Assembly: GCA_963558245.1 (NCBI GenBank)
Contig: CAUWGA010000003.1
Coordinates: 1,709-65,708, forward strand
Source of the DNA: an uncultured Clostridia bacterium
GTDB taxonomy: Bacteria; Bacillota; Clostridia; TANB77; CAG-508
Direction of reading: 5' to 3'
Length of the DNA: 64,000 bases
Shown: piece by piece, positions 1-64,000 of the stretch
Layout: the number at the start of each line of letters is the position of its first letter
Numbering within the stretch: position 1 is the stretch's first letter
Program-made: the position numbers and the translations under genes
The notes under the pieces: generated by a model
What the model was told of the DNA's origin: nothing
The model's database searches: none
Seen by the model: the letters and a program-made list of their open reading frames with translations, nothing else

Positions 1-986
1 TTAAATCTCTTTCTAAATTCCCACCACTTAAATTTAGGAGCTGGTAAGTTTTCTGGATTATCTGTTTCTTCTTTGTTCATTATTTTATCTGTAAGTTTTT
101 TAAACATTCCTTTTTCTTCTACTTCAGTTTCTAATTTTTCTTCTTTTTCGTCTTTTTCGTCTTTAGATTCATTAAATTTTGAAAGATCTGCTCCTGGAAT
201 TTTTTCAATTGCTTTTTGATATGTAGCTATTTGTTTATTATATCCCTTTTGCATATTCTTCAAAGAGCTCTCAAGTAAAATACTTCCGTCTTTTTTATTA
301 TGGGCAAATCCTTTTTCTGAAACCAATTTTTCTAAGTATTCTTTTGTTATATTTATGTTGCTTTTACCACAATAATCCATAAAAGATTTAGTATTTATTT
401 CTTTTTTACTCTTTAATTTCAACATTTCATCTTTAATTGTATCTATTCTTGCTTTATCTTTTTTCGCATCTAATTTTTTTAATTCTTCACCTAATTTTTC
501 ATATTCTTCTTGTGAACGAATAATTCCTTTTAAATTATTACTTAGCGTAGGGTGTTCATTACATAGTTTTACTATATTATCAAGTTGTTCTTTTTCAGTT
601 GTAAGTTTCTTTAACTTTCTATTATATCTTTTCTCTAATATAGAATTCATATGCGCTTCAAATTCAGGATCTTTTTTCAATTCATTAATATAACCATCTA
701 CTTTATCTTTCCCTGATTTTAGTTTTTCTTTCATTTTAGATATACGCCCTTTTAAGGCCTCAATTTCATCTGTTAATTTTTCCACTTCTTCTTTAGAAGC
801 TTTTTCAATTTTTTTATCGCCATCTTGTTTAGCTCTTAATTGTTTTATTTGAGCATCTTCTTTGGCTCTTGTTTTTACTTTTAGGTCTTTTTCTAAATTC
901 TTTAATGTTGCTTTCATATTTTCTAATTTTTTATAAGTTGCTTTATCTTTGTTATATTTATCATTTAATTTATCATTTAATTCCAT
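1..986 (-). CDS. Lys/Glu-rich coiled-coil protein of unknown function; 3' end runs off the left window edge
   Basis: Hand translation of the minus strand from ATG 986-984 (G-rich RBS GGGGGAAAGG just upstream) stays open to position 1: MELNDKLNDKYNKDKATYKKLENMKATLKNLEKDLK...PAPKFKWWEFRKRF. It is absent from the ORF track only because no stop lies in the window. Confidence 0.5.
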   Translation of the reverse strand, partial: MELNDKLNDKYNKDKATYKKLENMKATLKNLEKDLKVKTRAKEDAQIKQLRAKQDGDKKIEKASKEEVEKLTDEIEALKGRISKMKEKLKSGKDKVDGYINELKKDPEFEAHMNSILEKRYNRKLKKLTTEKEQLDNIVKLCNEHPTLSNNLKGIIRSQEEYEKLGEELKKLDAKKDKARIDTIKDEMLKLKSKKEINTKSFMDYCGKSNINITKEYLEKLVSEKGFAHNKKDGSILLESSLKNMQKGYNKQIATYQKAIEKIPGADLSKFNESKDEKDEKEEKLETEVEEKGMFKKLTDKIMNKEETDNPENLPAPKFKWWEFRKRF

Positions 987-997
987 GACCTTTCCCC

Positions 998-1129
998 CTA
1001 ATAATTTTCTAATAATTCATCACATTTCATTATTAATTCTTCTAATTCAACTTTTAAATCCGCTAATTCTTCAGCAGATAATTCTTTTAAGTCTTCATCA
1101 TTAATTTCAATATTGGTTAATTCTTCCAT
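998..1129 (-). CDS. Small acidic 43-aa hypothetical protein, immediately upstream of the coiled-coil gene
   Basis: ATG 1129-1127 is preceded by the RBS GAGGGAGG. Hand translation is MEELTNIEINDEDLKELSAEELADLKVELEELIMKCDELLENY, with TAG at 1000-998, 11 nt before the next ATG. It is below the ORF-track length cutoff. Confidence 0.3.
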   Translation of the reverse strand: MEELTNIEINDEDLKELSAEELADLKVELEELIMKCDELLENY

Positions 1130-1265
1130 AATTTAACCTCCCTCTTATCTAAAGTATATTTACTCATTTTTTATTATAACAAGTTTTTACATTTTTAGCA
1201 ACTATTTTATGTAGATTTATGTCTGTTTTAATAAAAATGTCATATTTTAGTAATATTTGTAACAT

Positions 1266-1303
1266 AAAAAGTGCAACTTTTTACAAAATAGCTGCACTTT
1301 TTA
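1266..1303 (-). terminator. Hairpin plus T-run downstream of trmFO
   Basis: AAAAGTGCA..TGCACTTTT inverted repeat about 25 nt after the trmFO stop, followed by a T-run on the minus strand. Confidence 0.5.
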
Positions 1304-1328
1304 TGTTTATGAATTGTATGACCTTAAT

Positions 1329-2708
1329 TTATTCAAAATGTTTTAAACTTCTTTTGGCTAAATTCATATATCTTTCTTTTTTGTCTTTTATCTTTTTGCC
1401 TTCTAATTCAGGTAGTATCCCAAAATTTGCATTCATTGGTTGAAACTTCGAGTTTGGTGTTGATATATATTTAGCCAATGCTCCTATTACTGTTTCTTCC
1501 GAAAAACTAATTTTTGTTATTTCTTTTAAATTATTGCTTTTCTTCTTAAATTGTTCACATGCATTTAAAGCTGACACAAGTCCAGAAGAAATTGATTCCA
1601 CATATCCTTCTACTCCTGTTATTTGTCCTGCAAAATATATATTATTATTTAATTTCAAATTATAAGTTTCATCCAATAAATTACTAGAATTAATATATGT
1701 GTTTCTATGCATAACTCCATATTTTATAAATTCCGCATTTTTTAATCCTGGTATCATGCTAAAAACTCTTTTTTGTTCTCCAAATTTTAAATTAGTTTGA
1801 AATCCAACTAAATTATATATACTTGCTTGCTTATCATCTTGTCTTAATTGAACTAATGCATAGGGTCTTTTAGCTGTTCTAGGGTCATCAAATCCTACAG
1901 GCTTTAGTGGTCCAAAACGTAATGTATCAATTCCTCTTTTTGCCATAATTTCAATAGGCATACAACCTTCAAAAATTTCTCTTTTTTCAAAGTCGTGTAA
2001 TGTAACAACTTCTGCATTTACAAGTTCTTTATAGAATTCTTCGTATTTTTCTTTTGTCATAGGAAGATTTATATAACTTTGTTCCTCTTTAGTCTGACTT
2101 TCTAGCCTTTCTTTCCATTGTTCTATTGTTTCATCTTTTTTCTTTTCTTGGCTATATCTATCTCCATAAAAAGCTACATCAAAATCTATACTAGATTTGC
2201 TAACTATTGGAGCTGCGGCATCATAAAAATAAAGCTTATCTTCCCCTGTAAGTTTAGAAATTTGTTTTGCTAAATCTTCTGAAGTAAGAGGTCCTGTAGC
2301 TATAATTACTATTCCATCTTGACTAATTTCTTCTATATTAGTTACTTCTTTATTAATAACTTCTATTAATGGATTTTTAGTAATTTCATCAGTTACTTTC
2401 TGTGCAAAAACTTCTCTATCAACAGCTAAAGCTTGTCCTGCTGAAACACTCGTATTATCTGCTATTTTTATTAATAATGAATTTAATTTTCTAAGTTCTT
2501 CTTTTAATAAACCACATGCGTTTGTTAACAAATTTGATTTAAAAGAATTACTACATACTATCTCTGCTAAATTTTTATTAGTATGTGCTGGTGAAAATTT
2601 TTGTGGCTTCATTTCATATATTCTAACTTTTATACCTTGTTTTGCTATCTGGTAAGCCGCTTCACACCCTGCTAGTCCTCCACCTATAACCGTTATATAA
2701 TCTTTCAT
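1329..2708 (-). CDS. trmFO: Methylenetetrahydrofolate--tRNA-(uracil-5)-methyltransferase TrmFO
   Basis: N-terminal FAD fold [35 protein letters not shown] and Gid/TrmFO-like full length. Start trimmed to ATG 2708 (RBS GGAGAAAA), because the 8-codon extension in the ORF track reads into the palindromic repeat. Confidence 0.9.
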
Positions 2709-2725
2709 ATTTTCTCCTTTTTCAT

Positions 2726-2829
2726 TGTCCAATTGGGGACGTTTCTCTTATGGACATTTTGGTAAAATTTGTATTTGATATTATAAGTAAATTCAAAATG
2801 TCCATAAGAAAAACGTCCCCAATTGGACA
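2726..2829. repeat. GTCC/GGAC palindromic repeat family, copy A (inverted dimer)
   Basis: Arms 2726-2762 (TGTCCAATTGGGGACGTTTCTCTTATGGACATTTTGG) and 2794-2829 are reverse complements with 1 mismatch around a 31-nt AT loop. The unit recurs at 7348, 20721, 36988 and 52551. Confidence 0.85.
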
Positions 2830-2837
2830 TAAATAAT

Positions 2838-5800
2838 TTACTCAAATAAATTCATTATTTCGTCTTTTGATAATTGACTTATGAATTTAGCTTTTGTGTC
2901 TAACATATTATCTGCTAATTTTGCTTTTCTTTCTTGCAATTCATATATCTTTTCTTCTATTGAATTTTTTGTTATTAATTTATATACTTGTACATTGTTT
3001 TTTTGTCCTATTCTATACGCTCTATCTGTTGCTTGGTTTTCTGTTGATATGTTCCACCATGGATCGTAATGTATAACCATATCTGCTCCTGTTAAGTTTA
3101 GTCCTGTTCCACCTGCTTTTAGTGAAATTAAGAATACCTTCACATCTGGATTTATATTAAATTCATCTACTAATTTTATTCTATCTTCAACTTTAGTTGA
3201 GCCTGTTAGTTTAAAATAATTTATTTTACTTTCTTTTAGTGCTTTTTCGATTATTTCAAACATGGATGTATATCCAGAAAATAATAAGATTTTATGCCCA
3301 CCTGTTATTGCATCTTGTATTATTTCCATGCATTGGTCAAGTTTGCTACTTCCTGAATTATAGTTATTTATAAATAAGCTTGGATGACAACAAATTTGTC
3401 TTAATCTTGTTAATGCTGCAAGTATTTGCATATGTGAATGTTCGTATCCATTTTGTTCTATTTGTTCTAATAATTCCTGCTTTGCTTGTGTCAAATAATT
3501 TAAATAAATTTTTTGTTGTTCTTCATTCATTTCATTATTTAATACAGTTACTGTTTTGTCTGGTAATTCTGTTAGTACCTCTTTTTTATTTCTTCTTAAT
3601 ACAAATGGTTCTATTAACATTTTTAATTTTTGCATTGCTCTTTCGTCTTCTTTTTTTACTATAGGCATTTCATATGTATTTTTAAATTTTCTATATGTAA
3701 ATAAATATCCCGGCATAATAAAGTCAAATATTGACCATAATTCAGATAGTGAATTTTCTATTGGTGTTCCTGTTAGCGCATATCTTGTGTCTGCTTTTAT
3801 TTGTTTTATTGCTTTTGCATTTTTAGTTGTACTATTTTTTAAATATTGCGCTTCATCGGCTATAATATATCTAAATTTATAATTTTTCTCTTTGTATAAC
3901 TCAATATCTCTTTTTAACAAATCATATGATGTTATAACTAAATCATAATTTTCTATATTGTTTATTATTTCTTTTCTTTCTGCTAGTGTACCTCGTATTA
4001 CGCAACTTTTTAAATTTTGAGTAAATTTATTTACTTCGTTTAGCCAATTTAGTGTTAACGAACTTGGAGATACTACTAAACTTGCTCTTCCTCCAACATT
4101 ATGAGCATAATCTACTATCACAGATAACATTTGTACTGTTTTTCCAAGTCCCATATCATCTGCTAAAATCCCACCAAAATGATATCTGTCTAGTGTTTTT
4201 AGCCATTTATATCCTGTTTTTTGATAATATCTTAATGTTCCACTTAAGTTTTTTGGTATTTCCATATTTTCTTCTAGTTGGTCTTTGTTCAATTCATTTA
4301 TAATACTTTTATATTCTGAATTTTTTATTATCTCAGTTCCTTTTAATCCTGTTAATAGTTGATTTAGATACAACGCTCTATTAACTGGTAATTTCATTTC
4401 TCCTTCTGATAGTTCTTCATAGTCTATTCCCATACCAGTTGCAAGTTTATCTAAAAATTCTATTTCTTTATTTTCTTGTAATTCTATAAATGACCCATCT
4501 TTTAGTCTATGATACTTCTTTTTTAATGAATATTTTTCCATTATGTCTTTTAATTCAGATGTATCTATATCTAGCCTACTTAAGTCTATTGATAATAAAT
4601 CATTTTCTACTTTTACTCCTATACCACTCATTTTAGGTGTTCTGATTTGTTTTGCTTTAAAGTTCTCTGTAACCATTACTTCAAAACTTTTCATATAATA
4701 ATTTATATCTTGGGTTAAAAATCTATAGATATCTTCATCATTTGGCAAAATAAATCTTAGATTTTTTACATCTAACATAAAACCTGATTTTCTAAACATA
4801 TTTAATGCTTTTGTTTCTTTTATTTTGTTTCTTGAAAATGTAGTAACTACTTTAAAATCTAGTGGATTAAATTCGTTTTGTTCATAACAAAACTTTACAT
4901 CTACTATTAGATAATCATTTTTATCAAAATCTAAAAACATTTTTACAATAAGTTCTTTTGGTCTATATTTTTCTATTTCTTCCTCTTTTATGTTTTTCAT
5001 TATAATTGAATTTTTCACTTTTGGCATTATCACTGAGAAGAAGTCTGATAATTCATTTTCGCTAAATTCTATTTCTGTTAAATAATTTTGTTTAAACATT
5101 TCTAGTAACTTTAACGTAGTTTTTTCAAATTCTTTTGTGCATCTATATATTTTTTTATCATCTAAAACATATTTATATTTTCTTCCTGTTAAAATAATTT
5201 CTTCGTAAATTTGCACATTTGGAAACAAAGTAAATCTTTCATTATCTTTTTTCTTTAGGATAAAGTTTATTTTAGGCTGTTCATCTGTAAATAATATTTT
5301 TCCATTGTTATAGTCTCTTTTGAAGTTTACTTCTTTACCTTCTAAAGTGTCAAATAAATCATCTATCCCGCTATTTCCAACGATTATATTTGCTTCACTA
5401 AGTGCTTTTCCATAATATCTATAATTACTATTAGAGTTTGAATTAGCATATTTTATGATTTCAGCATATTTCATAACAAAATCTAATATTTTTTGGCTTT
5501 CCGTATCAAAAGCATCTTTAGTATGTACTAATTCTAATTTTTCTCCATATTTAAAATAGTCTTTTTCCATCATTCTTGTATAAAATTCTGCTAAGTTTTT
5601 TATTTTATACATCTTTTTGCTAGTACCTATTTTAAATTCTATTTTCATATCACCTTGAAATTTGTCATAGTAAATAATTGGTTCTAATTTTATATTACCT
5701 TCTATTTTTAAATCTTCTCCATTATTTGAAAGACTTTCCATTTCTTCTTGATAAAATATATTTACAATTTGTTTAAAATTTCTGTATGTTTGTTCTTTTG

Positions 5801-6176
5801 AAGTTTTTAAAACTGCATCCATTTTTTCTTTTATTTGCTCTATTTGCGAATTTTCTTCCACATTTTGTACTATATGTTGTGGATTATTATTAATCTCTAA
5901 AACTGTTGCAAGTGTATGTTTACAAATGCCATAATGATTATAATAATCTTCACATGTGCATGTTACGTCTTCAACAATTCCATTTTTTATATTTATATAT
6001 GTTTTATATGTATTTTCTCCATATACATCTGCACTAATTTCAAAATTTTTATCATTTACATATTCTAGTTTTTTTATTTTAATTCTTTTTTCCTTTTGAT
6101 ATTTAATGGCTTTCTCTTTTCTTTTTTCACCACTATCCTTATATAAATCTTCTAAAATCATTTGGTTTACAAACAT
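2838..6176 (-). CDS. SNF2-family DEAD/DEAH helicase with N-terminal SWIM zinc finger
   Basis: SWIM motif CTCEDYYNHYGICKH. Helicase motifs ILADDMGLGKT, DEAQYLKN and the C-terminal QATDRAYRIGQ. Confidence 0.85.
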   Translation of the reverse strand: MFVNQMILEDLYKDSGEKRKEKAIKYQKEKRIKIKKLEYVNDKNFEISADVYGENTYKTYINIKNGIVEDVTCTCEDYYNHYGICKHTLATVLEINNNPQHIVQNVEENSQIEQIKEKMDAVLKTSKEQTYRNFKQIVNIFYQEEMESLSNNGEDLKIEGNIKLEPIIYYDKFQGDMKIEFKIGTSKKMYKIKNLAEFYTRMMEKDYFKYGEKLELVHTKDAFDTESQKILDFVMKYAEIIKYANSNSNSNYRYYGKALSEANIIVGNSGIDDLFDTLEGKEVNFKRDYNNGKILFTDEQPKINFILKKKDNERFTLFPNVQIYEEIILTGRKYKYVLDDKKIYRCTKEFEKTTLKLLEMFKQNYLTEIEFSENELSDFFSVIMPKVKNSIIMKNIKEEEIEKYRPKELIVKMFLDFDKNDYLIVDVKFCYEQNEFNPLDFKVVTTFSRNKIKETKALNMFRKSGFMLDVKNLRFILPNDEDIYRFLTQDINYYMKSFEVMVTENFKAKQIRTPKMSGIGVKVENDLLSIDLSRLDIDTSELKDIMEKYSLKKKYHRLKDGSFIELQENKEIEFLDKLATGMGIDYEELSEGEMKLPVNRALYLNQLLTGLKGTEIIKNSEYKSIINELNKDQLEENMEIPKNLSGTLRYYQKTGYKWLKTLDRYHFGGILADDMGLGKTVQMLSVIVDYAHNVGGRASLVVSPSSLTLNWLNEVNKFTQNLKSCVIRGTLAERKEIINNIENYDLVITSYDLLKRDIELYKEKNYKFRYIIADEAQYLKNSTTKNAKAIKQIKADTRYALTGTPIENSLSELWSIFDFIMPGYLFTYRKFKNTYEMPIVKKEDERAMQKLKMLIEPFVLRRNKKEVLTELPDKTVTVLNNEMNEEQQKIYLNYLTQAKQELLEQIEQNGYEHSHMQILAALTRLRQICCHPSLFINNYNSGSSKLDQCMEIIQDAITGGHKILLFSGYTSMFEIIEKALKESKINYFKLTGSTKVEDRIKLVDEFNINPDVKVFLISLKAGGTGLNLTGADMVIHYDPWWNISTENQATDRAYRIGQKNNVQVYKLITKNSIEEKIYELQERKAKLADNMLDTKAKFISQLSKDEIMNLFE

Positions 6177-6359
6177 ACTTTTTCTCCTCCACCTGGCTAA
6201 ATATTATATACTATTTTAGTTTGAAAAGCAACTTTGAAAATTGTTTTATTTTATTTTAATTTTTAGTTTATTTTTTGCATAGTTTATAGTAGAATAGTAT
6301 AGAATAGGTTTTAATTAAAATTTATTTTATACTATTACCCAATTTAGGAGGTAAATACA

Positions 6360-7358
6360 TTGAAAGATTTAAAAGTAGCCATCGTAGGGGCAACAGGACT
6401 TGTTGGTAGGTCCTTTTTAAAAGTTTTAGAAGAAAAAAAATTACCAATATCAAATTACACTTTATTTGCTAGTAAACATTCCGCTGGTAATAAAGTTGCA
6501 TTTTTAGGAAAGGATTATGTTGTACAAGAATTAACAGAAACATCATTTGATGAAGGCTTTGATTTCGCATTATTTTCTGCTGGTGGAGATATTTCTAAAA
6601 AATTTGCTCCAATTGCAGTATCAAAAGGTTGTACTGTTATAGATAATAGCAGTTATTTTCGTATGGACGAAAATGTACCATTAGTCGTTCCAGAAGTAAA
6701 TATAGAAGATGCTTATAATAATAATGGAATTATCGCTAATCCAAATTGTTCAACAATTCAAGCTATGTTACCATTAAAAGCATTAAATGATAAGTACAAA
6801 ATAAAAAGAATTGTTTATTCTACTTATCAAGCTGTTTCTGGTGCTGGAAAATCTGCTTTAGAAGATTTGGCAAACACTAATGGTTCTAAGGAATTAAAAA
6901 AATTCCCTCATCCTATATATAACAATTGTTTACCACATATTGATTCTTTTATGGAAAATGGATACACTAAAGAAGAACTTAAAATGATTAATGAAACAAG
7001 AAAAATATTACATGAACCAGATTTAAGAATTACTGCTACAACAGTCAGAGTTCCTGTTAGTAATTCACATTCTGAATCAATTAATATTGAATTTGAAAAA
7101 GATTTCCATTTAGAAAACTTAATTCAAACTTTAAAAGATTTTCCAAATTTAATTGTTGTAGATAATCCAGAAAAAAACGAATATCCTATGGCTATTGATG
7201 CAACAGGACATGACGAAGTTTTTGTTGGTAGAATACGTAGAGATGACAGTGTAGAATCTGGAGTTAATATTTGGGTTGTTGCTGATAATATTAGAAAAGG
7301 CGCAGCAAGTAATGCTGTTCAAATAATGGAAAAATTAATTGAAAAAATGTCCAATTAG
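6360..7358 (+). CDS. asd: Aspartate-semialdehyde dehydrogenase
   Basis: VAIVGATGLVG Rossmann motif and active-site NPNCSTI. TTG start 7 nt after the RBS AGGAGG. The last codons MSN-TAG lie inside repeat copy B. Confidence 0.92.
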   Translation: MKDLKVAIVGATGLVGRSFLKVLEEKKLPISNYTLFASKHSAGNKVAFLGKDYVVQELTETSFDEGFDFALFSAGGDISKKFAPIAVSKGCTVIDNSSYFRMDENVPLVVPEVNIEDAYNNNGIIANPNCSTIQAMLPLKALNDKYKIKRIVYSTYQAVSGAGKSALEDLANTNGSKELKKFPHPIYNNCLPHIDSFMENGYTKEELKMINETRKILHEPDLRITATTVRVPVSNSHSESINIEFEKDFHLENLIQTLKDFPNLIVVDNPEKNEYPMAIDATGHDEVFVGRIRRDDSVESGVNIWVVADNIRKGAASNAVQIMEKLIEKMSN

Positions 7359-7430
7359 GGACAGGTACAAAGAGGACATTCTGGAATAATTTTCCAAAAT
7401 ATCCTCTTTGTACCTGTCCCCAATTGGACA
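7348..7430. repeat. GTCC/GGAC palindromic repeat family, copy B (inverted dimer)
   Basis: Arms 7348-7384 and 7394-7430. It fills the whole asd/dapB convergent gap. Confidence 0.85.
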
Positions 7431-8177
7431 TTAAGAGATTAGACTTTTCATGTCATATAATCCTGCTTGTTGTTTTACCACAAATTTAGCGGCACGTAAT
7501 GCTCCTTCTGCAAATACTTGTCTTGAATATGCTGTATGTTTTACTTCTAATGTTTCGTTTTCTCCAAAGAATTTTACTGTATGTTCTCCTACAATATTTC
7601 CACCTCTTATAGATGCAAATCCGATTTCTTCTTTTTTACGTGATTCTCTTTTTTGCATTCTGTCAAAATTGTATTCTTTTTTGTTTTCTAAAACTTCATT
7701 TATAGCATTTGCTAGTAAAATTGCTGTTCCGCTTGGACTGTCTACTTTCCTGTTATGGTGTGTTTCAAGAATTTCAATATCTGCATTTGTTAATACTTTA
7801 GCTATTTCTTGTACTAAACTTGCCATTAGATTAATGTCAAATGCCATATTTGAACTTCTAAATACAGGAATTTGTTTTGAAATATTTTCAATTTTTTCAA
7901 TTTCTTCTGCTGTAAATCCAGTTGTAGCAATTACAATAGGTGTTTTTGTTTCTACTGCATATTCTAAGATTTTAAAAGTTGCTACTGGAACTGAAAAATC
8001 TATTATAACATCTACTTTTTCTTTTATTTTTGTTATATCTGAATAAATAGGGAAGCCTTTATTGTTACTATCTTGGCAATCAAATCCACAAACAACTTCA
8101 AATTCTGGTTGAGATTCTATTGCTTTCAAGACTTCTCCCCCCATTTTTCCATTTGCACCATTTATTAATACCTTCAT
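7431..8177 (-). CDS. dapB: 4-hydroxy-tetrahydrodipicolinate reductase
   Basis: MKVLINGANGKMG and ETHHNRKVDSPSGTA signature. Confidence 0.92.
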   Translation of the reverse strand: MKVLINGANGKMGGEVLKAIESQPEFEVVCGFDCQDSNNKGFPIYSDITKIKEKVDVIIDFSVPVATFKILEYAVETKTPIVIATTGFTAEEIEKIENISKQIPVFRSSNMAFDINLMASLVQEIAKVLTNADIEILETHHNRKVDSPSGTAILLANAINEVLENKKEYNFDRMQKRESRKKEEIGFASIRGGNIVGEHTVKFFGENETLEVKHTAYSRQVFAEGALRAAKFVVKQQAGLYDMKSLIS

Positions 8178-8248
8178 TATTACTTCCGTTCCTTCCTTAA
8201 ATATTATATAAGCATCGAATTTTTATAATTATTTATAATTTTATAACT

Positions 8249-9136
8249 CTATTTTATTAGATTATGTTTTTTCATAACTTCTTTCATTTTTTCTTGATTT
8301 TTTTCTGATAATTCTATTAATGGTAAACGTGGTTTGCCAAAATCATATCCCATTAAATTTAATGCATATTTAACAGGTATTGGGTTTACTTCTGAAAATA
8401 GTACTTCTATTAAATCAATTACTTCTAATTGCATTTTTGTAGCTTCTTCTACTTTTCCCTCAAAATATTTATATGTCATGTCATGTGTATATTGTGGCAT
8501 AACATTTGATAAAACTGATATTACGCCTTTTCCTCCTAAAGATAATATTGGTATAATTTGATCGTCATTTCCTGAATAAATATCCAAACTGTCTCCACAT
8601 ATAGATGCAATTTTAGCTACTTGAGATATATTGCCACTTGCTTCTTTTATCGCTACTATATTATCTATTTTTGAAAGTTCTAAACATGTTTCTGGAGTAA
8701 TATTTACTCCTGTTCTACTTGGTACAGAATACATTATTATTGGAATTGATACTTCCTCTGCAATTGCTTTATAATGAGCAATTAATCCTGCTTGAGTTGT
8801 TTTATTATAATAAGGTGTAACAACTAATATTCCATCTGCCCCAACTTCTTCTGCATATTTTGACATTTCAATAGCTGATTTTGTACAATTTGCTCCTGTT
8901 CCAGCTATTACTTTTGTTCTTTTTGCTACTGTATCTATTGCAAATTTAATTGTATCTTTTCTTTCTTGTTCAGTCATTGTAGATGACTCTCCTGTTGTTC
9001 CACAAACGATTATTGCATCTACATTGTTTTCAATTTGATTTTCTAATAATTTTTTAAATTCCTCAAAATTGACTCCATTTTCCGTAAATGGTGTTGAGAT
9101 AGCTGTTCCACAGCCTTTGAATATTGTTTTTTTCAT
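8249..9136 (-). CDS. dapA: 4-hydroxy-tetrahydrodipicolinate synthase
   Basis: GTTGES, YNKT and IVAIKEASG (Schiff-base Lys) motifs. Start set to ATG 9136 (RBS GGGAGAG 8 nt upstream) rather than the GTG at 9145 in the track. Confidence 0.9.
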   Translation of the reverse strand: MKKTIFKGCGTAISTPFTENGVNFEEFKKLLENQIENNVDAIIVCGTTGESSTMTEQERKDTIKFAIDTVAKRTKVIAGTGANCTKSAIEMSKYAEEVGADGILVVTPYYNKTTQAGLIAHYKAIAEEVSIPIIMYSVPSRTGVNITPETCLELSKIDNIVAIKEASGNISQVAKIASICGDSLDIYSGNDDQIIPILSLGGKGVISVLSNVMPQYTHDMTYKYFEGKVEEATKMQLEVIDLIEVLFSEVNPIPVKYALNLMGYDFGKPRLPLIELSEKNQEKMKEVMKKHNLIK

Positions 9137-9141
9137 ATTCT

Positions 9142-10338
9142 TCACTCTCCCTTTCCTATTAATTTTTTATGTAATAAGTCTACAAGTTCATCTTCAATAT
9201 CATTTAACACAATTTCTATTTTAGATTGAGTTAAACTGATGTTTTCAATTTCAATATTATGTGCTTTTAGCAATTCTATTGTTTGATTTAGTACTTTATT
9301 ATCTTGAATTATTCCATAACCTATAATAGTTAATTTTACTAATTGTTTTTGAGAGATATTATATTCTGGATATTTGCTATCTAATAATTCTTGTACCTTA
9401 TTCAATTCTGCTTTTTTTATCCTAAATTTAAGTGTATTTTCTTCTTTTTCAAACCACTCTACAATTATATTTTTATTTAATAAATCTTGATATAGTTTAT
9501 ATTCGTCGTTTTTACTTATATTTTCATTTTTTATTAAAGAAATCACCAATAAAGCCTCGTTTTTTACGATGCTTTTTACTTCTCTTGTTTCTATTCCTTT
9601 ACAAACCTTAGTTCCTCCATTTTCAGAGAAAGTAGATTTTGCTATAATATCTATTCCAAATTTTTTACCGATTTGAATACATCTATTATGCAATACTTTG
9701 GCTCCTGAATCTGCAATTTCTTGCATTTCGTCAAAAGATATTTCGTCTAATCTTTTTGCCATAGTAACCATATTAGGGTCTGCTGAATATATACCATCTA
9801 CATCTGAAAATATATAACATTTGTCAGCATGTAATGCTGCTTGTAATGCTACTGCTGTTGTATCAGAACCACCTCTACCTAAAGTAGTTATATCTCCTTT
9901 ATCATCTATTCCTTGGAACCCTGCTACTATTACAATTTTTCCATTTTCTAATTCTTCTTCAATTCTTTTTGTATAAATCTCTTTTATTTTTGCACTGCCA
10001 TGAACTAAATTTGTTTTTATACCAGCTTGCCACCCTGTTAGTGCTGTTGTTTGGTATCCTTTGCGATTTAATAGAATACTTAATTTAGATGCTGTTATTT
10101 GTTCTCCTGTTGATAATAACATATCCATTTCTCTTTCTTCTGGGACTGCTGATAGTTCTTGTGCTTCTTTAATTAGTTTATCTGTAGTTTTTCCTTGAGC
10201 TGAAACTACTACCACTATGTTTTCAGCTTCTTTTTCTTTTAAGCTAATAATTTTTTGTGCAACAACATTTAGTTTTATGTTGTCCGCTACTGAACTTCCT
10301 CCAAATTTTAATACTATTATTTTATTTTTTGTGTCCAT
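9142..10338 (-). CDS. lysC: Aspartate kinase
   Basis: KFGGSSV and GRGGSDTTA motifs with C-terminal ACT-like repeats. Confidence 0.9.
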   Translation of the reverse strand: MDTKNKIIVLKFGGSSVADNIKLNVVAQKIISLKEKEAENIVVVVSAQGKTTDKLIKEAQELSAVPEEREMDMLLSTGEQITASKLSILLNRKGYQTTALTGWQAGIKTNLVHGSAKIKEIYTKRIEEELENGKIVIVAGFQGIDDKGDITTLGRGGSDTTAVALQAALHADKCYIFSDVDGIYSADPNMVTMAKRLDEISFDEMQEIADSGAKVLHNRCIQIGKKFGIDIIAKSTFSENGGTKVCKGIETREVKSIVKNEALLVISLIKNENISKNDEYKLYQDLLNKNIIVEWFEKEENTLKFRIKKAELNKVQELLDSKYPEYNISQKQLVKLTIIGYGIIQDNKVLNQTIELLKAHNIEIENISLTQSKIEIVLNDIEDELVDLLHKKLIGKGE

Positions 10339-10518
10339 ATTGTCACAACCTTTGTTTTCTGTAAGCTTATCTAATTATAGATATTGCTTTTCTATTTTGT
10401 TATTATATTATATATTTATGCTATTTTCAAGTAATGATTGTATAATTTAGATACGAATTTTAAAATACTTTCTATTCATTTTCAATTATATACATTATAT
10501 TTATCTTATAAACAACGC

Positions 10519-10549
10519 AAAAGCCCTTCAATTATATTGAAAGGCTTTA
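10519..10549 (-). terminator. Hairpin plus T-rich tail after the Spo0E-like gene
   Basis: AAGCCCTTCAA / TTGAAAGGCTT stem 3 nt after the stop, followed by TTTGCGTTGTT on the minus strand. Confidence 0.45.
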
Positions 10550-10551
10550 AT

Positions 10552-10722
10552 TTATATTGGCATCTTCATCAGTTTTTTTTTATTATTTTTTATATCTTTA
10601 TAATATTGAGCAATAAGTTCATCTAACTCTATACTAATTTTATATATAATTGAATAATCTTCACCTTGTTCAATACTCTTATTTAATTTATCTCTTAATT
10701 TACAAATTTCATCGTTCAACAT
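10552..10722 (-). CDS. Spo0E-family sporulation regulatory aspartyl-phosphate phosphatase (56 aa)
   Basis: Hand translation is MLNDEICKLRDKLNKSIEQGEDYSIIYKISIELDELIAQYYKDIKNNKKKLMKMPI. It has the Spo0E-like two-helix pattern (I..LR..L ... S.ELD.LI..Y) and the RBS GGAAGGAGA. Below the ORF-track cutoff. Confidence 0.6.
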   Translation of the reverse strand: MLNDEICKLRDKLNKSIEQGEDYSIIYKISIELDELIAQYYKDIKNNKKKLMKMPI

Positions 10723-10860
10723 ATTATTTCTCCTTCCTAATTTGCTTTCTTTTGTATATTAATAAATTACCATATTGTTTTTTATAAGTCAATAATTTTC
10801 AAGCTGTTTGGGCAATTTTCGTATGACGAATTTTCCTATTTTTCGACACCTTTAGACAGC

Positions 10861-10902
10861 AAAAAACGGTATTATATTTTTTAATTTATAAATACCGTTT
10901 TT
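10861..10902 (-). terminator. Rho-independent terminator after the M16 peptidase gene
   Basis: AAACGGTATT / AATACCGTTT stem followed by six T on the minus strand. Confidence 0.6.
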
Positions 10903-10941
10903 ATTACATTTTTTGTTTTTTACTTTTTTATACATTTTTAT

Positions 10942-12219
10942 TTAATTTTTCACAATAGATAACACCATTTTTTCTTCTTTAAATACACTTTTTAACAATT
11001 GATTCAAATATTCTACATTAACTCTATTTATATCTTCTAAATAGTCAAAAGTGCAAATACCTTTTAATGCATCTGTTAAAAACATCCTTGCTATGTCTGA
11101 AACATCATTATATTCTCTTATATATTCACCATATTCTTTTTTCTTTAACCTTTCAAAATCTTCTACGTTTATTCCTTCTTTTTGCATTTTTTCTACTGTT
11201 TTCTTAAATTCTTTATATACAAACTCTGGTTCATTTGACTGACCTGTTATTAATATATGTGAATACTTTCTTCCTACTTCGTAACTTAAGCTTGGCTCTC
11301 CAAATATCTTTCCATCTTCATACAATTTTTTATATAATTGTGAACTTTTTCCGAAGATTAAATCTAATAATATTTCCATTGCAATATATCTTTTCACTTG
11401 TTCATTTGAATCTAATTTATTTACATCTTCTTTTATCCCTATTGTATATAGTGGTTGACTTACTTCTAGCTTTTCTTCTATATATGGTTGTACTATTTCT
11501 TCTGGTTCATCTGAATTTATTCTTCTTATTTCTCCTTTTGCTTCAGTTTTTATAAGTCTTTTCTTTACATCTTCGATAATTTTTTCTGGTTCAAAATCTC
11601 CTGCAATTACCATTATCATATTTGATGGGTGATAAAATGTTTTATAACATTTATATAAAATTTCTTTATCAATATGACTTATCGTCTCAATTGTACCTGT
11701 TATATCTATTTTTATAGGGTTATTATGATACATAGCATTTAGGGCATTTAAATATACTTTCCATTCTGGATAGTCGTCATACATTCTAATTTCTTGACCT
11801 ATAATCCCTTTTTCTTTTTCTACATTTTCGTCTGTAAAATATGGATGTTGTACATAATCCATTAGCTCGTCCATTGCAGGATAAAAATTATCTGTACATT
11901 CAAACAAATATGCTGTGTGATCATTTGTTGTATATGCATTAGCATTAACTCCTAATGCTGTTAATGTATCTAGACTATTCGTTCCATCTGGTTGTTCAAA
12001 TAACTTATGTTCTAAAAAGTGGGCCACTCCATTTGGAACCTCAGTAATCTTGCTTTCTCCTGGTACAATAAATTTATTATCATTTGAGCCATAGTTAGTC
12101 CCCCATATCATATATTTTTTTTGCATTCCTTTTTTAGGAAATATAATAACAGTTAAACCATTTTTCAGTTTTTCTATATATACCTTTTCTTTAACTTTTG
12201 AGTTTTCTATTATCTTCAT
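10942..12219 (-). CDS. M16 (insulinase/pitrilysin) family zinc peptidase, active subunit
   Basis: HFLEHKLF (HxxEH) zinc motif. Start trimmed to ATG 12219, because the 22-codon extension in the track reads into the intergenic palindrome. Confidence 0.8.
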   Translation of the reverse strand: MKIIENSKVKEKVYIEKLKNGLTVIIFPKKGMQKKYMIWGTNYGSNDNKFIVPGESKITEVPNGVAHFLEHKLFEQPDGTNSLDTLTALGVNANAYTTNDHTAYLFECTDNFYPAMDELMDYVQHPYFTDENVEKEKGIIGQEIRMYDDYPEWKVYLNALNAMYHNNPIKIDITGTIETISHIDKEILYKCYKTFYHPSNMIMVIAGDFEPEKIIEDVKKRLIKTEAKGEIRRINSDEPEEIVQPYIEEKLEVSQPLYTIGIKEDVNKLDSNEQVKRYIAMEILLDLIFGKSSQLYKKLYEDGKIFGEPSLSYEVGRKYSHILITGQSNEPEFVYKEFKKTVEKMQKEGINVEDFERLKKKEYGEYIREYNDVSDIARMFLTDALKGICTFDYLEDINRVNVEYLNQLLKSVFKEEKMVLSIVKN

Positions 12220-12252
12220 ATATTTTACTATCCCTTCCTTAGGCACAAATCT

Positions 12253-12375
12253 AGTTGGAAAAGAATTGGATATTTGTCTAGGCAAATGAGATTTTAATTT
12301 ATTAGGCGTACGCAGGTACGTTGATTAAATTAAAATCGAAATTTAACGACGATAAATGCCAATTATTTTTCAACT
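12253..12375. repeat. Long imperfect palindrome between the two M16 genes
   Basis: The centre is CGTAC-GCAG-GTACG (12307-12320), extended by GATTTTAATTTA / TAAATTAAAATC and outer arms AGTTGGAAAAGAATTGG / CCAATTATTTTTCAACT. Confidence 0.7.
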
Positions 12376-12423
12376 TTTCTTTCTCCTAATAATTTTAATC
12401 ATACAGTTTATATAATTTTATCA

Positions 12424-13689
12424 TTAATTTTTCAGAAAATAGATTGTATTTATATTTACTTTTTTAGCAATTTTTATTATATCTTCTTTAGTGATACTTT
12501 TTATTCTTTCAATATATTTTTCTGGTATTATCCTTTGTTCTGATAACTCTTGTGAAAAATAATACGTAATTGCTGTGTCTTGTTCATCTTCAATTAAATT
12601 TATAGTTGCTATTATAACCTTTTTACAATTTTCTAATTCTTCTTCTGTAAATTTTCCTTGTTTCATATCTTCTATTTGTTCTTTTACTATTTTTAGTGCT
12701 TTTTCAAAATTTTCAATTTCTATACCACAATTTATTAATATATTATTTTTAAATCTATAATAATTAGAAGATGCGGCATATGCTAAATGTGCTTTTTCAC
12801 GTACATTTTGAAACAACTTAGAGTTAGCAGAACCTCCTAATATGGTATTATATGTTAAAACATCATATTTTTCATCATCGTTGTTTATTGATATATTTAA
12901 ACCTAACACTAGCTTTCCTTGTGATACATCTAAACTTTCTGTTATTATTTTTTCTTCTACCTCTCTATTTACTATTTCTGGTTTATTATAGATAACATCT
13001 CTTTCTTTTAATTTTTTAATATTCTCATTTTCTTTTATTAATTCTTCTTCATTTCCTTGTAATTCTCCTGATAAAAAGATATCTACTTTGCAATTCTGAA
13101 TTAATTCTTCATAATATTCATATAAATCTTTTGCATTTATTTTTTCTAAATCTTCTATATATCCGAATTTAAATAATCCATATGGTTCATTTTTATACAT
13201 TTCTGATAAGCATCTTTCTTGTGCGTATCTTGCTTTATTATCTATTTTTGCTTCAATAACCTTTCTTAGCATATTCTTTTCTTGTTCTACATATTGTTCT
13301 TTAAATCCACCATTTTCTGTATATGGATTAAAAGCTATTTCTAATAGTTTTTCAGTTGATGTTTTCAACATATTTTCACCAAGTTGTGGTAAATATTTAT
13401 CATTTATTGTTTCTATATATAGTTTTATTACTTGATTATCTCCTGTTTTGTCTAATCCTGAATTAAATATTGCTCCATAAAGTTCTTCCATTTGTTTTGT
13501 TATTTCTTCTTGTGTTTTCATGTTTTTACTACCTTGTCTTAAAAGCATAGAAATTAGAGCATTTTTAGTTACATTTTCTCTATTTAATTTTGTTGTTAAA
13601 AATATTGCCATAAGATTAGTTTTAAATTTGTTTGTTTTTATTGTATGGAATTTAATTCCTTTTTTTATTTCAATTGTTTTATAGTCCAT
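12424..13689 (-). CDS. M16-family peptidase-like protein lacking the HxxEH motif (likely non-catalytic partner)
   Basis: Length and M16-like layout, paired with the adjacent active M16 gene. I saw no HxxEH motif. Confidence 0.65.
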   Translation of the reverse strand: MDYKTIEIKKGIKFHTIKTNKFKTNLMAIFLTTKLNRENVTKNALISMLLRQGSKNMKTQEEITKQMEELYGAIFNSGLDKTGDNQVIKLYIETINDKYLPQLGENMLKTSTEKLLEIAFNPYTENGGFKEQYVEQEKNMLRKVIEAKIDNKARYAQERCLSEMYKNEPYGLFKFGYIEDLEKINAKDLYEYYEELIQNCKVDIFLSGELQGNEEELIKENENIKKLKERDVIYNKPEIVNREVEEKIITESLDVSQGKLVLGLNISINNDDEKYDVLTYNTILGGSANSKLFQNVREKAHLAYAASSNYYRFKNNILINCGIEIENFEKALKIVKEQIEDMKQGKFTEEELENCKKVIIATINLIEDEQDTAITYYFSQELSEQRIIPEKYIERIKSITKEDIIKIAKKVNINTIYFLKN

Positions 13690-13890
13690 TAAAATTCCTC
13701 CTTTTTATTCTTACTTATTATACACTATAATTATGGTTTTATTAATAGATTTGAAATATTTTATTTTAATTTATCATAAACTAATAAAAACTTGAAAATT
13801 GGAAATAATATTGATAAAATTAGGCTATCAAAATGTAGTATCTTTATGAAAATTTTATATAGCCAAATTGGCAGAATTGGAGGTTTTTCA

Positions 13891-14967
13891 ATGGAAAGAA
13901 AAGTAAAAGTTGTACAATATGGTGTAGGCAAAATGAGTTTATACACAATGAGATATGTGTATGAAAAGGGTGGAGAAATTGTTGGTGCAATTGATGTTAA
14001 TCCAGCTGTAATCGGGAAAGATATTGGTGAAATTTTAGGTACTGAGAATAAAGGTGTAAAAGTTGTAAGTACTGAAAACGCTAGACAAATGTTAGAAGAA
14101 GTTAAACCTGATATTGCAATTGTTACTACTATGAGCTTATTAAGTGATGTAGAAGATGCTTTATTATTATGTGCAGAGCTTGGAATTAATGCTATTACAA
14201 CTTGTGAAGAAGCATTTTACCCATCAAATTCTAATCCAAATTTAACTAATAAAATAGATGAATTAGCTAAAAAGAATAATTGTACTATAACAGGAAGTGG
14301 TTATCAAGATATTTATTGGGGGCAATTAATTTCTTCTATTGCTGGTTCTACTCAAAAAATAACAAAAATCAAAGGTAGCTCAAGTTATAATGTTGAAGAA
14401 TATGGTATAGCTCTAGCTAAAGCACATGGAGCTGGACTTACTTTAGATGATTTTGACAAAGAAGTTGCTTCTGTTGATAGAATAAGTGATGAAGAAAGAC
14501 AAAATATAATTAATTCTGGAAATTACTTACCTTCTTATATGTGGAATGTAAATGGTTGGTTATGTGAAAAATTAGGACTAACTGTTAAATCTCAAACACA
14601 AAAATGTGTTCCTCAAACTTATAAAGAAGATTTATATTCTACTACTTTAGGTATGACTGTTAAAGCTGGTGATGCAACTGGTATGAGTGCTGTAGTTACT
14701 ACTGAAACTGAAGAAGGAATTACTATTGAAAGTGAATGTATTGGTAAAGTATATGCACCAGATGAATTTGATAAAAATGAATGGACTATTTATGGTGAAC
14801 CTGATACAACTATAGTTGTTGCTAAACCTGCTACAGTTGAACTAACTTGTGGTTCTGTTGTAAATAGAATTCCTGATGTTATTAATTCTAAGCCTGGATA
14901 TGTTCCAACTTGTGAATTTGGAGAATTGAATTTTAAAATAAAACCATTAAATGAATATATAAAATAA
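13891..14967 (+). CDS. NAD(P)-binding DapB-N-like oxidoreductase (amine dehydrogenase / 2,4-diaminopentanoate dehydrogenase-like family)
   Basis: N-terminal KVKVVQYGVGKMS Rossmann start. Start set at ATG 13891 (RBS GGAGG 7 nt upstream). The family assignment is from general resemblance only. Confidence 0.45.
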   Translation: MERKVKVVQYGVGKMSLYTMRYVYEKGGEIVGAIDVNPAVIGKDIGEILGTENKGVKVVSTENARQMLEEVKPDIAIVTTMSLLSDVEDALLLCAELGINAITTCEEAFYPSNSNPNLTNKIDELAKKNNCTITGSGYQDIYWGQLISSIAGSTQKITKIKGSSSYNVEEYGIALAKAHGAGLTLDDFDKEVASVDRISDEERQNIINSGNYLPSYMWNVNGWLCEKLGLTVKSQTQKCVPQTYKEDLYSTTLGMTVKAGDATGMSAVVTTETEEGITIESECIGKVYAPDEFDKNEWTIYGEPDTTIVVAKPATVELTCGSVVNRIPDVINSKPGYVPTCEFGELNFKIKPLNEYIK

Positions 14968-15031
14968 AAGATATTCATTTTGCATTACTTATTTTAGTTA
15001 TTAAACTCGATTATATACTAACACTTAAAAA

Positions 15032-15061
15032 GGAGAATTAGATGTATAAAACTAATTCTCC
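15032..15061. terminator. Bidirectional terminator between the oxidoreductase gene and rpsU
   Basis: GGAGAATTAG / CTAATTCTCC 10-bp stem flanked by an A-run and a T-run. Confidence 0.65.
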
Positions 15062-15068
15062 CATTTTA

Positions 15069-15242
15069 TTAATTAAATTTTCTTTTTCTAGCAGCCTCTG
15101 ATTTTTTCTTTCTTTTTACGCTAGGTTTTTCGTAATGTTCTCTTTTACGTACTTCTTGAAGTACTCCATTACGTGCACATTGTCTTTTAAATCTCTTTAA
15201 AGCATCTTCTATATTACCATTATTAACTTTTATCTCTGACAT
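15069..15242 (-). CDS. rpsU: 30S ribosomal protein S21
   Basis: Hand translation is [57 protein letters not shown], with RBS GGAAGGAGGGG. Below the ORF-track cutoff. Confidence 0.9.
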
Positions 15243-15304
15243 TTATTTCCCCTCCTTCCGGTCCATACAAAACGGTATGTGGGATAACCCTTATAACGTT
15301 ATAC

Positions 15305-15334
15305 ATTATACCTTAAAATAGCATATTTTGTCAA
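15305..15334 (-). promoter_or_regulatory. Sigma-A type promoter of rpsU
   Basis: On the minus strand: TTGACA, an 18-nt spacer, then TATAAT, about 60 nt upstream of the rpsU ATG. Confidence 0.5.
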
Positions 15335-15400
15335 TAGCTAGAGTTTAAATCTTTAATTTAACTTTTCATTATGTGTTACACTTCATACTAATTTTAAGTT

Positions 15401-15970
15401 CTAAAATGGATTTAAACTTCTTATAAACCCATTAGTTGCTGGAATAAACCATAAAATTATTCCAAGTATCAAAACTATAGCTATAGTTATACCTGCTGCT
15501 ATCCAGTCTTCTCTTTTTAGCCCTTTAGCTTCTTTAGGTAAGTTTCCTCTCTTTTTGAATACTTCTTTTGCAACATCAACAATCCCCATAAAAGTCCCTA
15601 CTCTATGTTGTTTTATTTCTTTTGGTTGCTCATTATATTGTATATTTTGTTCATATTCCTTTTCAACTTTTTTAGTTGTATTTCTTTTTGACTTCACATT
15701 TGTATTATTCAATTGATTTATATTTTGTTTAGTTGACTGTTTAGATAATATTTCCCTTTCTATTTCTGCATCATATTGATTTCTTAAAAAATTATCAGAA
15801 AGCACATGATATGCTTCATTTAATTCTCTTGTTCTTTCTTCTGCATATCTTCTTTCTTCTCCTACATATAAATCTGGATGACATTGTTTTATTAAAACTT
15901 TATAGGCTTTTTCTATTATTTCACTTGAAGCTTTTGGATTTACTTCTAACAACTCATAATAATTTTTCAT
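15401..15970 (-). CDS. J-domain (DnaJ-like) protein with C-terminal transmembrane anchor
   Basis: YYELLEVNPKASSEIIEKAYKVLIKQCHPD J-domain with HPD, plus the C-terminal helix WIAAGITIAIVLILGIILWFI. Start is ATG 15970, 6 nt after AGGAGA. Confidence 0.75.
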   Translation of the reverse strand: MKNYYELLEVNPKASSEIIEKAYKVLIKQCHPDLYVGEERRYAEERTRELNEAYHVLSDNFLRNQYDAEIEREILSKQSTKQNINQLNNTNVKSKRNTTKKVEKEYEQNIQYNEQPKEIKQHRVGTFMGIVDVAKEVFKKRGNLPKEAKGLKREDWIAAGITIAIVLILGIILWFIPATNGFIRSLNPF

Positions 15971-16118
15971 ATGCATTCTCCTGTTTTATCCTTGCAATTT
16001 TATGACATAATTCTATACTAAAAACTTCCAAATATCAAGATTTTTTGCTATATTTTATAAATGATTTTTATTCATGCTCCAGAACACAAAATCATTGATA
16101 ATTATTGATTTTTAAGTC

Positions 16119-16276
16119 GTGATTTTTGGGTTGGAGGAAAAAACATTTATACCTAGTTAATATATACATTATAAATAGCAAAACAAGTAGATATTATATA
16201 GCACACTTTATAAATAATACCTACTTGTTTTTTTATTAAATTTTCAAATAAATTTTTCCTGTGACCTCAAAATCAC
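16119..16276. repeat. Candidate MITE-like module: imperfect terminal inverted repeats around an 18-bp hairpin
   Basis: GTGATTTTTGGGTTGGAGGAAAAA (16119-) and its imperfect complement ending at 16276 match at 19/24 by hand. The inner hairpin pairs 16180-16197 with 16214-31. The right half is homologous to 24785-24873. Confidence 0.6.
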
Positions 16277-16291
16277 CAATATCATTTTTAA

Positions 16292-18100
16292 TTATCCATT
16301 AAATATAGCTTCAAACTCATCAGCTTCAATTTTTTCTTTTTCTAATAATACACCAGCTACTTGATGTAATTTATCTATGTTATCTGATAAAATTTGTTTT
16401 GCTTTATTATATCCTGTATCAACAATTCTTTTTGTTTCTTCGTCAATAACTGCTGCTGTTTCTTCTGAATATTCTTTTGCATGGGCTAAGTCTCTACCTA
16501 AAAATACTTCTTCTTGTCCTTGACCTAATGTTATTGTTCCTATTCTTTCGCTCATACCATATTGTGTAACCATACTTCTCGCAATTTTTGTAGCTCTTTC
16601 AATGTCATTACTTGCTCCTGTTGATATATCGTTTAATATAAGAGCTTCTGCTACTCTACCACCTAATAGTGATACTATATTTTCTTCCATTTCTGTTTTT
16701 GACATAAATGATTTATCTTCTGTTGGACGATACATTGTATATCCTCCAGCCATGCCTCTTGGTACTATTGATATTTGATGAACTGGGTCTTGTGTAGATA
16801 AGAAATGACTTACTACTGCATGACCAGCTTCATGATATGCAACTAATCTATTTTCTTTATCACTTCTTACTTTTGTTTTCTTTTCAGGTCCCATTGTTAC
16901 TTTAACCATAGCATCTTCGATTTCTCTCATACTTATTTCGTTTAAATTTCTTCTTGCAGCTAAAAGTGCTGCTTCATTTAATACATTCTCAAGGTCTGCT
17001 CCTGCAAATCCTGATGTATTTTTAGCTATTGTTTTTAAGTCCACATCATCTGCTAATCTTTTCTTTCTTGAGTGAACTTCTAATATTTGTTCTCTTGCTT
17101 TAACATCTGGCATTCCTACAACTATTTGTCTATCAAATCTACCCGCTCTAAGTAAAGCTTTGTCTAATACATCTGGTCTATTTGTTGCTGCAAGTACTAT
17201 TACACCCTCATTTGCTGCAAATCCATCCATTTCAACTAGTAATTGGTTTAATGTTTGCTCTCTTTCGTCATGTCCTCCACCAAGTCCAGCACCTCTTTGA
17301 CGTCCTACTGCATCAATTTCATCTATGAATATAATACATGGTGAATTCTTTTTGGCTTGATCAAATAAGTCTCTTACACGTGATGCACCAACACCAACAA
17401 ACATTTCAACAAAGTCTGAACCACTTATAATAAAGAATGGTACTCCTGCTTCTCCTGCAACAGCTTTTGCAAGTAATGTTTTACCTGTTCCTGGTTGCCC
17501 TACAAGTAGAACTCCTTTAGGAATTCTTGCTCCCATATCTGTATATTTTTTAGGATTTTTTAAAAATTCTACTATTTCTTCTAATTCTTCTTTTTCTTCA
17601 TCTACACCTGCTACATCTTCAAATGTGATTCTATTTTTATCTGCTGGTGTCATCATTTTGGCTTTACTTTTTCCAAATGTCATTGTTTTTCCACCTGCAT
17701 TGCCATTTCCAGCTCCACCCATCATTAAGAACCAGAATATAAAGAAGATTATTAATAATCCAAATGGTGTTAATAAACTAAGTACAGTCATAAATATTGA
17801 TTCTGATTTTTGCTCTAATGTAAAAGCTCCTTCTTTTAAATATTCTTCTGTATATGACATAAAGTTATCTACACTTGGAATATTTACTTCTTTTTTAATT
17901 TTATCATCTTTTAATGTTACTGTAGCTGTTTGAGAACTTGAATCAAGTTCTATATTTTCTACTTTTCCACTATTAATATCTGCTATTAATTCTGAATATT
18001 TTAAGTTTGAATTGCTATTTTCCACTATTGATGATAATACCACTAAAAATATTACTGCTATTATTAGCCACATCGCTAATGTTTTAATTCCGTTTTTCAA
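16292..18100 (-). CDS. ftsH: ATP-dependent zinc metalloprotease FtsH
   Basis: Walker [12 protein letters not shown] region and zinc site HEAGHA. TTG start after GGAGG. Confidence 0.95.
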
Positions 18101-18233
18101 AATAATTTCCTCCTCTTGTTCCCCTTAATTTTTATCATATTGATTTATAACACATTATATTTTTTTTGTAAACAATTTTTTTGTGACTTTTTTATTACAT
18201 ACAAGCAGGTTTCGGGCAATTAGCTACGGCTAC

Positions 18234-19217
18234 TTATATTTGCTTTAAAAAATAAATTTTATGATTTTTTACTAAAATTTTTATTTTTTTGTTTGGCGTT
18301 AAATATTTATTACCTATATTCTTTTCACATAATCTAATTACATCTTCTATATGTATTTTTTCTATTCCTTTACTTGTATTAAAAAGCTTATTTATAGTAT
18401 ATATCAAAACTCTTGATTTTATTACTTTTTCTTGTTTATTGAATGCTTTTAAGTCTAAAATTATTTGATTTGGTACATCTTCTTCTATTAATAAATCCAT
18501 ATATGTTTTTATAATTTGTTTTTCAATATATTCTTCTTCTTCACATACTAATTGAGATAATCTTTCCAATGTATTTATAATGTTTGGATTAAATTCCTTT
18601 TGTATATACGGAATAACGACATTACGGATTTTATTTCTCGTATAAGTGTTATCAAAATTAGTTTTATCAATTCTTGGATTTATATTTTCTCTCTTACAAT
18701 ATGTTTCAATTTCGCTTCTTTCACATTCAATTAAAGGTCTTATATATTTTCCTCTCGCTGCTTCTATACCTTTTAGCCCTGAAATACCGCTTCCACGTAA
18801 TGTATTCATTATAATTGTTTCTGCTCTATCATTTTTATTATGTGCTATTGCAATTTTATTTGAATTTGTTTTTTCTAAAACTTCATCAAAAAATTCATAT
18901 CTCACTAATCTTCCTGCTTCTTCAGTACCTATTTTATTATTATTAGCAAGTTTTTGAACATCTATACTTTTTGAATAAAAATCTATGTTGTTTTTTTTGC
19001 AATAATTCTCCACAAATTTTTTATCTTCTTCTGCTTCTTCTCTTATCATGTGATTAACATGTGCAACACATAAAGTAAAATTTAATTTATCTCTTATTTT
19101 GATTAAAATATCTAACATTGCAATAGAATCTGGACCACCTGATACTGCCATAACAATTCTATCTCCTTCTTCTATTAAATTGAACTTTTTAATCGTATCT
19201 AAAACTTTTTTTTCCAT
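18234..19217 (-). CDS. tilS: tRNA(Ile)-lysidine synthetase
   Basis: PP-loop motif VSGGPDS and overall TilS length. Confidence 0.85.
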   Translation of the reverse strand: MEKKVLDTIKKFNLIEEGDRIVMAVSGGPDSIAMLDILIKIRDKLNFTLCVAHVNHMIREEAEEDKKFVENYCKKNNIDFYSKSIDVQKLANNNKIGTEEAGRLVRYEFFDEVLEKTNSNKIAIAHNKNDRAETIIMNTLRGSGISGLKGIEAARGKYIRPLIECERSEIETYCKRENINPRIDKTNFDNTYTRNKIRNVVIPYIQKEFNPNIINTLERLSQLVCEEEEYIEKQIIKTYMDLLIEEDVPNQIILDLKAFNKQEKVIKSRVLIYTINKLFNTSKGIEKIHIEDVIRLCEKNIGNKYLTPNKKIKILVKNHKIYFLKQI

Positions 19218-19262
19218 ATTATCACTTTCTTTAAAATAAATTTATTTTTTATATTAACTAAA

Positions 19263-19300
19263 ATATGAGAAAAGATAGTTTATAGCTATTTTTCTCATAT
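19263..19300 (-). terminator. Hairpin downstream of dnaB
   Basis: ATATGAGAAAA / TTTTCTCATAT 11-bp stem with only a short T tail. Confidence 0.4.
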
Positions 19301-19370
19301 CTAATATCATTAATTGCTAATTTTATCAATATAGTTAAACAATAAACATTTTAATTCTTTAATTTACTTT

Positions 19371-20705
19371 TTATCCATCAAAACGTTTTTCTATATTAAC
19401 AAATTTTGTATAACTTCCAAGCCACAATAGTTCTACTGTACCTGTTGAACCTCCTCTGTGTTTTGCCATAATAACTTCTGCTATACCTTTTTTTTCACTA
19501 TCTTCATTATAATAGTCATCTCTATATAAAAACATAACTATATCCGCATCTTGTTCTATTGCTCCTGATTCTCTTAAGTCTGATAACATTGGTCTATGGT
19601 CTGGTCTTTGTTCAGCAGCTCTTGACAATTGTGACAATGCTATTACTGGTACATCTAATTCTTTAGCAAGTATTTTTAAAGAACGGCTTATTTCTGAAAT
19701 TTCTTGTTCACGACTACCACTTCTTTTATTGCTTCCTTGTATTAATTGCAAATAGTCTATTACAACCATACCTATATTTTTTTCTATTTTTAGTTTTCTA
19801 CATTTTGCTCTTATCTCAGTTATATTTATACCTGGTGTATCGTCAATATATACTTCTGCTTCTGATAAAGGTCCTATTGCTCCTGCAAGTTTAGTCCAAT
19901 CATCTTCTTCTAATTTACCAGTTCTAACTTTGTTACTGTCTACCATTGCTTCACTACATAAAATTCTGTTTACTAACTGTTCTTTTGACATTTCCAAACT
20001 AAATACTGCAACAGGGACATTTGCTCTTACTGCTGCATTTGTTGCTATATTTAGTGCAAATGCTGTTTTTCCCATAGCAGGTCTTGCAGCTATAAGTATC
20101 AATTCTGAACCATGAAATCCTGCTGTTCTATAGTCAAGTTCTATAAAACCAGATGGAACACCTGTTATATGTTGTTTTCTGTTATATAGTTCTTCTAATT
20201 TAGTAAATGATTCGACTAAAACATCTTTTATAGGTTCATATCCTTTTTGGTTTTTTTCTTGCATAACATTAAATATTTTCTTTTCTGCACCTTCCATAAT
20301 GTCTTCTACATCTTCTGTTGGATTATAACCTAATTCAATAATTTCATTAGCTGTTTTTATTAACTGTCTTAATGTTGATTTTTCTTCTACTATTTTAATA
20401 TATTTCATAGCATTTGCTGTTGTAGGAACTTTTTCAGGTAATTCAGCTAAATACTCTAATCCACCAATTTGGTCAAATTTCCCCATACTTTCTAGCTCTG
20501 ACTTTACAGTAATAATATCAATTGGCTCAGATTTATTATATAAATTTAAAATAGCTCTATATATAGATTTATTATCTTCTCTATAAAAATCATCTTCTTT
20601 TAGCACCTCAACAGCTGAAATAACAGCATCTCTATCTGTAAGCATACTTCCTATTATAGCTTGTTCTGCTTCTACATCATTTGGTGGTACCTTTCCTAAT
20701 TCCAT
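19371..20705 (-). CDS. dnaB: Replicative DNA helicase DnaB
   Basis: PPNDVEAEQAIIGS N-terminus and Walker A ARPAMGKTAFAL. Start is most likely ATG 20705 (GGAG 6 nt upstream), with ATG 20717 as an alternative. The longer track ORF reads through repeat copy C. Confidence 0.9.
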   Translation of the reverse strand: MELGKVPPNDVEAEQAIIGSMLTDRDAVISAVEVLKEDDFYREDNKSIYRAILNLYNKSEPIDIITVKSELESMGKFDQIGGLEYLAELPEKVPTTANAMKYIKIVEEKSTLRQLIKTANEIIELGYNPTEDVEDIMEGAEKKIFNVMQEKNQKGYEPIKDVLVESFTKLEELYNRKQHITGVPSGFIELDYRTAGFHGSELILIAARPAMGKTAFALNIATNAAVRANVPVAVFSLEMSKEQLVNRILCSEAMVDSNKVRTGKLEEDDWTKLAGAIGPLSEAEVYIDDTPGINITEIRAKCRKLKIEKNIGMVVIDYLQLIQGSNKRSGSREQEISEISRSLKILAKELDVPVIALSQLSRAAEQRPDHRPMLSDLRESGAIEQDADIVMFLYRDDYYNEDSEKKGIAEVIMAKHRGGSTGTVELLWLGSYTKFVNIEKRFDG

Positions 20706-20720
20706 TTTTTTCTCCATTCT

Positions 20721-20804
20721 TGTCCTATTGGGGACGTTTCTGAAGTGGACATTTTTGCAATTTTTTTCCAAAATGTCCACTTCAGAAACGTCCCTAATAG
20801 GACA
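20721..20804. repeat. GTCC/GGAC palindromic repeat family, copy C (inverted dimer)
   Basis: Arms 20721-20755 and 20768-20804. It lies between the rplI stop and the dnaB RBS. Confidence 0.85.
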
Positions 20805-20806
20805 TC

Positions 20807-21253
20807 TTATTTACTAATAACATTTACTTTTAATTTTCCGATTACACCCTCAAACAATTTTATTTCTACTGTTCTTAACCCTAGTGTTTTTATTGTTTCT
20901 TTTAAATCTATTTTTTTCTTATCTACTTCAATATTATAATTTTCCTTTAGTAAGTCTGCTATTTCTTTTGCTGATACTCCTCCAAATATTTTTCCGTTTT
21001 CTCCTGCTTTTACTGGTACTTTTAATTGAATTTTTGACATTTTTTCAGCTATATTTTTAGCTTCTTCTTTTTCTTGTCCTTTTTTATATGCTTTTGAATT
21101 TTCTTGTGCTTTTAGTTTACTCATATTTTCTGCATTTGCTTCTACTGCTAAATTTTTAGGAAATAAAAAGTTTCTTACATATCCATCTGATGCACTTATT
21201 ACTTGGTCTTTTTTTCCTACTCCTTTTATATCTGCTTTTAATATTACTTTCAT
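20807..21253 (-). CDS. rplI: 50S ribosomal protein L9
   Basis: MKVILKADIKGVGKKDQVISASDGYVRNFLFPKNLA. Confidence 0.93.
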   Translation of the reverse strand: MKVILKADIKGVGKKDQVISASDGYVRNFLFPKNLAVEANAENMSKLKAQENSKAYKKGQEKEEAKNIAEKMSKIQLKVPVKAGENGKIFGGVSAKEIADLLKENYNIEVDKKKIDLKETIKTLGLRTVEIKLFEGVIGKLKVNVISK

Positions 21254-21300
21254 ATTATCACGCCTTTCTATATCGCTTATTATTTAAAACTTAAATTTTA

Positions 21301-22437
21301 TTATTTTACAACATATCCATTTGATGCATCTTTTATTATATGACTATAATTTAAAGAAACTACAGGGAATATAGAAAATTTACCTTGACTAAATGATATT
21401 TTTTTATCATGCGCATAATACATATATCTTGCACTCACATTCCCCTCATAAACTGCACGTATACTAAATTCAAAATAATCTGTATAAGTATTAATAGCAC
21501 GTGAAGCTATCCAATACGTAGTATTTAAACCTTTAGGAATTATCAAATCATAATAATTTATTCCATTTACTGTTTTTTTAAAAGCTGTTTGCATAAAATT
21601 TTTATCTTTTTCCCAATATGTTTGATATGGCTGAATACTTGTAGCGGTTTTTTTTCCATCATATGCCCCATCATCTGTTTTACCAATTAATTCTATTTGT
21701 TCACTAATTAGTAGCCCATTCACATTTTTCTTTTCATCTATTACACTTAAATTTTCTTTTTCATATATTGTTGGATAGCTTTCGTTAAATGTATATGGCA
21801 TTGCTACTTGCTGTCCATATTTTATTACATTCGTATATTCATGAGCATTTGCTAAGGCTTCTGGTGTCATATATTTTTCTATATCCTCAATATTAATGCT
21901 TTTTGCCTTTATTCCTTTTGCTGAATTTCCATATAAACTACTACATGCATCATTTAATAATTTCACACCATTGTTATATCCTTGTGCATATTGTAAAAGT
22001 ACTTTTCCTATTGTTGGAGATGTTGGCACTAATGTTACTTGTTTATTTTCTTTGTCAATGTCTAATACTCTCCATGTGCTTATTTTATATTCTTCCTTAC
22101 TACTATCTAACATTACATCATCTGTTCCAGATATCATTGATGGTGAATAATATTCTGCCTGCCAGTTATATGTTCCAGTTGGAGTATATGTTACTGTATC
22201 TCCGATTTGTAATTCATCTATTATATCATAATTTTGTTCATATAATTGGTCCATCATGCTATCATCTTGTTTATATTCCTCTTGTATTTTTCTTATTTGC
22301 TCAGCTTGAGATGATAATTTATTAGTCATACTTCCATATATAACTATCATGGTTAATAGAACTACTAACAAACTAGATAATACAAATATTGTAATTGAAC
22401 CTTGTTCACTTTTTTTTAATTTCCTTAAAAGCTCCAT
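21301..22437 (-). CDS. Membrane-anchored hypothetical protein with TadE/pseudopilin-like N-terminus
   Basis: The N-terminus KKSEQGSITIFVLSSLLVVLLTMIVIYG is followed by a helical segment. I recognised no motif in the C-terminal region. Confidence 0.5.
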   Translation of the reverse strand: MELLRKLKKSEQGSITIFVLSSLLVVLLTMIVIYGSMTNKLSSQAEQIRKIQEEYKQDDSMMDQLYEQNYDIIDELQIGDTVTYTPTGTYNWQAEYYSPSMISGTDDVMLDSSKEEYKISTWRVLDIDKENKQVTLVPTSPTIGKVLLQYAQGYNNGVKLLNDACSSLYGNSAKGIKAKSINIEDIEKYMTPEALANAHEYTNVIKYGQQVAMPYTFNESYPTIYEKENLSVIDEKKNVNGLLISEQIELIGKTDDGAYDGKKTATSIQPYQTYWEKDKNFMQTAFKKTVNGINYYDLIIPKGLNTTYWIASRAINTYTDYFEFSIRAVYEGNVSARYMYYAHDKKISFSQGKFSIFPVVSLNYSHIIKDASNGYVVK

Positions 22438-22462
22438 AGCATTCTAACTCCTATCTTTTGTT

Positions 22463-24490
22463 TTATGCTTCTATTTCTGAGAAGTATTCATTAATTCTAT
22501 TTTTTAGTTCTTGAATTGTTTCTTCCATTGTCATATTTTCAACTTGAGCTCCTGCTAAAGTTATATGACCTCCTCCTCCTAATTTTTCAAGAATTAATTG
22601 TACATTTATATCCCCTATTGAACGTCCACTTATACATATTCTATTTCCTGTATTTCCTAATACAAATGATGCTGTTATGTCACTTATTGTAAGTAATTCG
22701 TCTGCTGCTTTAGCACAAATTAAGCTTGCATCTTTAGTTATTTCGTCATATGTTGATATTGCTATTCCATTTCCAATTAGTTCTGATTTTTTTACTATAT
22801 CTGCTATTATATTGAAACTTGAAAAATCACTTTGGAACCATTTTTTTACTCTTATTATATCTACACCACATCTACGCAAATATGCTGCTGCTTCAAATGT
22901 TCTTACTCCTGTTTTAAATGTAAAGTTTTTTGTATCCATCATTATTCCTGCATATAAGCTTTCTGCTTCTACTGTTTTTAAGTCCACCTTAACTTCTGCA
23001 TATTGTAATAATTCTGTTACTAATTCCGCTGCTGAAGATGCATATACTTCTTGGAACATTAATGTGGCATTTTCAATAAATGCTGTACTTCTTCTATGAT
23101 GATCTATAACTACAATTTTTGGTACTTTTTCTAATAGTTCTGGACTGTCTACATAGTTTATTTTGTGTGTATCTACAACTACTAATAATGTATCTTCATC
23201 CACATTTTCTAGTGCTACTTCTTTATTTATAATTACATCTTCATATTCTGGATTTTTACTTATTTCTTTTATAAATGGTTGTAAAGATGCAGAATTATCA
23301 CTACATACAATATATGCATTTATATTTAGTGATTTAGCCAGTCTATATATTCCCATACATGAGCCCATACTATCCATATCAGCATTTGTATGTCCCATAA
23401 CCATAACTTTACTTGATTCTTTTATTAAATTTTCTAAAGCATGTGCAACTACTCTTGCTTTTACTTTAGTTCTTTTTTCTACTTCTTCAGCTCTGCCTCC
23501 GAAAAATTTGTATATTTCATTTTCTCTAATTACAGCTTGGTCTCCACCACGTCCTAATACTACATCCATCGCTGACTGTGCAGATTTATATTTTTCTTTA
23601 TCTGTTTTTCCTTCATTTGATAATGCTATACTTAATGTAAATTGAACTTTTTCTTTTGTATTAATGTCTTTTATTTTGTCCAATATACTAAACTTATCTT
23701 CCTTTATTTTTTCTAGGTATCTTTGTTCAAATAATAATGCATATCTATCTCTATCTGATTTTATTAATACACCATTTGCTTTGTTTGCCCAGTCATACAT
23801 TTCTTTATCTATTTCTGCCATTATTTGAGGTTTTTCACTTGCATCTAGTCTTTGCATGTTTTCTTCATAGTTATCCACCATTATGATTCCTACACATGAT
23901 TTTGAATCTGTATATTCTTTTTGTAGTTTCACATTTTCTGTTATATCTATAAAATATAATATAATCATGTATTCTCTTTTAGTTCTTTTTTCTTTAGATT
24001 TATTTCTAAAGTTAACATATCTACCTATTATTTTATAGTATTTTTTTCCTATTTTTATTTGTTTTATAATGTCTTTATTTCTTTCTATTCCATTTTTTTC
24101 TTCTGTCTTTTTCTTTACCTCATCTATTAAATCGTTCAAATATATGTTTATATCAATATTTACAAATTCTGTTGTAAATTTTGTACTTCTCCATATTATA
24201 TTTCCATCTGTTTCTAAAATAATTAGTGGAAATGGCGAATTAATTAAACTCGTTTTTGCTGCTGTATCTATTGTTAAAGTTAAATCTTGCAATGTTTCTG
24301 AAATTTCACTTTTTCTTTTTTTGTTTGCATAATAAGTATATCCAACAACTATTAGATAAATTATAATTGATGGAATTAACATATATATATTTTCTATGCT
24401 AACAATTATCAATAAAACTAAAATGATAGCTAAATATATTTTAGTTCTAGATACTATTGTTTCCAATACTTTTCTATTATTATTTTGCAT
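22463..24490 (-). CDS. gdpP: GdpP-type cyclic-di-AMP phosphodiesterase (2 TM, PAS-like, degenerate GGDEF, DHH/DHHA1)
   Basis: VVIDHHRR (DHH) and GGGGH (DHHA1) motifs, N-terminal TM helices, and the conserved position upstream of rplI-dnaB. Confidence 0.85.
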   Translation of the reverse strand: MQNNNRKVLETIVSRTKIYLAIILVLLIIVSIENIYMLIPSIIIYLIVVGYTYYANKKRKSEISETLQDLTLTIDTAAKTSLINSPFPLIILETDGNIIWRSTKFTTEFVNIDINIYLNDLIDEVKKKTEEKNGIERNKDIIKQIKIGKKYYKIIGRYVNFRNKSKEKRTKREYMIILYFIDITENVKLQKEYTDSKSCVGIIMVDNYEENMQRLDASEKPQIMAEIDKEMYDWANKANGVLIKSDRDRYALLFEQRYLEKIKEDKFSILDKIKDINTKEKVQFTLSIALSNEGKTDKEKYKSAQSAMDVVLGRGGDQAVIRENEIYKFFGGRAEEVEKRTKVKARVVAHALENLIKESSKVMVMGHTNADMDSMGSCMGIYRLAKSLNINAYIVCSDNSASLQPFIKEISKNPEYEDVIINKEVALENVDEDTLLVVVDTHKINYVDSPELLEKVPKIVVIDHHRRSTAFIENATLMFQEVYASSAAELVTELLQYAEVKVDLKTVEAESLYAGIMMDTKNFTFKTGVRTFEAAAYLRRCGVDIIRVKKWFQSDFSSFNIIADIVKKSELIGNGIAISTYDEITKDASLICAKAADELLTISDITASFVLGNTGNRICISGRSIGDINVQLILEKLGGGGHITLAGAQVENMTMEETIQELKNRINEYFSEIEA

Positions 24491-24672
24491 AGTAATCTCC
24501 TTCTATTTACTCTATTATATTTTACTCGTAAAAGCACCTTTTGTCAAGAAACCACAAGTATTTAACTGATTTTAAAAATTGAAAATAATATTGTTATTTT
24601 TACTATTTAAACATTTTTTATATTTAAAACATTCATAAATTAAATGAATTTTCCATTTTTAATAAATCTATT

Positions 24673-24817
24673 AAAAAAACAAGTAGGTATTATTTATAAA
24701 ATACTGCGTAAGCGACCAAACGAGCTTTAGCGAGTGCGATTGGAGCAACCAACAACAATTTAATTATGTGGTTGCGACACACAAAGTATTTTATAAATAA
24801 TACCTACTTGTTTTTTT
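24673..24817. repeat. Perfect 33-bp inverted repeat with a 79-nt GC-enriched spacer, downstream of rpoC
   Basis: 24673-24705 (AAAAAAACAAGTAGGTATTATTTATAAAATACT) is the exact reverse complement of 24785-24817. By hand count the spacer is about 46% G+C in a genome that is otherwise about three-quarters A+T. Confidence 0.85.
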
Positions 24818-24873
24818 ACTTATGTTTTTATTTACTAAGTTAAAATATTTTTTCCTCTTACTACAAAATCAGG

Positions 24874-27800
24874 TTATTCAGCTTCAATTGTAGTTGGATT
24901 TACAGCTTCTTCTATATCTGCTGTTTCTTCTAATTCTTTTTCTGTATTTATATGAATGTTTTGGTATTTTTGCATACCTGTTCCTGCTGGGATTAATTTA
25001 CCAATAATAACATTTTCTTTTAATCCAATTAAGTCGTCAACTTTACCTTTAACAGCTGCTTCTGTTAATACTCTAGTTGTTTCTTGGAATGATGCAGCAG
25101 ATAAGAAGCTATCTGTAGCAAGTGATGCTTTTGTAATTCCAAGTAGTACTCTTTTTCCTGTTGCTGGTCTTTTGCCATTTTCTATTGCTTGTTTATTTTT
25201 TGCTTCGAATTCATACATATCGATTAATGCTCCTGGGAACATATCCGTATCTGCATTGTCTTCTACTCTGATTTTCTTAAGCATTTGTCTTGCAATTACT
25301 TCAACGTGTTTATCATTGATATCAACACCTTGATTTCTATATACTTTTTGTACCTCAGAAATCAAGTATTCAAATACTCCTTCTGGTCCTTTGATTTCTA
25401 GTAATTCTCCTGGATTTACAGAACCTTCAATAAGTGGTTGTGCTACTTCTACCATGTCTCCATCTTTTACTTTCATTTTTGAACCAAATGGTATTGTATA
25501 AGTTCTTGAATCATCTCCAGATGTTACAATAACTTCTTTTTTCTTCTTAGTTTCTTTTATTTTTACTTTACCAGCTATTTCTGTGATTATTGCTAATCCC
25601 TTTGGTTTTCTAGCTTCAAATAATTCCTCAACTCTAGGAAGACCTTGTGTAATATCTGCTACACCTGCAACACCACCTGAGTGGATAGTTCTCATTGTAA
25701 GCTGTGTACCAGGCTCACCAATTGATTGTGCAGCAACTATACCTACTGATTCTCCTATTGATACTAAATCTCTTCTTGCTAATCCCATACCATAACATTT
25801 TTGACATACACCACGTTTTGAGTGGCATCCTAGTACTGAACGTACTTCTAATTTGTCAATTCCAGCTGCAACGATATCATCAGCAATTTTTTCATTAATC
25901 ATTGTATCTGTATCAACAATTAATTCTTTTGTTTCTGGATGATATACATTATTTACAGCAAATCTTCCAACTAATCTTTCTTGCATCTTTTCAATTATTT
26001 GATTTCCGTCTTTTATGTCATATACAACATAACCTTCATCTGTTCCACAGTCATGTTCTCTAACAATTATATCTTGTGATACATCAACTAATCTTCTTGT
26101 TAAATATCCAGAGTCAGCTGTTCTTAACGCTGTATCTGAAAGTCCTTTACGAGCTCCATGGGCTGAAATAAAGTATTCCAATGCATCTAGACCCTCTGCA
26201 AATGATGATCTAATAGGAATTTCAACAGCTTTACCTGTTGTACTAGCCATAAGTCCACGAATACCTGCAATTTGACGTAATTGGTTCATATTACCACGGG
26301 CTCCAGATTTAACCATCATGTATATTGGGTTTAATTCATCGAAGTTATCTTCCATAGCTTTACTAACTTCGCCTGTTGTTTTTTCCCATGTACTAATAAC
26401 TGCATTATATCTTTCTTCGTTAGTTATTAAACCACGTACATATTGTTTTCTGATATTTTCTATTTGCTCATCAGCTTTTGCTAAGATGTCTTTTTTAGCT
26501 GGTGGTACTTTAACATCGTCCATTGAGAATGTGATACCTGCAAGTGTTGAATATTTAAATCCTAAGGCTTTGATATAGTCTATAACTTTTGCAGATTCAG
26601 TTAGTCCATGTGTTCTTATTACTTTTTCAATAATTGTTCCCATTGATTTTTTCATAACTGGGAAACTTATTTCGTATTGGAATGGATCTTCTTTTCTGTC
26701 TATAAATCCTAAATCTTGAGGTATTCCTTGGTTAAATATAATTCTACCAACACTTGTTTCTATTTTTTTAGATTTTAGTTCTCCATCAATTTCTTTTGTT
26801 ATTCTTACAAATATTTTAGCATGAATTCCTACTTCATGGTTTTCAAAAGCCATTATTGCTTCTTCAGGATCTTTAAAGTATTTATTTTCTCCTTTTTCTC
26901 CTTCTAATACCATTGTTAAGTAGTATGAACCTAAAATCATGTCAAGTCTAGGTGTTGCAACTGGTTTACCATCTTGTGGTTTTAATAAGTTATTTGTAGA
27001 TAACATTAAATATCTTGATTCTGCTTGTGCTTCTGGTGATAATGGTAAGTGAACTGCCATTTGGTCACCGTCGAAGTCAGCGTTGAATGCTTCACAAACT
27101 AATGGGTGAAGTTTTATTGCTCTACCTTCTACTAGAACTGGCTCAAAACTTTGAATACCAAGTCTATGTAATGTCGGAGCACGGTTTAACATTACTGGAT
27201 GGTCTTTTATAACATCTTCTAATATTTCCCATACTTCTGGTCTTAATTTTTCTACCATTCTTTTTGCATTTTTAATATTTTGAGCAATTCCTCTACCTAC
27301 TAATTCTTTCATAACAAATGGCTTGAATAATTCTACTGCCATTTCTTTTGGTAAACCACATTGATATATTTTAAGTTCAGGTCCTACAACGATAACTGAA
27401 CGTCCTGAATAGTCAACACGTTTTCCAAGTAAGTTTTGACGGAAACGTCCTTGTTTTCCTTTTAACATATCTGATAATGATTTTAATGGTCTGTTTCCAG
27501 CTCCTGTTACTGGTCTACCACGTCTACCATTATCAATTAAAGCATCTACTGATTCTTGTAACATTCTTTTTTCGTTTCTTACTATTATTTCAGGTGCCCC
27601 TAATTCTAATAGTCTTTTTAAACGATTATTTCTGTTTATAACTCTTCTATATAAGTCATTTAAGTCTGATGTTGCAAATCTACCACCATCTAATTGTACC
27701 ATTGGTCTTAATTCTGGTGGAATAACTGGTACAACATTCATAACCATCCATTCAGGTTTATTACCTGAAAGTCTAAATGCTTCTACAGTATCTAGTCTTT

Positions 27801-28425
27801 TTACTAATTTTACTTTTCTTTGTTCACTAGCTGTTTCTAGTTCTTTTTTAATTTCTTCTGATAGTTTTTCAATATCAATTTCTTCTAATAATTCTCTTAT
27901 TGCTTCAGCACCCATTTTTGCTTTAAATGAACCTCTACCATATTTTTCTTGTGCTTCATGATATTCTTTTTCATTTAAAACTTGGCATTTGTCTAATCCT
28001 GTTGTTCCTTTATCAGTTACAACATATGATGCAAAATATATAACTTTTTCTAGATTTCTTGGTGAAATGTCTAGCATTAAAGCAATTCTACTTGGAATTC
28101 CTTTAAAATACCAAATATGAGCAACTGGTGCAGCAAGTTCTATATGTCCCATTCTTTCACGTCTAACTTTTGCCTTTGTTACTTCAACACCACATCTATC
28201 ACAAACAATTCCTTTATAACGAATTCTTTTATATTTTCCACAGTGACATTCCCAGTCTTTTGTTGGTCCAAATATTCTTTCACAGAATAAACCATCTTTT
28301 TCTGGTTTTAATGTTCTATAGTTTATAGTTTCAGGTTTTTTAACTTCACCTTTTGACCATTCTCTTATTTTTTCGTCTGATGCAACTCCAATTTTTATTT
28401 TATCAAAAACATCTAATTCGTCCAC
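24874..28425 (-). CDS. rpoC: DNA-directed RNA polymerase subunit beta'
   Basis: NADFDGDQM catalytic motif and zinc-binding [23 protein letters not shown] start after GAAGGGAG. Confidence 0.97.
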
Positions 28426-28554
28426 TTATTATTCTCCCTTCGTACGAATTTGTTTTGGTAATTTTAAAACAGGTTAAGAGGACTAACCACCGCTCTTGCA
28501 ATTCTTTCCTGTCGCCTCTTTCCTTTTTAAAATTTATTCAATTAGGTTTATTTT

Positions 28555-31500
28555 TTATAAATTATCTTCATCATTATCTATGTTGTCTTGGGCTAAATCA
28601 TTACCATATAGTAATTCTTCGCCTTCATCATCTAAATCTTGGAATAGTTCGTCACTATCTTCTAAGTCTTCTTCAAGTAAAGAATCATTATCAAATTCTT
28701 CTCCATATCCATCTTCTAATTCATCTGATACAACAACTTCTTCTTCAGCTAAAATCTTTTTATCTTTTTCTGGATCATATTCGATTCCTTCGTCAATATT
28801 TTCTTTTAGCTCTAATTCTTGATTATCTTCAGAATATAAACGTATGTCTAATCCTAAAGATTGAAGTTCTTTAACTAATACTTTAAAGCTTTCTGGAACT
28901 CCTGGTTCTGGGATGTTTTCTCCCTTAACAATTGCTTCATAAGTTTTAACACGTCCTACAACGTCATCTGATTTTACTGTTAGCATTTCTTGTAATGTGT
29001 ATGCTGCTCCATATGCTTCTAATGCCCAAACTTCCATTTCTCCAAAACGTTGTCCACCAAATTGTGCTTTACCTCCAAGAGGTTGTTGAGTTACTAATGA
29101 GTATGGTCCAGTTGAACGAGCATGTATTTTATCATCAACTAAGTGGTGAAGTTTTAACATGTACATAACACCAACTGTAATTGGTTTATCAAATGGATCT
29201 CCTGTTCTACCATCATATAGAATTGTTTTTCCATCTTCACTCATACCTGCTTCTTTTAGTAGGTCTCTTACGTCTTGTTCTGTTGCTCCGTCAAATACTG
29301 GTGTAGAAATTTTCCATCCTAATGCTTTTGCAGCTCCACCCAAATGAACTTCTAAAACTTGACCTAAGTTCATACGAGAAGGAACACCTAATGGGTTTAA
29401 TAGGATATCTATTGGTGTACCATCTGGCATAAATGGCATATCTTCTTCTGGTAATACTCTTGAGATAACACCTTTGTTACCATGACGTCCAGCCATTTTA
29501 TCTCCAACTGATATTTTTCTTTTTGTTGCAATGTAACATCTAATAATTTGATTTACACCAGGTCCTAATTCATCTGAATTTTCTCTAGTAAATATTTTAA
29601 CATCTACTATTGTTCCAGCTTCTCCATGTGGTACTCTTAATGATGTATCTCTTACTTCTCTAGCCTTTTCACCGAAGATAGCTCTTAATAATCTTTCTTC
29701 AGCTGTTAGTTCTGTTTCACCTTTTGGTGTAACTTTTCCAACTAAGATATCCCCTGGCCTTACTTCTGCACCAATTCTGATAATTCCATTTTCGTCTAAG
29801 TCTTTTAATGAGTCATCACCAATATTTGGTATATCTCTTGTGATTTCTTCTGCTCCTAGTTTTGTATCACGACATTCGCAGTCATATTCTTCGATATGAA
29901 TTGATGTAAATACATCTTCTTTTACAAGTTTTTCGTTAATTAAGATAGCATCCTCGTAGTTGTAACCTTCCCATGTAGAGAAAGCAACTAATACGTTTTT
30001 ACCAAGTGCCATTTCTCCATTTTTAGTTGATGGTCCATCTGCTATGGCATCACCTTTTTTAACGATTTCTCCTCTTTTTACAATTGGTTTTTGGTTGATA
30101 CATGTTCCACCATTTGTTCTTTTAAATTTACGTAACTTATGTGTTACTGTTTTTCCATTTTTATATTTTACAGTGATATAATCTCCAGTAACTTTTTCGA
30201 TTACACCATCATCTTCTGCTAAGATTAAAATTCCAGAGTCTTTTGCTGCTCTATATTCCATACCTGTTCCAACTATTGGACTTTCTGTTACCATTAGTGG
30301 TACAGCTTGACGTTGCATGTTAGCACCCATAAGAGCTCTTTTTGCGTCGTCATGCTCTAAGAAAGGTATCATTGCTGCTGCTACAGAAACTAATTGTTTT
30401 GGAGATACGTCTACATATTGAACTCTATCTCTGTCAACTTCTATAACTTCATTTCTGTTTCTTACTCTAACTCTTTTATTTATAAATCTTCCATCTTCAT
30501 CTATTGGTTCTGATGCTTGAGCTATTATGTAATTATCTTCTACATCAGCACTCATATATTCAACTTCATCTGTTAATTGATGTGTTTCTGGATTAATTTT
30601 TCTATATGGTGTTTCTATAAATCCATATTCATTGATTTGTGAGAAACAAGAAAGTGCAGATATAAGACCAATGTTTGGTCCTTCTGGAGATTCGATAGGG
30701 CAAAGTCTACCATAATGTGTATAGTGAACGTCACGTACTTCGAATCCAGCTCTTTCTCTTGTTAATCCACCTGGTCCTAATGCTGAAATTCTTCTTTTAT
30801 GTGTTAATTCTGAAAGTGGATTTGTTTGATCCATGAATTGAGATAATTGTGAGCTTCCAAAGAATTCACGAATTGCAGATGTTATTGGTTTTGTGTTTAT
30901 TAATGTTTGAGGTGTTACAACATCTAAGTCTTGTATTGTCATTCTTTCACGAACTACTCTTTCAAGTCTTGTTAAACCAATTCTAAATTGGTTTTGTAAT
31001 AATTCCCCAACACAACGAATTCTACGATTTGATAAGTGGTCTATATCATCAGCTGAACCTAGTCCATGTGATAAATTTAATAACCAGCTTATAGATGCTA
31101 TCATATCTTCTGTTGTTATATGTTTTGGTATTAATTCTTCTATTCTTTCTTCTAATGCTTTTAGTAAATCTTTTTCTTCTGTATTATCAATTATACTTTT
31201 TAATACATTATAATTTACTAATTCTTTTATATTTAAACTGCTTAAATCTAATGTTGGTAATACTGCATGAATATCAACTGTACCGTTTCCTATAATTCTT
31301 ATAATTCTATCTCCTACAGTGATATCTACAATGTTAATTCCTGAATTTTGAATGTTTTTTGCTGTTTCTTCTGATATTACTTCTCCAGCTTGAACAAGAA
31401 CTTCTCCTGTTTCGCTATCTATAATATCTTTTGATGAAATTTTACCTTCAATTCTTGAAGCTAATGATAATTTTTGGTTGAATTTATATCTACCAACTTT

Positions 31501-32316
31501 TGCTAAGTCATATCTTCTATTGTCATAGAATAAACCATTAAATAAGTTCTTAGCAGCTTCTACTGTTGGTAATTCTCCTGGTCTTAATTTCTTATAAATT
31601 TCAATTAAAGCTTCGTCTTGGTCTTTTATTGTATCTTTATTTAGAGTTGTTTTTAGCAATTCTTCATCACCAAATAAGTCCAAAATTTGGCTATCTGTTG
31701 CTAATCCTATCGCTCTTAATAATGTACTTACAGGAACTTTTCTTGTTCTGTCAACACGTACCCAGAATATGTCGTTTCCATCTGTTTCATATTCTAGCCA
31801 TGCTCCTCTTAAAGGCATTACTGTTGAGTTGTATGTTCTTTTTCCTGTTTTTGTATCAAATTCTTCTCCATAATAACATCCAGGTGAACGTACTAATTGG
31901 CTTACTACAACTCTTTCTGCACCATTTATAATAAATGTTCCACTATCTGTCATAAGAGGGAAGTCACCTAAATAAATTTCTTGTTCTTTGATTTCTCCTG
32001 TTTCACGATTAATTAAACGTACTTTTACATGTAATCTTGTAGAATATGTTGCATCTCTTTCTTTTGCTTCTTCTACAGAGTATTTTGTTTTGTCCTCCAT
32101 GTAATAGTCAAAAAATTCAAGAACTAAGTTGCCTGAATAGTCCTCAATAGGTGAAATATCTTTTAATACTTCTCCTAATCCTTCATGTATGAAATTGTCG
32201 TATGAATCTTTTTGGACTTTAATAAGGTTTGGCATTTCAATAAAGTCGCCAACTTTTGCGAAATCTTTACGAGAAGCTTTCTCGTAGTTAACTTCTTTTA
32301 CTTTCAAAAAAATCAC
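28555..32316 (-). CDS. rpoB: DNA-directed RNA polymerase subunit beta
   Basis: [12 protein letters not shown] and other RpoB blocks. The track start is a GTG lying inside GAGGTGA, so the TTG at 32307 (MKVKEVNY...) is the better-spaced start. Confidence 0.96.
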
Positions 32317-32704
32317 CTCATAAAAAATTTTAAGCAGAATGAAAATTTATCTTTTTTAAAAGAAGTCCTTCTTAAAATTCAAGTTGCTTGTCTAAGTTTT
32401 TATATTGTCTGCTCACACAACTAAAACCCTAGGGCTACTTGACTTTAATTCCTCTTCTCTTAATTTTAAACTTTTGAATAAAAATATCTGCATATAATTT
32501 TATCATATAAAAACGTTATAGTCAACGGTTTGAATACAATTTGCCGCTTTTTTTATAAATTGTGCATTCAAAATTCTAATGCAACCAAAACTTAATATAT
32601 ATTTTAACTATTAAGCTGCATTTTTTATTGTTGTTATAATAATTTCATAGCTATTTTTAACCATATTATACTTTTGAAATTTTACTAATTTATACACAAA
32701 AAAT

Positions 32705-32729
32705 AAAAACCTCTAAATGCGAGGTTTTT
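32705..32729 (-). terminator. Rho-independent terminator after pilin-like gene P1
   Basis: AAAAACCTC / GAGGTTTTT stem, T-run on the minus strand, 6 nt after the stop. Confidence 0.65.
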
Positions 32730-32735
32730 ATTTTA

Positions 32736-34067
32736 TTACTTTGTATAAAAGTTTATAAATCTTTGTATACTTTGATATTCATTTACTGGATTGTTATTAG
32801 TAGAATCATATACTATTTTAGTATATGATGAATCCATAACATTTCCATTTGGTGCTATTACAAATCCTCCTGTATTATATGATGATTCCACCCATTTTCT
32901 CCAATTCATACCTGAGTCTAATCCATATTGTACACCATCTATATATATCGTAAACATTGGCATTTGCCAATTTGCCACTAACTCTAAGTTTCTATAAATT
33001 GATATTGTTTCAGATGGCAAATAAGTTTTAGCATCTCCATACCAATATGAAAAATTCCAGCCAGCTTTCGAAGGTGTTTGACTGCTTATAGTAATTGTTG
33101 CTGCAATTTCTTCTCCAGCATAGTTCATGTATACTGTTCCTGTTTGATTATCTGGTTCTACTGTTCCTCCATCTGCATTATAAGACACTGTTACTGTTTT
33201 ACTATAAGAAGCATAATATGTTTTATCTGTTGAAACATTTACTGTTTCATTAGGTAATACTTCAATTCTAGCATTTCCAGATTTTTCAGTTGACCATCCT
33301 CTTGTATAATATGTTTCTCCAGATACATTTATATTTCCTATTGTTAAAACTGTAATATCTGTACTAGTATTTTTATTATAAATCATTACCGGCTTATTAA
33401 TTGTTTCTGTATTTCGTCCATTATAATAATTAAATGTTATTGTTATGGTTTTACTATAGATAGCATATAAGGTTATATCACTTGTTCCCATATTTAAATT
33501 TTCTATTTTACTTGTCGCATTTTTATCTGTATTCCATCCAACAAACTCATATCCTTGTTTTGTTGCAGTTGGTGATAAATCTATTTTTGAACCGCTTTGT
33601 ATAGTATCTGTTGTTTTAGTTGATGAGCTTCCTCCATTTTCTGCATAATTATATGTTACTGTATATTTTCTTCCATCCTGTGTTTTTTCTAAGTAGTCGT
33701 CTAATTTTCCTTCTATTACATATCTCGGATTCTTTGTTGTTATAGAACCTGTTTCTTTATTAACATCATCTCTTGTAGCTATTATATCTTCTTTTAATAA
33801 TCCATCAATTATGTCTTCTAATGTTGGATTTCTATGTGTTCCTTCTACTTGAATTATTACTTGATCTATCCTCTCTTCCATATTTGCTTTTTCTATTTCT
33901 TCTTTTGCATTTTGTGCTTGCTTTATTATTCCATTATCTGATGTTATTGCTGCTATTGATACACCTGCAAGTATTAGCAGTACTATTATTGTTATTGCCA
34001 ATGCTATTACTGTAATACCTTTTGAATTTGTTTTTAAATTCTTATACACTTCTTTTTCTCTTTTCAT
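32736..34067 (-). CDS. Modular pilin-like protein P1: non-canonical class III-like signal/anchor plus Listeria-Bacteroides repeat cargo
   Basis: N-terminus is ...NSKG ITVIALAITIIVLLILAGVSIAAITSDNGIIKQAQNAK. The C-terminus has repeats with GYEFVGWNTD, YTRGWSTE, AGWNFSYWYGD and LVANW signatures. The GTG at 34049 aligns with the P2 start and may be the true start. Confidence 0.7.
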   Translation of the reverse strand: MKREKEVYKNLKTNSKGITVIALAITIIVLLILAGVSIAAITSDNGIIKQAQNAKEEIEKANMEERIDQVIIQVEGTHRNPTLEDIIDGLLKEDIIATRDDVNKETGSITTKNPRYVIEGKLDDYLEKTQDGRKYTVTYNYAENGGSSSTKTTDTIQSGSKIDLSPTATKQGYEFVGWNTDKNATSKIENLNMGTSDITLYAIYSKTITITFNYYNGRNTETINKPVMIYNKNTSTDITVLTIGNINVSGETYYTRGWSTEKSGNARIEVLPNETVNVSTDKTYYASYSKTVTVSYNADGGTVEPDNQTGTVYMNYAGEEIAATITISSQTPSKAGWNFSYWYGDAKTYLPSETISIYRNLELVANWQMPMFTIYIDGVQYGLDSGMNWRKWVESSYNTGGFVIAPNGNVMDSSYTKIVYDSTNNNPVNEYQSIQRFINFYTK

Positions 34068-34135
34068 CTTATGTTTTATTTATTTTGTAAATTTTTATCT
34101 TTACTTATGTATCTTATCAATATTTATAAATTAAT
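33683..34135. repeat. Duplicated 5' module (promoter, RBS, about 125 codons) shared with P2
   Basis: About 90% identical by eye to 35221-35670. Identity ends abruptly after ...GSITTKNPxYxIxGKLDxYLE. Confidence 0.75.
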
Positions 34136-34197
34136 GCAATACATCATTATACTTTTTAAAAAAAATATTAAAAAACTTAATTAATATTATTTAATTA

Positions 34198-34226
34198 AGC
34201 CATGAAAATATTGTATTTTCATGACT
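34198..34226. terminator. Hairpin downstream of P2; a related copy is at 35767-35805
   Basis: GCCATGAAAATA / TATTTTCATGAC stem. The T-run is only on the plus side, so its function for the minus-strand gene is uncertain. Confidence 0.35.
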
Positions 34227-34258
34227 TTTTGACAGTAATTATATTATTAATCTTTTAT

Positions 34259-35587
34259 CTATAAATATAAAATTGGTCTGAAGCAATGATAATCCCATTT
34301 GTCATCTAAAAATCCTGTATATCTTTGCTGAGTATTTGTTATATAATACCACCTTCCTCCACGTCCTGTACAAGGAGTAGAATCATCTCCAAACGTTTCT
34401 GTTGACCATTCCTCAGTATTACTTGCCATATCATATATATTACATATCTTATCTGATTTGCTTAGATGATTAGTTCCTTTCGGTTCTGTGGCATTATTAT
34501 TTATACTAACTTGAATAGAATATGGTTTTTCTTTATTTTCTCTATTATCACATGCTTGCAAAAATACTATTGCAGTATCCCATGCATAACTATTTACTAA
34601 ATCACTTTCAAAATTACTATTGTTATACATATTTCTACTTAAATCTGCTGCTTGTGGTTGTGTTACATAATTATACACGTAATTTTCTGCTGTACTTACA
34701 ACTTGATTTGTGTCACTTGTTGTTTCTGTTCTTGCTATTGTTGTATTTTTGTCTCTTGCTTCATATCTTCCTATGTAATATCCTTTACTTGTTGTCGCTT
34801 TTGTTTTAAAATCATCTATATTTTTTGCTGTAGTATTTCCTTTATATGATATTGATAATTCCTCAAAACTGTATTTATCTGCATCATCTCTTCTAATAGG
34901 ATTATTGCCATGATTTGTTTCTTTTCCTGTTACTTCATCAAATGTATATCTACTCAAATTTATCGTTACTTTTGTTTTATTTTTCTTTGTTACTTCTCCT
35001 ACTGGTATCCACACAAATTGGCTTCCTACTGTTGGTCTTGTTGTATCTACATCTTCTATTATTATTCCGTCTGGCACTGTTTCATCTGGATTTATTATCT
35101 TAAATCCTGCTGGGACTTTTACTTCATTTCCTAACTTGTCCTTTACAAGTGTATTGGTTGTTTCAGTTCCTGTTACTGTTCCTAATGTTCCTTGATCTGT
35201 TGGTTTACCGTTTTCTCCTGAATTTTCTAAATATTCATCTAATTTTCCATCTATTATATAACTTGGATTTTTTGTTGTTATAGAACCTGTTTCTTTGTTA
35301 ACATCTTGTGCTGAGCCTATTACTTCTCCTTTTATCAATCCTTCTATTACATCATTTAATGTTGGATTTCTATGTGCTCCTTCTACTTCAATTATTACTT
35401 GATCTATTCTTTCTTCCATATTTGCTTTTTCTGTCTCATCTTTAGCATTTTGTGCTTGTTTTATTATTCCATCATCTGATGTTATTGCTGCTATTGACAC
35501 CCCTGCAAGTATTAGCAATACTATTATCGTTATCACTAATGCTATTAATGTAATACCTTTTGAATTTGTTTTAAAGTTCTTATTCAC
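34259..35587 (-). CDS. Modular pilin-like protein P2: non-canonical class III-like signal/anchor plus FGE-sulfatase (SUMF1)-like domain
   Basis: N-terminus is MNKNFKTNSKG ITLIALVITIIVLLILAGVSIAAITSDDGIIKQAQNAK. C-terminal motifs are YYIGRYEA, NIYDMASNTEEW, RGGRW and a terminal CFRP. GTG start after AAAGGAGAAG. Confidence 0.7.
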   Translation of the reverse strand: MNKNFKTNSKGITLIALVITIIVLLILAGVSIAAITSDDGIIKQAQNAKDETEKANMEERIDQVIIEVEGAHRNPTLNDVIEGLIKGEVIGSAQDVNKETGSITTKNPSYIIDGKLDEYLENSGENGKPTDQGTLGTVTGTETTNTLVKDKLGNEVKVPAGFKIINPDETVPDGIIIEDVDTTRPTVGSQFVWIPVGEVTKKNKTKVTINLSRYTFDEVTGKETNHGNNPIRRDDADKYSFEELSISYKGNTTAKNIDDFKTKATTSKGYYIGRYEARDKNTTIARTETTSDTNQVVSTAENYVYNYVTQPQAADLSRNMYNNSNFESDLVNSYAWDTAIVFLQACDNRENKEKPYSIQVSINNNATEPKGTNHLSKSDKICNIYDMASNTEEWSTETFGDDSTPCTGRGGRWYYITNTQQRYTGFLDDKWDYHCFRPILYL

Positions 35588-35670
35588 TTTTCTTCTCCTT
35601 TCATCTTATGTTTTTTTATTTTGTAAATTTTATCTTTACTTATATATCTTATCAATATTTACAAATTAAT
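35221..35670. repeat. Duplicated 5' module shared with P1
   Basis: See 33683-34135. Confidence 0.75.
35627..35655 (-). promoter_or_regulatory. Candidate sigma-A promoter of P2
   Basis: Minus strand: TTGATA, a 17-nt spacer, then TAAAAT. The homologous P1 site is at 34092-34120 (TTGATA, 17 nt, TAAAAA). Confidence 0.4.
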
Positions 35671-35766
35671 TCAAGTCATTTCTATCTTTTATTTTTAAAT
35701 ATTTATTATTTTTATGTACTTTAGCAATATTGAATATTTATATATTATAAATCACCTATAATATTT

Positions 35767-35805
35767 TAAAAAGTCATAAAAATACTATATTTTCATGACT
35801 TTTTT
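35767..35805. terminator. Bidirectional-type hairpin after the AI-2E transporter gene
   Basis: AAGTCATAAAAATA / TATTTTCATGACTT stem flanked by an A-run and a T-run. Confidence 0.5.
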
Positions 35806-35809
35806 GCTT

Positions 35810-36955
35810 TTATTCTATTTCTTCATGTTTCATTCTTTTTATTGCTAATTTATAATCCACATAATCTTCAGCAATTATCTTAATAATTGCTACTACTGGT
35901 ACTGCAAGGAACATACCTAACATACCAAAATATGCCCCTCCTATTGTTATTGCAAATAATACTAATAGTGGACTAATTTTTAATGATTGCCCAACAATTT
36001 TTGGATTTATAATGTTCGCATCTATTTGTTGTAAAATTATTACAACTATTAACATCCATATAGCTTGACCTAATCCTCCAGTTATTAGAGTTATTAATCC
36101 TGCTATTGCAACTGCAATAATTGCTCCGATGTATGGTATCATATTAAATAATCCTATAAAGAAACCTAGTAATGGAGCATATTTTACTCCCATTATTGAC
36201 ATTGCTATTGTTACTAAAACACCTACAATTACAGCATCTATAAATTGACTAGCTATAAATCGGAAAAATATTTCATTTGAGTTATTATAATACTTATCTA
36301 TATTTTTATATACATTTTCTTTAAATATAGCTTCTGCAAATTTCTTTACAAACTTTATTATTTTTCCTCTTTCTGCCAGTACATAAATTGAAACAATTAC
36401 CGCTACAAATATATTTACTATTCCACTTACTGCATCTACTACTTTAGTTACATATCCCATTATTTTATCAAATTGGAAATATTGTTTAATATCTATATTT
36501 TGTACATTTTCTACCAATTTATTTATTACCTGGCTTTTCAAGAAAGAATCTTCTGGTAAATTATTATATCTATCTATTGCCATTGTATAATATGTCTGTG
36601 CGTTATTAATTAGGTCTATTACACTTTCCCAAACAACTGGTAAAATGACATTTATTAATATAATAATTATTAATAATACTATTAAATATACAGTTATTAT
36701 ACTTAGCGTTCGTGCTTTTTTTCTTACAAATCTATTTTTAGATTTTTTATAACTATTTTCTATTTTTTTACATGGCATATATAATAAATATGCCATAAAA
36801 ATTCCTACTAGAAATGGTGCTAAAATATTAAAAAATTGTCCTATAGCAGATGCTACACTACTAAAATTATCTAAAGCCTTATATAGTAATATTAATACAG
36901 TTCCTAGTAAAAACCAATAAAACCATTTTTTTCCGTGATTTTTTATTTCTCCCAT
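35810..36955 (-). CDS. AI-2E family transporter (PerM/YhhT-like permease)
   Basis: Polytopic membrane protein with the typical AI-2E length and helix pattern, including the C-terminal PLLVLFAITIGGAYFGMLGMFLAVP block. Confidence 0.7.
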   Translation of the reverse strand: MGEIKNHGKKWFYWFLLGTVLILLYKALDNFSSVASAIGQFFNILAPFLVGIFMAYLLYMPCKKIENSYKKSKNRFVRKKARTLSIITVYLIVLLIIIILINVILPVVWESVIDLINNAQTYYTMAIDRYNNLPEDSFLKSQVINKLVENVQNIDIKQYFQFDKIMGYVTKVVDAVSGIVNIFVAVIVSIYVLAERGKIIKFVKKFAEAIFKENVYKNIDKYYNNSNEIFFRFIASQFIDAVIVGVLVTIAMSIMGVKYAPLLGFFIGLFNMIPYIGAIIAVAIAGLITLITGGLGQAIWMLIVVIILQQIDANIINPKIVGQSLKISPLLVLFAITIGGAYFGMLGMFLAVPVVAIIKIIAEDYVDYKLAIKRMKHEEIE

Positions 36956-36987
36956 ATTTTTCTCCTTTTTTCTTTATTAAATGTCAC

Positions 36988-37019
36988 ATGTCCACTTTGG
37001 ACCTGTCCCTAAATAGACA
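36988..37019. repeat. GTCC/GGAC repeat family, solo unit D
   Basis: ATGTCCACTTTGGACCTGTCCCTAAATAGACA is the reverse complement of TGTCTATTTAGGGACAGGTCCAAAGTGGACAT. It overlaps the last three codons and the stop of xth. Confidence 0.75.
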
Positions 37020-37764
37020 TTTCTAATCCTACAGGACAGTGGTCACTTCCTAATATTTCTGAATATATTGTTGCTTCTTTTATTTGGTTTTCTATATCTT
37101 TTGATACTATAAAATAATCTATTCTCCATCCTACATTCTTTTCTCTTGCTTTCCTCATATATGACCACCAACTATATGCATTTTCTTTGTCTGGATATAA
37201 ATATCTAAATGTGTCTGTAAATCCAGCATCAAGTAATTCGGTCATTTTGTTTCTTTCTTCTATTGTAAATCCTGCATTTCTTGTATTTGTTTTTGGATTT
37301 TTCAAGTCTATTTCTTTATGTGCTACATTTAAATCTCCACACATAATTACTGGTTTAGTCTCATTTAATTTTAATAAATATTTTCTTATTTCGTCTTCCC
37401 ATATTTGTCTGTATTCAAGTCTTTCTAGTTCTCTTTTTGAGTTTGGAGTATATATAGTTACCATATAGAATTTATCAAATTCTAAAGTTATTACTCTACC
37501 TTCTTTGTCATGTTCTTCTATTCCTATTCCATATTTTACTGAAAGTGGTTCTTTTTTAGTAAATATAGCTGTTCCTGAATAACCTTTCTTTTCTGCACTA
37601 TTCCAATAACTTGTATAACCATCAAACTCTAATTCTACTTGTCCTTCTTGACATTTTGTTTCTTGTATGCAAAATATATCTGCATCAACTTCTTTAAAAA
37701 ATGTTTCAAACCCTTTTGTTAAACATGCTCTTATTCCATTTACGTTCCATGATACTAATTTCAT
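37009..37764 (-). CDS. xth: Exodeoxyribonuclease III
   Basis: MKLVSWNVNGIRA, CIQETK and a C-terminal GSDHCPV. The terminal MSI-TAG is encoded by repeat unit D. Confidence 0.9.
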   Translation of the reverse strand: MKLVSWNVNGIRACLTKGFETFFKEVDADIFCIQETKCQEGQVELEFDGYTSYWNSAEKKGYSGTAIFTKKEPLSVKYGIGIEEHDKEGRVITLEFDKFYMVTIYTPNSKRELERLEYRQIWEDEIRKYLLKLNETKPVIMCGDLNVAHKEIDLKNPKTNTRNAGFTIEERNKMTELLDAGFTDTFRYLYPDKENAYSWWSYMRKAREKNVGWRIDYFIVSKDIENQIKEATIYSEILGSDHCPVGLEMSI

Positions 37765-37952
37765 TCTTTAATTATACTTATAATTCTATTTTAGCTTAAA
37801 TTTCCAAATATAGAATCATTCTCCTTTCTTTTAACTTGAAACTATTTTACTATATATTCAAGCAAATATCAATAGAACAAATAATAACACAATAATATTT
37901 GTAGATATTATGTTTTATATATTATAAAAGTCATAGTAAAATTATAATATAC

Positions 37953-37999
37953 AAAAAACAGGTACTTTAAAGCTAAATTACTTTATTATTACCTGTTTT
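37953..37999 (-). terminator. Terminator after the YabE-like gene
   Basis: AAAACAGGTA / TACCTGTTTT stem followed by six T on the minus strand. Confidence 0.55.
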
Positions 38000-38020
38000 A
38001 TTTTAATATTCAATTAATTA

Positions 38021-38962
38021 TTATTGGGCTACACTTACTGGTAAATATCTAACTCCCCATGCTAATGCTTCTGAATGTGAATTAACAAAAATATCTATTT
38101 TGTTTCCTTTTATTGCTCCACCTCTATCTTCTACTACATATGTGTGTCCACCTATATTTAATTTTGTTCCAAATGCAAATTTTGATGATGCTGCAACTGT
38201 TCTTCCTGCTGTTGCTTTTGTTCCTGCAGCAGTTCTGCCATTTGTTTTTCCACAACATTTTGCACATGGGCAATATGCTGTTATTTTATATACTGTTCCT
38301 CCTGCATTCGCATTTGTTCCTCTTGGTAAGCTAGAACTTCTTGATGTAACATTTGTTGTAACTTTTTTGTTTATTTGAACTATTTTGTTTATTGGTTCTG
38401 AAATTACTTTTTCAGAAATCACTGTTTTTTCAATTTCTTTTTCATTTTGATATTTTACTTTATATGTTACTTCTTTCAAACCATCTTTACCTTGTTTTAA
38501 TACTTTACTAATAGTGTTTTCTTCTGAATTTGAAGTGTTTTTTGTAATTGTTTCATATGGTATTGTTACTTGTTCAACTACTATTTTTTCAGTAATTGGA
38601 GCATAGTTTTCTAATAATTGCTCTAATGAAGTTTCTACACCTTCTTCTGATATTTTTGATATTTGAACTTCATTGTATGATTTATCAGTTATTTGTATGC
38701 TTTGTCCTTCTTCTACTACTGCATCTAAGGCTGGGATAGTTTTTTGATTTTCTGCTAAAACAATATTGTTTTCTACTAAAATCTCTGAAACTGTAGCTTT
38801 ACCTGTTAAAGCTGACATTTCGTATCCATTTTGAAGAATAATTTTTACATCTTTCAAATCTGTGTTTACTGCCATAACAGCTATTCCTGATATTAGTATA
38901 AGAATAATTGCTACGCATATAATTTTCATAATAGATATTGAAGCTTTTTCTTCTTTATTCAT
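38021..38962 (-). CDS. YabE-like cell-wall protein (DUF348, G5 and 3D domains)
   Basis: N-terminal TM helix. DUF348-like VKIILQNGYEMSALTGKATVSEIL and G5-like VLKQGKDGLKEVTYKVKYQN. 3D domain YKITAYCPCAKCCGKTNGRTAAG...VEDRGGAIKGNKIDIF. Start is ATG 38962, because the track extension covers the RBS. Confidence 0.8.
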   Translation of the reverse strand: MNKEEKASISIMKIICVAIILILISGIAVMAVNTDLKDVKIILQNGYEMSALTGKATVSEILVENNIVLAENQKTIPALDAVVEEGQSIQITDKSYNEVQISKISEEGVETSLEQLLENYAPITEKIVVEQVTIPYETITKNTSNSEENTISKVLKQGKDGLKEVTYKVKYQNEKEIEKTVISEKVISEPINKIVQINKKVTTNVTSRSSSLPRGTNANAGGTVYKITAYCPCAKCCGKTNGRTAAGTKATAGRTVAASSKFAFGTKLNIGGHTYVVEDRGGAIKGNKIDIFVNSHSEALAWGVRYLPVSVAQ

Positions 38963-38988
38963 AATTACCTCCTTTTGGCAACACATTT

Positions 38989-39017
38989 ATTATAACATTT
39001 TTTATATTTGTTGTCAA
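38989..39017 (-). promoter_or_regulatory. Consensus sigma-A promoter of the YabE-like gene
   Basis: Minus strand: TTGACA, a 17-nt spacer, then TATAAT, 26 nt upstream of the ATG. Confidence 0.6.
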
Positions 39018-39232
39018 ATTTAACCAAATGCTGATTTCTCTAGCCTTACATTTAACTGGCTTTGTCCTAATTTTCTGTAAGTAGCTTTTTACATGGTTTT
39101 TATCTATTTATATTATATGCATAATTTTTAAAAATATTTACCAATTATTCATATTTTTGCCATATTCATATTGTATAAGTAATTTAAATATGATATTATT
39201 ATAAAAATTTTAGAAGAATAGGAGGAATTCCG

Positions 39233-39793
39233 ATGTCAATAGGATTAATTATTTTAATAGTTGTAGTTATTATTATCGTTGCAGTTATTGCCATGTATAA
39301 TGGATTAGTTCAAGCTAGGATAAAAGTTGATAATGCTTGGAGTCAAATTGATGTTCAACTTCAAAGAAGATTTGATTTAATTCCAAACTTCATTGAAACT
39401 GTTAAAGGATATATGACTCATGAAAAAGAAACTTTCGAAAAAATAACTGAACTTAGAACTTCTTGGGCTGCTGCTGAAAATGTTAGCGATAAGGCAAAAC
39501 TAGATGGTGAATTGTCTACTGCTTTAAAATCAATTATGGCTGTTTCTGAATCTTATCCAGATTTAAAGGCTAATCAAAATTTCTCAGAATTATCTGAAGA
39601 ATTAAGAAATACTGAAAATAAAATTTCTTTTGCAAGACAATTTTATAACGATTCTGTAACAATATATAATACAAAATTGGAAGTATTTCCATCTAATATA
39701 ATCGCTGGAATGTTTAAATTTAAAGCTCGTGACTTATTCAATGCTGAAAGTGATGAAGCTAGAAAAAATGTTAAAGTTGACTTTAGCAAATAG
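39233..39793 (+). CDS. lemA: LemA family protein
   Basis: N-terminal TM helix plus QLQRRFDLIPNFIETVKGY. RBS AGGAGG. Confidence 0.85.
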   Translation: MSIGLIILIVVVIIIVAVIAMYNGLVQARIKVDNAWSQIDVQLQRRFDLIPNFIETVKGYMTHEKETFEKITELRTSWAAAENVSDKAKLDGELSTALKSIMAVSESYPDLKANQNFSELSEELRNTENKISFARQFYNDSVTIYNTKLEVFPSNIIAGMFKFKARDLFNAESDEARKNVKVDFSK

Positions 39794-39800
39794 TTACAAT

Positions 39801-39838
39801 GAGACAAATTAAGGGGCATCCCTAGATTGTCTCTTTTT
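39801..39838 (+). terminator. Rho-independent terminator after lemA
   Basis: GAGACAA / TTGTCTC stem enclosing GGGGCATCCC, followed by TTTTT. Confidence 0.6.
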
Positions 39839-39917
39839 ATTATTATAAAAGATTATTTAAAATTTAATAATCAGTAATTTTAAAAACAAATATAATAGAG
39901 AAAGGAGTTTTTGTTTT

Positions 39918-40826
39918 ATGTTTGAAAATACACGAAAAAACAAAATAGAATCAGGTATTATAATTGGAATTTTTATTTTAGTAATTACTTTAATTGTTTA
40001 TTACATATGTAATGCTTTAAATTTAGGAGCATTTTCAATTATTATAGCTTTGATTTTTTCAATTTCTTCCGCATGGTTTTCTTACTATTATAGTGATAAA
40101 ATTGTTTTATCTGTAAATAACGCAAGACCTGCTAATGAAGAAGAGAACAAAAAGTTAGTGAATATTTTTGATTCATTGATGGTTTCTTCTGGACTGCCTT
40201 GCAAGCCTCGTCTATATATTGTAGAAGATGCTCAACCGAATGCTTTTGCAACAGGTAGAAACCCTCAAAATGCTGTTGTTTGCGTCACAACTGGTTTATT
40301 AGAAAAACTTGATTACTATGAATTAGAAGGTGTTTTAGCTCATGAAATAAGCCATATTAGAAATTATGATATTCGTTTAAGTTGTATTGTTTCTGTTATG
40401 GTTGGATTTATTGTAATGATTTCCGACATGTTTTCCAGAGCATTGTTTTGGGGAGGATTTGCAGATAATGATAATGATAGCGATAATAATGGAAATGCTA
40501 TTTTAATGGTTATAGGTTTAGTATTTTTAATTTTGTCACCTATTTTTGGTTCATTGATGCAACTTGCTTTATCTAGGAAAAGAGAATTTTTAGCAGATAG
40601 TACCGCTGTTGAGATTACTCGTAATCCAGATGGATTAATTTCTGCTTTAGAAAAGTTAGAAACTGACCCTAATCAGCTACATACTGCTAATAGTGCTACT
40701 GCTAATATGTATATTGTGAATCCATTTAAAAAGAATACTAAAGAAGGTAAAAAGAAATCTTCTAGCATTTGGTCTACTCATCCAAGTACAGCTGATAGAA
40801 TTGAAGCTTTAAGAAATATTAAGTAA
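39918..40826 (+). CDS. htpX: Zinc metalloprotease HtpX (M48)
   Basis: HEISHIRN zinc motif, four TM segments and a C-terminal STHPSTADRI. Confidence 0.88.
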   Translation: MFENTRKNKIESGIIIGIFILVITLIVYYICNALNLGAFSIIIALIFSISSAWFSYYYSDKIVLSVNNARPANEEENKKLVNIFDSLMVSSGLPCKPRLYIVEDAQPNAFATGRNPQNAVVCVTTGLLEKLDYYELEGVLAHEISHIRNYDIRLSCIVSVMVGFIVMISDMFSRALFWGGFADNDNDSDNNGNAILMVIGLVFLILSPIFGSLMQLALSRKREFLADSTAVEITRNPDGLISALEKLETDPNQLHTANSATANMYIVNPFKKNTKEGKKKSSSIWSTHPSTADRIEALRNIK

Positions 40827-40851
40827 TATTTACATTACAACACATTATATA

Positions 40852-40895
40852 AAAAGAAGTTTCTACATTATAAACAAATGTAGAAACTTCTTTTT
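40852..40895. terminator. Bidirectional terminator between htpX and the convergent small membrane gene
   Basis: 17-bp stem AAAAGAAGTTTCTACAT / ATGTAGAAACTTCTTTT with A and T runs on both sides. Confidence 0.7.
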
Positions 40896-40898
40896 ATT

Positions 40899-41354
40899 TT
40901 AAAATTCTGTGTTTTTTTCTATTTTATAATCATATGCATCAGTATAGTCTAATGAAGAAACCATATATATTTTAGTGCTTTCTCCAACTTTTGTTGGATT
41001 AATTATTCCTTTAAGTTTAACTAACTCTGTTCCTTCTTTATCTAATAGTGTGATTACTATTGGTATAAGCTGTATGTCTGTTTGCGTTGTATTATTTACA
41101 TTTATTAGCATTTCTGTTTTTGAATCATATGATACTAACTCTTCTTTTTTCAATGTCAATCCTTCAAATGTTTTTAGTTCTTCCATTTTTTCACTGTTAT
41201 TTGTTTTTTTGCCATTTTCATCAGTAGTTACCCAGTATATGCTATTATCTATTGTTTCTTTATTATTATCTTTATTTTTTATTGATACCATAATTATCAC
41301 AGCTATAATTATTAATATTGTTAATAATATTAATATTATTTTTTTATTTTTCAT
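40899..41354 (-). CDS. Small N-terminally anchored hypothetical protein, co-transcribed with P3
   Basis: MKNKKIILILLTILIIIAVIIMVSI anchor. RBS AGAGGGA. The gap after the P3 stop is 22 nt. Confidence 0.5.
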   Translation of the reverse strand: MKNKKIILILLTILIIIAVIIMVSIKNKDNNKETIDNSIYWVTTDENGKKTNNSEKMEELKTFEGLTLKKEELVSYDSKTEMLINVNNTTQTDIQLIPIVITLLDKEGTELVKLKGIINPTKVGESTKIYMVSSLDYTDAYDYKIEKNTEF

Positions 41355-41376
41355 ATTTAATAATCCCTCTTTTAAC

Positions 41377-44300
41377 TTAATAATTTTCTGTATATGATGT
41401 TTGCTTTCCGTCAGGACTTATTGTAGCCACCCATCCTTTAGAAACATTCCCTGCTACGTCTGATATCTCTACATACATTTTTATTGTTCTTTGTGTAAAA
41501 CTATTATCATTCATCGGAATTACACATCTATAAGAATAACTTTGTGACCCTGTAATATAACCTTCTGTATTTCCATACATCGGAGCAAATTCAATCATTG
41601 TTTGTTTATTATACGAATATTCTAAATCTGTTTTATAGTAACAATCAATTTTAGCAATTCCAGATTCATTTTCTTTAATTGCATTTAATTGAAGATATGC
41701 CTCTCTTTTAACTTGATCTCTAGATATCGCCATCATTCCTTTTTGCATTTTAGTTGGAGGTGTTTTATCTATATTAGTTATATTATAACTTGCATGTCCT
41801 CCTGATGTGTATCCATCTGTTAACCTTGCATAAATTGTTCCATTTTGTTTTACTGCTATTCTATTAGTTGTCACCCAACTATACTCATCTAAAGGATTTC
41901 CTGTTGTTAACTGTAAAGTCCATTTCGTTTCAGATGTTCTAACACTTACATTTACATCTTGATTTGTCCATCTAGTTACATCTGGTGTAAACCATACATT
42001 TGTATTTGTTATTAGTGATGGTATTTGAGCTTGCCATCTTGCATATATAGTTGTATTTCCTGTTGGTGTGTATGTTCCTCCTGCATCTCCTACTTTACTT
42101 CCTCCTGTTGATGATGTATACCATCCTAAAAATGTATATCCTTCTTTTGTTGGTCTTGGTAATGTTATACCTATATGACTATAATTTGCTGTCAATGTTC
42201 CATTTTGACTTCCAAATGTATATGTATTCCCATATATTCTTCCTCCTCCTGATATTGACCAACCATTAAAAGAATAATATGAACTACTTGATGTTTGATT
42301 TACATTTCCTCCATTTGCATTAAATGTAACTCTATATCCTGATGGTGATGTTGGAGTTGGTATTGTTACCTGTTCTCCTTCTTTTCCCGTTTTTATCGTT
42401 CCTCCTGATATGCTTCCTTGTCCTGGGTTTATTGTTAGTGTATATCTTGGAAGTGAATTTGTTGTTACTGTTTTATATGCACTTTTGTTTCCTGCTTCAT
42501 CCTTTACCCATACATAATATGTTGTACCTTCATTTAATCCTGATACAGTTATATTTAAATTATTTGTTTTTCCAACAGTTATGAAACTACCTGGAAAACT
42601 ATTAGTTGAAATTGCATATCCATTTATTCCTGTACCACTATCTGTTGCTTCTATTGTTATTGACGTTGTTCCTGGTATTAATCTAGTAATGTTTGGTGCT
42701 GTCCTATCTTCCCATCTTGCATATATAATTGTATTTCCTGTTGGTGTGTATGTTCCTCCTGCATCTCCTACTTTACTTCCTCCTGTTGATGATGTATACC
42801 ATCCTAAAAATGTATATCCTTCTTTTGTTGGTCTTGGTAATGTTATACCTATATGACTATAATTTGCTGTCAATGTTCCATTTTGACTTCCAAATGTATA
42901 TGTATTCCCATATATTCTTCCTCCTCCTGATATTGACCAACCATTAAAAGAATAATATGAACTACTTGATGTTTGATTTACATTTCCTCCATTTGCATTA
43001 AATGTAACTCTATATCCTGATGGTGATGTTGGAGTTGGTATTATTACCTGATCTCCTTCTTTCCCTATTTTTGTCGTTCCTCCTGTTATACTTCCTTGTC
43101 CTGGATTTATTGTTAATGTATATCTCGGAACAGCATTTGTTGTTACTGTTTTATATTCACTTTGATTTCCTGCTTCATCTTTTACCCATACATAATATGT
43201 TGTACCTTCATTTAACCCCGATACTGCTATATTTAAATTATTTGTTTTTCCAACAGTTATAAAGCTACCTGGAACACTATTAGTTGAAATTGCATATCTA
43301 TTTATTCCTGTACCACTATCTGTTGCTTCTATTGTTATTGACGTTGTCCCTGGTATTAATCTAGTAATGTTTGGTGGCGTCCTATCTTCCCATCTTGCAT
43401 ATATTGTTATATTTCCTGATGGTGTGTATATATTTCCTGCATCTCCTACTTTGCTTCCTCCTGTTGATGATGTATACCACCCTAAAAATGTATAGCCTTC
43501 TCTTGTTGGGGTTGGTAAAGTTACTCCTACATGGCTATAACTTGCCGTTATTGTTCCGTTTTGATTTCCAAATGTATATGTATTCCCGGATATTGTTCCT
43601 CCTCCAGACAAAGTCCATTTGTTAAAAGTATAATTTGAATTAATTGACGTTTGACTTACTTTTCCTCCATTTCCATTTAATGTTACCGTGTATCCTGATG
43701 GTGATGTTGGAGCTGGTATTGTTATTTGCTCTCCATTTTTTCCTGTTTTTGTTGTTTCTCCTGTAATACTTCCTTGCCCTGGATTTATTGTTAATGTGTA
43801 TCTTGGAACAGCACTTGTTGTTACTGTTTTATGTTCACTCTGATTTCCCGCTTCATCTTTTACCCACACATAATATGTTGTATTTTCTTTTAATTCTGAT
43901 ACTGTTATATTTAAATTATTTGTTTTTCCTACTGAGACAAAGCTACCTGGAACGGCACTTGTTGAAATTGCATATTTATTTATTCCTGTTCCACTATCTG
44001 TTGCTTCTATTGTTATTGATGTTGTTCCTGCAGTTAGTCTTGTAATCTTTGGTGCTATTTTATCTTCCCATCTTGCATATATTGTTACATTTCCTGTTGG
44101 CACATATTTACTCCCTGCATCTCCTACTTTGCTTCCTCCTGTTACTGATGTATACCACCCTAAAAATGTATAGCCTTCTCTTGTTGGAGTTGGTAAAATT
44201 ACTCCTATATGATTATAACTTGCTGTTAATGTTCCATCTTGAGTTCCAAATGTATATGTATTTCCAGATATTGTTCCTCCTCCAGATAACGTCCATTTAT

Positions 44301-45147
44301 CAAAAGTGTAGTTTGAATTGATTGCTACTTGGCTTACGCTCCCACCATTTCCATTTAGCGTTATCTTATATCCTAATGGTGCTGTAGGAGTTGATATTGT
44401 TATTTGTTCACCATTTTTTCCGGTTTTTGTAGTTTCTCCTACTATACTTCCTTGTCCTGGATTTATTGTTAATGTGTATTTTGGATCCTCAACTATTTTT
44501 TTATTGTATATTATTATTACTTTTTTTATATTTTTATCTAACGCAATAGTATCTGTTAATTTAACATCTTGTTTACTGCCATCTAATTTTTCTATTTCTG
44601 CTCTTTCAAATTCATAATTGTTTTTTTTCTTTATTTCTTCACTTAATTCAAGTTTACCTACGTTTATATTTTCATTTGTATATTCTTGCAATTTTCTACT
44701 TATTACGGTTCCATCTGATGTTTTATATTCTATTACTAATTTTAATTCTATAGAATCAGTCACATCACCTTCTGCTGTCACATAGTATTTTCTTTTTGTT
44801 TCTAAATATTCTATTCCAAATATATATGGACCTTGATCTTGTATAATGCTTACATCTATTTTTTGACTATTATAGTTATTTCTTAATTTTTGCTCGAGTT
44901 TGTCTCTATCTGTTATTTCTACTTTTCCGTTCCTTTTTTCTCCTATTAGTGCTACTATTGACATGTCTATATTTTCTTTTTCAGCTTGTATTTCTACTTG
45001 CTCTTTTGATTTATTTGCTTCTTTTATAATTCCATTATCACCTGTTAACATCATTATAGAAATACCTGCTAATATTAGTAAAACAATTATGGTTATTGCT
45101 AATGCAATTATTGTAACACCTTTATTATTTCTTAATTTTGATTTCAT
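41377..45147 (-). CDS. Giant modular pilin-like protein P3: non-canonical class III-like signal/anchor plus 3.6 tandem [Listeria-Bacteroides repeat x2 + Fn3/Ig-like] units plus C-terminal beta domains
   Basis: N-terminus is MKSKLRNNKG VTIIALAITIIVLLILAGISIMMLTGDNGIIKEANKSK. Repeated blocks are GYTFLGWYTS..GGSKVG...IYARWED and ATDSGTGIN.YAIST...TTYYVWVKDEAGN. Confidence 0.75.
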   Translation of the reverse strand: MKSKLRNNKGVTIIALAITIIVLLILAGISIMMLTGDNGIIKEANKSKEQVEIQAEKENIDMSIVALIGEKRNGKVEITDRDKLEQKLRNNYNSQKIDVSIIQDQGPYIFGIEYLETKRKYYVTAEGDVTDSIELKLVIEYKTSDGTVISRKLQEYTNENINVGKLELSEEIKKKNNYEFERAEIEKLDGSKQDVKLTDTIALDKNIKKVIIIYNKKIVEDPKYTLTINPGQGSIVGETTKTGKNGEQITISTPTAPLGYKITLNGNGGSVSQVAINSNYTFDKWTLSGGGTISGNTYTFGTQDGTLTASYNHIGVILPTPTREGYTFLGWYTSVTGGSKVGDAGSKYVPTGNVTIYARWEDKIAPKITRLTAGTTSITIEATDSGTGINKYAISTSAVPGSFVSVGKTNNLNITVSELKENTTYYVWVKDEAGNQSEHKTVTTSAVPRYTLTINPGQGSITGETTKTGKNGEQITIPAPTSPSGYTVTLNGNGGKVSQTSINSNYTFNKWTLSGGGTISGNTYTFGNQNGTITASYSHVGVTLPTPTREGYTFLGWYTSSTGGSKVGDAGNIYTPSGNITIYARWEDRTPPNITRLIPGTTSITIEATDSGTGINRYAISTNSVPGSFITVGKTNNLNIAVSGLNEGTTYYVWVKDEAGNQSEYKTVTTNAVPRYTLTINPGQGSITGGTTKIGKEGDQVIIPTPTSPSGYRVTFNANGGNVNQTSSSSYYSFNGWSISGGGRIYGNTYTFGSQNGTLTANYSHIGITLPRPTKEGYTFLGWYTSSTGGSKVGDAGGTYTPTGNTIIYARWEDRTAPNITRLIPGTTSITIEATDSGTGINGYAISTNSFPGSFITVGKTNNLNITVSGLNEGTTYYVWVKDEAGNKSAYKTVTTNSLPRYTLTINPGQGSISGGTIKTGKEGEQVTIPTPTSPSGYRVTFNANGGNVNQTSSSSYYSFNGWSISGGGRIYGNTYTFGSQNGTLTANYSHIGITLPRPTKEGYTFLGWYTSSTGGSKVGDAGGTYTPTGNTTIYARWQAQIPSLITNTNVWFTPDVTRWTNQDVNVSVRTSETKWTLQLTTGNPLDEYSWVTTNRIAVKQNGTIYARLTDGYTSGGHASYNITNIDKTPPTKMQKGMMAISRDQVKREAYLQLNAIKENESGIAKIDCYYKTDLEYSYNKQTMIEFAPMYGNTEGYITGSQSYSYRCVIPMNDNSFTQRTIKMYVEISDVAGNVSKGWVATISPDGKQTSYTENY
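42031..44484. repeat. In-frame 678-bp (226-codon) tandem repeat array, 3.6 units, inside P3
   Basis: Unit boundaries are 44484, 43806, 43128 and 42450. 42051-42362 and 42729-43040 look identical by eye, and the track shows identical spurious plus-strand peptides at 42051 and 42729. Confidence 0.9.
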
Positions 45148-45194
45148 AAACCAGTTCCTCCCATTTTTTAAAAAATATACATATAAACAGCAAC

Positions 45195-45219
45195 AAAAAC
45201 CTGATTATATCAGGCTTTT
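45195..45219 (-). terminator. Terminator after tatD
   Basis: CCTGAT / ATCAGG stem extended by A:T pairs, followed by TTTTT on the minus strand. Confidence 0.5.
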
Positions 45220-45374
45220 ATCACTATTTTCATTATCAAATCTACCTTTAAAGATGTTCTTTGTTTGATATGTATATTTTCACTTACATTTATACATTTT
45301 ATATCATGTATTTTCCCCATTTTTCATATCCTCTTTTGTTGATATATTATATACTAGTAATATTACAAAATTTT

Positions 45375-46181
45375 TTATTTTTTGTCAATAATCCTAAAAA
45401 TTTTTTCAGCATTTTTGTATGTAATTTCTGCTATTTGTTCTACACCCAAACCCTTTACTTGTGATATTTTTTCAGCCATATATTTTACATTTCTAGGATC
45501 ATTCCTTGTTCCTCTATGTGGTTCTGGTGCTAAATATGGACTGTCAGTTTCAATTAATATTTTGTCATTTGGTACCATTTCTATTATTTCATTTGCATTT
45601 TTAGAATTTTTAAATGTTATTGGTCCTGCAAATGATATATAAAACCCTAATTTAAGTCCTTCTTTTATTAATTCTCTATTTAATGGACAGCAATGAAATA
45701 TTCCTTTGCTTTTTACTGGATTTTCTTTCAATATTTGTATTGTATCCATTACAGCTTCTCTTGTGTGTATTACTATCGGTAATTCTAATTCATTTGCTAT
45801 TTTTATCTGTTCTATAAATGCTTGTTTTTGTAATTCTTTATTTTCTTTATTCCAATAATAATCTAATCCTATTTCTCCTATTGCTACAACTTTTCCATTA
45901 TTATTTATTGATTGGTTTTGCCCTGCTAATTCTTTTATTTCAGATAACGTTTTCCACAATTCTTCTTCTTTTTGTGGAATATCATTTGGTGAAATGCCAC
46001 ATGTTGCATATATAAATTCATATTTCTTTGATAACTCTATTGCTTTTTTACTTCCTTCTAAGCTATAACCTGCTGATATAAATTTTTCTACACCTTCATT
46101 ATGAATTTTTTCTATTAATTCTTTTCTATCTTCATTAAATTTTTCATCATCTAAATGTGCATGTGAGTCAAATAATTTCAT
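45375..46181 (-). CDS. tatD: TatD-family metal-dependent hydrolase/DNase
   Basis: MKLFDSHAHLDD start and IGEIGLDY motif. Start is ATG 46181 (RBS AAGGTGA). Confidence 0.88.
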   Translation of the reverse strand: MKLFDSHAHLDDEKFNEDRKELIEKIHNEGVEKFISAGYSLEGSKKAIELSKKYEFIYATCGISPNDIPQKEEELWKTLSEIKELAGQNQSINNNGKVVAIGEIGLDYYWNKENKELQKQAFIEQIKIANELELPIVIHTREAVMDTIQILKENPVKSKGIFHCCPLNRELIKEGLKLGFYISFAGPITFKNSKNANEIIEMVPNDKILIETDSPYLAPEPHRGTRNDPRNVKYMAEKISQVKGLGVEQIAEITYKNAEKIFRIIDKK

Positions 46182-46243
46182 ACAAATTTCACCTTTCATT
46201 TTATTTATTACTATTAATTATATAATCATAAAAAATAACGCAA

Positions 46244-46363
46244 AAGTCTTTGTATTTATATCTTTTTTACGAAATGTGGGGACCATTTTAGAAAATGTTT
46301 GAACAAAGCGAAAATACATTTTCTTAAATGGGGATAGTAAAAAAATATAAATACAAAGACTTT
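46244..46363. repeat. About 120-bp palindrome between acpS and tatD
   Basis: Outer arms 46244-46262 (AAAGTCTTTGTATTTATAT) and 46345-46363 are perfect 19-bp complements. Inner arms are CCATTTTAGAAAATGT and ACATTTTCTTAAATGG. Confidence 0.75.
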
Positions 46364-46377
46364 AGTAATTACCTAAT

Positions 46378-46755
46378 TTATTGTATTACAATAACCACAT
46401 TTGCTACTGCATATTCTTTACAATGTGAAATACTTACATCTATATCTTCTTTAAGTGCTTCTAACTCTGGACATAAAATATTTATCTTAGGTCTTCCCTG
46501 TTTATCATTTATTACTTCTATGCTTTTCCATGATATATCATATTTATTTTCTAACTTCCATGATATGGCTTTAAAAAAAGCTTCTTTTACTGCAAATCTA
46601 GCAGCATAATGTTGATATTTTTGATTTTTTTTACTTTCGCAATATTCTATTTCATTTTTTGTATAAATTTTATTTATACAATGCTCTCCTAAGCTTTCTA
46701 TACTTTCTTTTATTCTAGATATTTCTATTATATCTGTACCACATTTTATTTTCAT
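46378..46755 (-). CDS. acpS: Holo-[acyl-carrier-protein] synthase
   Basis: MKIKCGTDIIEISRI... and FAVKEAFFKA. Start is ATG 46755 (RBS GGAAGGAAAG). Confidence 0.88.
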   Translation of the reverse strand: MKIKCGTDIIEISRIKESIESLGEHCINKIYTKNEIEYCESKKNQKYQHYAARFAVKEAFFKAISWKLENKYDISWKSIEVINDKQGRPKINILCPELEALKEDIDVSISHCKEYAVANVVIVIQ

Positions 46756-46826
46756 ATTAATTTCTTTCCTTCCGTACAGCATCCTTCTGCATAAATAGTT
46801 TACATTTATTGTTAATTTTTCCACTT

Positions 46827-48065
46827 TTATTTTTTGGATAAAATGAAAAAGTTTAATATATTAAATAACAACGATATTATTAATATTGCTCCTAATAAAA
46901 ATGTTATTCTCCTGTCTTTTTCTATATTTAAGTCTTTGTATAAAACATCATATTTCGTTTTCACTTCATTATATAGTTCCTCTAATTCTAATGTTTGCTG
47001 TATTTTATGGTTTAATAATGTCCCTATTTCATCTTCTGTAATTTCTTGTATCCACATTTTTTTAGTAAATTCTATAAATTCTCTTCTAGCTTTTTTTACT
47101 TGTTTAGGATCTCTCAATTTTAATGCTATTCTTTTCAAATAAAATTTCTTATATAAATTTATTATATATGTATATAAATATTGATTTTCATATTCACTTG
47201 GTAGTATGGTATAATTACTCATATCTTTACTTGATGAAAATAACATCACACCTAATTTACTTAAAGCTATTTTTGCATATTTCCACTTTGAGACTGTTAA
47301 AATATCTTGTTTTAAGATTTTTCTTTTTGATATATCATCTGCTGGTAATATATTGGCATATTTATCAAAATAATGACTAATCCCTTCAAATTCCTCAGTT
47401 TCTCCCCATGCTGATTGGTCTATACATATATATGAATATGTTAAAAATCTTTCAGTATCTATATCTAGTTTTAAACTCTCAAAACTTGAACCTGTTATTT
47501 TTCTTATAAATCCTCTAAATGTTTCTGCACTTTCAAAGCTATTTGTTTGCAAACGTATATTTTCGTAAGAATCTAGTTTAACTCCTTCTTGATTCACGTC
47601 TCTAAATTTGTAGTTAAAATTTAATATGTTTGAAAAATTATCATCTTCTTCTATATTTGTTTTCATTATTAAAAAACATATTCCAGTTTGAAAACAAACT
47701 ACTTCTATTTTACTTATTGTAAAAAATATTCCTTTTTTATCATCTATTTTCCCCTGAATGTCTTTTGGAATTGTATATTCAAAAATATTACATGGATATT
47801 TAGCAAGAATTGCCGCTCTTGTATCGATTGGCAATTCTTCTAATTTTTTTATTTTATTACTTCCAAATTCAAAACTTGAAAATAAAAAATTTCTAGTTTC
47901 TGGTAAAAAATACTGATATGTTTTTAAATCTTTTTCTTTTTGAAATGTTTTTATTCTACAATTTTTATCTTTTAACATTCTTAGTATATATCTTTGATAT
48001 CTTCCCTCCTTTATTGCAAAAGGATGTACAAAGTATGTATATTGGTAGTTTATCTTTAGTTCCAT
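46827..48065 (-). CDS. Hypothetical protein with a single C-terminal TM helix
   Basis: Long ORF with RBS AAAGGAA and the C-terminus RRITFLLGAILIISLLFNILNFFIL. I recognised no motif. Confidence 0.55.
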   Translation of the reverse strand: MELKINYQYTYFVHPFAIKEGRYQRYILRMLKDKNCRIKTFQKEKDLKTYQYFLPETRNFLFSSFEFGSNKIKKLEELPIDTRAAILAKYPCNIFEYTIPKDIQGKIDDKKGIFFTISKIEVVCFQTGICFLIMKTNIEEDDNFSNILNFNYKFRDVNQEGVKLDSYENIRLQTNSFESAETFRGFIRKITGSSFESLKLDIDTERFLTYSYICIDQSAWGETEEFEGISHYFDKYANILPADDISKRKILKQDILTVSKWKYAKIALSKLGVMLFSSSKDMSNYTILPSEYENQYLYTYIINLYKKFYLKRIALKLRDPKQVKKARREFIEFTKKMWIQEITEDEIGTLLNHKIQQTLELEELYNEVKTKYDVLYKDLNIEKDRRITFLLGAILIISLLFNILNFFILSKK

Positions 48066-48095
48066 TTTTATTTTCCTTTCTAAAGGGTTCTTTTT

Positions 48096-49613
48096 TTATT
48101 TTCTATAATAGTTCATATTTAAATCTTTTCCTAGATACCAATTCCCTATAAAGTCTATTTTTAAGTTTTCTTCTAAGTCATATATTGGTTCTTGTATTAC
48201 TTTTCCATCTTTATTTACAGTTCCCCATTTTTCATCTTTTTTTATACCTGCAAATCCAAATGTATTTTGGTTTGTTACATCGTCATATATATAATCTACA
48301 ACAACTTTTCCATCTTTGTCTACAAAACCATATTTTCCGTCTTTTTTACTTACAAATAATGTGTTTGAATTAAATATGTTTGATGGTTTTTGTTCTTCAA
48401 ATTTAAAGTTATAATATTTATATTCATCATTTTGTCTTAATTCTATATATCCTTTTGTTTCATTAAGTTCAATTAAGTATCCTGATAATTTTGTTTCAAA
48501 ATCACTATTTAATATTTCGTTTTTATATTCCTCGTCTTCTGCAATATATATGTCTGCCTTTTCACTATATGTTAATGACTTATATTTTATTTCTTTTTTT
48601 ATGTTTCCAGTTATGTCTATTATTCCATATTTACCGTCTTTTTTAGCTATAAAGTTTCCTTTTTTAGTTTCTTTTATATTTTCATAATCTGGATTTATTA
48701 CTACTTCTCCTGAAAGTTTCATAATTCCATATTTATCTTTTGATTTATAAATTATTCCATCTTCTGGATTTTTTAGTATTGTTACTATTTTATCATAATT
48801 TCCATTTAGTACTTGTGTACCATCTTGTTTTATGACAATCTGTTTTCCATTTTCTGTTACAACATAATAATTGTCATTACATATTTTTGATATCGCTTCA
48901 TATTTTGGTTCTACTATTGTTTTATTTGTACTATCCACTATTCCATATTTATTTTCTGCATTTTGAATTATATATTTTTGAGTATTTTCTTTTTCTAGTG
49001 AGTCAATATTTTTGTACTTTGTTGGTATTACTATTCTACCTTTATCATCAGCTATTCCATATTGACCATCTTTTAATATTTTAAATGCATTTTCTATTCC
49101 TTCTAAGGCTTCTATTTTTTCATATTCACATGGTACTAGTTCTTTTCCTGAAAAATCAATTAATCCATATTTTTCTGCTTTTTTTACTTTTAATGCATCA
49201 CCTTCATACCATAAGTTGTTATTAGCATCTGTATTTGATATTGCTTCTATTTGGTCGTATCCTGTTAATATTTCTTGATTTTTGCTATTTAATGCTTTTG
49301 TTTTATATGTATTATTCGTATAGTCTACATCATATGTACATAAAAAAACATCACTTTTACTATTTGGGACAATTATCATTTCTGCATAACTTGGGTCTAT
49401 TACTGTATCTCCATTTGAATCTATAACTCCCCATTTATTGTTGTGATATGCTGCAAAATAATCTTTACTTGTCACTTTTCCTTGTTTTTCATCTTTCTTT
49501 AAAATTCCTTGTAACATAACTACGCACATTATTACAACAATAATTGCTATTATTACTGCAAATACTTTTTTCATGTTTAATTTTGGTTCTTCATATCTTT
49601 TTCCTTTACTCAA
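48096..49613 (-). CDS. WG-repeat (KWG-like) protein with N-terminal TM anchor
   Basis: Many repeats of the type KWGVIDSNGDTVIDPSY, KYGLIDFSGKELVPCEY, KYGIVDSTNKTIVEPKY and KYGFVDKDGKVVVDYIY. Confidence 0.7.
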   Translation of the reverse strand: MSKGKRYEEPKLNMKKVFAVIIAIIVVIMCVVMLQGILKKDEKQGKVTSKDYFAAYHNNKWGVIDSNGDTVIDPSYAEMIIVPNSKSDVFLCTYDVDYTNNTYKTKALNSKNQEILTGYDQIEAISNTDANNNLWYEGDALKVKKAEKYGLIDFSGKELVPCEYEKIEALEGIENAFKILKDGQYGIADDKGRIVIPTKYKNIDSLEKENTQKYIIQNAENKYGIVDSTNKTIVEPKYEAISKICNDNYYVVTENGKQIVIKQDGTQVLNGNYDKIVTILKNPEDGIIYKSKDKYGIMKLSGEVVINPDYENIKETKKGNFIAKKDGKYGIIDITGNIKKEIKYKSLTYSEKADIYIAEDEEYKNEILNSDFETKLSGYLIELNETKGYIELRQNDEYKYYNFKFEEQKPSNIFNSNTLFVSKKDGKYGFVDKDGKVVVDYIYDDVTNQNTFGFAGIKKDEKWGTVNKDGKVIQEPIYDLEENLKIDFIGNWYLGKDLNMNYYRK

Positions 49614-49637
49614 TGTAAATTGTCCTCCTTTTAGTTT

Positions 49638-52079
49638 CTATTTTTTTCTAAATTTAAATGCTATTACACTCATATCATCTTTAGCTATTCCATAGTTATT
49701 ATCTATTGCTTCTTCTAAAATTAAGTTAGCGATTTTTTGTGTATTTGTTGTTTCTATGTCTTCTAATAAATATTTAATCCATAATTCTTTATTTTTGTAT
49801 TCTACATTTGAATCTAATATTCCATCTGAACAAATTAACATTATTTCTCCATCGTTTATGTCTTTATCAAATGTTTCGATTTTACTTTCTTCTAATATCC
49901 CTGTAGGTAATGAAGTAGATTTTATTAATTGTACTCTTTTATTATTTTTTATGTATGTTGGGCATGCTGCACTTTTTATAAATTCTACATTTCCTTCATA
50001 TAAATCTACTATTGCTATATCTAATGTTGCAAATATTTCTTTATTTTGATTTATTAATGCATTGTTTATTAAATCTATTGATGCTTTTTTGTCAAATCCT
50101 GATAATAATAAGTTTTCTAATAATCTTAGTATTTGTTCACTACTATTTTTAGCTTCTTTGCCACTTCCCATTCCATCACTAATGGCTATTAAATATTTAC
50201 CATCTTTTAGTCTGATATTTAATATGCTGTCTCCTGATTCTTCACTTTTGCTTTTTGTAGCTACTGCTGTTCCCATTGCCATTATATATTTATCATCAGA
50301 TAAATAGCATAATTTTTCGCCTATTGTTGTTTCACTATTTAACACTATTGGCTCTTTAAAAATTTCACTTAGTATTTCTGCAATTTGGTCCATTTTAGCT
50401 GTTTCTATTATTCTAGTTAAATATATTTCAATAATAAATCTATTTTCTTTTTTTATAACTATATCTTGTACTTCTATTTCTTTTCTTCTTAATATATCTA
50501 CAATTTCTAGTCTTTCTTTTTGATATTGTTCTTCTACTTTTATGTCTTTTTCTATCTCTTTTGCCATGCTTTTTATAGCATTAGATACACCTTTTAATTG
50601 TTTTCCTATATTCTTTTTAGTTTCTGCTTCTTTTTTCTTCCATATAAAATTAGATTTTGCAACTTTGTATGAAACATTTACTGTTCTTACTATTTGCATT
50701 ATATCGTTTTCTAAATTTTCACTTATTTTTTTGTCATTTGTTGCTACTATATAGCTGTTGCAGTCTGCAAATATTTGTAATAAATCTTGTCTATTTATTT
50801 CTTGTTTGTCTAGTAATAATTCAAAAATTTTACTATCAATTTCTCCTTCTGTTTTTGAGATATCATCATATAACATATTTTCTTTATATGGTTCTAAATT
50901 ATTTAATAATTCTGAAATAAATACTTTTTTGTTTTCACTACTTTTTATGTTGATGATTTTTGCTTTTTCTTCTTGTTGTCCTCTATAAGCATTTGCCATT
51001 TTTTCAATTGCTTCTGATACATTATTTAAACTTTCTGCCATTTCTCTACTTTTGTTTAATGCTCCGCCTGGTATCGATGGTAATAATTTTGATTTTCCTG
51101 TAAATTCTTCTATATCAATTTGCAATGTTTTTGGAACTAACAATAGCCCTACTGACGCTACTAATATTTCCTTGAAATGAATTAATTCTACTGTATAACC
51201 ATTTGATACATATGCAAGTATGATATTTCCTAATGCGAATCCTATTACCACTCCAATTTTTCCAAATCTATTTAATATTCCTGACACCATTCCAGATATT
51301 GCATATGCTGCTATCATTATAGGTTCTGAATTAGTTATTACTCCTAATGTCACACCTATTGTAACACCTGAAGTTGTTCCTACTAAAATTCCATTTTTCC
51401 ATCCTAGTATCATAACAATTAATATACTTAAAATGTTTCTGATGCTAAGCCCTAATATACTTAAATTACCTATTCCTCCAACAGCTATTGCTAAAAGTAA
51501 ACTTGCTCCAATTACTTCTTCTATTGAAAATGCTCTTTTTTCATAAAATTCTTGTACTACTACAATTGAATTTACAAATATTTTATAAAATACTAAAGCT
51601 ATAATTGATAATGTAATTCCTGCTAATACATCATATAACGTAAATTGAGTCATTGCTATTTTTACAATTTGGATTATAATTGTTGCTAAAAATACATTTT
51701 TTCCTAGTTTTATTTTTTCATTTCTTTCTTGTTCGTTGTATCTTGGCTTAAATAAAAATAAAGTCACAACCATTACAAGCATTGTTAAAAAATATCCTAA
51801 AGCTCCATCCATACCAAATTTTATAGCATTACCTATTGTCGAAACTGCCACTATCCCTAAGACTGGAATAGCTGATGATAAACAAGCACCTAGTAAACTG
51901 ATACTAAATATTGAAAATTCTCCACCTATTCCTACTAATGACATCATAAAAGCTACTATATATATTGCTATATTTTCTTTTGCAAATACATTTGAAAATA
52001 TATTTACATTTTTTTTATCTTTTCTAAAGTTGTTATTTGAATTTATTTCTAGTGTATCTTCATTTATATTTTGAAACAT
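49638..52079 (-). CDS. spoIIE: Stage II sporulation protein E (polytopic membrane PP2C phosphatase)
   Basis: About 10 N-terminal TM helices and a C-terminal PP2C domain (LIAISDGMGSG, MLICSDGILD). Start is ATG 52079 after AGAGGTGG. Confidence 0.85.
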   Translation of the reverse strand: MFQNINEDTLEINSNNNFRKDKKNVNIFSNVFAKENIAIYIVAFMMSLVGIGGEFSIFSISLLGACLSSAIPVLGIVAVSTIGNAIKFGMDGALGYFLTMLVMVVTLFLFKPRYNEQERNEKIKLGKNVFLATIIIQIVKIAMTQFTLYDVLAGITLSIIALVFYKIFVNSIVVVQEFYEKRAFSIEEVIGASLLLAIAVGGIGNLSILGLSIRNILSILIVMILGWKNGILVGTTSGVTIGVTLGVITNSEPIMIAAYAISGMVSGILNRFGKIGVVIGFALGNIILAYVSNGYTVELIHFKEILVASVGLLLVPKTLQIDIEEFTGKSKLLPSIPGGALNKSREMAESLNNVSEAIEKMANAYRGQQEEKAKIINIKSSENKKVFISELLNNLEPYKENMLYDDISKTEGEIDSKIFELLLDKQEINRQDLLQIFADCNSYIVATNDKKISENLENDIMQIVRTVNVSYKVAKSNFIWKKKEAETKKNIGKQLKGVSNAIKSMAKEIEKDIKVEEQYQKERLEIVDILRRKEIEVQDIVIKKENRFIIEIYLTRIIETAKMDQIAEILSEIFKEPIVLNSETTIGEKLCYLSDDKYIMAMGTAVATKSKSEESGDSILNIRLKDGKYLIAISDGMGSGKEAKNSSEQILRLLENLLLSGFDKKASIDLINNALINQNKEIFATLDIAIVDLYEGNVEFIKSAACPTYIKNNKRVQLIKSTSLPTGILEESKIETFDKDINDGEIMLICSDGILDSNVEYKNKELWIKYLLEDIETTNTQKIANLILEEAIDNNYGIAKDDMSVIAFKFRKK

Positions 52080-52498
52080 CCTTACCACCTCTTATTTTTT
52101 GATAAGCTTATTTTAATACTTGTCCTTTGTGGTTTTTGTCTTTTCTAGTCTTTTTGCTAGAAAAACTTTTTTACAATTTATGATATTTATTTGTGTTTTA
52201 TTTCCTTTTATCACAATATTTCGTTTTTATTTTATTACATAATGTTGAAAAAAGCAAGATTAAGAAGTTAAAAAATATATAAACTGCGACACACAAAGTA
52301 TGAAACAATAATTTATTATTCAACTGTGAATTGTAACCTTTTGTATAAGCTAGAACAAATAGGAAAGCCATTAAATTAGCATAATTTTAATCTTTCTCTT
52401 AGGCTTTCCGTTAATTTGTTCGTGTGCCAATTTTACGTTAGTAAAATTGTGTACAATAGGGTTTTATATATTAGAAAGTCAGCATGACTTTCTAATAT

Positions 52499-52537
52499 AT
52501 AAAAAAAGATAGAAAACTTTTAATTGTCTTCTATCTT
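52499..52537 (-). terminator. Rho-independent terminator after the 1405-aa surface protein gene
   Basis: AAGATAGAA / TTCTATCTT stem followed by seven T on the minus strand. Confidence 0.65.
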
Positions 52538-52550
52538 TTTACTATTTTTT

Positions 52551-52587
52551 CCAAAATGTCCACTTTGGACCTGACCCTAATTGGACA
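52551..52587. repeat. GTCC/GGAC repeat family, solo unit E
   Basis: CCAAAATGTCCACTTTGGACCTGACCCTAATTGGACA abuts the TAA of the surface protein gene with a 0-nt gap. Confidence 0.8.
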
Positions 52588-55500
52588 TTATATTTTCTTT
52601 TTGATTAGGATTATTCCTGCTGCTAATGTGATTAGTCCACTTATTCCTAGTATTACATATGGTAAATAGTTTTTGTTTTCTCCGGTTGGTCCTGTAATTA
52701 CTATAACTTTTTCATCATTGTCACTTTCATAAGTTGTACTGTTTCCTGGTACATAGTTTCCTGATATTGAATCATATATAGGTCTGTCTTTTAATTCATT
52801 TACTTCTATATGATTATCAAATGAATAGTCATCTTGTGTGTTTGATAATAGTTTTGATACTGTCATTTTTGCTATTTCTACTGTTCCTGGTTTCATATTA
52901 GCAAATTTTTCTGTTTTAAATATTCTATTATATTTTTTAATATAGTTCCATGCTTCTTGTGATAAGTTCACCCCAGGTTTTAACTCGTCTGGTTTTACTA
53001 CTATCCAGTCTCCATTGTTTTCTGTTAAATTTTCGTCTTTAAATGTCAATTCATTTGATAGATAGTCATATAATTCTGTAACCGTTGCTAATTTCCAATT
53101 GTTTTTATTCGTTGCTATACCATAAATGTAATAATCTTTTTCATTAAAGTCTATTTCTGCTTTTCTGTTATCTACTTTAATTTCATATTCAACTTCTAAT
53201 GTTGCTCCTTGCATTAGTTCACTATCTATTTCTACATGTATATTTCCATCAGGTAAAAATTTCAAATGTTGAATATTTCCTGTTCTTGGGTCACCATCAA
53301 CTATTATTTGTCCATTTGCAAGTGTTAATTTTACGTGTGAAATTTCCTTTGTTATATTAAGCAATTGCATTGGTCTTTCTATAACACCAAAGTCCATATT
53401 GTCAAATATAAATTTAAGCTCTGCTCCATATTCACTTATATTATCTAAATTAACATCATAATCTAATTTTATATCAAATTTCCTTGTATTAGATTCTATA
53501 TTTTCTAGATTTTTTTCTACAGATGTTGAATAATTTATAATTTCTTCTTTTGTTCTCGCTTCAACTATATCAAATTTTGTTCCATCTTTGTTTATTCCCA
53601 TTTCGTCTTTGGCATCTGACAGTCTTGTAGCATCTTTTCCTGTTTCGCTTCTATACCAATAGTCTGTCATTTGATTTACTGCGTTTTTGTCGCCACCTCT
53701 GTATATAGTTGATTTATAATTAATTATTTTTACATCTTCTGTAGAGCCATCTAGTTTATATATTTTACTTGTATTTCCATAAGTATATCTTATAACATAA
53801 TTGCCTGGTATTACTCCACTAAATTCATAGTTTCCATCTGTTCCTGTGTTCATTTCAGCTGGCTCAGTAGTTTTATCTTTGTTATATAAAGTTGCTACTG
53901 AATAAATTTCATTACCATTTTGGCTTCCTTCTACTTTTAGTAATTCTACTTTAACATTTCCAACTACACCTTCATTTTTAGCTTCGTATTTACCATTTCC
54001 TTTTCTTTCTTTTTCTATTCCTGTTTTATCAAGTAGTTCTTTTATTGCTTCATCTTTCCATATTGTTCCTTTTATAACTCTTGCATTTGGTGCTTTTAAT
54101 ATAAGTGATGGTGCTTCATCTGTATCATCTTCGTATGTTACTTTGTCAGATGGAACAGTGCTTTCTGGATTAGAGTCTTTATCTATTCCGGCATATTTTT
54201 CACTAAATCCTTTATCCTTATATGAAGAATATGATGATATTTCTGTTACAGAATTTAATGTTACATATTCATTTAGTACAGCATTTACCGCTTCATTTTT
54301 TAATTTATATTCTATATATACAAATTCTTGCATTTGTGGATTAATTTGTTTATTAGTATTAATTGTGACTTTTTTAAATCCGTTGTTATTATAATTTGCA
54401 TCTACATCATGTTGTATGTCATTTCCAGATTGATCTTTTATACTAGAAATTTCATATCTGTTATCAAAATAATTAACTACTTTATTAACTTTTGTATATA
54501 AATTTGTCGCTTCATTTTTTATAGCTATTTTATATGTTATATAAACTTGTAGTTTTCCTTTGTTTTCATCTTGTGCATTATAAGATATGTCTGAAGAATA
54601 AATTTCTCTTGTATATGATGCTGAGCCCCATTTATTTCCGAATTTTACACTTACATTAAATCCGTCTCCTGTTTCTTGGCTATTTTCAAATCTTTGATTA
54701 TATTTATATGTATGCGTATATCCATTTAATGTTATTTTAGCTTTTTCTACATCTTCTATTAGAGCTATATCTGGCATTTCTCTTTCATATAATCCTAAGT
54801 TGATATATGGTATTTCTTCTATATTATTAGCATAAATTTGTTCAATAGTTATAGTTTGTCCTAATAACTTGTCTGGTGCTGCATCTTTTGTATTAGCTAT
54901 TAACATATATTGTTTATCAATTCCTGATACTGGATATTTTTGACCATTATATCCATACAAGTAATTTCCTCCATATTGTAATGTACTTACATGGTTATTA
55001 TATGAATAATTTAATTTATACACATCTTTATTGTCACTATTTTTTGATTGATTATGATTAATTATTGCATAATTATTATTAAATTCTGGTCTTAATTTAT
55101 CATCTGTAGCTTTACTTCCATTATTTGCGGTTATTTTAACATCCACAGATTTATAACACATACCGTTATAATCAAATTCTATATACGCTCCTTTTAAATC
55201 TTCTATACGAATTCTTTTAGTTGCATTGTCTCTTTGGTAATCTCCAAATATGTATGCACCTTCTTCTTTTTCTCCCTTAGTATTTGTTATTGTGCTCGTT
55301 GTTTTTGTATCTATTATTGTTCCATCTGCTTTTTTCAATGTAACTTTTACATTTGCTACCCTTTTATCTTCTTGATCATTTTGATCATTTTTCCATAAGT
55401 GGTTTCTAATTGATGTTTTTTGAGATATCATATCCTCCCATACATATCCACTTAATTTTACATATATTCTTTTATTTGTATATGTTGCATTTATAGATTG

Positions 55501-56805
55501 TCCTACTGCCTTTATATCTATTGTTCCCATTTCTTTTGGTTTATCCACACTTACTTCTACATATCCGAAATGTGGATTTATTACTTCATATACTATGTAT
55601 GTACCTTTTTTGTTTATATTTCTAACTTTTACTTTTCCATCTGCTTTTGTCGTATATATTGTTGCTTTTGTTTTATCTTGAGTATATGTAGCTGGAGTTC
55701 CATCTACTACCCATCCTCTTTCTTTACAATATACTGTAAACCCTACATTTGCTAGAACTTTTTTTGTGTCTTCATCCTTTTTTTGAATATAAATATTAGT
55801 AAAATATACTCTTGGTAATTCTATCATAATTTCTTCTGAACCTTCATCAACACCTAAAAATTCCCCACCATAAGTAGCCATATTTTGTCCACCATTAGAT
55901 GCATAAAATACCATTCTAGCACGTAATCCTCCAGATACTTTTTTATACAATTGTACTTTTTTTGCACTATCTGGTTTTTCATTTTTAAACGCTAAGTAAA
56001 AAGTTCCACCATTTGGAATAGATGCTATTCCTTGTACTCCTGCAGGATTCGGTGTACTTGCCCATCCGTCTGCTTTACAGGTTTTCCCCTCTTCTGTAAT
56101 AACTAATCCTTTAGTAATTGTTCCTGAACCAGTATTTTGTATTTTATATGGTCCTACAAATACCCATTCACCAATTTCTTCTATAACCTGTATATTTTGT
56201 GTACTCTTATCTATAAAGTTAAAATTCTTTGTTGAATTAACAAAATTTTCTCCTTCTTCTTTTAATCTATAATATTTATCTCTACCAAATTGATTTATCA
56301 TAAAGCTTTCACTAACTCCACCTGGTAAAGAACTATTAAATAATCCTTCTCTTACCATTACACTTGAATACATCGCTGATGTTTGCATCATCATTAGTCT
56401 ATATGGGCTAGTTCCTGTTGCTCCCCATGGTTCTCTATTTTGATATGATTTCGTTGCATAATATAATACTTGCATTGCTCTTCTAGCACCTTCTGAATTT
56501 GTTGTACTAAGGTTGTTTACACTTGATATTCCATTTTTTCCAACATCTACTACTGAAGTTAGCATATTATTGTGGTTAGCCCATCCATGTGTAAATGGAT
56601 CCATACAATAATACGCATATGAATTTGCACCTGGATCTGTATTTCCATCTGTATAAGGCTCTATATTCATATTAAGAAATCCATCTAAATTGTTCATAGC
56701 TTCTCTAGTTATTGATCCCATAGTTTGATATCCTAAAGATGGTTTTAACATTATTAATATAGTACTTACAAATAATATTATTCCAATTGTTAGTCTCTTT
56801 TTCAT
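52588..56805 (-). CDS. Wall-anchored adhesin-like protein (1405 aa): signal peptide, possible thioester domain, SpaA/Cna-B and SdrD-B-like domains, C-terminal sorting signal
   Basis: Signal peptide MKKRLTIGIILFVSTILIML and the YAYYCMDP context. Prealbumin-like blocks FTVYCKERGW...GTYIVYEVINPHFGY and SdrD-B-like blocks GTIWKDEA...TGTDGNYEFSGVIPGNYVIRYTYG. C-terminus is VITGPTGENKNYLPYVILGISGLITLAAGIILIKKKI. Confidence 0.7.
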   Translation of the reverse strand: MKKRLTIGIILFVSTILIMLKPSLGYQTMGSITREAMNNLDGFLNMNIEPYTDGNTDPGANSYAYYCMDPFTHGWANHNNMLTSVVDVGKNGISSVNNLSTTNSEGARRAMQVLYYATKSYQNREPWGATGTSPYRLMMMQTSAMYSSVMVREGLFNSSLPGGVSESFMINQFGRDKYYRLKEEGENFVNSTKNFNFIDKSTQNIQVIEEIGEWVFVGPYKIQNTGSGTITKGLVITEEGKTCKADGWASTPNPAGVQGIASIPNGGTFYLAFKNEKPDSAKKVQLYKKVSGGLRARMVFYASNGGQNMATYGGEFLGVDEGSEEIMIELPRVYFTNIYIQKKDEDTKKVLANVGFTVYCKERGWVVDGTPATYTQDKTKATIYTTKADGKVKVRNINKKGTYIVYEVINPHFGYVEVSVDKPKEMGTIDIKAVGQSINATYTNKRIYVKLSGYVWEDMISQKTSIRNHLWKNDQNDQEDKRVANVKVTLKKADGTIIDTKTTSTITNTKGEKEEGAYIFGDYQRDNATKRIRIEDLKGAYIEFDYNGMCYKSVDVKITANNGSKATDDKLRPEFNNNYAIINHNQSKNSDNKDVYKLNYSYNNHVSTLQYGGNYLYGYNGQKYPVSGIDKQYMLIANTKDAAPDKLLGQTITIEQIYANNIEEIPYINLGLYEREMPDIALIEDVEKAKITLNGYTHTYKYNQRFENSQETGDGFNVSVKFGNKWGSASYTREIYSSDISYNAQDENKGKLQVYITYKIAIKNEATNLYTKVNKVVNYFDNRYEISSIKDQSGNDIQHDVDANYNNNGFKKVTINTNKQINPQMQEFVYIEYKLKNEAVNAVLNEYVTLNSVTEISSYSSYKDKGFSEKYAGIDKDSNPESTVPSDKVTYEDDTDEAPSLILKAPNARVIKGTIWKDEAIKELLDKTGIEKERKGNGKYEAKNEGVVGNVKVELLKVEGSQNGNEIYSVATLYNKDKTTEPAEMNTGTDGNYEFSGVIPGNYVIRYTYGNTSKIYKLDGSTEDVKIINYKSTIYRGGDKNAVNQMTDYWYRSETGKDATRLSDAKDEMGINKDGTKFDIVEARTKEEIINYSTSVEKNLENIESNTRKFDIKLDYDVNLDNISEYGAELKFIFDNMDFGVIERPMQLLNITKEISHVKLTLANGQIIVDGDPRTGNIQHLKFLPDGNIHVEIDSELMQGATLEVEYEIKVDNRKAEIDFNEKDYYIYGIATNKNNWKLATVTELYDYLSNELTFKDENLTENNGDWIVVKPDELKPGVNLSQEAWNYIKKYNRIFKTEKFANMKPGTVEIAKMTVSKLLSNTQDDYSFDNHIEVNELKDRPIYDSISGNYVPGNSTTYESDNDEKVIVITGPTGENKNYLPYVILGISGLITLAAGIILIKKKI

Positions 56806-56829
56806 GGTTTCCTCCTTTCTATTAAAATT

Positions 56830-59800
56830 TTATTTTATTAGTACTTCTTTTTTTATAAAATATGCACCTACTCCAATTATCACTATAATAATTATTATTA
56901 ATGAAATATACAGGATAGGCGCCCCTGTTTTTACTGATATAATAAGCTCTGCCATACTTATATCATCTTCTCCATTTTTCCTATTTCCTGGTGTTGAGTC
57001 AATATCTTCTAACGAATAGCTATTACTTACTTTATTTAATTCAGCTATATTACGAATTGTCCCTGTATTTTCTCCATTCATAGTTTTTACTAATGTTAAG
57101 GATAACTCTTTTGTTTCTCCTGGATTTATTATTTGGTTTGATAATGCTTTTGAATATAATTCTCCATTTGTTGATTGATACCAGTTTTTATTCATTTCAG
57201 AAGAAAATTCTAAATCTTGTGGTTTTTCATCAACAAGTTCATTTACATATCCTCCAACTTCACCTTCATTTGTAACTTCTAGCTTGTATTCAACTATAAC
57301 ATTTGTATTTACTATTTTTTTAGCATCTAATTCTATTTTTGCTAATTGTGTATTGTCATATTGTTTTACAGTAGTTCCTGATTTATCTTGAATAATTACT
57401 TTACTTATATATTTGTCTAATTTAATGTCAAATTTCTCTCCTTGTACAAATCCTGCATCGATATTTTCTAAATTTTTATTAGATACTTCTAAAGTTTCTG
57501 TCATTGCTACTTGTCTTTCTGTTCCTCCTATAGCTATTTTGTTGGCAATTACATCTGAATTTTCTTTTTCATTTATTCCTGTTTTTTGATATTCTGTTAC
57601 TCTATAATTTTTTGCATCATATTCAAACACTACTATATATTTATTTTGTTTAATATTAGTAAATAAATATTCTCCATCATTTCCTGTTTGCGCTGTTATT
57701 TCATTTCCTGAAAAGTCTTTCGCAATTTCTCCAGTATCTGCGTTTAGTAGCATCACAGTAATTCCACTTAGTAATTTTTCTGTCGTTTCCCTTAAACCGT
57801 TTTTATTTTCATCTATCCAAGCTACTCCTGAAATATTATATGTCATTTCTGGATCTGGATTAATATCTTCTTTTCCTTCTACTTGATATGTTACTGAATC
57901 ACATAATATTTCTTGTAATAACGCATTTATTTTTATTTCATTTGTTATTTCTTTTTCAAATATTTTATCTGTATCAATCACAGTATCAATTGATAATATT
58001 AATTTTTCTTTAGCCTTTAAGTTTAAATTATAACCAATTATTTCTAATTTTTGAGTAGTACCATTTTCATTTTCTAGCGTAATCGGTACATTTTCTTCTT
58101 TTATTAACGTTTCTTTTCCATTTTCTATATCATATATCTTTGCTTTTGCACTTTGTACATCTGCTCCCATTGGTAAATAATCTGATATACTTATTTCTTT
58201 ATCTTTTGTTCCTTTATTTTCTAACTCTAATGTATATGTTAGTTTATCTCCGTTTTTTACTTTCTTTTCTTTTATACTTCCATAATGTCTTACTGTTATT
58301 TCTGATTCTGCATTATATATAATTCTATCCATTTCATTAGAATGATATATCTCATTTCCTAACACAGCATTATATATAAAATGATAACTTTTACTTTCTA
58401 TGTTTGTGTCCATAGGTTTTACATTATATCCTAGTCTTATAGAAATTACTTTACCTGCTTCAATCTTTGGAATTTTTAATTTTACTGTTCTATTTTTATA
58501 TTCTACAAATTCATAAAATCCTGCATCTGGTTCAAATAATGATTCTGTTTTAAAATCAAATCCTTCTGGAACTGGTAAATTTAATATAATATTTTCTTGT
58601 GTACTTTTTGATATATTAGTAATATCTAATATAAATGGATATTCTCTATTTGTTAAAACATTATATTCTTCTTCTAACTTATTTTTCATTTGTAATTTTA
58701 ATTTTGCTTCGGCAATTGGATTAGTTGGTGTTTTTATTATCTTTTCTTCAATACCATCTCCACTAATCTTTACATTTCCTGTTGTTTCTTGAGAATTTAC
58801 TTCTATTTCTTTGACAGAAAATTGATAAGAAACTTCTATTGTTTCTCCTGGTTTTATACTTTCTATTATTTCTCGTTTTTCTTTTAATTCTGGATTTTCT
58901 TCAATTGTTGTATATTCTACACCTTGTTGTCCTGTAATAGAATCCCATCCATCTGTATGTATTTTTTTATCATAGAATATTGCATTTGTTTGATTAGCAA
59001 TTATTTTAATATTTTTTAATTCTTCATTTGAATTATTAGTTAATTTTACTATATACTTTATCCCTTGTCCTTCATATACTTCTTTTCCATCCCTCAGAGT
59101 TTCTCCTCCAGTTCTTCCTGCTAATTCAACGTTTAATTTTTCATTTTTCTCGCTTGCTATTATATTGTCTGATGGATTTTCTACTATTCCATCTTGATTA
59201 GTATTATCTTCTGTTTTAAATTTAAATGTAGAATTTATTTGAGTTTCATCTCCTGCATATTGATAATATACTTTAACATTTGTATATGAACTTTGAGACT
59301 TTTCTAATTTTTCTGGTATAAATAGTTTATAACTTAAATTTACTAGTTCTCCTGGTTTTATTGTTTCATTTTGGAAATCTATTTTATATGCTTTAGCTTT
59401 TGAAATATCTAATCCCTCTTTCCAATTACTACTTTCTTTTAACTCATCTGAATTTTCAGAATAGTATATTTTTACATTTTTTCCTTGTAAATTTAATCTT
59501 TCAGACATTTTCATTTCAAAAGTTGCTTTTAAAGATTCATTACTTATTTTTTCTGTTCCTATTTTCCCTAGTTTTCCAACTATTGCAATATTTGTAATAT
59601 CTGTTTCGTAATTATTTAATATTGAAAGCTCTCCTTCAACATTTTTAATTTCTGTATTACTTTCTATATTAATTTCTTTAACTTTATCATCTAGACTTTC
59701 TGTTATATCTCCATTTTCGTTGTAATTCTTTATTTTATTTAAGACTAATACTCCATATTTAGAATTCATTTTTATTGGTGTATTTGCTTCAAATTTTTCC

Positions 59801-61749
59801 CCTTTTCGGTTTTCGTTTATGTAATTCATAACAATTTTTGAATCTTTTGTTGGGGTTGTTTTTTCTATTTCTATATCTGCTGTTATAGATATTTGAATTC
59901 CTTCATTTACATTATTTATAAAGGTTTTTTGGTCTCCTTCCGCTTCTAATGATATAACTTGTTCTCCTATTTCATTAACATATTGTTTTGCTTTTACTAT
60001 TTTTATCTCATCTTGTAAATTCAATAGGTTAATATTTTTTACCTTAATATTCATTTCCTTTGAAAATACTAATTCTATTTTTGGATTTGCATATAAGTCA
60101 TATTGTTCATTATTACTTTTTAATGTTATTAATAATTGTATATTTTCATTTTTTTGTAATACTGATAGATTTTGATTGTTTATACCAACTGTTGCCTCTG
60201 TTTTAGTATCTAATAAATCAATCGCACTTTCTACTATTTCTTCTGATAAATTTGTTTTTATATGTGTATTTGTAATCATTTGTATAAATTCTTTTAATTT
60301 TTCTTTTGTGTATCCGGTGTCTCCTTCTATTGCCTTAACATTCTTAATAGTCAAAGTACCTACACTTATTGGAGCTGATGTTTCTATTACTACTCCTTTT
60401 TCTGGTGTTTCATAATTTACTACAATATCTCCATTTTCATTTTCTTGTGAAAATTTATTAATAGTGTTTAAGACTTTTCCTTCAGCATTTTTTATAGTTA
60501 TTAAACCATTTTCTCCAAATAAATTATTAATATCCTTTTTATTAATGATAGTTTGTTTGCAAATGTTCTTACCACTCACTTCAAATTTTTGTTTTCTATC
60601 ATTTACAAATTCTTCATTTGAACTTAACTGTATTTTATTTATTACATCTTTATTTGATATTTCTATTTTAGTTGTTTCTTCATATATTGTTGTTTCTTCA
60701 CTACTTGCATACATATATCCCTTGTAGATTTCTTTTGTTGATGTTTTACTTCCACTTACAATATTTCCTTTTGCAGTTAATGTAACTTTTTGTTGGTCTA
60801 CTTTTTCTTGTGTATCTTTTGTATATAATTTACTTATCATTTTTGTATTTAAAATAATATCTTCTGGTATAAATGCTGTATCTTCATAAGTATATATTAT
60901 TTTATATTGATTAATACTTGAACTCCAAATACCTTTAGATTCATTTGTTATTGTTAATATATCTTTTGTTTCGTCATATTGAATTTTTTCTTGTTCTAAT
61001 TTTGTTCCATTTAATAATACTTGTATTTCTACTGGTTTTTTACCTTGTATTTTGGGAATATTTACTGTAATTGTTTCATTTTCTCTTGGCAATTTATCTT
61101 CTTGAACTTCTGTTGTTATATTTTGTTGTAATAGTGATTTATTTTCTCCAATTTCAATATATTTACTAATTTCTTGTGATAACATAACATCTGTTTCTTG
61201 TTGCCATTTTATTTGTACTTTTACACTTCCCGAAATTTCCTTTACGGAGTTATTTTCATATTTTCCAGAAATTGATATGATATTTTCTCTATTAAAATAG
61301 TCTTCTCCAAATAATATTTGTTTTTCAAATTTTATAGGTATTTCAATTTCAATATTATTTTTAGCTACTATTGGATTTAACTCAATTTCTTTATTTTCTA
61401 TATTTATATTTTTTATTAATTCATTATTTACTTTATCTTTTAAAATTGTGAAGTTTGCATTTTCTATTTTTATTTTTGCATCATTTAATACACCTTCATT
61501 TTTTACATTTACATTTAAAATCAAGGTATCTTCTACATCTGTTGTGTTTTCTTTATAATGTTTCTTTTCTCCATTACTTTTAAAATACACATCAAATTCC
61601 ACATTTTTTTCATTTGTTGTTATTTTTTGATTTTCTAATATTTCTGACATAGCAATAACAACTTCATGTCCAACAAATATAAAATTTGTTAAAACAAAAG
61701 TTAATACTAAAAGTAATACAATTATTGTTTTTAAAATTTTCTTTTGCAT
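56830..61749 (-). CDS. Giant repetitive surface protein (about 1639 aa): many Ig-like/DUF11-like beta domains, one SdrD-B-like domain, C-terminal sorting signal
   Basis: Signal peptide MQKKILKTIIVLLLVLTFVL. SdrD-B-like block GVAWIDENKNGLRE...TGNDGEYLFTNIKQNKYIVVFEY. DUF11-like end TPGNRKNGEDDISMAELIISVKTGAPILYISLIIIIIVIIGVGAYFIKKE. Start is ATG 61749 after GGAGG. Confidence 0.7.
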   Translation of the reverse strand: MQKKILKTIIVLLLVLTFVLTNFIFVGHEVVIAMSEILENQKITTNEKNVEFDVYFKSNGEKKHYKENTTDVEDTLILNVNVKNEGVLNDAKIKIENANFTILKDKVNNELIKNINIENKEIELNPIVAKNNIEIEIPIKFEKQILFGEDYFNRENIISISGKYENNSVKEISGSVKVQIKWQQETDVMLSQEISKYIEIGENKSLLQQNITTEVQEDKLPRENETITVNIPKIQGKKPVEIQVLLNGTKLEQEKIQYDETKDILTITNESKGIWSSSINQYKIIYTYEDTAFIPEDIILNTKMISKLYTKDTQEKVDQQKVTLTAKGNIVSGSKTSTKEIYKGYMYASSEETTIYEETTKIEISNKDVINKIQLSSNEEFVNDRKQKFEVSGKNICKQTIINKKDINNLFGENGLITIKNAEGKVLNTINKFSQENENGDIVVNYETPEKGVVIETSAPISVGTLTIKNVKAIEGDTGYTKEKLKEFIQMITNTHIKTNLSEEIVESAIDLLDTKTEATVGINNQNLSVLQKNENIQLLITLKSNNEQYDLYANPKIELVFSKEMNIKVKNINLLNLQDEIKIVKAKQYVNEIGEQVISLEAEGDQKTFINNVNEGIQISITADIEIEKTTPTKDSKIVMNYINENRKGEKFEANTPIKMNSKYGVLVLNKIKNYNENGDITESLDDKVKEINIESNTEIKNVEGELSILNNYETDITNIAIVGKLGKIGTEKISNESLKATFEMKMSERLNLQGKNVKIYYSENSDELKESSNWKEGLDISKAKAYKIDFQNETIKPGELVNLSYKLFIPEKLEKSQSSYTNVKVYYQYAGDETQINSTFKFKTEDNTNQDGIVENPSDNIIASEKNEKLNVELAGRTGGETLRDGKEVYEGQGIKYIVKLTNNSNEELKNIKIIANQTNAIFYDKKIHTDGWDSITGQQGVEYTTIEENPELKEKREIIESIKPGETIEVSYQFSVKEIEVNSQETTGNVKISGDGIEEKIIKTPTNPIAEAKLKLQMKNKLEEEYNVLTNREYPFILDITNISKSTQENIILNLPVPEGFDFKTESLFEPDAGFYEFVEYKNRTVKLKIPKIEAGKVISIRLGYNVKPMDTNIESKSYHFIYNAVLGNEIYHSNEMDRIIYNAESEITVRHYGSIKEKKVKNGDKLTYTLELENKGTKDKEISISDYLPMGADVQSAKAKIYDIENGKETLIKEENVPITLENENGTTQKLEIIGYNLNLKAKEKLILSIDTVIDTDKIFEKEITNEIKINALLQEILCDSVTYQVEGKEDINPDPEMTYNISGVAWIDENKNGLRETTEKLLSGITVMLLNADTGEIAKDFSGNEITAQTGNDGEYLFTNIKQNKYIVVFEYDAKNYRVTEYQKTGINEKENSDVIANKIAIGGTERQVAMTETLEVSNKNLENIDAGFVQGEKFDIKLDKYISKVIIQDKSGTTVKQYDNTQLAKIELDAKKIVNTNVIVEYKLEVTNEGEVGGYVNELVDEKPQDLEFSSEMNKNWYQSTNGELYSKALSNQIINPGETKELSLTLVKTMNGENTGTIRNIAELNKVSNSYSLEDIDSTPGNRKNGEDDISMAELIISVKTGAPILYISLIIIIIVIIGVGAYFIKKEVLIK

Positions 61750-61834
61750 TTTTACCTCCACAAAAAATAAAGATAATTACTTAATATATATAGTAGTTTG
61801 TTTTGTTTCAAAAGGCAATATCAATAAATACCAT

Positions 61835-61872
61835 AAAAGGCAAATGTTACAAAAAGTATAACATTTGCCTTT
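61835..61872 (-). terminator. Terminator after the partial upstream surface protein gene
   Basis: 14-bp stem AAAGGCAAATGTTA / TAACATTTGCCTTT followed by TTTT on the minus strand. Confidence 0.6.
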
Positions 61873-61930
61873 AGGGATGCTTATTTCAAGCTTTTTTAAT
61901 TATTTTTTTTAAATTTAAATTACAAATTTG

Positions 61931-64000
61931 TTACAATACCTTTTTCTTAATTATTAATATTCCTACTATAAGTATTCCAAATATGCTAATGCCTAGGGTT
62001 ATATAAGGTATATAGTTTTTATTTTCTCCTGTTGGAGCTGTAATTACAACTTCTTTATGGTCGTTATCTTTCTCCGATGTACTGCTATCTGTAGGAATAT
62101 AATTTCCTGGTATAGAATTTTCAATTTTTCTATATTTTAGTTCATTTACTTCTATATCATTTCTGAAATCATAGTCTTCAGTCGTATTCGCTAATAATTT
62201 ATTTGCTATTAAATAAATTGATTTTTCGCTATCTGGTTGCATATCTTTAAATTCTTTTGTTTGAAAAATTCTATTATATTTTTTAATTTCTTTATAAGAT
62301 TCTTCAGATAAATATCCCGTATCAACTAAGTTTTCTTTAGTCACTTTTACATATTCCCACACTTTGTTTAATTCTTCTGTATTATCAAATACTAAATCAT
62401 TTGATAAATAGTCAAATAATCTAGTTACTGTTGCTAGTCTCCAGTCTTTATAATTAACTGGTATTTTTCCATAAATGTAATAATCTTTACTATTATAGTC
62501 TATTTCAGATTTTTTATTGCTTACTTTTATTTCATATTTTATCTTTATATTTGCACTTTGTAATACTTCTTCATCTAACTCTATTGATACATTTCCATCT
62601 GGTAAGAATTTAACATAATTCATTTGTTCTTTTCTTGGATCTCCTTCAACAATTACTTGTCCACTTGATAAAGATATTTTTATATGTGCAACTTCTTTAG
62701 TTATTATAAGGTCTTGTCTTGCTCTTTCTATAATACCAAAATCTATATTGTCAAAAGTCGAATTCAAATTTTGACCAAAATTGCTTGTGCCATCTACACT
62801 TTCTAATTTTATATCAAATTGTCTTGTCTCTGCTTGTATTTCTTTTAGCTTTTCTTCTTCTTTAGATGTTTCAAAATTAATAGAGCCTGAATCTGTTGTT
62901 CTTTCTTCTACAATGTCTGCTACCTTTCCATCTTCATATACACCAACTTTATCTACTGCATCTGATAGTCGTAATGAACTATTTCCTACTTCATTTCTAT
63001 ACCAGTAATCTGTCATATTTTCCGCTTCGCTTTTTTCTCCATTTCTATAAATTGTTGACTTATACTTATATGGTTTAATTTTATCTTTTTCACTACCATT
63101 TGCATCACATATTATGCTAGTATTACCATAAGTATATCTAATTAGATATTTACCTGGTATTATTCCTGTAAATGAGTATTCTCCCATTTCATTTGTTGTT
63201 GTTTGTGCTAAAGTTTCATTCTGATTTTCCTTATATAGTTTTACTATTTCTTTTGTTTTACTATCTAATATTTCTACTTTAACATTTTTAACAACATTTT
63301 CTCCTTTTATATACTTACCATCACCTTTTCTTTGTCTTTCATATCCGTTTGTATTATTTAATAAGTTTTGTATTGCTGTATCTTCCCAAATTGTTCCTTT
63401 TGTTATTCTACCTTCTTTTTTAGTTAAGTCTAAACTTACCAAATCTGTATCATCTTCATATGTAGATTTATTATTTGGTATTGTGTTTCCTGGGTTAGAA
63501 TCTTTATCTATTCCTGCATAGCTATTTTTAAATGTATTGTCTTGATATGATGAATATGATGCTATTTCTGTTACAAAATTAATTTTCTTTGTTCCTTTTA
63601 ATATCTGCGTTAACTCTGAACTTTGTACTTTTATTTGTAAGTATATGTTTTTTTGTTCTCCTGGTAAAAGTGTTTGTTTTACATCTATTTTAACTTTTTT
63701 ATAATTATTATTAAAGTTTTTATCTTGGGTATAGTTTATTTTGTTATTGCCATCATCTTTTACGTCTATTACTTCATAATCACTATCAAAATAACTTACT
63801 ATTTCGTTTACAGATGTATGTATAAATTTTGAATCATTTTTTAATGTCATTTTATAATTTAAATATACTTGTAAACTATCTGTTTTCTTTGAATTATATG
63901 AAACATCCGCTGTATACATTTCTCTTTGGTATGATTTATTTCCTTGCTCGTATTTATATGTATGTTCGTAATCATATTGATGATTGTTTTCGCTATTTCT
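61931..64000 (-). CDS. Paralog of the 1405-aa adhesin-like protein; 5' end beyond the right window edge
   Basis: The frame stays open upstream of the track ATG to position 64000: ...YEHTYKYEQGNKSYQREMYTADVSY aligns with ...YTHTYKYNQ...SASYTREIYSSDISY of the 1405-aa protein. C-terminus is VITAPTGENKNYIPYITLGISIFGILIVGILIIKKKVL. Confidence 0.7.
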   Translation of the reverse strand, partial: RNSENNHQYDYEHTYKYEQGNKSYQREMYTADVSYNSKKTDSLQVYLNYKMTLKNDSKFIHTSVNEIVSYFDSDYEVIDVKDDGNNKINYTQDKNFNNNYKKVKIDVKQTLLPGEQKNIYLQIKVQSSELTQILKGTKKINFVTEIASYSSYQDNTFKNSYAGIDKDSNPGNTIPNNKSTYEDDTDLVSLDLTKKEGRITKGTIWEDTAIQNLLNNTNGYERQRKGDGKYIKGENVVKNVKVEILDSKTKEIVKLYKENQNETLAQTTTNEMGEYSFTGIIPGKYLIRYTYGNTSIICDANGSEKDKIKPYKYKSTIYRNGEKSEAENMTDYWYRNEVGNSSLRLSDAVDKVGVYEDGKVADIVEERTTDSGSINFETSKEEEKLKEIQAETRQFDIKLESVDGTSNFGQNLNSTFDNIDFGIIERARQDLIITKEVAHIKISLSSGQVIVEGDPRKEQMNYVKFLPDGNVSIELDEEVLQSANIKIKYEIKVSNKKSEIDYNSKDYYIYGKIPVNYKDWRLATVTRLFDYLSNDLVFDNTEELNKVWEYVKVTKENLVDTGYLSEESYKEIKKYNRIFQTKEFKDMQPDSEKSIYLIANKLLANTTEDYDFRNDIEVNELKYRKIENSIPGNYIPTDSSTSEKDNDHKEVVITAPTGENKNYIPYITLGISIFGILIVGILIIKKKVL

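Follow-up and report, generated by a model that had tools for sequence, protein, structure and literature searches.

The window, the whole 64-kb stretch of DNA that was analyzed, contains eight copies of a 35–45-nt repeat unit at five loci, arranged as three inverted dimers and two solo units with a density of ∼1 unit per 8 kb. The identities of the flanking genes were checked by Pfam or by translation. Copy A (2726–2829) lies between an SNF2 helicase gene, whose stop codon (2838) is 8 nt away, and the ribosome-binding site (RBS) and ATG (2708) of a GIDA/TrmFO-like gene. Its arms, at 2726–2762 on the plus strand and 2793–2829 on the minus strand, enclose an AT-rich loop of 31–32 nt; they show two mismatches over 37 nt and are 97% complementary over 36 nt with 32 nt between them. 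Copy B (7348–7430; arms 7348–7386 and 7392–7430, 5-nt loop) lies between asd and dapB, which converge on it. The unit's own TAG (7356–7358) provides the asd stop codon, and the dapB stop (7431) touches the other end of the dimer at a distance of 0 nt. Copy C (20721–20804; arms 20721–20760 and 20765–20804, 4-nt loop) is 2 nt from the rplI stop codon (20807) and faces the dnaB gene with its RBS GGAG at 20712–20715 and ATG at 20705. Arms A1 and C1 end 5–8 nt ahead of the GGAG of the next gene.

The two solo units are on the minus strand. Copy D (36989–37019) is degenerate, with a weak match to the profile HMM of the unit (E 0.06), and its internal TAG (37011–37009) is the stop codon of an xth-like gene. 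The 5′ end of the unit in asd and xth lies at −11 nt from the stop, the TAG being part of the ATTAG of the unit, and the annotated C-termini of the two proteins are altered because both end in the repeat's own TAG. Copy E (52547–52587), detected by both pattern and HMM, starts 0 nt from the stop codon of a 1405-aa SpaA-domain surface protein (52588), despite ∼500 nt of intergenic sequence beyond it. A canonical intrinsic-terminator-like hairpin with a T-run (52503–52540, minus strand) is located directly downstream of copy E and outside the repeat, so that the unit lies within the 3′ UTR, upstream of the actual terminator. Dimers A and C would have to be read through, as there is no promoter space before trmFO and dnaB; within the unit, the search for a promoter gave weak consensus matches only. 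The arms of copy A and the stop-codon distances of all five loci reproduce those given in the initial annotation, as does the ending of copies A and C just short of the next RBS.

The unit in the window has the layout TGTCCNATTRGGGAC-N11-GGACATTTT. The pattern TGTCC-N5-GGGAC-N11-GGACA has nine matches in the 64-kb window compared with 0.02 expected from shuffles, and none of the nine (2726/2799, 7348/7400, 20721/20774, 36989–37019 on the minus strand, and 52557–52587) falls outside the five loci that had been reported as one family. The match at 52557–52587 scores on both strands because the second subtype is itself a quasi-palindrome. A profile HMM trained on 195 distinct related units recovers exactly the same eight units and no others, and a half-unit search of the window yielded no additional copies. 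The G+C content of the unit is ∼48%, compared with ∼27% for the window. Two subtypes are distinguished by the N11 segment, which is GTTTCT-N5 in copies A and C (first subtype) and AGGTMCAAAGW in copies B, D, and E (second subtype; AGGTACAAAGA in copy B and TGTCTATTTAGGGACAGGTCCAAAGTGGACA in copy D), the latter forming a weak quasi-palindrome by itself. The main subtype has only a 4–5-bp GTCC/GGAC hairpin at its 5′ end and is not a palindrome on its own. The unit begins with TGTCC, and a GTAG or CGTC head tag is absent.

The RNA fold of the three dimers is predicted at −57 to −60 kcal/mol with z-scores of about −15 (copy A, −59.7 kcal/mol, z −15.3; copy B, −58.3 kcal/mol, z −14.8; copy C, −57.4 kcal/mol, z −14.7). 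Weak structures are predicted for both solo units, in the range of −11 to −13 kcal/mol and with z-scores near −2 (copy D, −12.7 kcal/mol, z −2.5; copy E, −11.1 kcal/mol, z −2.0). Rfam returned no match for the whole window at gathering thresholds and nothing relevant for two sub-regions at E-value thresholds, and the unit sequence was not found in the searchable literature, in agreement with the earlier view that the repeat does not belong to a named family. The window contains neither tRNA nor tmRNA genes with which the units could be associated.

The initial annotation had looked to related genomes for further copies, a bias toward stop codons, and the gene of a REP-associated tyrosine transposase (RAYT), and all three were found. 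A scan of species-representative genomes detected at least 115 stretches with the unit from at least ∼30 species represented by metagenome-assembled genomes (MAGs); the family-wide counts given here cover the matches listed. Among these, the MAGs that carry the unit are classified as uncultured Clostridia, Clostridium, Eubacteriales, or Bacillota and originate from chicken, rabbit, mouse, goat, and human gut. The consensus in relatives, TGTCCAATTGGGGACGTTTCTGTTTGGGACATTTTTATGTAAAG, is strongly conserved; over ∼217 units among the matches listed it reads TGTCCAATTGGGGACGTTTCTGTTTGGGACATTTT, and many copies extend to ...TTATGTAAAG. The earlier consensus had treated N11 as a free segment between two conserved blocks. 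The unit pattern holds, but the N11 segment is not free because in most of the related genomes it is strongly conserved as GTTTCTGTTTG. Approximately 95% of the units among the matches listed are outside open reading frames (ORFs). Phage carriage was rejected, as a single one of 2.9 million viral contigs has a match to the pattern.

The rplI protein of the window has matches in metagenome assemblies only. Copies A and C are present in all same-species assemblies seen: copy A occurs in other strains with an identical intergenic length (129 nt), and copy C in six other assemblies of the species. The rplI–dnaB spacer, which holds a full dimer in the window, carries a 31-nt mini-palindrome built of two 5′ modules and a remnant in L008, the nearest of the relatives identified, and no element in three other relatives (L084, L116, and L056). 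The arms of each window dimer have 34–35 of 37 bases in common, compared with 24–31 between loci; the corresponding family means are 34.2 within a dimer and 31.0 between loci. Most units are near-identical in several other MAGs, whereas the three dimers of the window are mutually diverged. As these dimers differ and yet their own arms stay matched, the sequences suggest that the window genome holds an old, perhaps inactive, population of units rather than the product of a recent burst.

The units display a fixed polarity. Adjacent units up to 520 nt apart, among the matches listed, comprise 48 (+,−) pairs, no (−,+) pairs, and 15 tandem pairs. In a (+,−) pair both TGTCC ends are on the outside and face a stop codon or RBS. 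The outer-to-outer length of inverted pairs is continuous from ∼60 to ∼510 nt, with few pairs at kilobase distances. The spacers between the arms range from 3 to ∼470 nt, and most have no sequence similarity to one another; several contain apparent terminator hairpins when inspected by eye. Given these variable and unrelated spacers, unlike the uniform spacers of Pseudomonas REPINs, some pairs may consist of two independent single units. Direct repeats of 5, 6, 8, and 9 bp were absent from the ends of all 47 pairs analyzed, and a 7-bp repeat was found in one of the 47; repeats of 2–4 bp occurred in these pairs at ∼2 times the control frequency. The lack of a target-site duplication of 5 bp or more fits Y1 rather than DDE chemistry.

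Two further arrangements were observed among the pairs. At least four MAGs contain a composite subfamily of ∼295 nt, in which a ∼230-nt conserved core with its own long hairpin lies between two units in either orientation (L018, 3785–4078; L041, 119–409; L049, 6215–6511; L067, 1238–1539; L068, 2266–2560 and 7240–7534), and which seems to spread as one piece. A short motif, GGGGACGGACTCA / TGAGTCCGTCCCC, adjoins units in L119 (3755–3961), L053 (∼480–535), and L117 (∼4640–4680). It prolongs the palindrome past the TGTCC ends in L119, and may represent a second repeat family or an alternative end.

Placement relative to stop codons is sharply non-uniform. Among the matches listed, 118 units have their 5′ end facing the 3′ end of a gene; 30 of them are at 0 nt from the stop, which is the modal distance, 26 are at 1–3 nt, and the internal TAG serves as the stop codon of the gene in another 10. 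When the free spacer measures at least 60 nt, 38 of 59 units are within 3 nt of the stop, where uniform placement would predict ∼5.8 (Poisson P about 1e-18). Solo units in transcribed orientation are within 10 nt of a stop in 40 of 42 cases, and those in the opposite orientation have their TGTCC end abutting the RBS of the next gene. The 8–10-nt class mostly shows the stop followed by a partial duplicate of the first 8 nt of the unit.

The stop codons found at 0 nt (TAA:TGA:TAG, 25:3:2) resemble the background usage (559:70:183). The bias is thus tied to the stop codon itself rather than to the TAA triplet, and TAA was rejected as an insertion target on this ground. TAA precedes some units away from any stop, which leaves room for a weak TAA preference. 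Provision of a stop in all three frames by the element was also rejected: the peaks are confined to 0 nt (30 units) and the internal TAG (10 units), and no peak was seen for ORFs ending at a TAA ∼40 nt inside the element. A coding reading, in which TAA|TGTCC generates TAATG and opens the frame MSNWGRFCLGHF, fails on two grounds; the variable positions (5, 9, 16, and 20–25) miss the wobble positions, and the frame beyond the unit varies with spacer length. The 0-nt peak could reflect targeting, selection against gene or RBS disruption, or shrinkage of the spacer down to constrained sequence.

The enzyme associated with the units was identified between inverted pairs. All three inverted pairs with a separation of ∼1 kb (L074, L091, and L110) enclose an ORF of 256–271 aa, of which L079 contains a homolog, while the pairs at 2–4 kb that were opened (L029 and L101) enclose ordinary genes. 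The ORF matches the Pfam family Y1_Tnp with an E-value of 1.5e-17. The best NCBIfam model is the REP-associated tyrosine transposase (REP_Tyr_transpos, NF047646) with 61–69 bits, which is below the curated equivalog cut-off of 80 bits; the IS200 model scores 20–23 bits. The HUH motif NHVH, the tyrosine motif YIHQNP, and a subsequent KWSSY are invariant in 33 homologs. An AF2 model (pLDDT 88) has its best PDB fold match in 4er8_A, the E. coli RAYT-REP complex (E 7.7e-7, TM 0.69), which ranks above the transposases of IS608, ISDra2, and IS200; a PDB search by sequence returned no matches. The protein has ∼130 additional C-terminal residues that are modeled as helices with a pLDDT of 77–94. Pfam detects HTH_26 in this extension at a sub-threshold E-value of 7e-4, and no Bac_DnaA_C, HTH_23, or HTH_28.

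Genome fragments of several species share the gene order X (a small ORF)-RAYT-radA-disA, and a recurring locus of this kind is the expectation for RAYTs, which are vertically inherited (bioRxiv 10.1101/2021.07.10.451892). The RAYT gene is flanked by inverted units in L074, L091, L110, L136, and L137. Flanking ends of 35–50 nt that are nearly identical on both sides were observed. In the lineage that has the unit subtypes of the window (L131, L136, and L137), the arrangement is unit, RAYT, unit, radA. There, a second-subtype unit directly follows the TAA of gene X and precedes RAYT, and a first-subtype unit downstream of RAYT overlaps the radA start. The ends that flank RAYT in L110 share the genome-specific variant GTTTACTTGTG with a dispersed dimer. 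RAYT is the sole gene seen directly between two ends, ordinary genes being outside the TGTCC ends. In two further RAYT lineages (P0113 and P0125), the HMM detects no unit next to the gene; the one flank that was read, in L141, has a degenerate remnant only. Many RAYT genes are on contigs of ∼1 kb, which is read as the result of assembly breaks at the flanking repeats.

The window itself has no Y1 transposase by tblastn or by profile search of all six-frame ORFs, as the initial annotation had stated. A pattern scan of metagenomes yielded 10 short contigs, none of which overlaps the window beyond the unit or a short conserved stretch, and the three RAYT lineages found came from samples other than that of the window. 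The genome of the window may have lost its RAYT, since none is present in the window and none is tied to its organism.

Additional observations concern the RAYT homologs and their neighbor. Several homologs (P0122–P0124, P0128, P0137, P0151–P0154, and P0217) consist of 160–200 aa without the C-terminal helical domain, some of them on many contigs; truncation or decay of the gene may account for them, or they may be a short form that occurs naturally. The radA gene beside RAYT is split into two ORFs (∼139 aa and 240–280 aa) in several species and many independent assemblies (L074, 6384–6803; L110, 1782–2204; L141, 3790–5200; L151–L156), and is intact in L132 (455 aa, 1066–2433). The break resembles a one-base frameshift near residue 139 in L110 and is less clear in L141; it could be a real split, a pseudogene, or a recoding site.

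The units thus form a real family with fixed polarity and no target-site duplication, and they flank a RAYT gene in related species. The loci of the window are probably REPIN- or TIR-like non-autonomous repeats of a RAYT/TIRYT system. The 35–45-nt unit would represent the terminal inverted repeat (TIR) of a 'REPtron/TIRtron', namely a single chromosomal Y1 HUH gene of the RAYT/TIRYT type, with a product of ∼260 aa and a helical C-terminal extension, bracketed by outward-pointing TGTCC units. Inverted dimers would retain this geometry minus the gene, and hence be REPIN-like, and solo units would be single ends. RAYT would mobilize the units in trans through hairpins of single-stranded DNA, as proposed for REP/REPIN. 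Copies would survive where they fit exactly into the gap from a stop codon to the following RBS or terminator, and there they are presumably transcribed as 3′ UTR or intercistronic RNA. The 35–40-bp RNA stems of the dimers probably block 3′ exonucleases and provide RNase III substrates, and stems at 0–10 nt from a stop probably impede the terminating ribosome. Ribosome stalling by REPs located within 15 nt of a stop codon was reportedly found by Liang, Rudd and Deutscher in 2015.

The sharp 0-nt peak lacks an explanation in the RAYT/TIRYT model. A rival reading is cistron punctuation selected by the host, in which the stem closes the spacer to bring the stop beside the RBS for translational coupling, or provides an RNase III site, and RAYT is domesticated. 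The TGTCC ends flush with stops or RBSs speak in its favor, both among the solo units in transcribed orientation (40 of 42 at ≤10 nt) and among the units with at least 60 nt of free space (38 of 59 at ≤3 nt, against ∼5.8 expected), and the preserved complementarity of the arms in old dimers and the fixed locus of RAYT point the same way. However, the orthologous spacers of close relatives have no element or another form of it, so that no single copy is conserved like a functional site; many genes have no unit at all, and the flush position could also arise by insertion into tiny spacers followed by purifying selection. Host-selected punctuation is considered unlikely. It is similarly doubtful that the placement goes beyond tolerated insertion and that the Y1 enzyme, or selection on its products, sets the TGTCC terminus exactly at cistron boundaries genome-wide in at least ∼30 species; 35–45-bp stems would then enclose whole intercistronic spacers and broadly serve mRNA processing or translational coupling, maintained by a domesticated RAYT. 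In a weaker version, the units may belong to a single-strand transposition system that targets stop codons.

Intrinsic terminators that have no more than a sequence in common, and that act in both directions in the dimers, would also be found downstream of stop codons as very stable hairpins. Copy B between convergent genes would suit such a role, and solo E is a weak hairpin followed by TTTTGG. Yet no T-run follows the dimer stems, copies A and C end 5–8 nt before the RBS of trmFO and the essential dnaB and would require read-through, and the terminator scan at copy E calls the separate canonical hairpin rather than the unit. Terminators would neither flank a transposase gene in inverted orientation nor hold a 45-nt sequence across at least ∼30 species, making this explanation very unlikely. 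Classical MITEs derived from a DDE-type insertion sequence, to which the inverted termini beginning with TG, the variable internal part, and the conserved core of the ∼295-nt subfamily would be suited, are highly improbable given the absent target-site duplication, the mostly unrelated internal sequences, and a Y1 HUH enzyme as the sole gene ever found between the ends.

RAYT/TIRYT systems provide the closest known parallel to the repeats, and the kind of element is already described in work from 2010 to 2018 as RAYT/REPIN or, more exactly, TIRYT/TIRtron; even contiguity with stop codons is known. The sequence family, its hosts, its abundance, and its strict polarity appear to be unreported. 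Di Nocera et al. (2013, PMC3733652) described RAYT-like genes flanked by long TIRs as TIRYTs, and the resulting elements as TIRtrons. TIRtron TIRs often carry the motif GGGGWSAS and form moderately abundant families that occur as solos, dimers, and clusters (PMC3733652). Most TIRYTs are in Y1 subclass 2.1 with a C-terminal HTH or DnaA_C-like domain, and REP-like sequences were not found adjoining the genes of this subclass (Quentin et al., 2018, PMC6006769). Group 1 RAYTs are present in Clostridia with low-frequency 16-mers only (Bertels et al., 2017, PMC5581495).

The elements described here resemble TIRtrons in that a RAYT-like Y1 HUH gene lies between long inverted repeats rather than short GTAG hairpins, solo, dimeric, and clustered TIR copies are scattered elsewhere, and the long protein has a serine motif beyond the catalytic tyrosine and extra C-terminal residues, which are modeled as helices here and form an HTH domain in subclass 2.1. 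A GGGG-rich motif, GGGGACAG or GGGGACGT, is present and fits GGGGWSAS to varying degrees: unit B2 (GGGGACAG) agrees with it throughout, the remaining second-subtype units (AGGGACAG) at 7 of 8 positions, and the family consensus of the main type, GGGGACGT, at 6 of 8. The present hosts differ from those in the TIRtron literature in being uncultured low-GC gut Clostridia. No TIR-repeat or REP families of Clostridia or Firmicutes are given in the text of PMC3733652 or PMC6006769; the former is silent on these groups, and Quentin et al. (PMC6006769) mention Clostridia once, for the IS200-like subclass 1.1. Compared with TIRtrons, the family in gut Clostridia looks abundant and its ends are unusually precise against stops and RBSs.

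The initial annotation had compared the repeats with REP/BIME, Correia, and RUP/BOX elements, and the first of these likenesses is retained together with RAYT. REP/BIME and REPIN-RAYT systems of Enterobacteria and Pseudomonas likewise consist of extragenic repeats with inverted doublets that form long hairpins, and their single-copy, vertically inherited RAYT flanked by repeats corresponds to the flanked RAYT at a recurring locus. REPs are also found downstream of genes, and their termini often provide the TAG stop of flanking ORFs (PMC3733652), while the enzyme fold matches 4er8. The present elements differ in that the GTAG/CGTC tag is absent, the main unit is not a palindrome, and the spacer varies widely in both size and content; the enzyme is ∼100 aa longer and its NCBIfam RAYT score is below the cut-off. 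IS200/IS605 elements such as IS608 and ISDra2 share the Y1 HUH chemistry, the lack of target-site duplication, and a presumed hairpin substrate of single-stranded DNA, but their ends are two different subterminal hairpins that are not mutual inverted repeats, the elements are multi-copy and autonomous, and the IS200 profile scores far lower here than the RAYT profile (20–23 versus 61–69 bits). The likeness to Correia/NEMIS, RUP, and BOX MITEs is limited to small gene-adjoining repeats with inverted ends that are transcribed into hairpins, and does not extend to their DDE transposases and target duplications; the enzyme here is of the Y1 type and no duplication was seen.

RAYT/REPIN systems have been studied almost entirely in Proteobacteria, and few repeat families are known for the TIR-flanked variant (TIRYT, subclass 2.1). 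An abundant conserved family and its cognate enzyme are now documented across many species of uncultured gut Clostridia. The strict polarity, with 48 of 48 inverted pairs outward, and the quantified placement provide a data set on the target choice of Y1 enzymes and on the effect of stop-adjacent long hairpins on translation and mRNA decay. On the practical side, the repeats probably break metagenome assemblies, as suggested by the many RAYT genes on ∼1-kb contigs.

Several other features of the window were observed. A 164-nt non-coding stretch (52352–52514) is 94–96% identical to the MAG species L075 (HGM13654) and to the metagenome contig L123. It adjoins a repeat unit in the window and in L075, with a unit match ∼20 nt away in L123; it has its own hairpin (52466–52500) and is without a match in Rfam, and may encode a small RNA. 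Another palindrome family, unrelated to the first, is present downstream of the presumed rpoC (1183-aa ORF, 24874–28425), where 24672–24705 and 24785–24818 pair perfectly over 34 bp around a loop of 79 nt, with a T-run. A related copy (16170–16243) is downstream of ftsH, and the two palindromes look like strong terminators that share a sequence. Between convergent genes, the non-coding segment 15064–15315 has no Rfam match at E 0.1 or below and is 88% identical to two MAG species (L116 and L119). Coding repeats consist of four tandem 678-nt repeats (41377–45147) with 80–99% identity within a 1256-aa ORF, and of a 300-nt repeat with 87% identity that is common to the adjacent paralogous genes at 32736–34067 and 34259–35587.

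Follow-up and report, generated by a model that had tools for sequence, protein, structure and literature searches.

Bacterial type IV pilins are regarded as having a nearly invariant glutamate at position 5 (Glu5), whose proposed role is to neutralise the N-terminal amine within the filament core. Among archaeal class III proteins, pilins and archaellins often lack Glu5, and the sugar-binding proteins of the Sulfolobus bindosome carry class III signals. In the bacterial systems studied, Glu5 is required for homopolymerisation (PMC4471445); tip or cap minor pilins of the GspK/PilK type do without it (PMC10191384). Modular pilins are widespread, with >1,200 in InterPro via IPR012902, and those of Streptococcus sanguinis include PilB and PilC, which carry a vWA and a lectin module, respectively (PMC8179133).

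In the window, the whole 64 kb stretch of DNA analysed here, three proteins (P1, P2 and P3; Table 1) start alike, just as the earlier note had read them: NSKG-ITVIALAITIIVLLILAGVSIAAITSDNGIIKQAQNAK, NSKG-ITLIALVITIIVLLILAGVSIAAITSDDGIIKQAQNAK and NNKG-VTIIALAITIIVLLILAGISIMMLTGDNGIIKEANKSK. Their basic leaders of 17, 11 and 10 residues, respectively, each end in K-G and lead into the consensus (I/V)T(L/V/I)IAL(A/V)ITIIVLLILAG and then a long helix, with hydrophobic residues from +1 to +24. A six-frame regular-expression search of the window found K-G-[IV]-T-x-I-A-L at only three places, namely P1, P2 and P3. Position +5 is Ala in each, and the non-canonical residues at +1 (Ile/Val) and +5 previously pointed out can be read in all three sequences. 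We regard the motif as a lineage-specific class III (prepilin) signal that dispenses with Glu5. With a probability of roughly 0.7, P1-P3 belong, as cargo-bearing members displayed via pilus machinery, to a large, lineage-specific type IV pilin-like family. The earlier note had left open whether the motif marks a pilin class of its own or a mere signal-anchor; the former is favoured by the presence of the same N-terminus on pilins in the pil operons of relatives.

Table 1. Coordinates of P1, P2, P3 and their parts in the window.
Feature	Position	Strand	Basis or content
P1, 443 aa: pilin-like N-terminus + Listeria-Bacteroides repeat cargo	32736..34067	-	ORF, Pfam/TIGR
P1 residues 1-62: KG-ending leader, Ala5 alpha1N, hinge	33882..34067	-	sequence, motif scan
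P1 segment with 87% DNA identity to P2 35223-35587	33685..34049	-	blastn, 365 nt
P1 cargo: Flg_new / List_Bact_rpt repeats + C-terminal domain	32739..33662	-	PF09479, TIGR02543
Terminator-like hairpin directly after P1	32700..32734	-	hairpin
P2, 442 aa: pilin-like N-terminus + FGE-sulfatase-like cargo	34259..35587	-	ORF; family member
P2 residues 1-56	35420..35587	-	leader MNKNFKTNSKG, predicted cleavage between G and I, Ala5 alpha1N, TSDDG hinge, amphipathic helix start
P2 residues 57-124: lineage-specific head/linker, common to P1	35216..35419	-	HMM, AF2
P2 cargo: divergent FGE-sulfatase-like domain	34262..35140	-	relatives' PF03781 matches + profile search
P3, 1256 aa: pilin-like N-terminus + repeated Flg_new / fn3-like array	41377..45147	-	ORF, Pfam/TIGR
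P3 residues 1-55: leader MKSKLRNNKG, predicted cleavage between G and V, Ala5 alpha1N, TGDNG hinge	44983..45147	-	sequence, N_methyl 10.4 bits
P3 cargo: four tandem 678-bp (226-aa) units	42030..44741	-	repeat search; Flg_new x4

The "125-aa module" of the earlier note is common to P1 and P2 only, with P3 sharing the first ~45 residues. In blastn, the DNA similarity between P1 and P2 breaks off sharply at the start of the cargo. This edge probably represents a recombination or duplication boundary, and recent gene conversion does account for the N-terminal identity of P1 and P2. As a source of the identity between P3 and P1/P2, recent gene conversion was rejected: many synonymous sites differ, which argues for selection on the protein.

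The description of the cargo as unrelated modules, and the domains assigned to it, proved essentially right. Flg_new (Listeria-Bacteroides) repeats were detected in P1 (PF09479, 2.1e-21; TIGR02543, 8.1e-13) and in P3 (3.2e-39), in which repeat copies 1 and 2 are 99% identical. As to the Fn3/Ig-like arrays proposed earlier, the fn3-like signals of P3 were only sub-threshold. The C-terminus of P2 has no Pfam match of its own; FGE-sulfatase (PF03781) was matched by 10 of 67 related proteins (best 1.4e-7), and a profile of the P2 cargo domain matched SUMF2 (1y4j, E=0.0065), PorK and T. denticola variable protein 1 (2y3c). The domain contains the motifs GYYIGRYEA, NSYAWDTA, NIYDMASNTEEW, RGG and FRP. 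The C-termini of P1, P2 and P3 (...INFYTK, ...FRPILYL and ...SYTENY) lack the hydrophobic or charged tail of a sortase (LPXTG) sorting signal. Cargo in relatives includes LRR_5, GLUG, alkaline phosphatase (4.7e-54), RCC1 and Laminin_G_3, and P1-P3 and these relatives all join the signal to an unrelated module, as modular pilins do.

Scoring with Pfam N_methyl (PF07963) recognised the pilin signal in part: one pilin paralogue of the related operon described below cleared the cutoff (22.1 against 21.2 bits), but P2 (15.2 bits) and P3 (10.4 bits) fell below it and P1 gave no match. TIGR02532 matched none of P1-P3 at E<=1. N_methyl was matched at E<=0.01 by 18 of 67 cargo proteins, and the PDB pilins PilE1 and geopilin align to P2 residues 1-56.

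The N-terminus belongs to a very large family. The 124-aa N-terminus of P2 matches >7,658 protein clusters (best E-value 1e-65), and its first 64 aa match 21,457 representatives at 50% identity; the likeness of P1-P3 is therefore far beyond chance, and their homology is directly observed. Human, rabbit, chicken and mouse gut metagenomes contain tens of thousands of clusters, hardly any of which has a name or a Pfam match, and the exact P2 protein is present on 15 metagenome contigs. All 80 genome loci found with the motif derive from uncultured Clostridia MAGs or from Clostridium sp. CAG:440 / CAG:343; the hosts are uncultured, low-GC, spore-forming gut Clostridia. In a set of 100 distinct motif proteins, Gly occupies -1 in 99, Ile +1 in 96 and Ala +5 in 97. 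One sister-strain protein has an Ala at -1, a point against a prepilin signal. Ala5 was seen in 181 distinct proteins over ~190 loci. Lengths in the set of 100 are bimodal, at 125-192 aa in operons and 300-750 aa for dispersed proteins, whose cargo is FGE-sulfatase-like, LRR, GLUG, Listeria-Bacteroides-repeat or an enzyme. No paper on the motif string came up in a literature search. A preprint on T4P secretion in C. perfringens was set aside as unrelated to Glu5.

In relatives, the motif N-terminus heads one to three pilin-sized genes within a complete, syntenic type IV pilus operon of the order pilMN, pilO, x, pilA (one to three copies), pilD, two minor pilins, pilB, pilT, pilC. In one example, a 144-aa protein with the motif N-terminus (P0027) is encoded in a full operon alongside PilD (A24_N_bact, PF06750, 4.5e-30), PilB (T2SSE, 1.2e-105; TIGR02538, 3.6e-123), PilT (TIGR01420, 1.4e-94), PilC (T2SSF) and a PilM/N fusion. 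The co-occurrence of motif and T4P genes raised earlier was found from both directions. This operon is present at 12 of the 80 motif-found genome loci. Conversely, a search with the clade's PilD alone found 80 metagenome loci, 60 of which had sufficient upstream DNA; Ala5 pilins lie directly upstream of PilD in 59 of these 60 informative loci, at lengths of 127-198 aa in 52 and 71-83 aa in the rest. The operon with motif pilins was also present in 10 PilT contexts. One of its minor pilins has Asp/Glu5 and the other Ser/Thr5. Its flanks are conserved (rsmB, operon, ROK-rpsB-tsf), and this constant position suggests that the operon is a core trait which the clade inherits vertically.

Four MAGs (BRZ_HK__bin22, BRZ_DD__bin29, BRZ_L__bin35 and ERS329794__bin95) each carry the operon together with large motif genes that lie dispersed. 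The window itself, as previously noted, holds no PilB, PilC, PilD, PilT or PilMN homologue in a phmmer search with the operon proteins. No PilT was found on the sister strain's 1,475,658-bp contig or on the window's contigs among the best 120 PilT, the cluster members and the P0512 contexts. Genome contigs scanned with the P2 N-terminus as the sole query gave no match, and leftward extension of the window reached only a 6.8-kb contig. From the relatives, we infer that the window's own genome carries the operon.

The AF2 model of P2 residues 1-130 has helices at 9-36 and 41-71 with a GxNG break between them, as in the operon pilin below; Foldseek gave no match for it. Residues 57-124 are modelled as a short helix and a hairpin. 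This head/linker of P1/P2 spans ~70 aa, and its HMM matches only the window's own species and close relatives. The AF2 model of an operon pilin (pLDDT 84.5) has a predicted pilin topology, in which a long split alpha1 (3-31, 36-70) is accompanied by a loop helix and an antiparallel sheet of 4-5 strands. Neither model had a significant pilin match in the PDB by Foldseek, long-helix pilins aligning poorly; the top pilin match for the operon pilin was at E=0.63. Beyond the first 45 mature residues, P1, P2 and P3 showed no significant similarity to the operon pilin heads, and we therefore do not claim the 125-aa module as a whole pilin.

The PilD of the clade is non-canonical, lacking GxGD and having a displaced second acidic residue. 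GxGD was found in 0 of 72 sequences and Peptidase_A24 (PF01478) gave no match at E<=1, so that cleavage by this PilD is not assured. Asp126 is kept in 71 of the 72, and a second acidic residue lies at either position 176 or ~191 in 70. Such alternation between two sites suggests that a catalytic pair is maintained and led us to down-weight the proposal that PilD is simply inactive. The N-terminal, Cys-rich A24_N_bact (PF06750, DiS-P-DiS) domain typical of PilD/ComC-type enzymes is present and contains four invariant Cys, and hhalign against a Bacillaceae prepilin peptidase gave a probability of 99.9; a search of the PDB with the PilD profile returned zinc-finger noise only.

P1-P3 are most likely adhesin-like cargo shown through a divergent, so far unannotated type IV pilus system. 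The variant signal comprises a short basic leader to K-G, a 24-residue hydrophobic alpha1N with Ala5, a conserved T-G-x-N-G hinge and an amphipathic alpha1C; the related operon is of the retractile T4aP type, with the motif as the N-terminus of its major pilins. After insertion N-in/C-out via alpha1N, the clade's own divergent PilD would cut after Gly. The pilus machinery may then take up the cargo proteins for presentation on the cell surface, since their polymerisation helix is that of the major pilin. They could co-polymerise into or onto the filament, or stay as a short stalk. In either event, the adhesin-like cargo would be exposed: Listeria-Bacteroides repeats in P1, an FGE-sulfatase-like lectin-type fold in P2 and a repeat array in P3.

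A serious, if rather unlikely, alternative is T4P-dependent processing or display without polymerisation, in which the signal and PilD (perhaps with PilB/PilC) would serve maturation, extraction or positioning only and leave the proteins anchored in the membrane or in a short pseudopilus-like stub. In favour of this are the wide diversity of the cargo, with an enzyme (the alkaline phosphatase) among it, and a weak match of PilB to a bindosome ATPase model. Each genome holds many cargo paralogues, whereas S. sanguinis is known to have one or two modular minor pilins, and in several relatives the cargo begins ~50 residues past the hydrophobic segment, leaving no room for a pilin head; both points also count against the preferred reading. 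However, when genomes are compared, operon pilins share 78% identity with cargo proteins over residues -1 to +40, and 81% with one another. The alpha1 is thus conserved like that of the major pilins over 40 residues, more than peptidase recognition needs. Furthermore, the sub-clade with major pilins of 71-83 aa, consisting of alpha1 alone, makes a filament of alpha1 alone plausible, into which alpha1 plus cargo could fit.

Less probable still, P1-P3 would be plain type II signal-anchor proteins that gained a pilin-derived helix by domain shuffling and no longer need pilus machinery. The lack of assembly genes in the window, the missing Glu5 and the sub-threshold N_methyl scores, all of which weigh against pilins, would be expected of such proteins, as would a non-canonical PilD and a head region with no match to a pilin fold. 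A mere anchor, however, would not need 87-100% identity at 19 consecutive positions (+1 to +19), an invariant Gly at -1 and a conserved TGxNG..AK..T motif in thousands of paralogues and genomes. The other N-terminally anchored proteins of the window have transmembrane segments unrelated to the motif, and these ordinary anchors are not conserved; moreover, motif and operon co-occur in the same genomes. Almost certainly wrong is a reading of the N-termini as long Gram-positive Sec signal peptides, cut by SPase I after 'VSIA' to give soluble secreted products: the basic n-region, hydrophobic core and S-x-A (VSIA/M or VSIAA/I) fit the -3/-1 rule, but the motif core is nearly invariant whereas Sec signal peptides are not conserved in sequence, A-x-A-like patterns occur in canonical pilins, which are not SPase I substrates, and the same segment heads pilin-sized proteins of T4P operons.

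Display of P1-P3 through a pilus, our preferred reading, would single out the cargo proteins as the leading candidates for adhesins and for factors that bind the host or glycans in poorly known, small-genome gut Clostridia. A large natural lineage with all-Ala5 major pilins in an otherwise complete T4aP operon offers a direct test of the Glu5 rule, and its form of PilD would add to the sequence diversity known for GxGD-type intramembrane proteases. The family also exposes an annotation blind spot, as censuses of pilins and modular pilins based on N_methyl / IPR012902 or of PilFind type miss it. More tentatively, and with less than even confidence, we propose that this abundant gut Clostridia clade may, as a whole, have rebuilt type IV filaments into a general surface display, with Glu5-less majors, a PilD that lost GxGD and moved its second catalytic acid, and alpha1 as a portable tag that brings dozens of unrelated adhesins and enzymes per genome onto the pilus or next to it. 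If true, bacteria would have an equivalent of the archaeal class III secretome, and the need for Glu5 in pilus assembly would have a natural counter-example.

The related operon resembles that of monoderm T4aP systems (Clostridium perfringens, C. difficile, S. sanguinis PilE1/E2) in its pilD, pilB, pilT, pilC and pilM/N/O genes, and its pilins share the basic Gly-ending leader, ~21-24 hydrophobic residues and a long alpha1, with pilin-sized products of predicted alpha1 plus beta-sheet topology. It differs in having Ala for Glu at +5 in all major pilins, with Asp/Glu5 retained by one minor pilin only, Ile/Val rather than Phe/Met at +1, a conserved TGxNG break after residue 24, scores at or below the N_methyl threshold and a cognate PilD without GxGD. 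Very short pilins (Geobacter PilA-N, Flp) are comparable to the 71-83 aa operon pilins of the sub-clade, which are essentially alpha1 only, but the latter have no Glu5 or Tyr6 and no Flp motif, and accompany pilB/pilT/pilC machinery rather than Tad.

Like modular type IV pilins, P1-P3 and their relatives combine an N-terminal pilin signal or module with an unrelated functional or adhesive module, and cargo is swapped between paralogues and strains. Unlike them, they bear the alpha1 of a major rather than a minor pilin, are dispersed round the chromosome with many per genome, in some cases have no recognisable pilin head, and are largely invisible to IPR012902-based censuses. GspK/PilK-type subunits likewise lack an acidic +5 in a pilin-like subunit able to bear an extra domain. 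To our knowledge, only the capping subunit lacks Glu5 in known systems; here the arrangement is inverted, the majors and all cargo proteins lacking Glu5 and one minor pilin keeping the acid. With archaeal class III proteins, the family shares the dispensability of Glu5 and the use of the signal on a broad set of non-pilin-like surface proteins; it differs in its bacterial T4aP-type machinery with PilT and PilM/N/O, in a PilD with an A24_N_bact domain and in the strictly kept Gly at -1. The archaeal bindosome would be comparable to display without polymerisation.

Three open reading frames of the window share a leader-hydrophobic N-terminus, as an earlier note on this sequence had claimed: in P1, P2 and P3 a short basic leader ending in K-G is followed by (I/V)T(L/V/I)IAL(A/V)ITIIVLLILAG. 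A six-frame pattern scan found no further copies of this K-G/ITxIAL-type motif in the 64-kb window. The note had also spoken of a conserved 125-aa module. This stood for P1 and P2, which are 87% identical in DNA over 365 nt (P1 33685-34049 and P2 35223-35587), with similarity ending abruptly at the start of the cargo, a sharp recombination or duplication boundary. It did not extend to P3, whose similarity to P1 and P2 stops after ~45 residues; the module is thus a feature of P1 and P2, and their residues 50-124 were found only in this species and near relatives. Many synonymous differences separate P3 from P1 and P2, so its N-terminal identity with them is kept up by selection on the protein.

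Positions of the genes for P1-P3 and for the prepilin peptidase (PilD) of a relative's pilus operon
Feature	Sequence	Position	Strand	Remarks
P1	window	32736-34067	minus	443 aa ORF
P2	window	34259-35587	minus	442 aa ORF
P3	window	41377-45147	minus	1256 aa ORF
PilD	locus L001	10929-11741		71 other homologues in loci L017-L178

The window is chromosomal (GC ~27%), with rpoB and rpoC directly downstream of P1 and with SpoIIE, FtsH and TrmFO also encoded. Exact copies of P2 sit on 15 gut-metagenome contigs, and the source is therefore an uncultured organism. The rpoB product (28555-32316, minus strand, 1253 aa) carries an extremely acidic C-terminal tail of ~90 residues. At 52588-63919, also on the minus strand, three large proteins of 1405, 1643 and 662 aa are encoded that have Sec signals and SpaA, SdrD_B and DUF11 domains. 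At their C-termini '(G/A)PTGEN' or 'KTGAP' precedes a hydrophobic segment and a final KKK. Such ends resemble sorting signals of the sortase type in which the motif is not LPXTG, so that the organism would possess a second display route.

The 124-aa N-terminus of P2 retrieved >7,658 protein clusters, and an exhaustive HMMER search with its first 64 aa gave 21,457 representatives at 50% identity. Virtually none of the motif-family proteins is named or has a Pfam domain. The family consensus reads xNKG before the predicted cleavage site and ITLIALVITIIVLLILAGVSIAMLTGxNGILTQAxNAKxxT after it. Among 100 distinct motif proteins, Gly occupies position -1 in 99, Ile +1 in 96 and Ala +5 in 97. The weak matches in the PDB were true pilins, geopilin and PilE1, aligned at their N-termini. 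Scoring with the Pfam N_methyl model, as the earlier note had proposed, placed P2 (15.2 bits) and P3 (10.4 bits) below the 21.2-bit cutoff, with the pilus-operon pilins of relatives at 16.6-22.1 bits. In the 129-aa NCBI protein P0012 the 45-residue N-terminal motif occurs twice in tandem, and in the 706-aa protein P0386 it lies internally (residues 391-444); either case may reflect a fusion, or an artefact of assembly or gene calling.

The decisive result on the nature of the N-terminus was the genomic context of P0027, a 144-aa family member encoded on a 119-kb contig (locus L001) inside a type IV pilus (T4P) operon. The operon begins with a PilM/N fusion (539 aa), a PilO-like protein (240 aa), a bitopic protein (158 aa) and two tandem motif pilins (144 and 128 aa), and continues with PilD (A24_N_bact 4.5e-30), two minor pilins, PilB (T2SSE 1.2e-105), PilT (TIGR01420 1.4e-94) and PilC (T2SSF). 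When the N-terminus alignment was scanned against one genome per GTDB species, at least 515 loci matched. The best 80 of these all belonged to Clostridium sp. CAG:440 / CAG:343 or to MAGs of uncultured Clostridia from the gut of humans, rabbits, chickens and mice; the operon was present in 12 of the 80, with 1-3 motif pilins in the same slot. In four MAGs (BRZ_HK__bin22, BRZ_DD__bin29, BRZ_L__bin35 and ERS329794__bin95) the operon locus occurred together with several dispersed large motif genes. This is exactly the situation of the window, with cargo genes far from assembly genes.

An unbiased reverse test, in which metagenome contigs were scanned with the clade's PilD alone, found pilins with Ala at +5 (Ala5) directly upstream of pilD in 59 of 60 loci where the upstream DNA was long enough to judge. 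Fifty-two of these pilins were of 127-198 aa; the remainder, of 71-83 aa and from one sub-clade, are essentially alpha1 alone with Ala5 retained (L122, L127, L135, L147, L153, L168 and L178, at about 5600-5900 in each). Ten further contexts obtained with a PilT sequence placed this operon at one conserved site of the chromosome, between spoVA-dodecin-rsmB and ROK-x-rpsB-tsf-pyrH-frr. In L001 and L179-L181 the flanks are infC-rpmI-rplT, spoVA, dodecin and rsmB on one side and ROK, x and rpsB-tsf-pyrH-frr-uppS-cdsA on the other. Given this conserved position, the T4P system seems to be a core trait that the clade has inherited vertically. The clusters of PilT by itself numbered >4,300, of which a few are named by NCBI ('PilT/PilU family type 4a pilus ATPase [Clostridia bacterium]'). 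None of the PilT matches listed lay on the 1.476-Mb contig of the sister strain of the window's species.

Across ~190 loci (181 distinct proteins), Ala was found at +5 in the major pilins and in all cargo proteins. Minor pilin A has Asp/Glu at this position (n=51; GFTGID...) and minor pilin B Ser/Thr (n=59; GITLIS...); the two minor pilins of L001 are encoded at 11753-12178 and 12182-12598. No canonical GFTLIE pilin was present at these ~190 loci. In known systems only the capping minor pilin is without Glu5 (PMC10191384), whereas here the pattern is inverted, minor pilin A keeping Asp/Glu5. Loss of Glu5 has been described in archaeal pilins and bacterial cap subunits (PMC4471445, PMC10191384); a literature search turned up neither such a loss among the major pilins of a bacterial T4aP-type system nor a paper with the motif.

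The clade's PilD is divergent. Its Cys-rich N-terminal domain (A24_N_bact) is intact, and hhalign matches the protein over its full length to a prepilin peptidase from Bacillaceae (probability 99.9). There was no Peptidase_A24 match even at E<=1, and none of 72 distinct PilD sequences contains the GxGD motif. The first catalytic aspartate (Asp126, L001 numbering) is kept in 71/72, and a second acidic residue at position 176 or ~191 in 70/72: Asp176 in 61, Asp ~191 in 8 that have Ser/Asn at 176, and neither in only 2. Position ~191 aligns with the canonical GGGD aspartate. In our reading the catalytic pair has been kept while its second member changed place, as if the Asp had moved. This pattern, the near-invariant Gly at -1 and the short leaders of the operon pilins (5-7 residues) make cleavage by the clade's PilD likely.

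An AF2 model of P0027 (62-sequence alignment, pLDDT 84.5) has a predicted pilin topology: helices at 3-31 and 36-70 are separated by a break at GQNG, and a loop helix and an antiparallel sheet of 4-5 strands follow. The model of P2 residues 1-130 (16 sequences, pLDDT 75.6) shows a like helix-break-helix followed by a small helix/hairpin head. Foldseek gave no significant match in the PDB for either model (best pilin match E=0.63); the models are consistent with a pilin fold, which is thus putative. After removal of the first 45 mature residues, the heads of P1-P3 had no significant sequence similarity to those of the operon pilins. In several relatives the cargo domain starts only ~50 residues past the hydrophobic segment, so in some family members it is alpha1, and not a whole pilin, that precedes the cargo.

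The cargo assignments of the earlier note, Listeria-Bacteroides repeats and an FGE-sulfatase-like domain, were supported. Flg_new / Listeria-Bacteroides repeats are the cargo of P1 and P3; P3 contains four tandem 678-bp units (42030-44741), the first two of which are 99% identical, suggesting recent expansion or ongoing copy-number change. The C-terminal 290 aa of P2 have no Pfam match of their own. An FGE-sulfatase match was obtained for 10/67 members of this domain's family (best 1.4e-7), and in the PDB a profile of the domain matched SUMF2, PorK and an FGE-fold protein from Treponema. Cargo is indeed swapped between strains, as the P3 slot of a sister strain (ERZ27273536 contig_259_polypolish, 1.476 Mb; L014 1927-3270) holds a 447-aa LRR_5 (BspA-type) protein. 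Its N-terminus is related, NENA followed by ITLIALVITITILLILAG, with Ala rather than Gly at -1. In an alignment (A4) of 67 dispersed cargo proteins (L017-L096), the FGE-sulfatase-like domain was the commonest cargo, alongside GLUG (6), LRR_5 / LRR_4 / LRR_8, RCC1, Laminin_G_3 and, in a single protein, a complete alkaline phosphatase (PF00245, 4.7e-54). With cargo this varied, an enzyme included, the tag is not restricted to adhesins. In a close relative (L005 8590-11269), a P2-like gene is apparently split into 213-aa and 203-aa ORFs adjoining a UPF0236 transposase, and a further motif-bearing 412-aa gene adjoins a TraG/T4SS coupling protein gene.

These comparisons show that P1-P3 are, as judged from their sequences, members of the pilin family of a T4aP-type system specific to the clade, and that individual genomes of relatives carry both this system and dispersed cargo genes. 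P1-P3 would insert into the membrane through alpha1N and be cut after Gly by the divergent PilD. As they carry the major pilin's own polymerisation helix, the PilB/PilC machinery would pick them up, and their adhesin-like cargo would be presented on the pilus, along it or at the end of a short stalk. We assign a probability of about 0.7 to this overall reading, that P1-P3 are pilin-family cargo proteins displayed via the T4aP-type system whose operon is known from relatives' genomes. A bindosome-like arrangement, in which P1-P3 are merely processed and anchored and do not enter a filament, we consider less likely. More doubtful still is an anchor independent of any machinery. Over residues -1 to +40, operon pilins and cargo proteins of different genomes share 78% mean identity, against 81% among operon pilins themselves; positions +1 to +19 are 87-100% conserved; TGxNG, AK and a Glu near +48 are conserved too; and the window's other N-terminally anchored proteins have transmembrane segments that are ordinary and unrelated. 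Such constraint fits a helix fitting a shared partner (e.g. filament core, PilD or platform), not a passive anchor. A Sec/SPase I signal is very improbable.

Motif-protein lengths are bimodal in the 100 distinct proteins (125-192 aa in operons versus 300-750 aa when dispersed). The system works like that of type IV pilins, though it departs from them in two formal features (Glu5 and the N_methyl threshold), and its PilD departs from prepilin peptidases in the GxGD motif. It likewise works like the modular pilins of Streptococcus sanguinis (PMC8179133). For these reasons the Ala5 pilin system is not a new category of system; it is a large, unannotated and mechanistically informative one.
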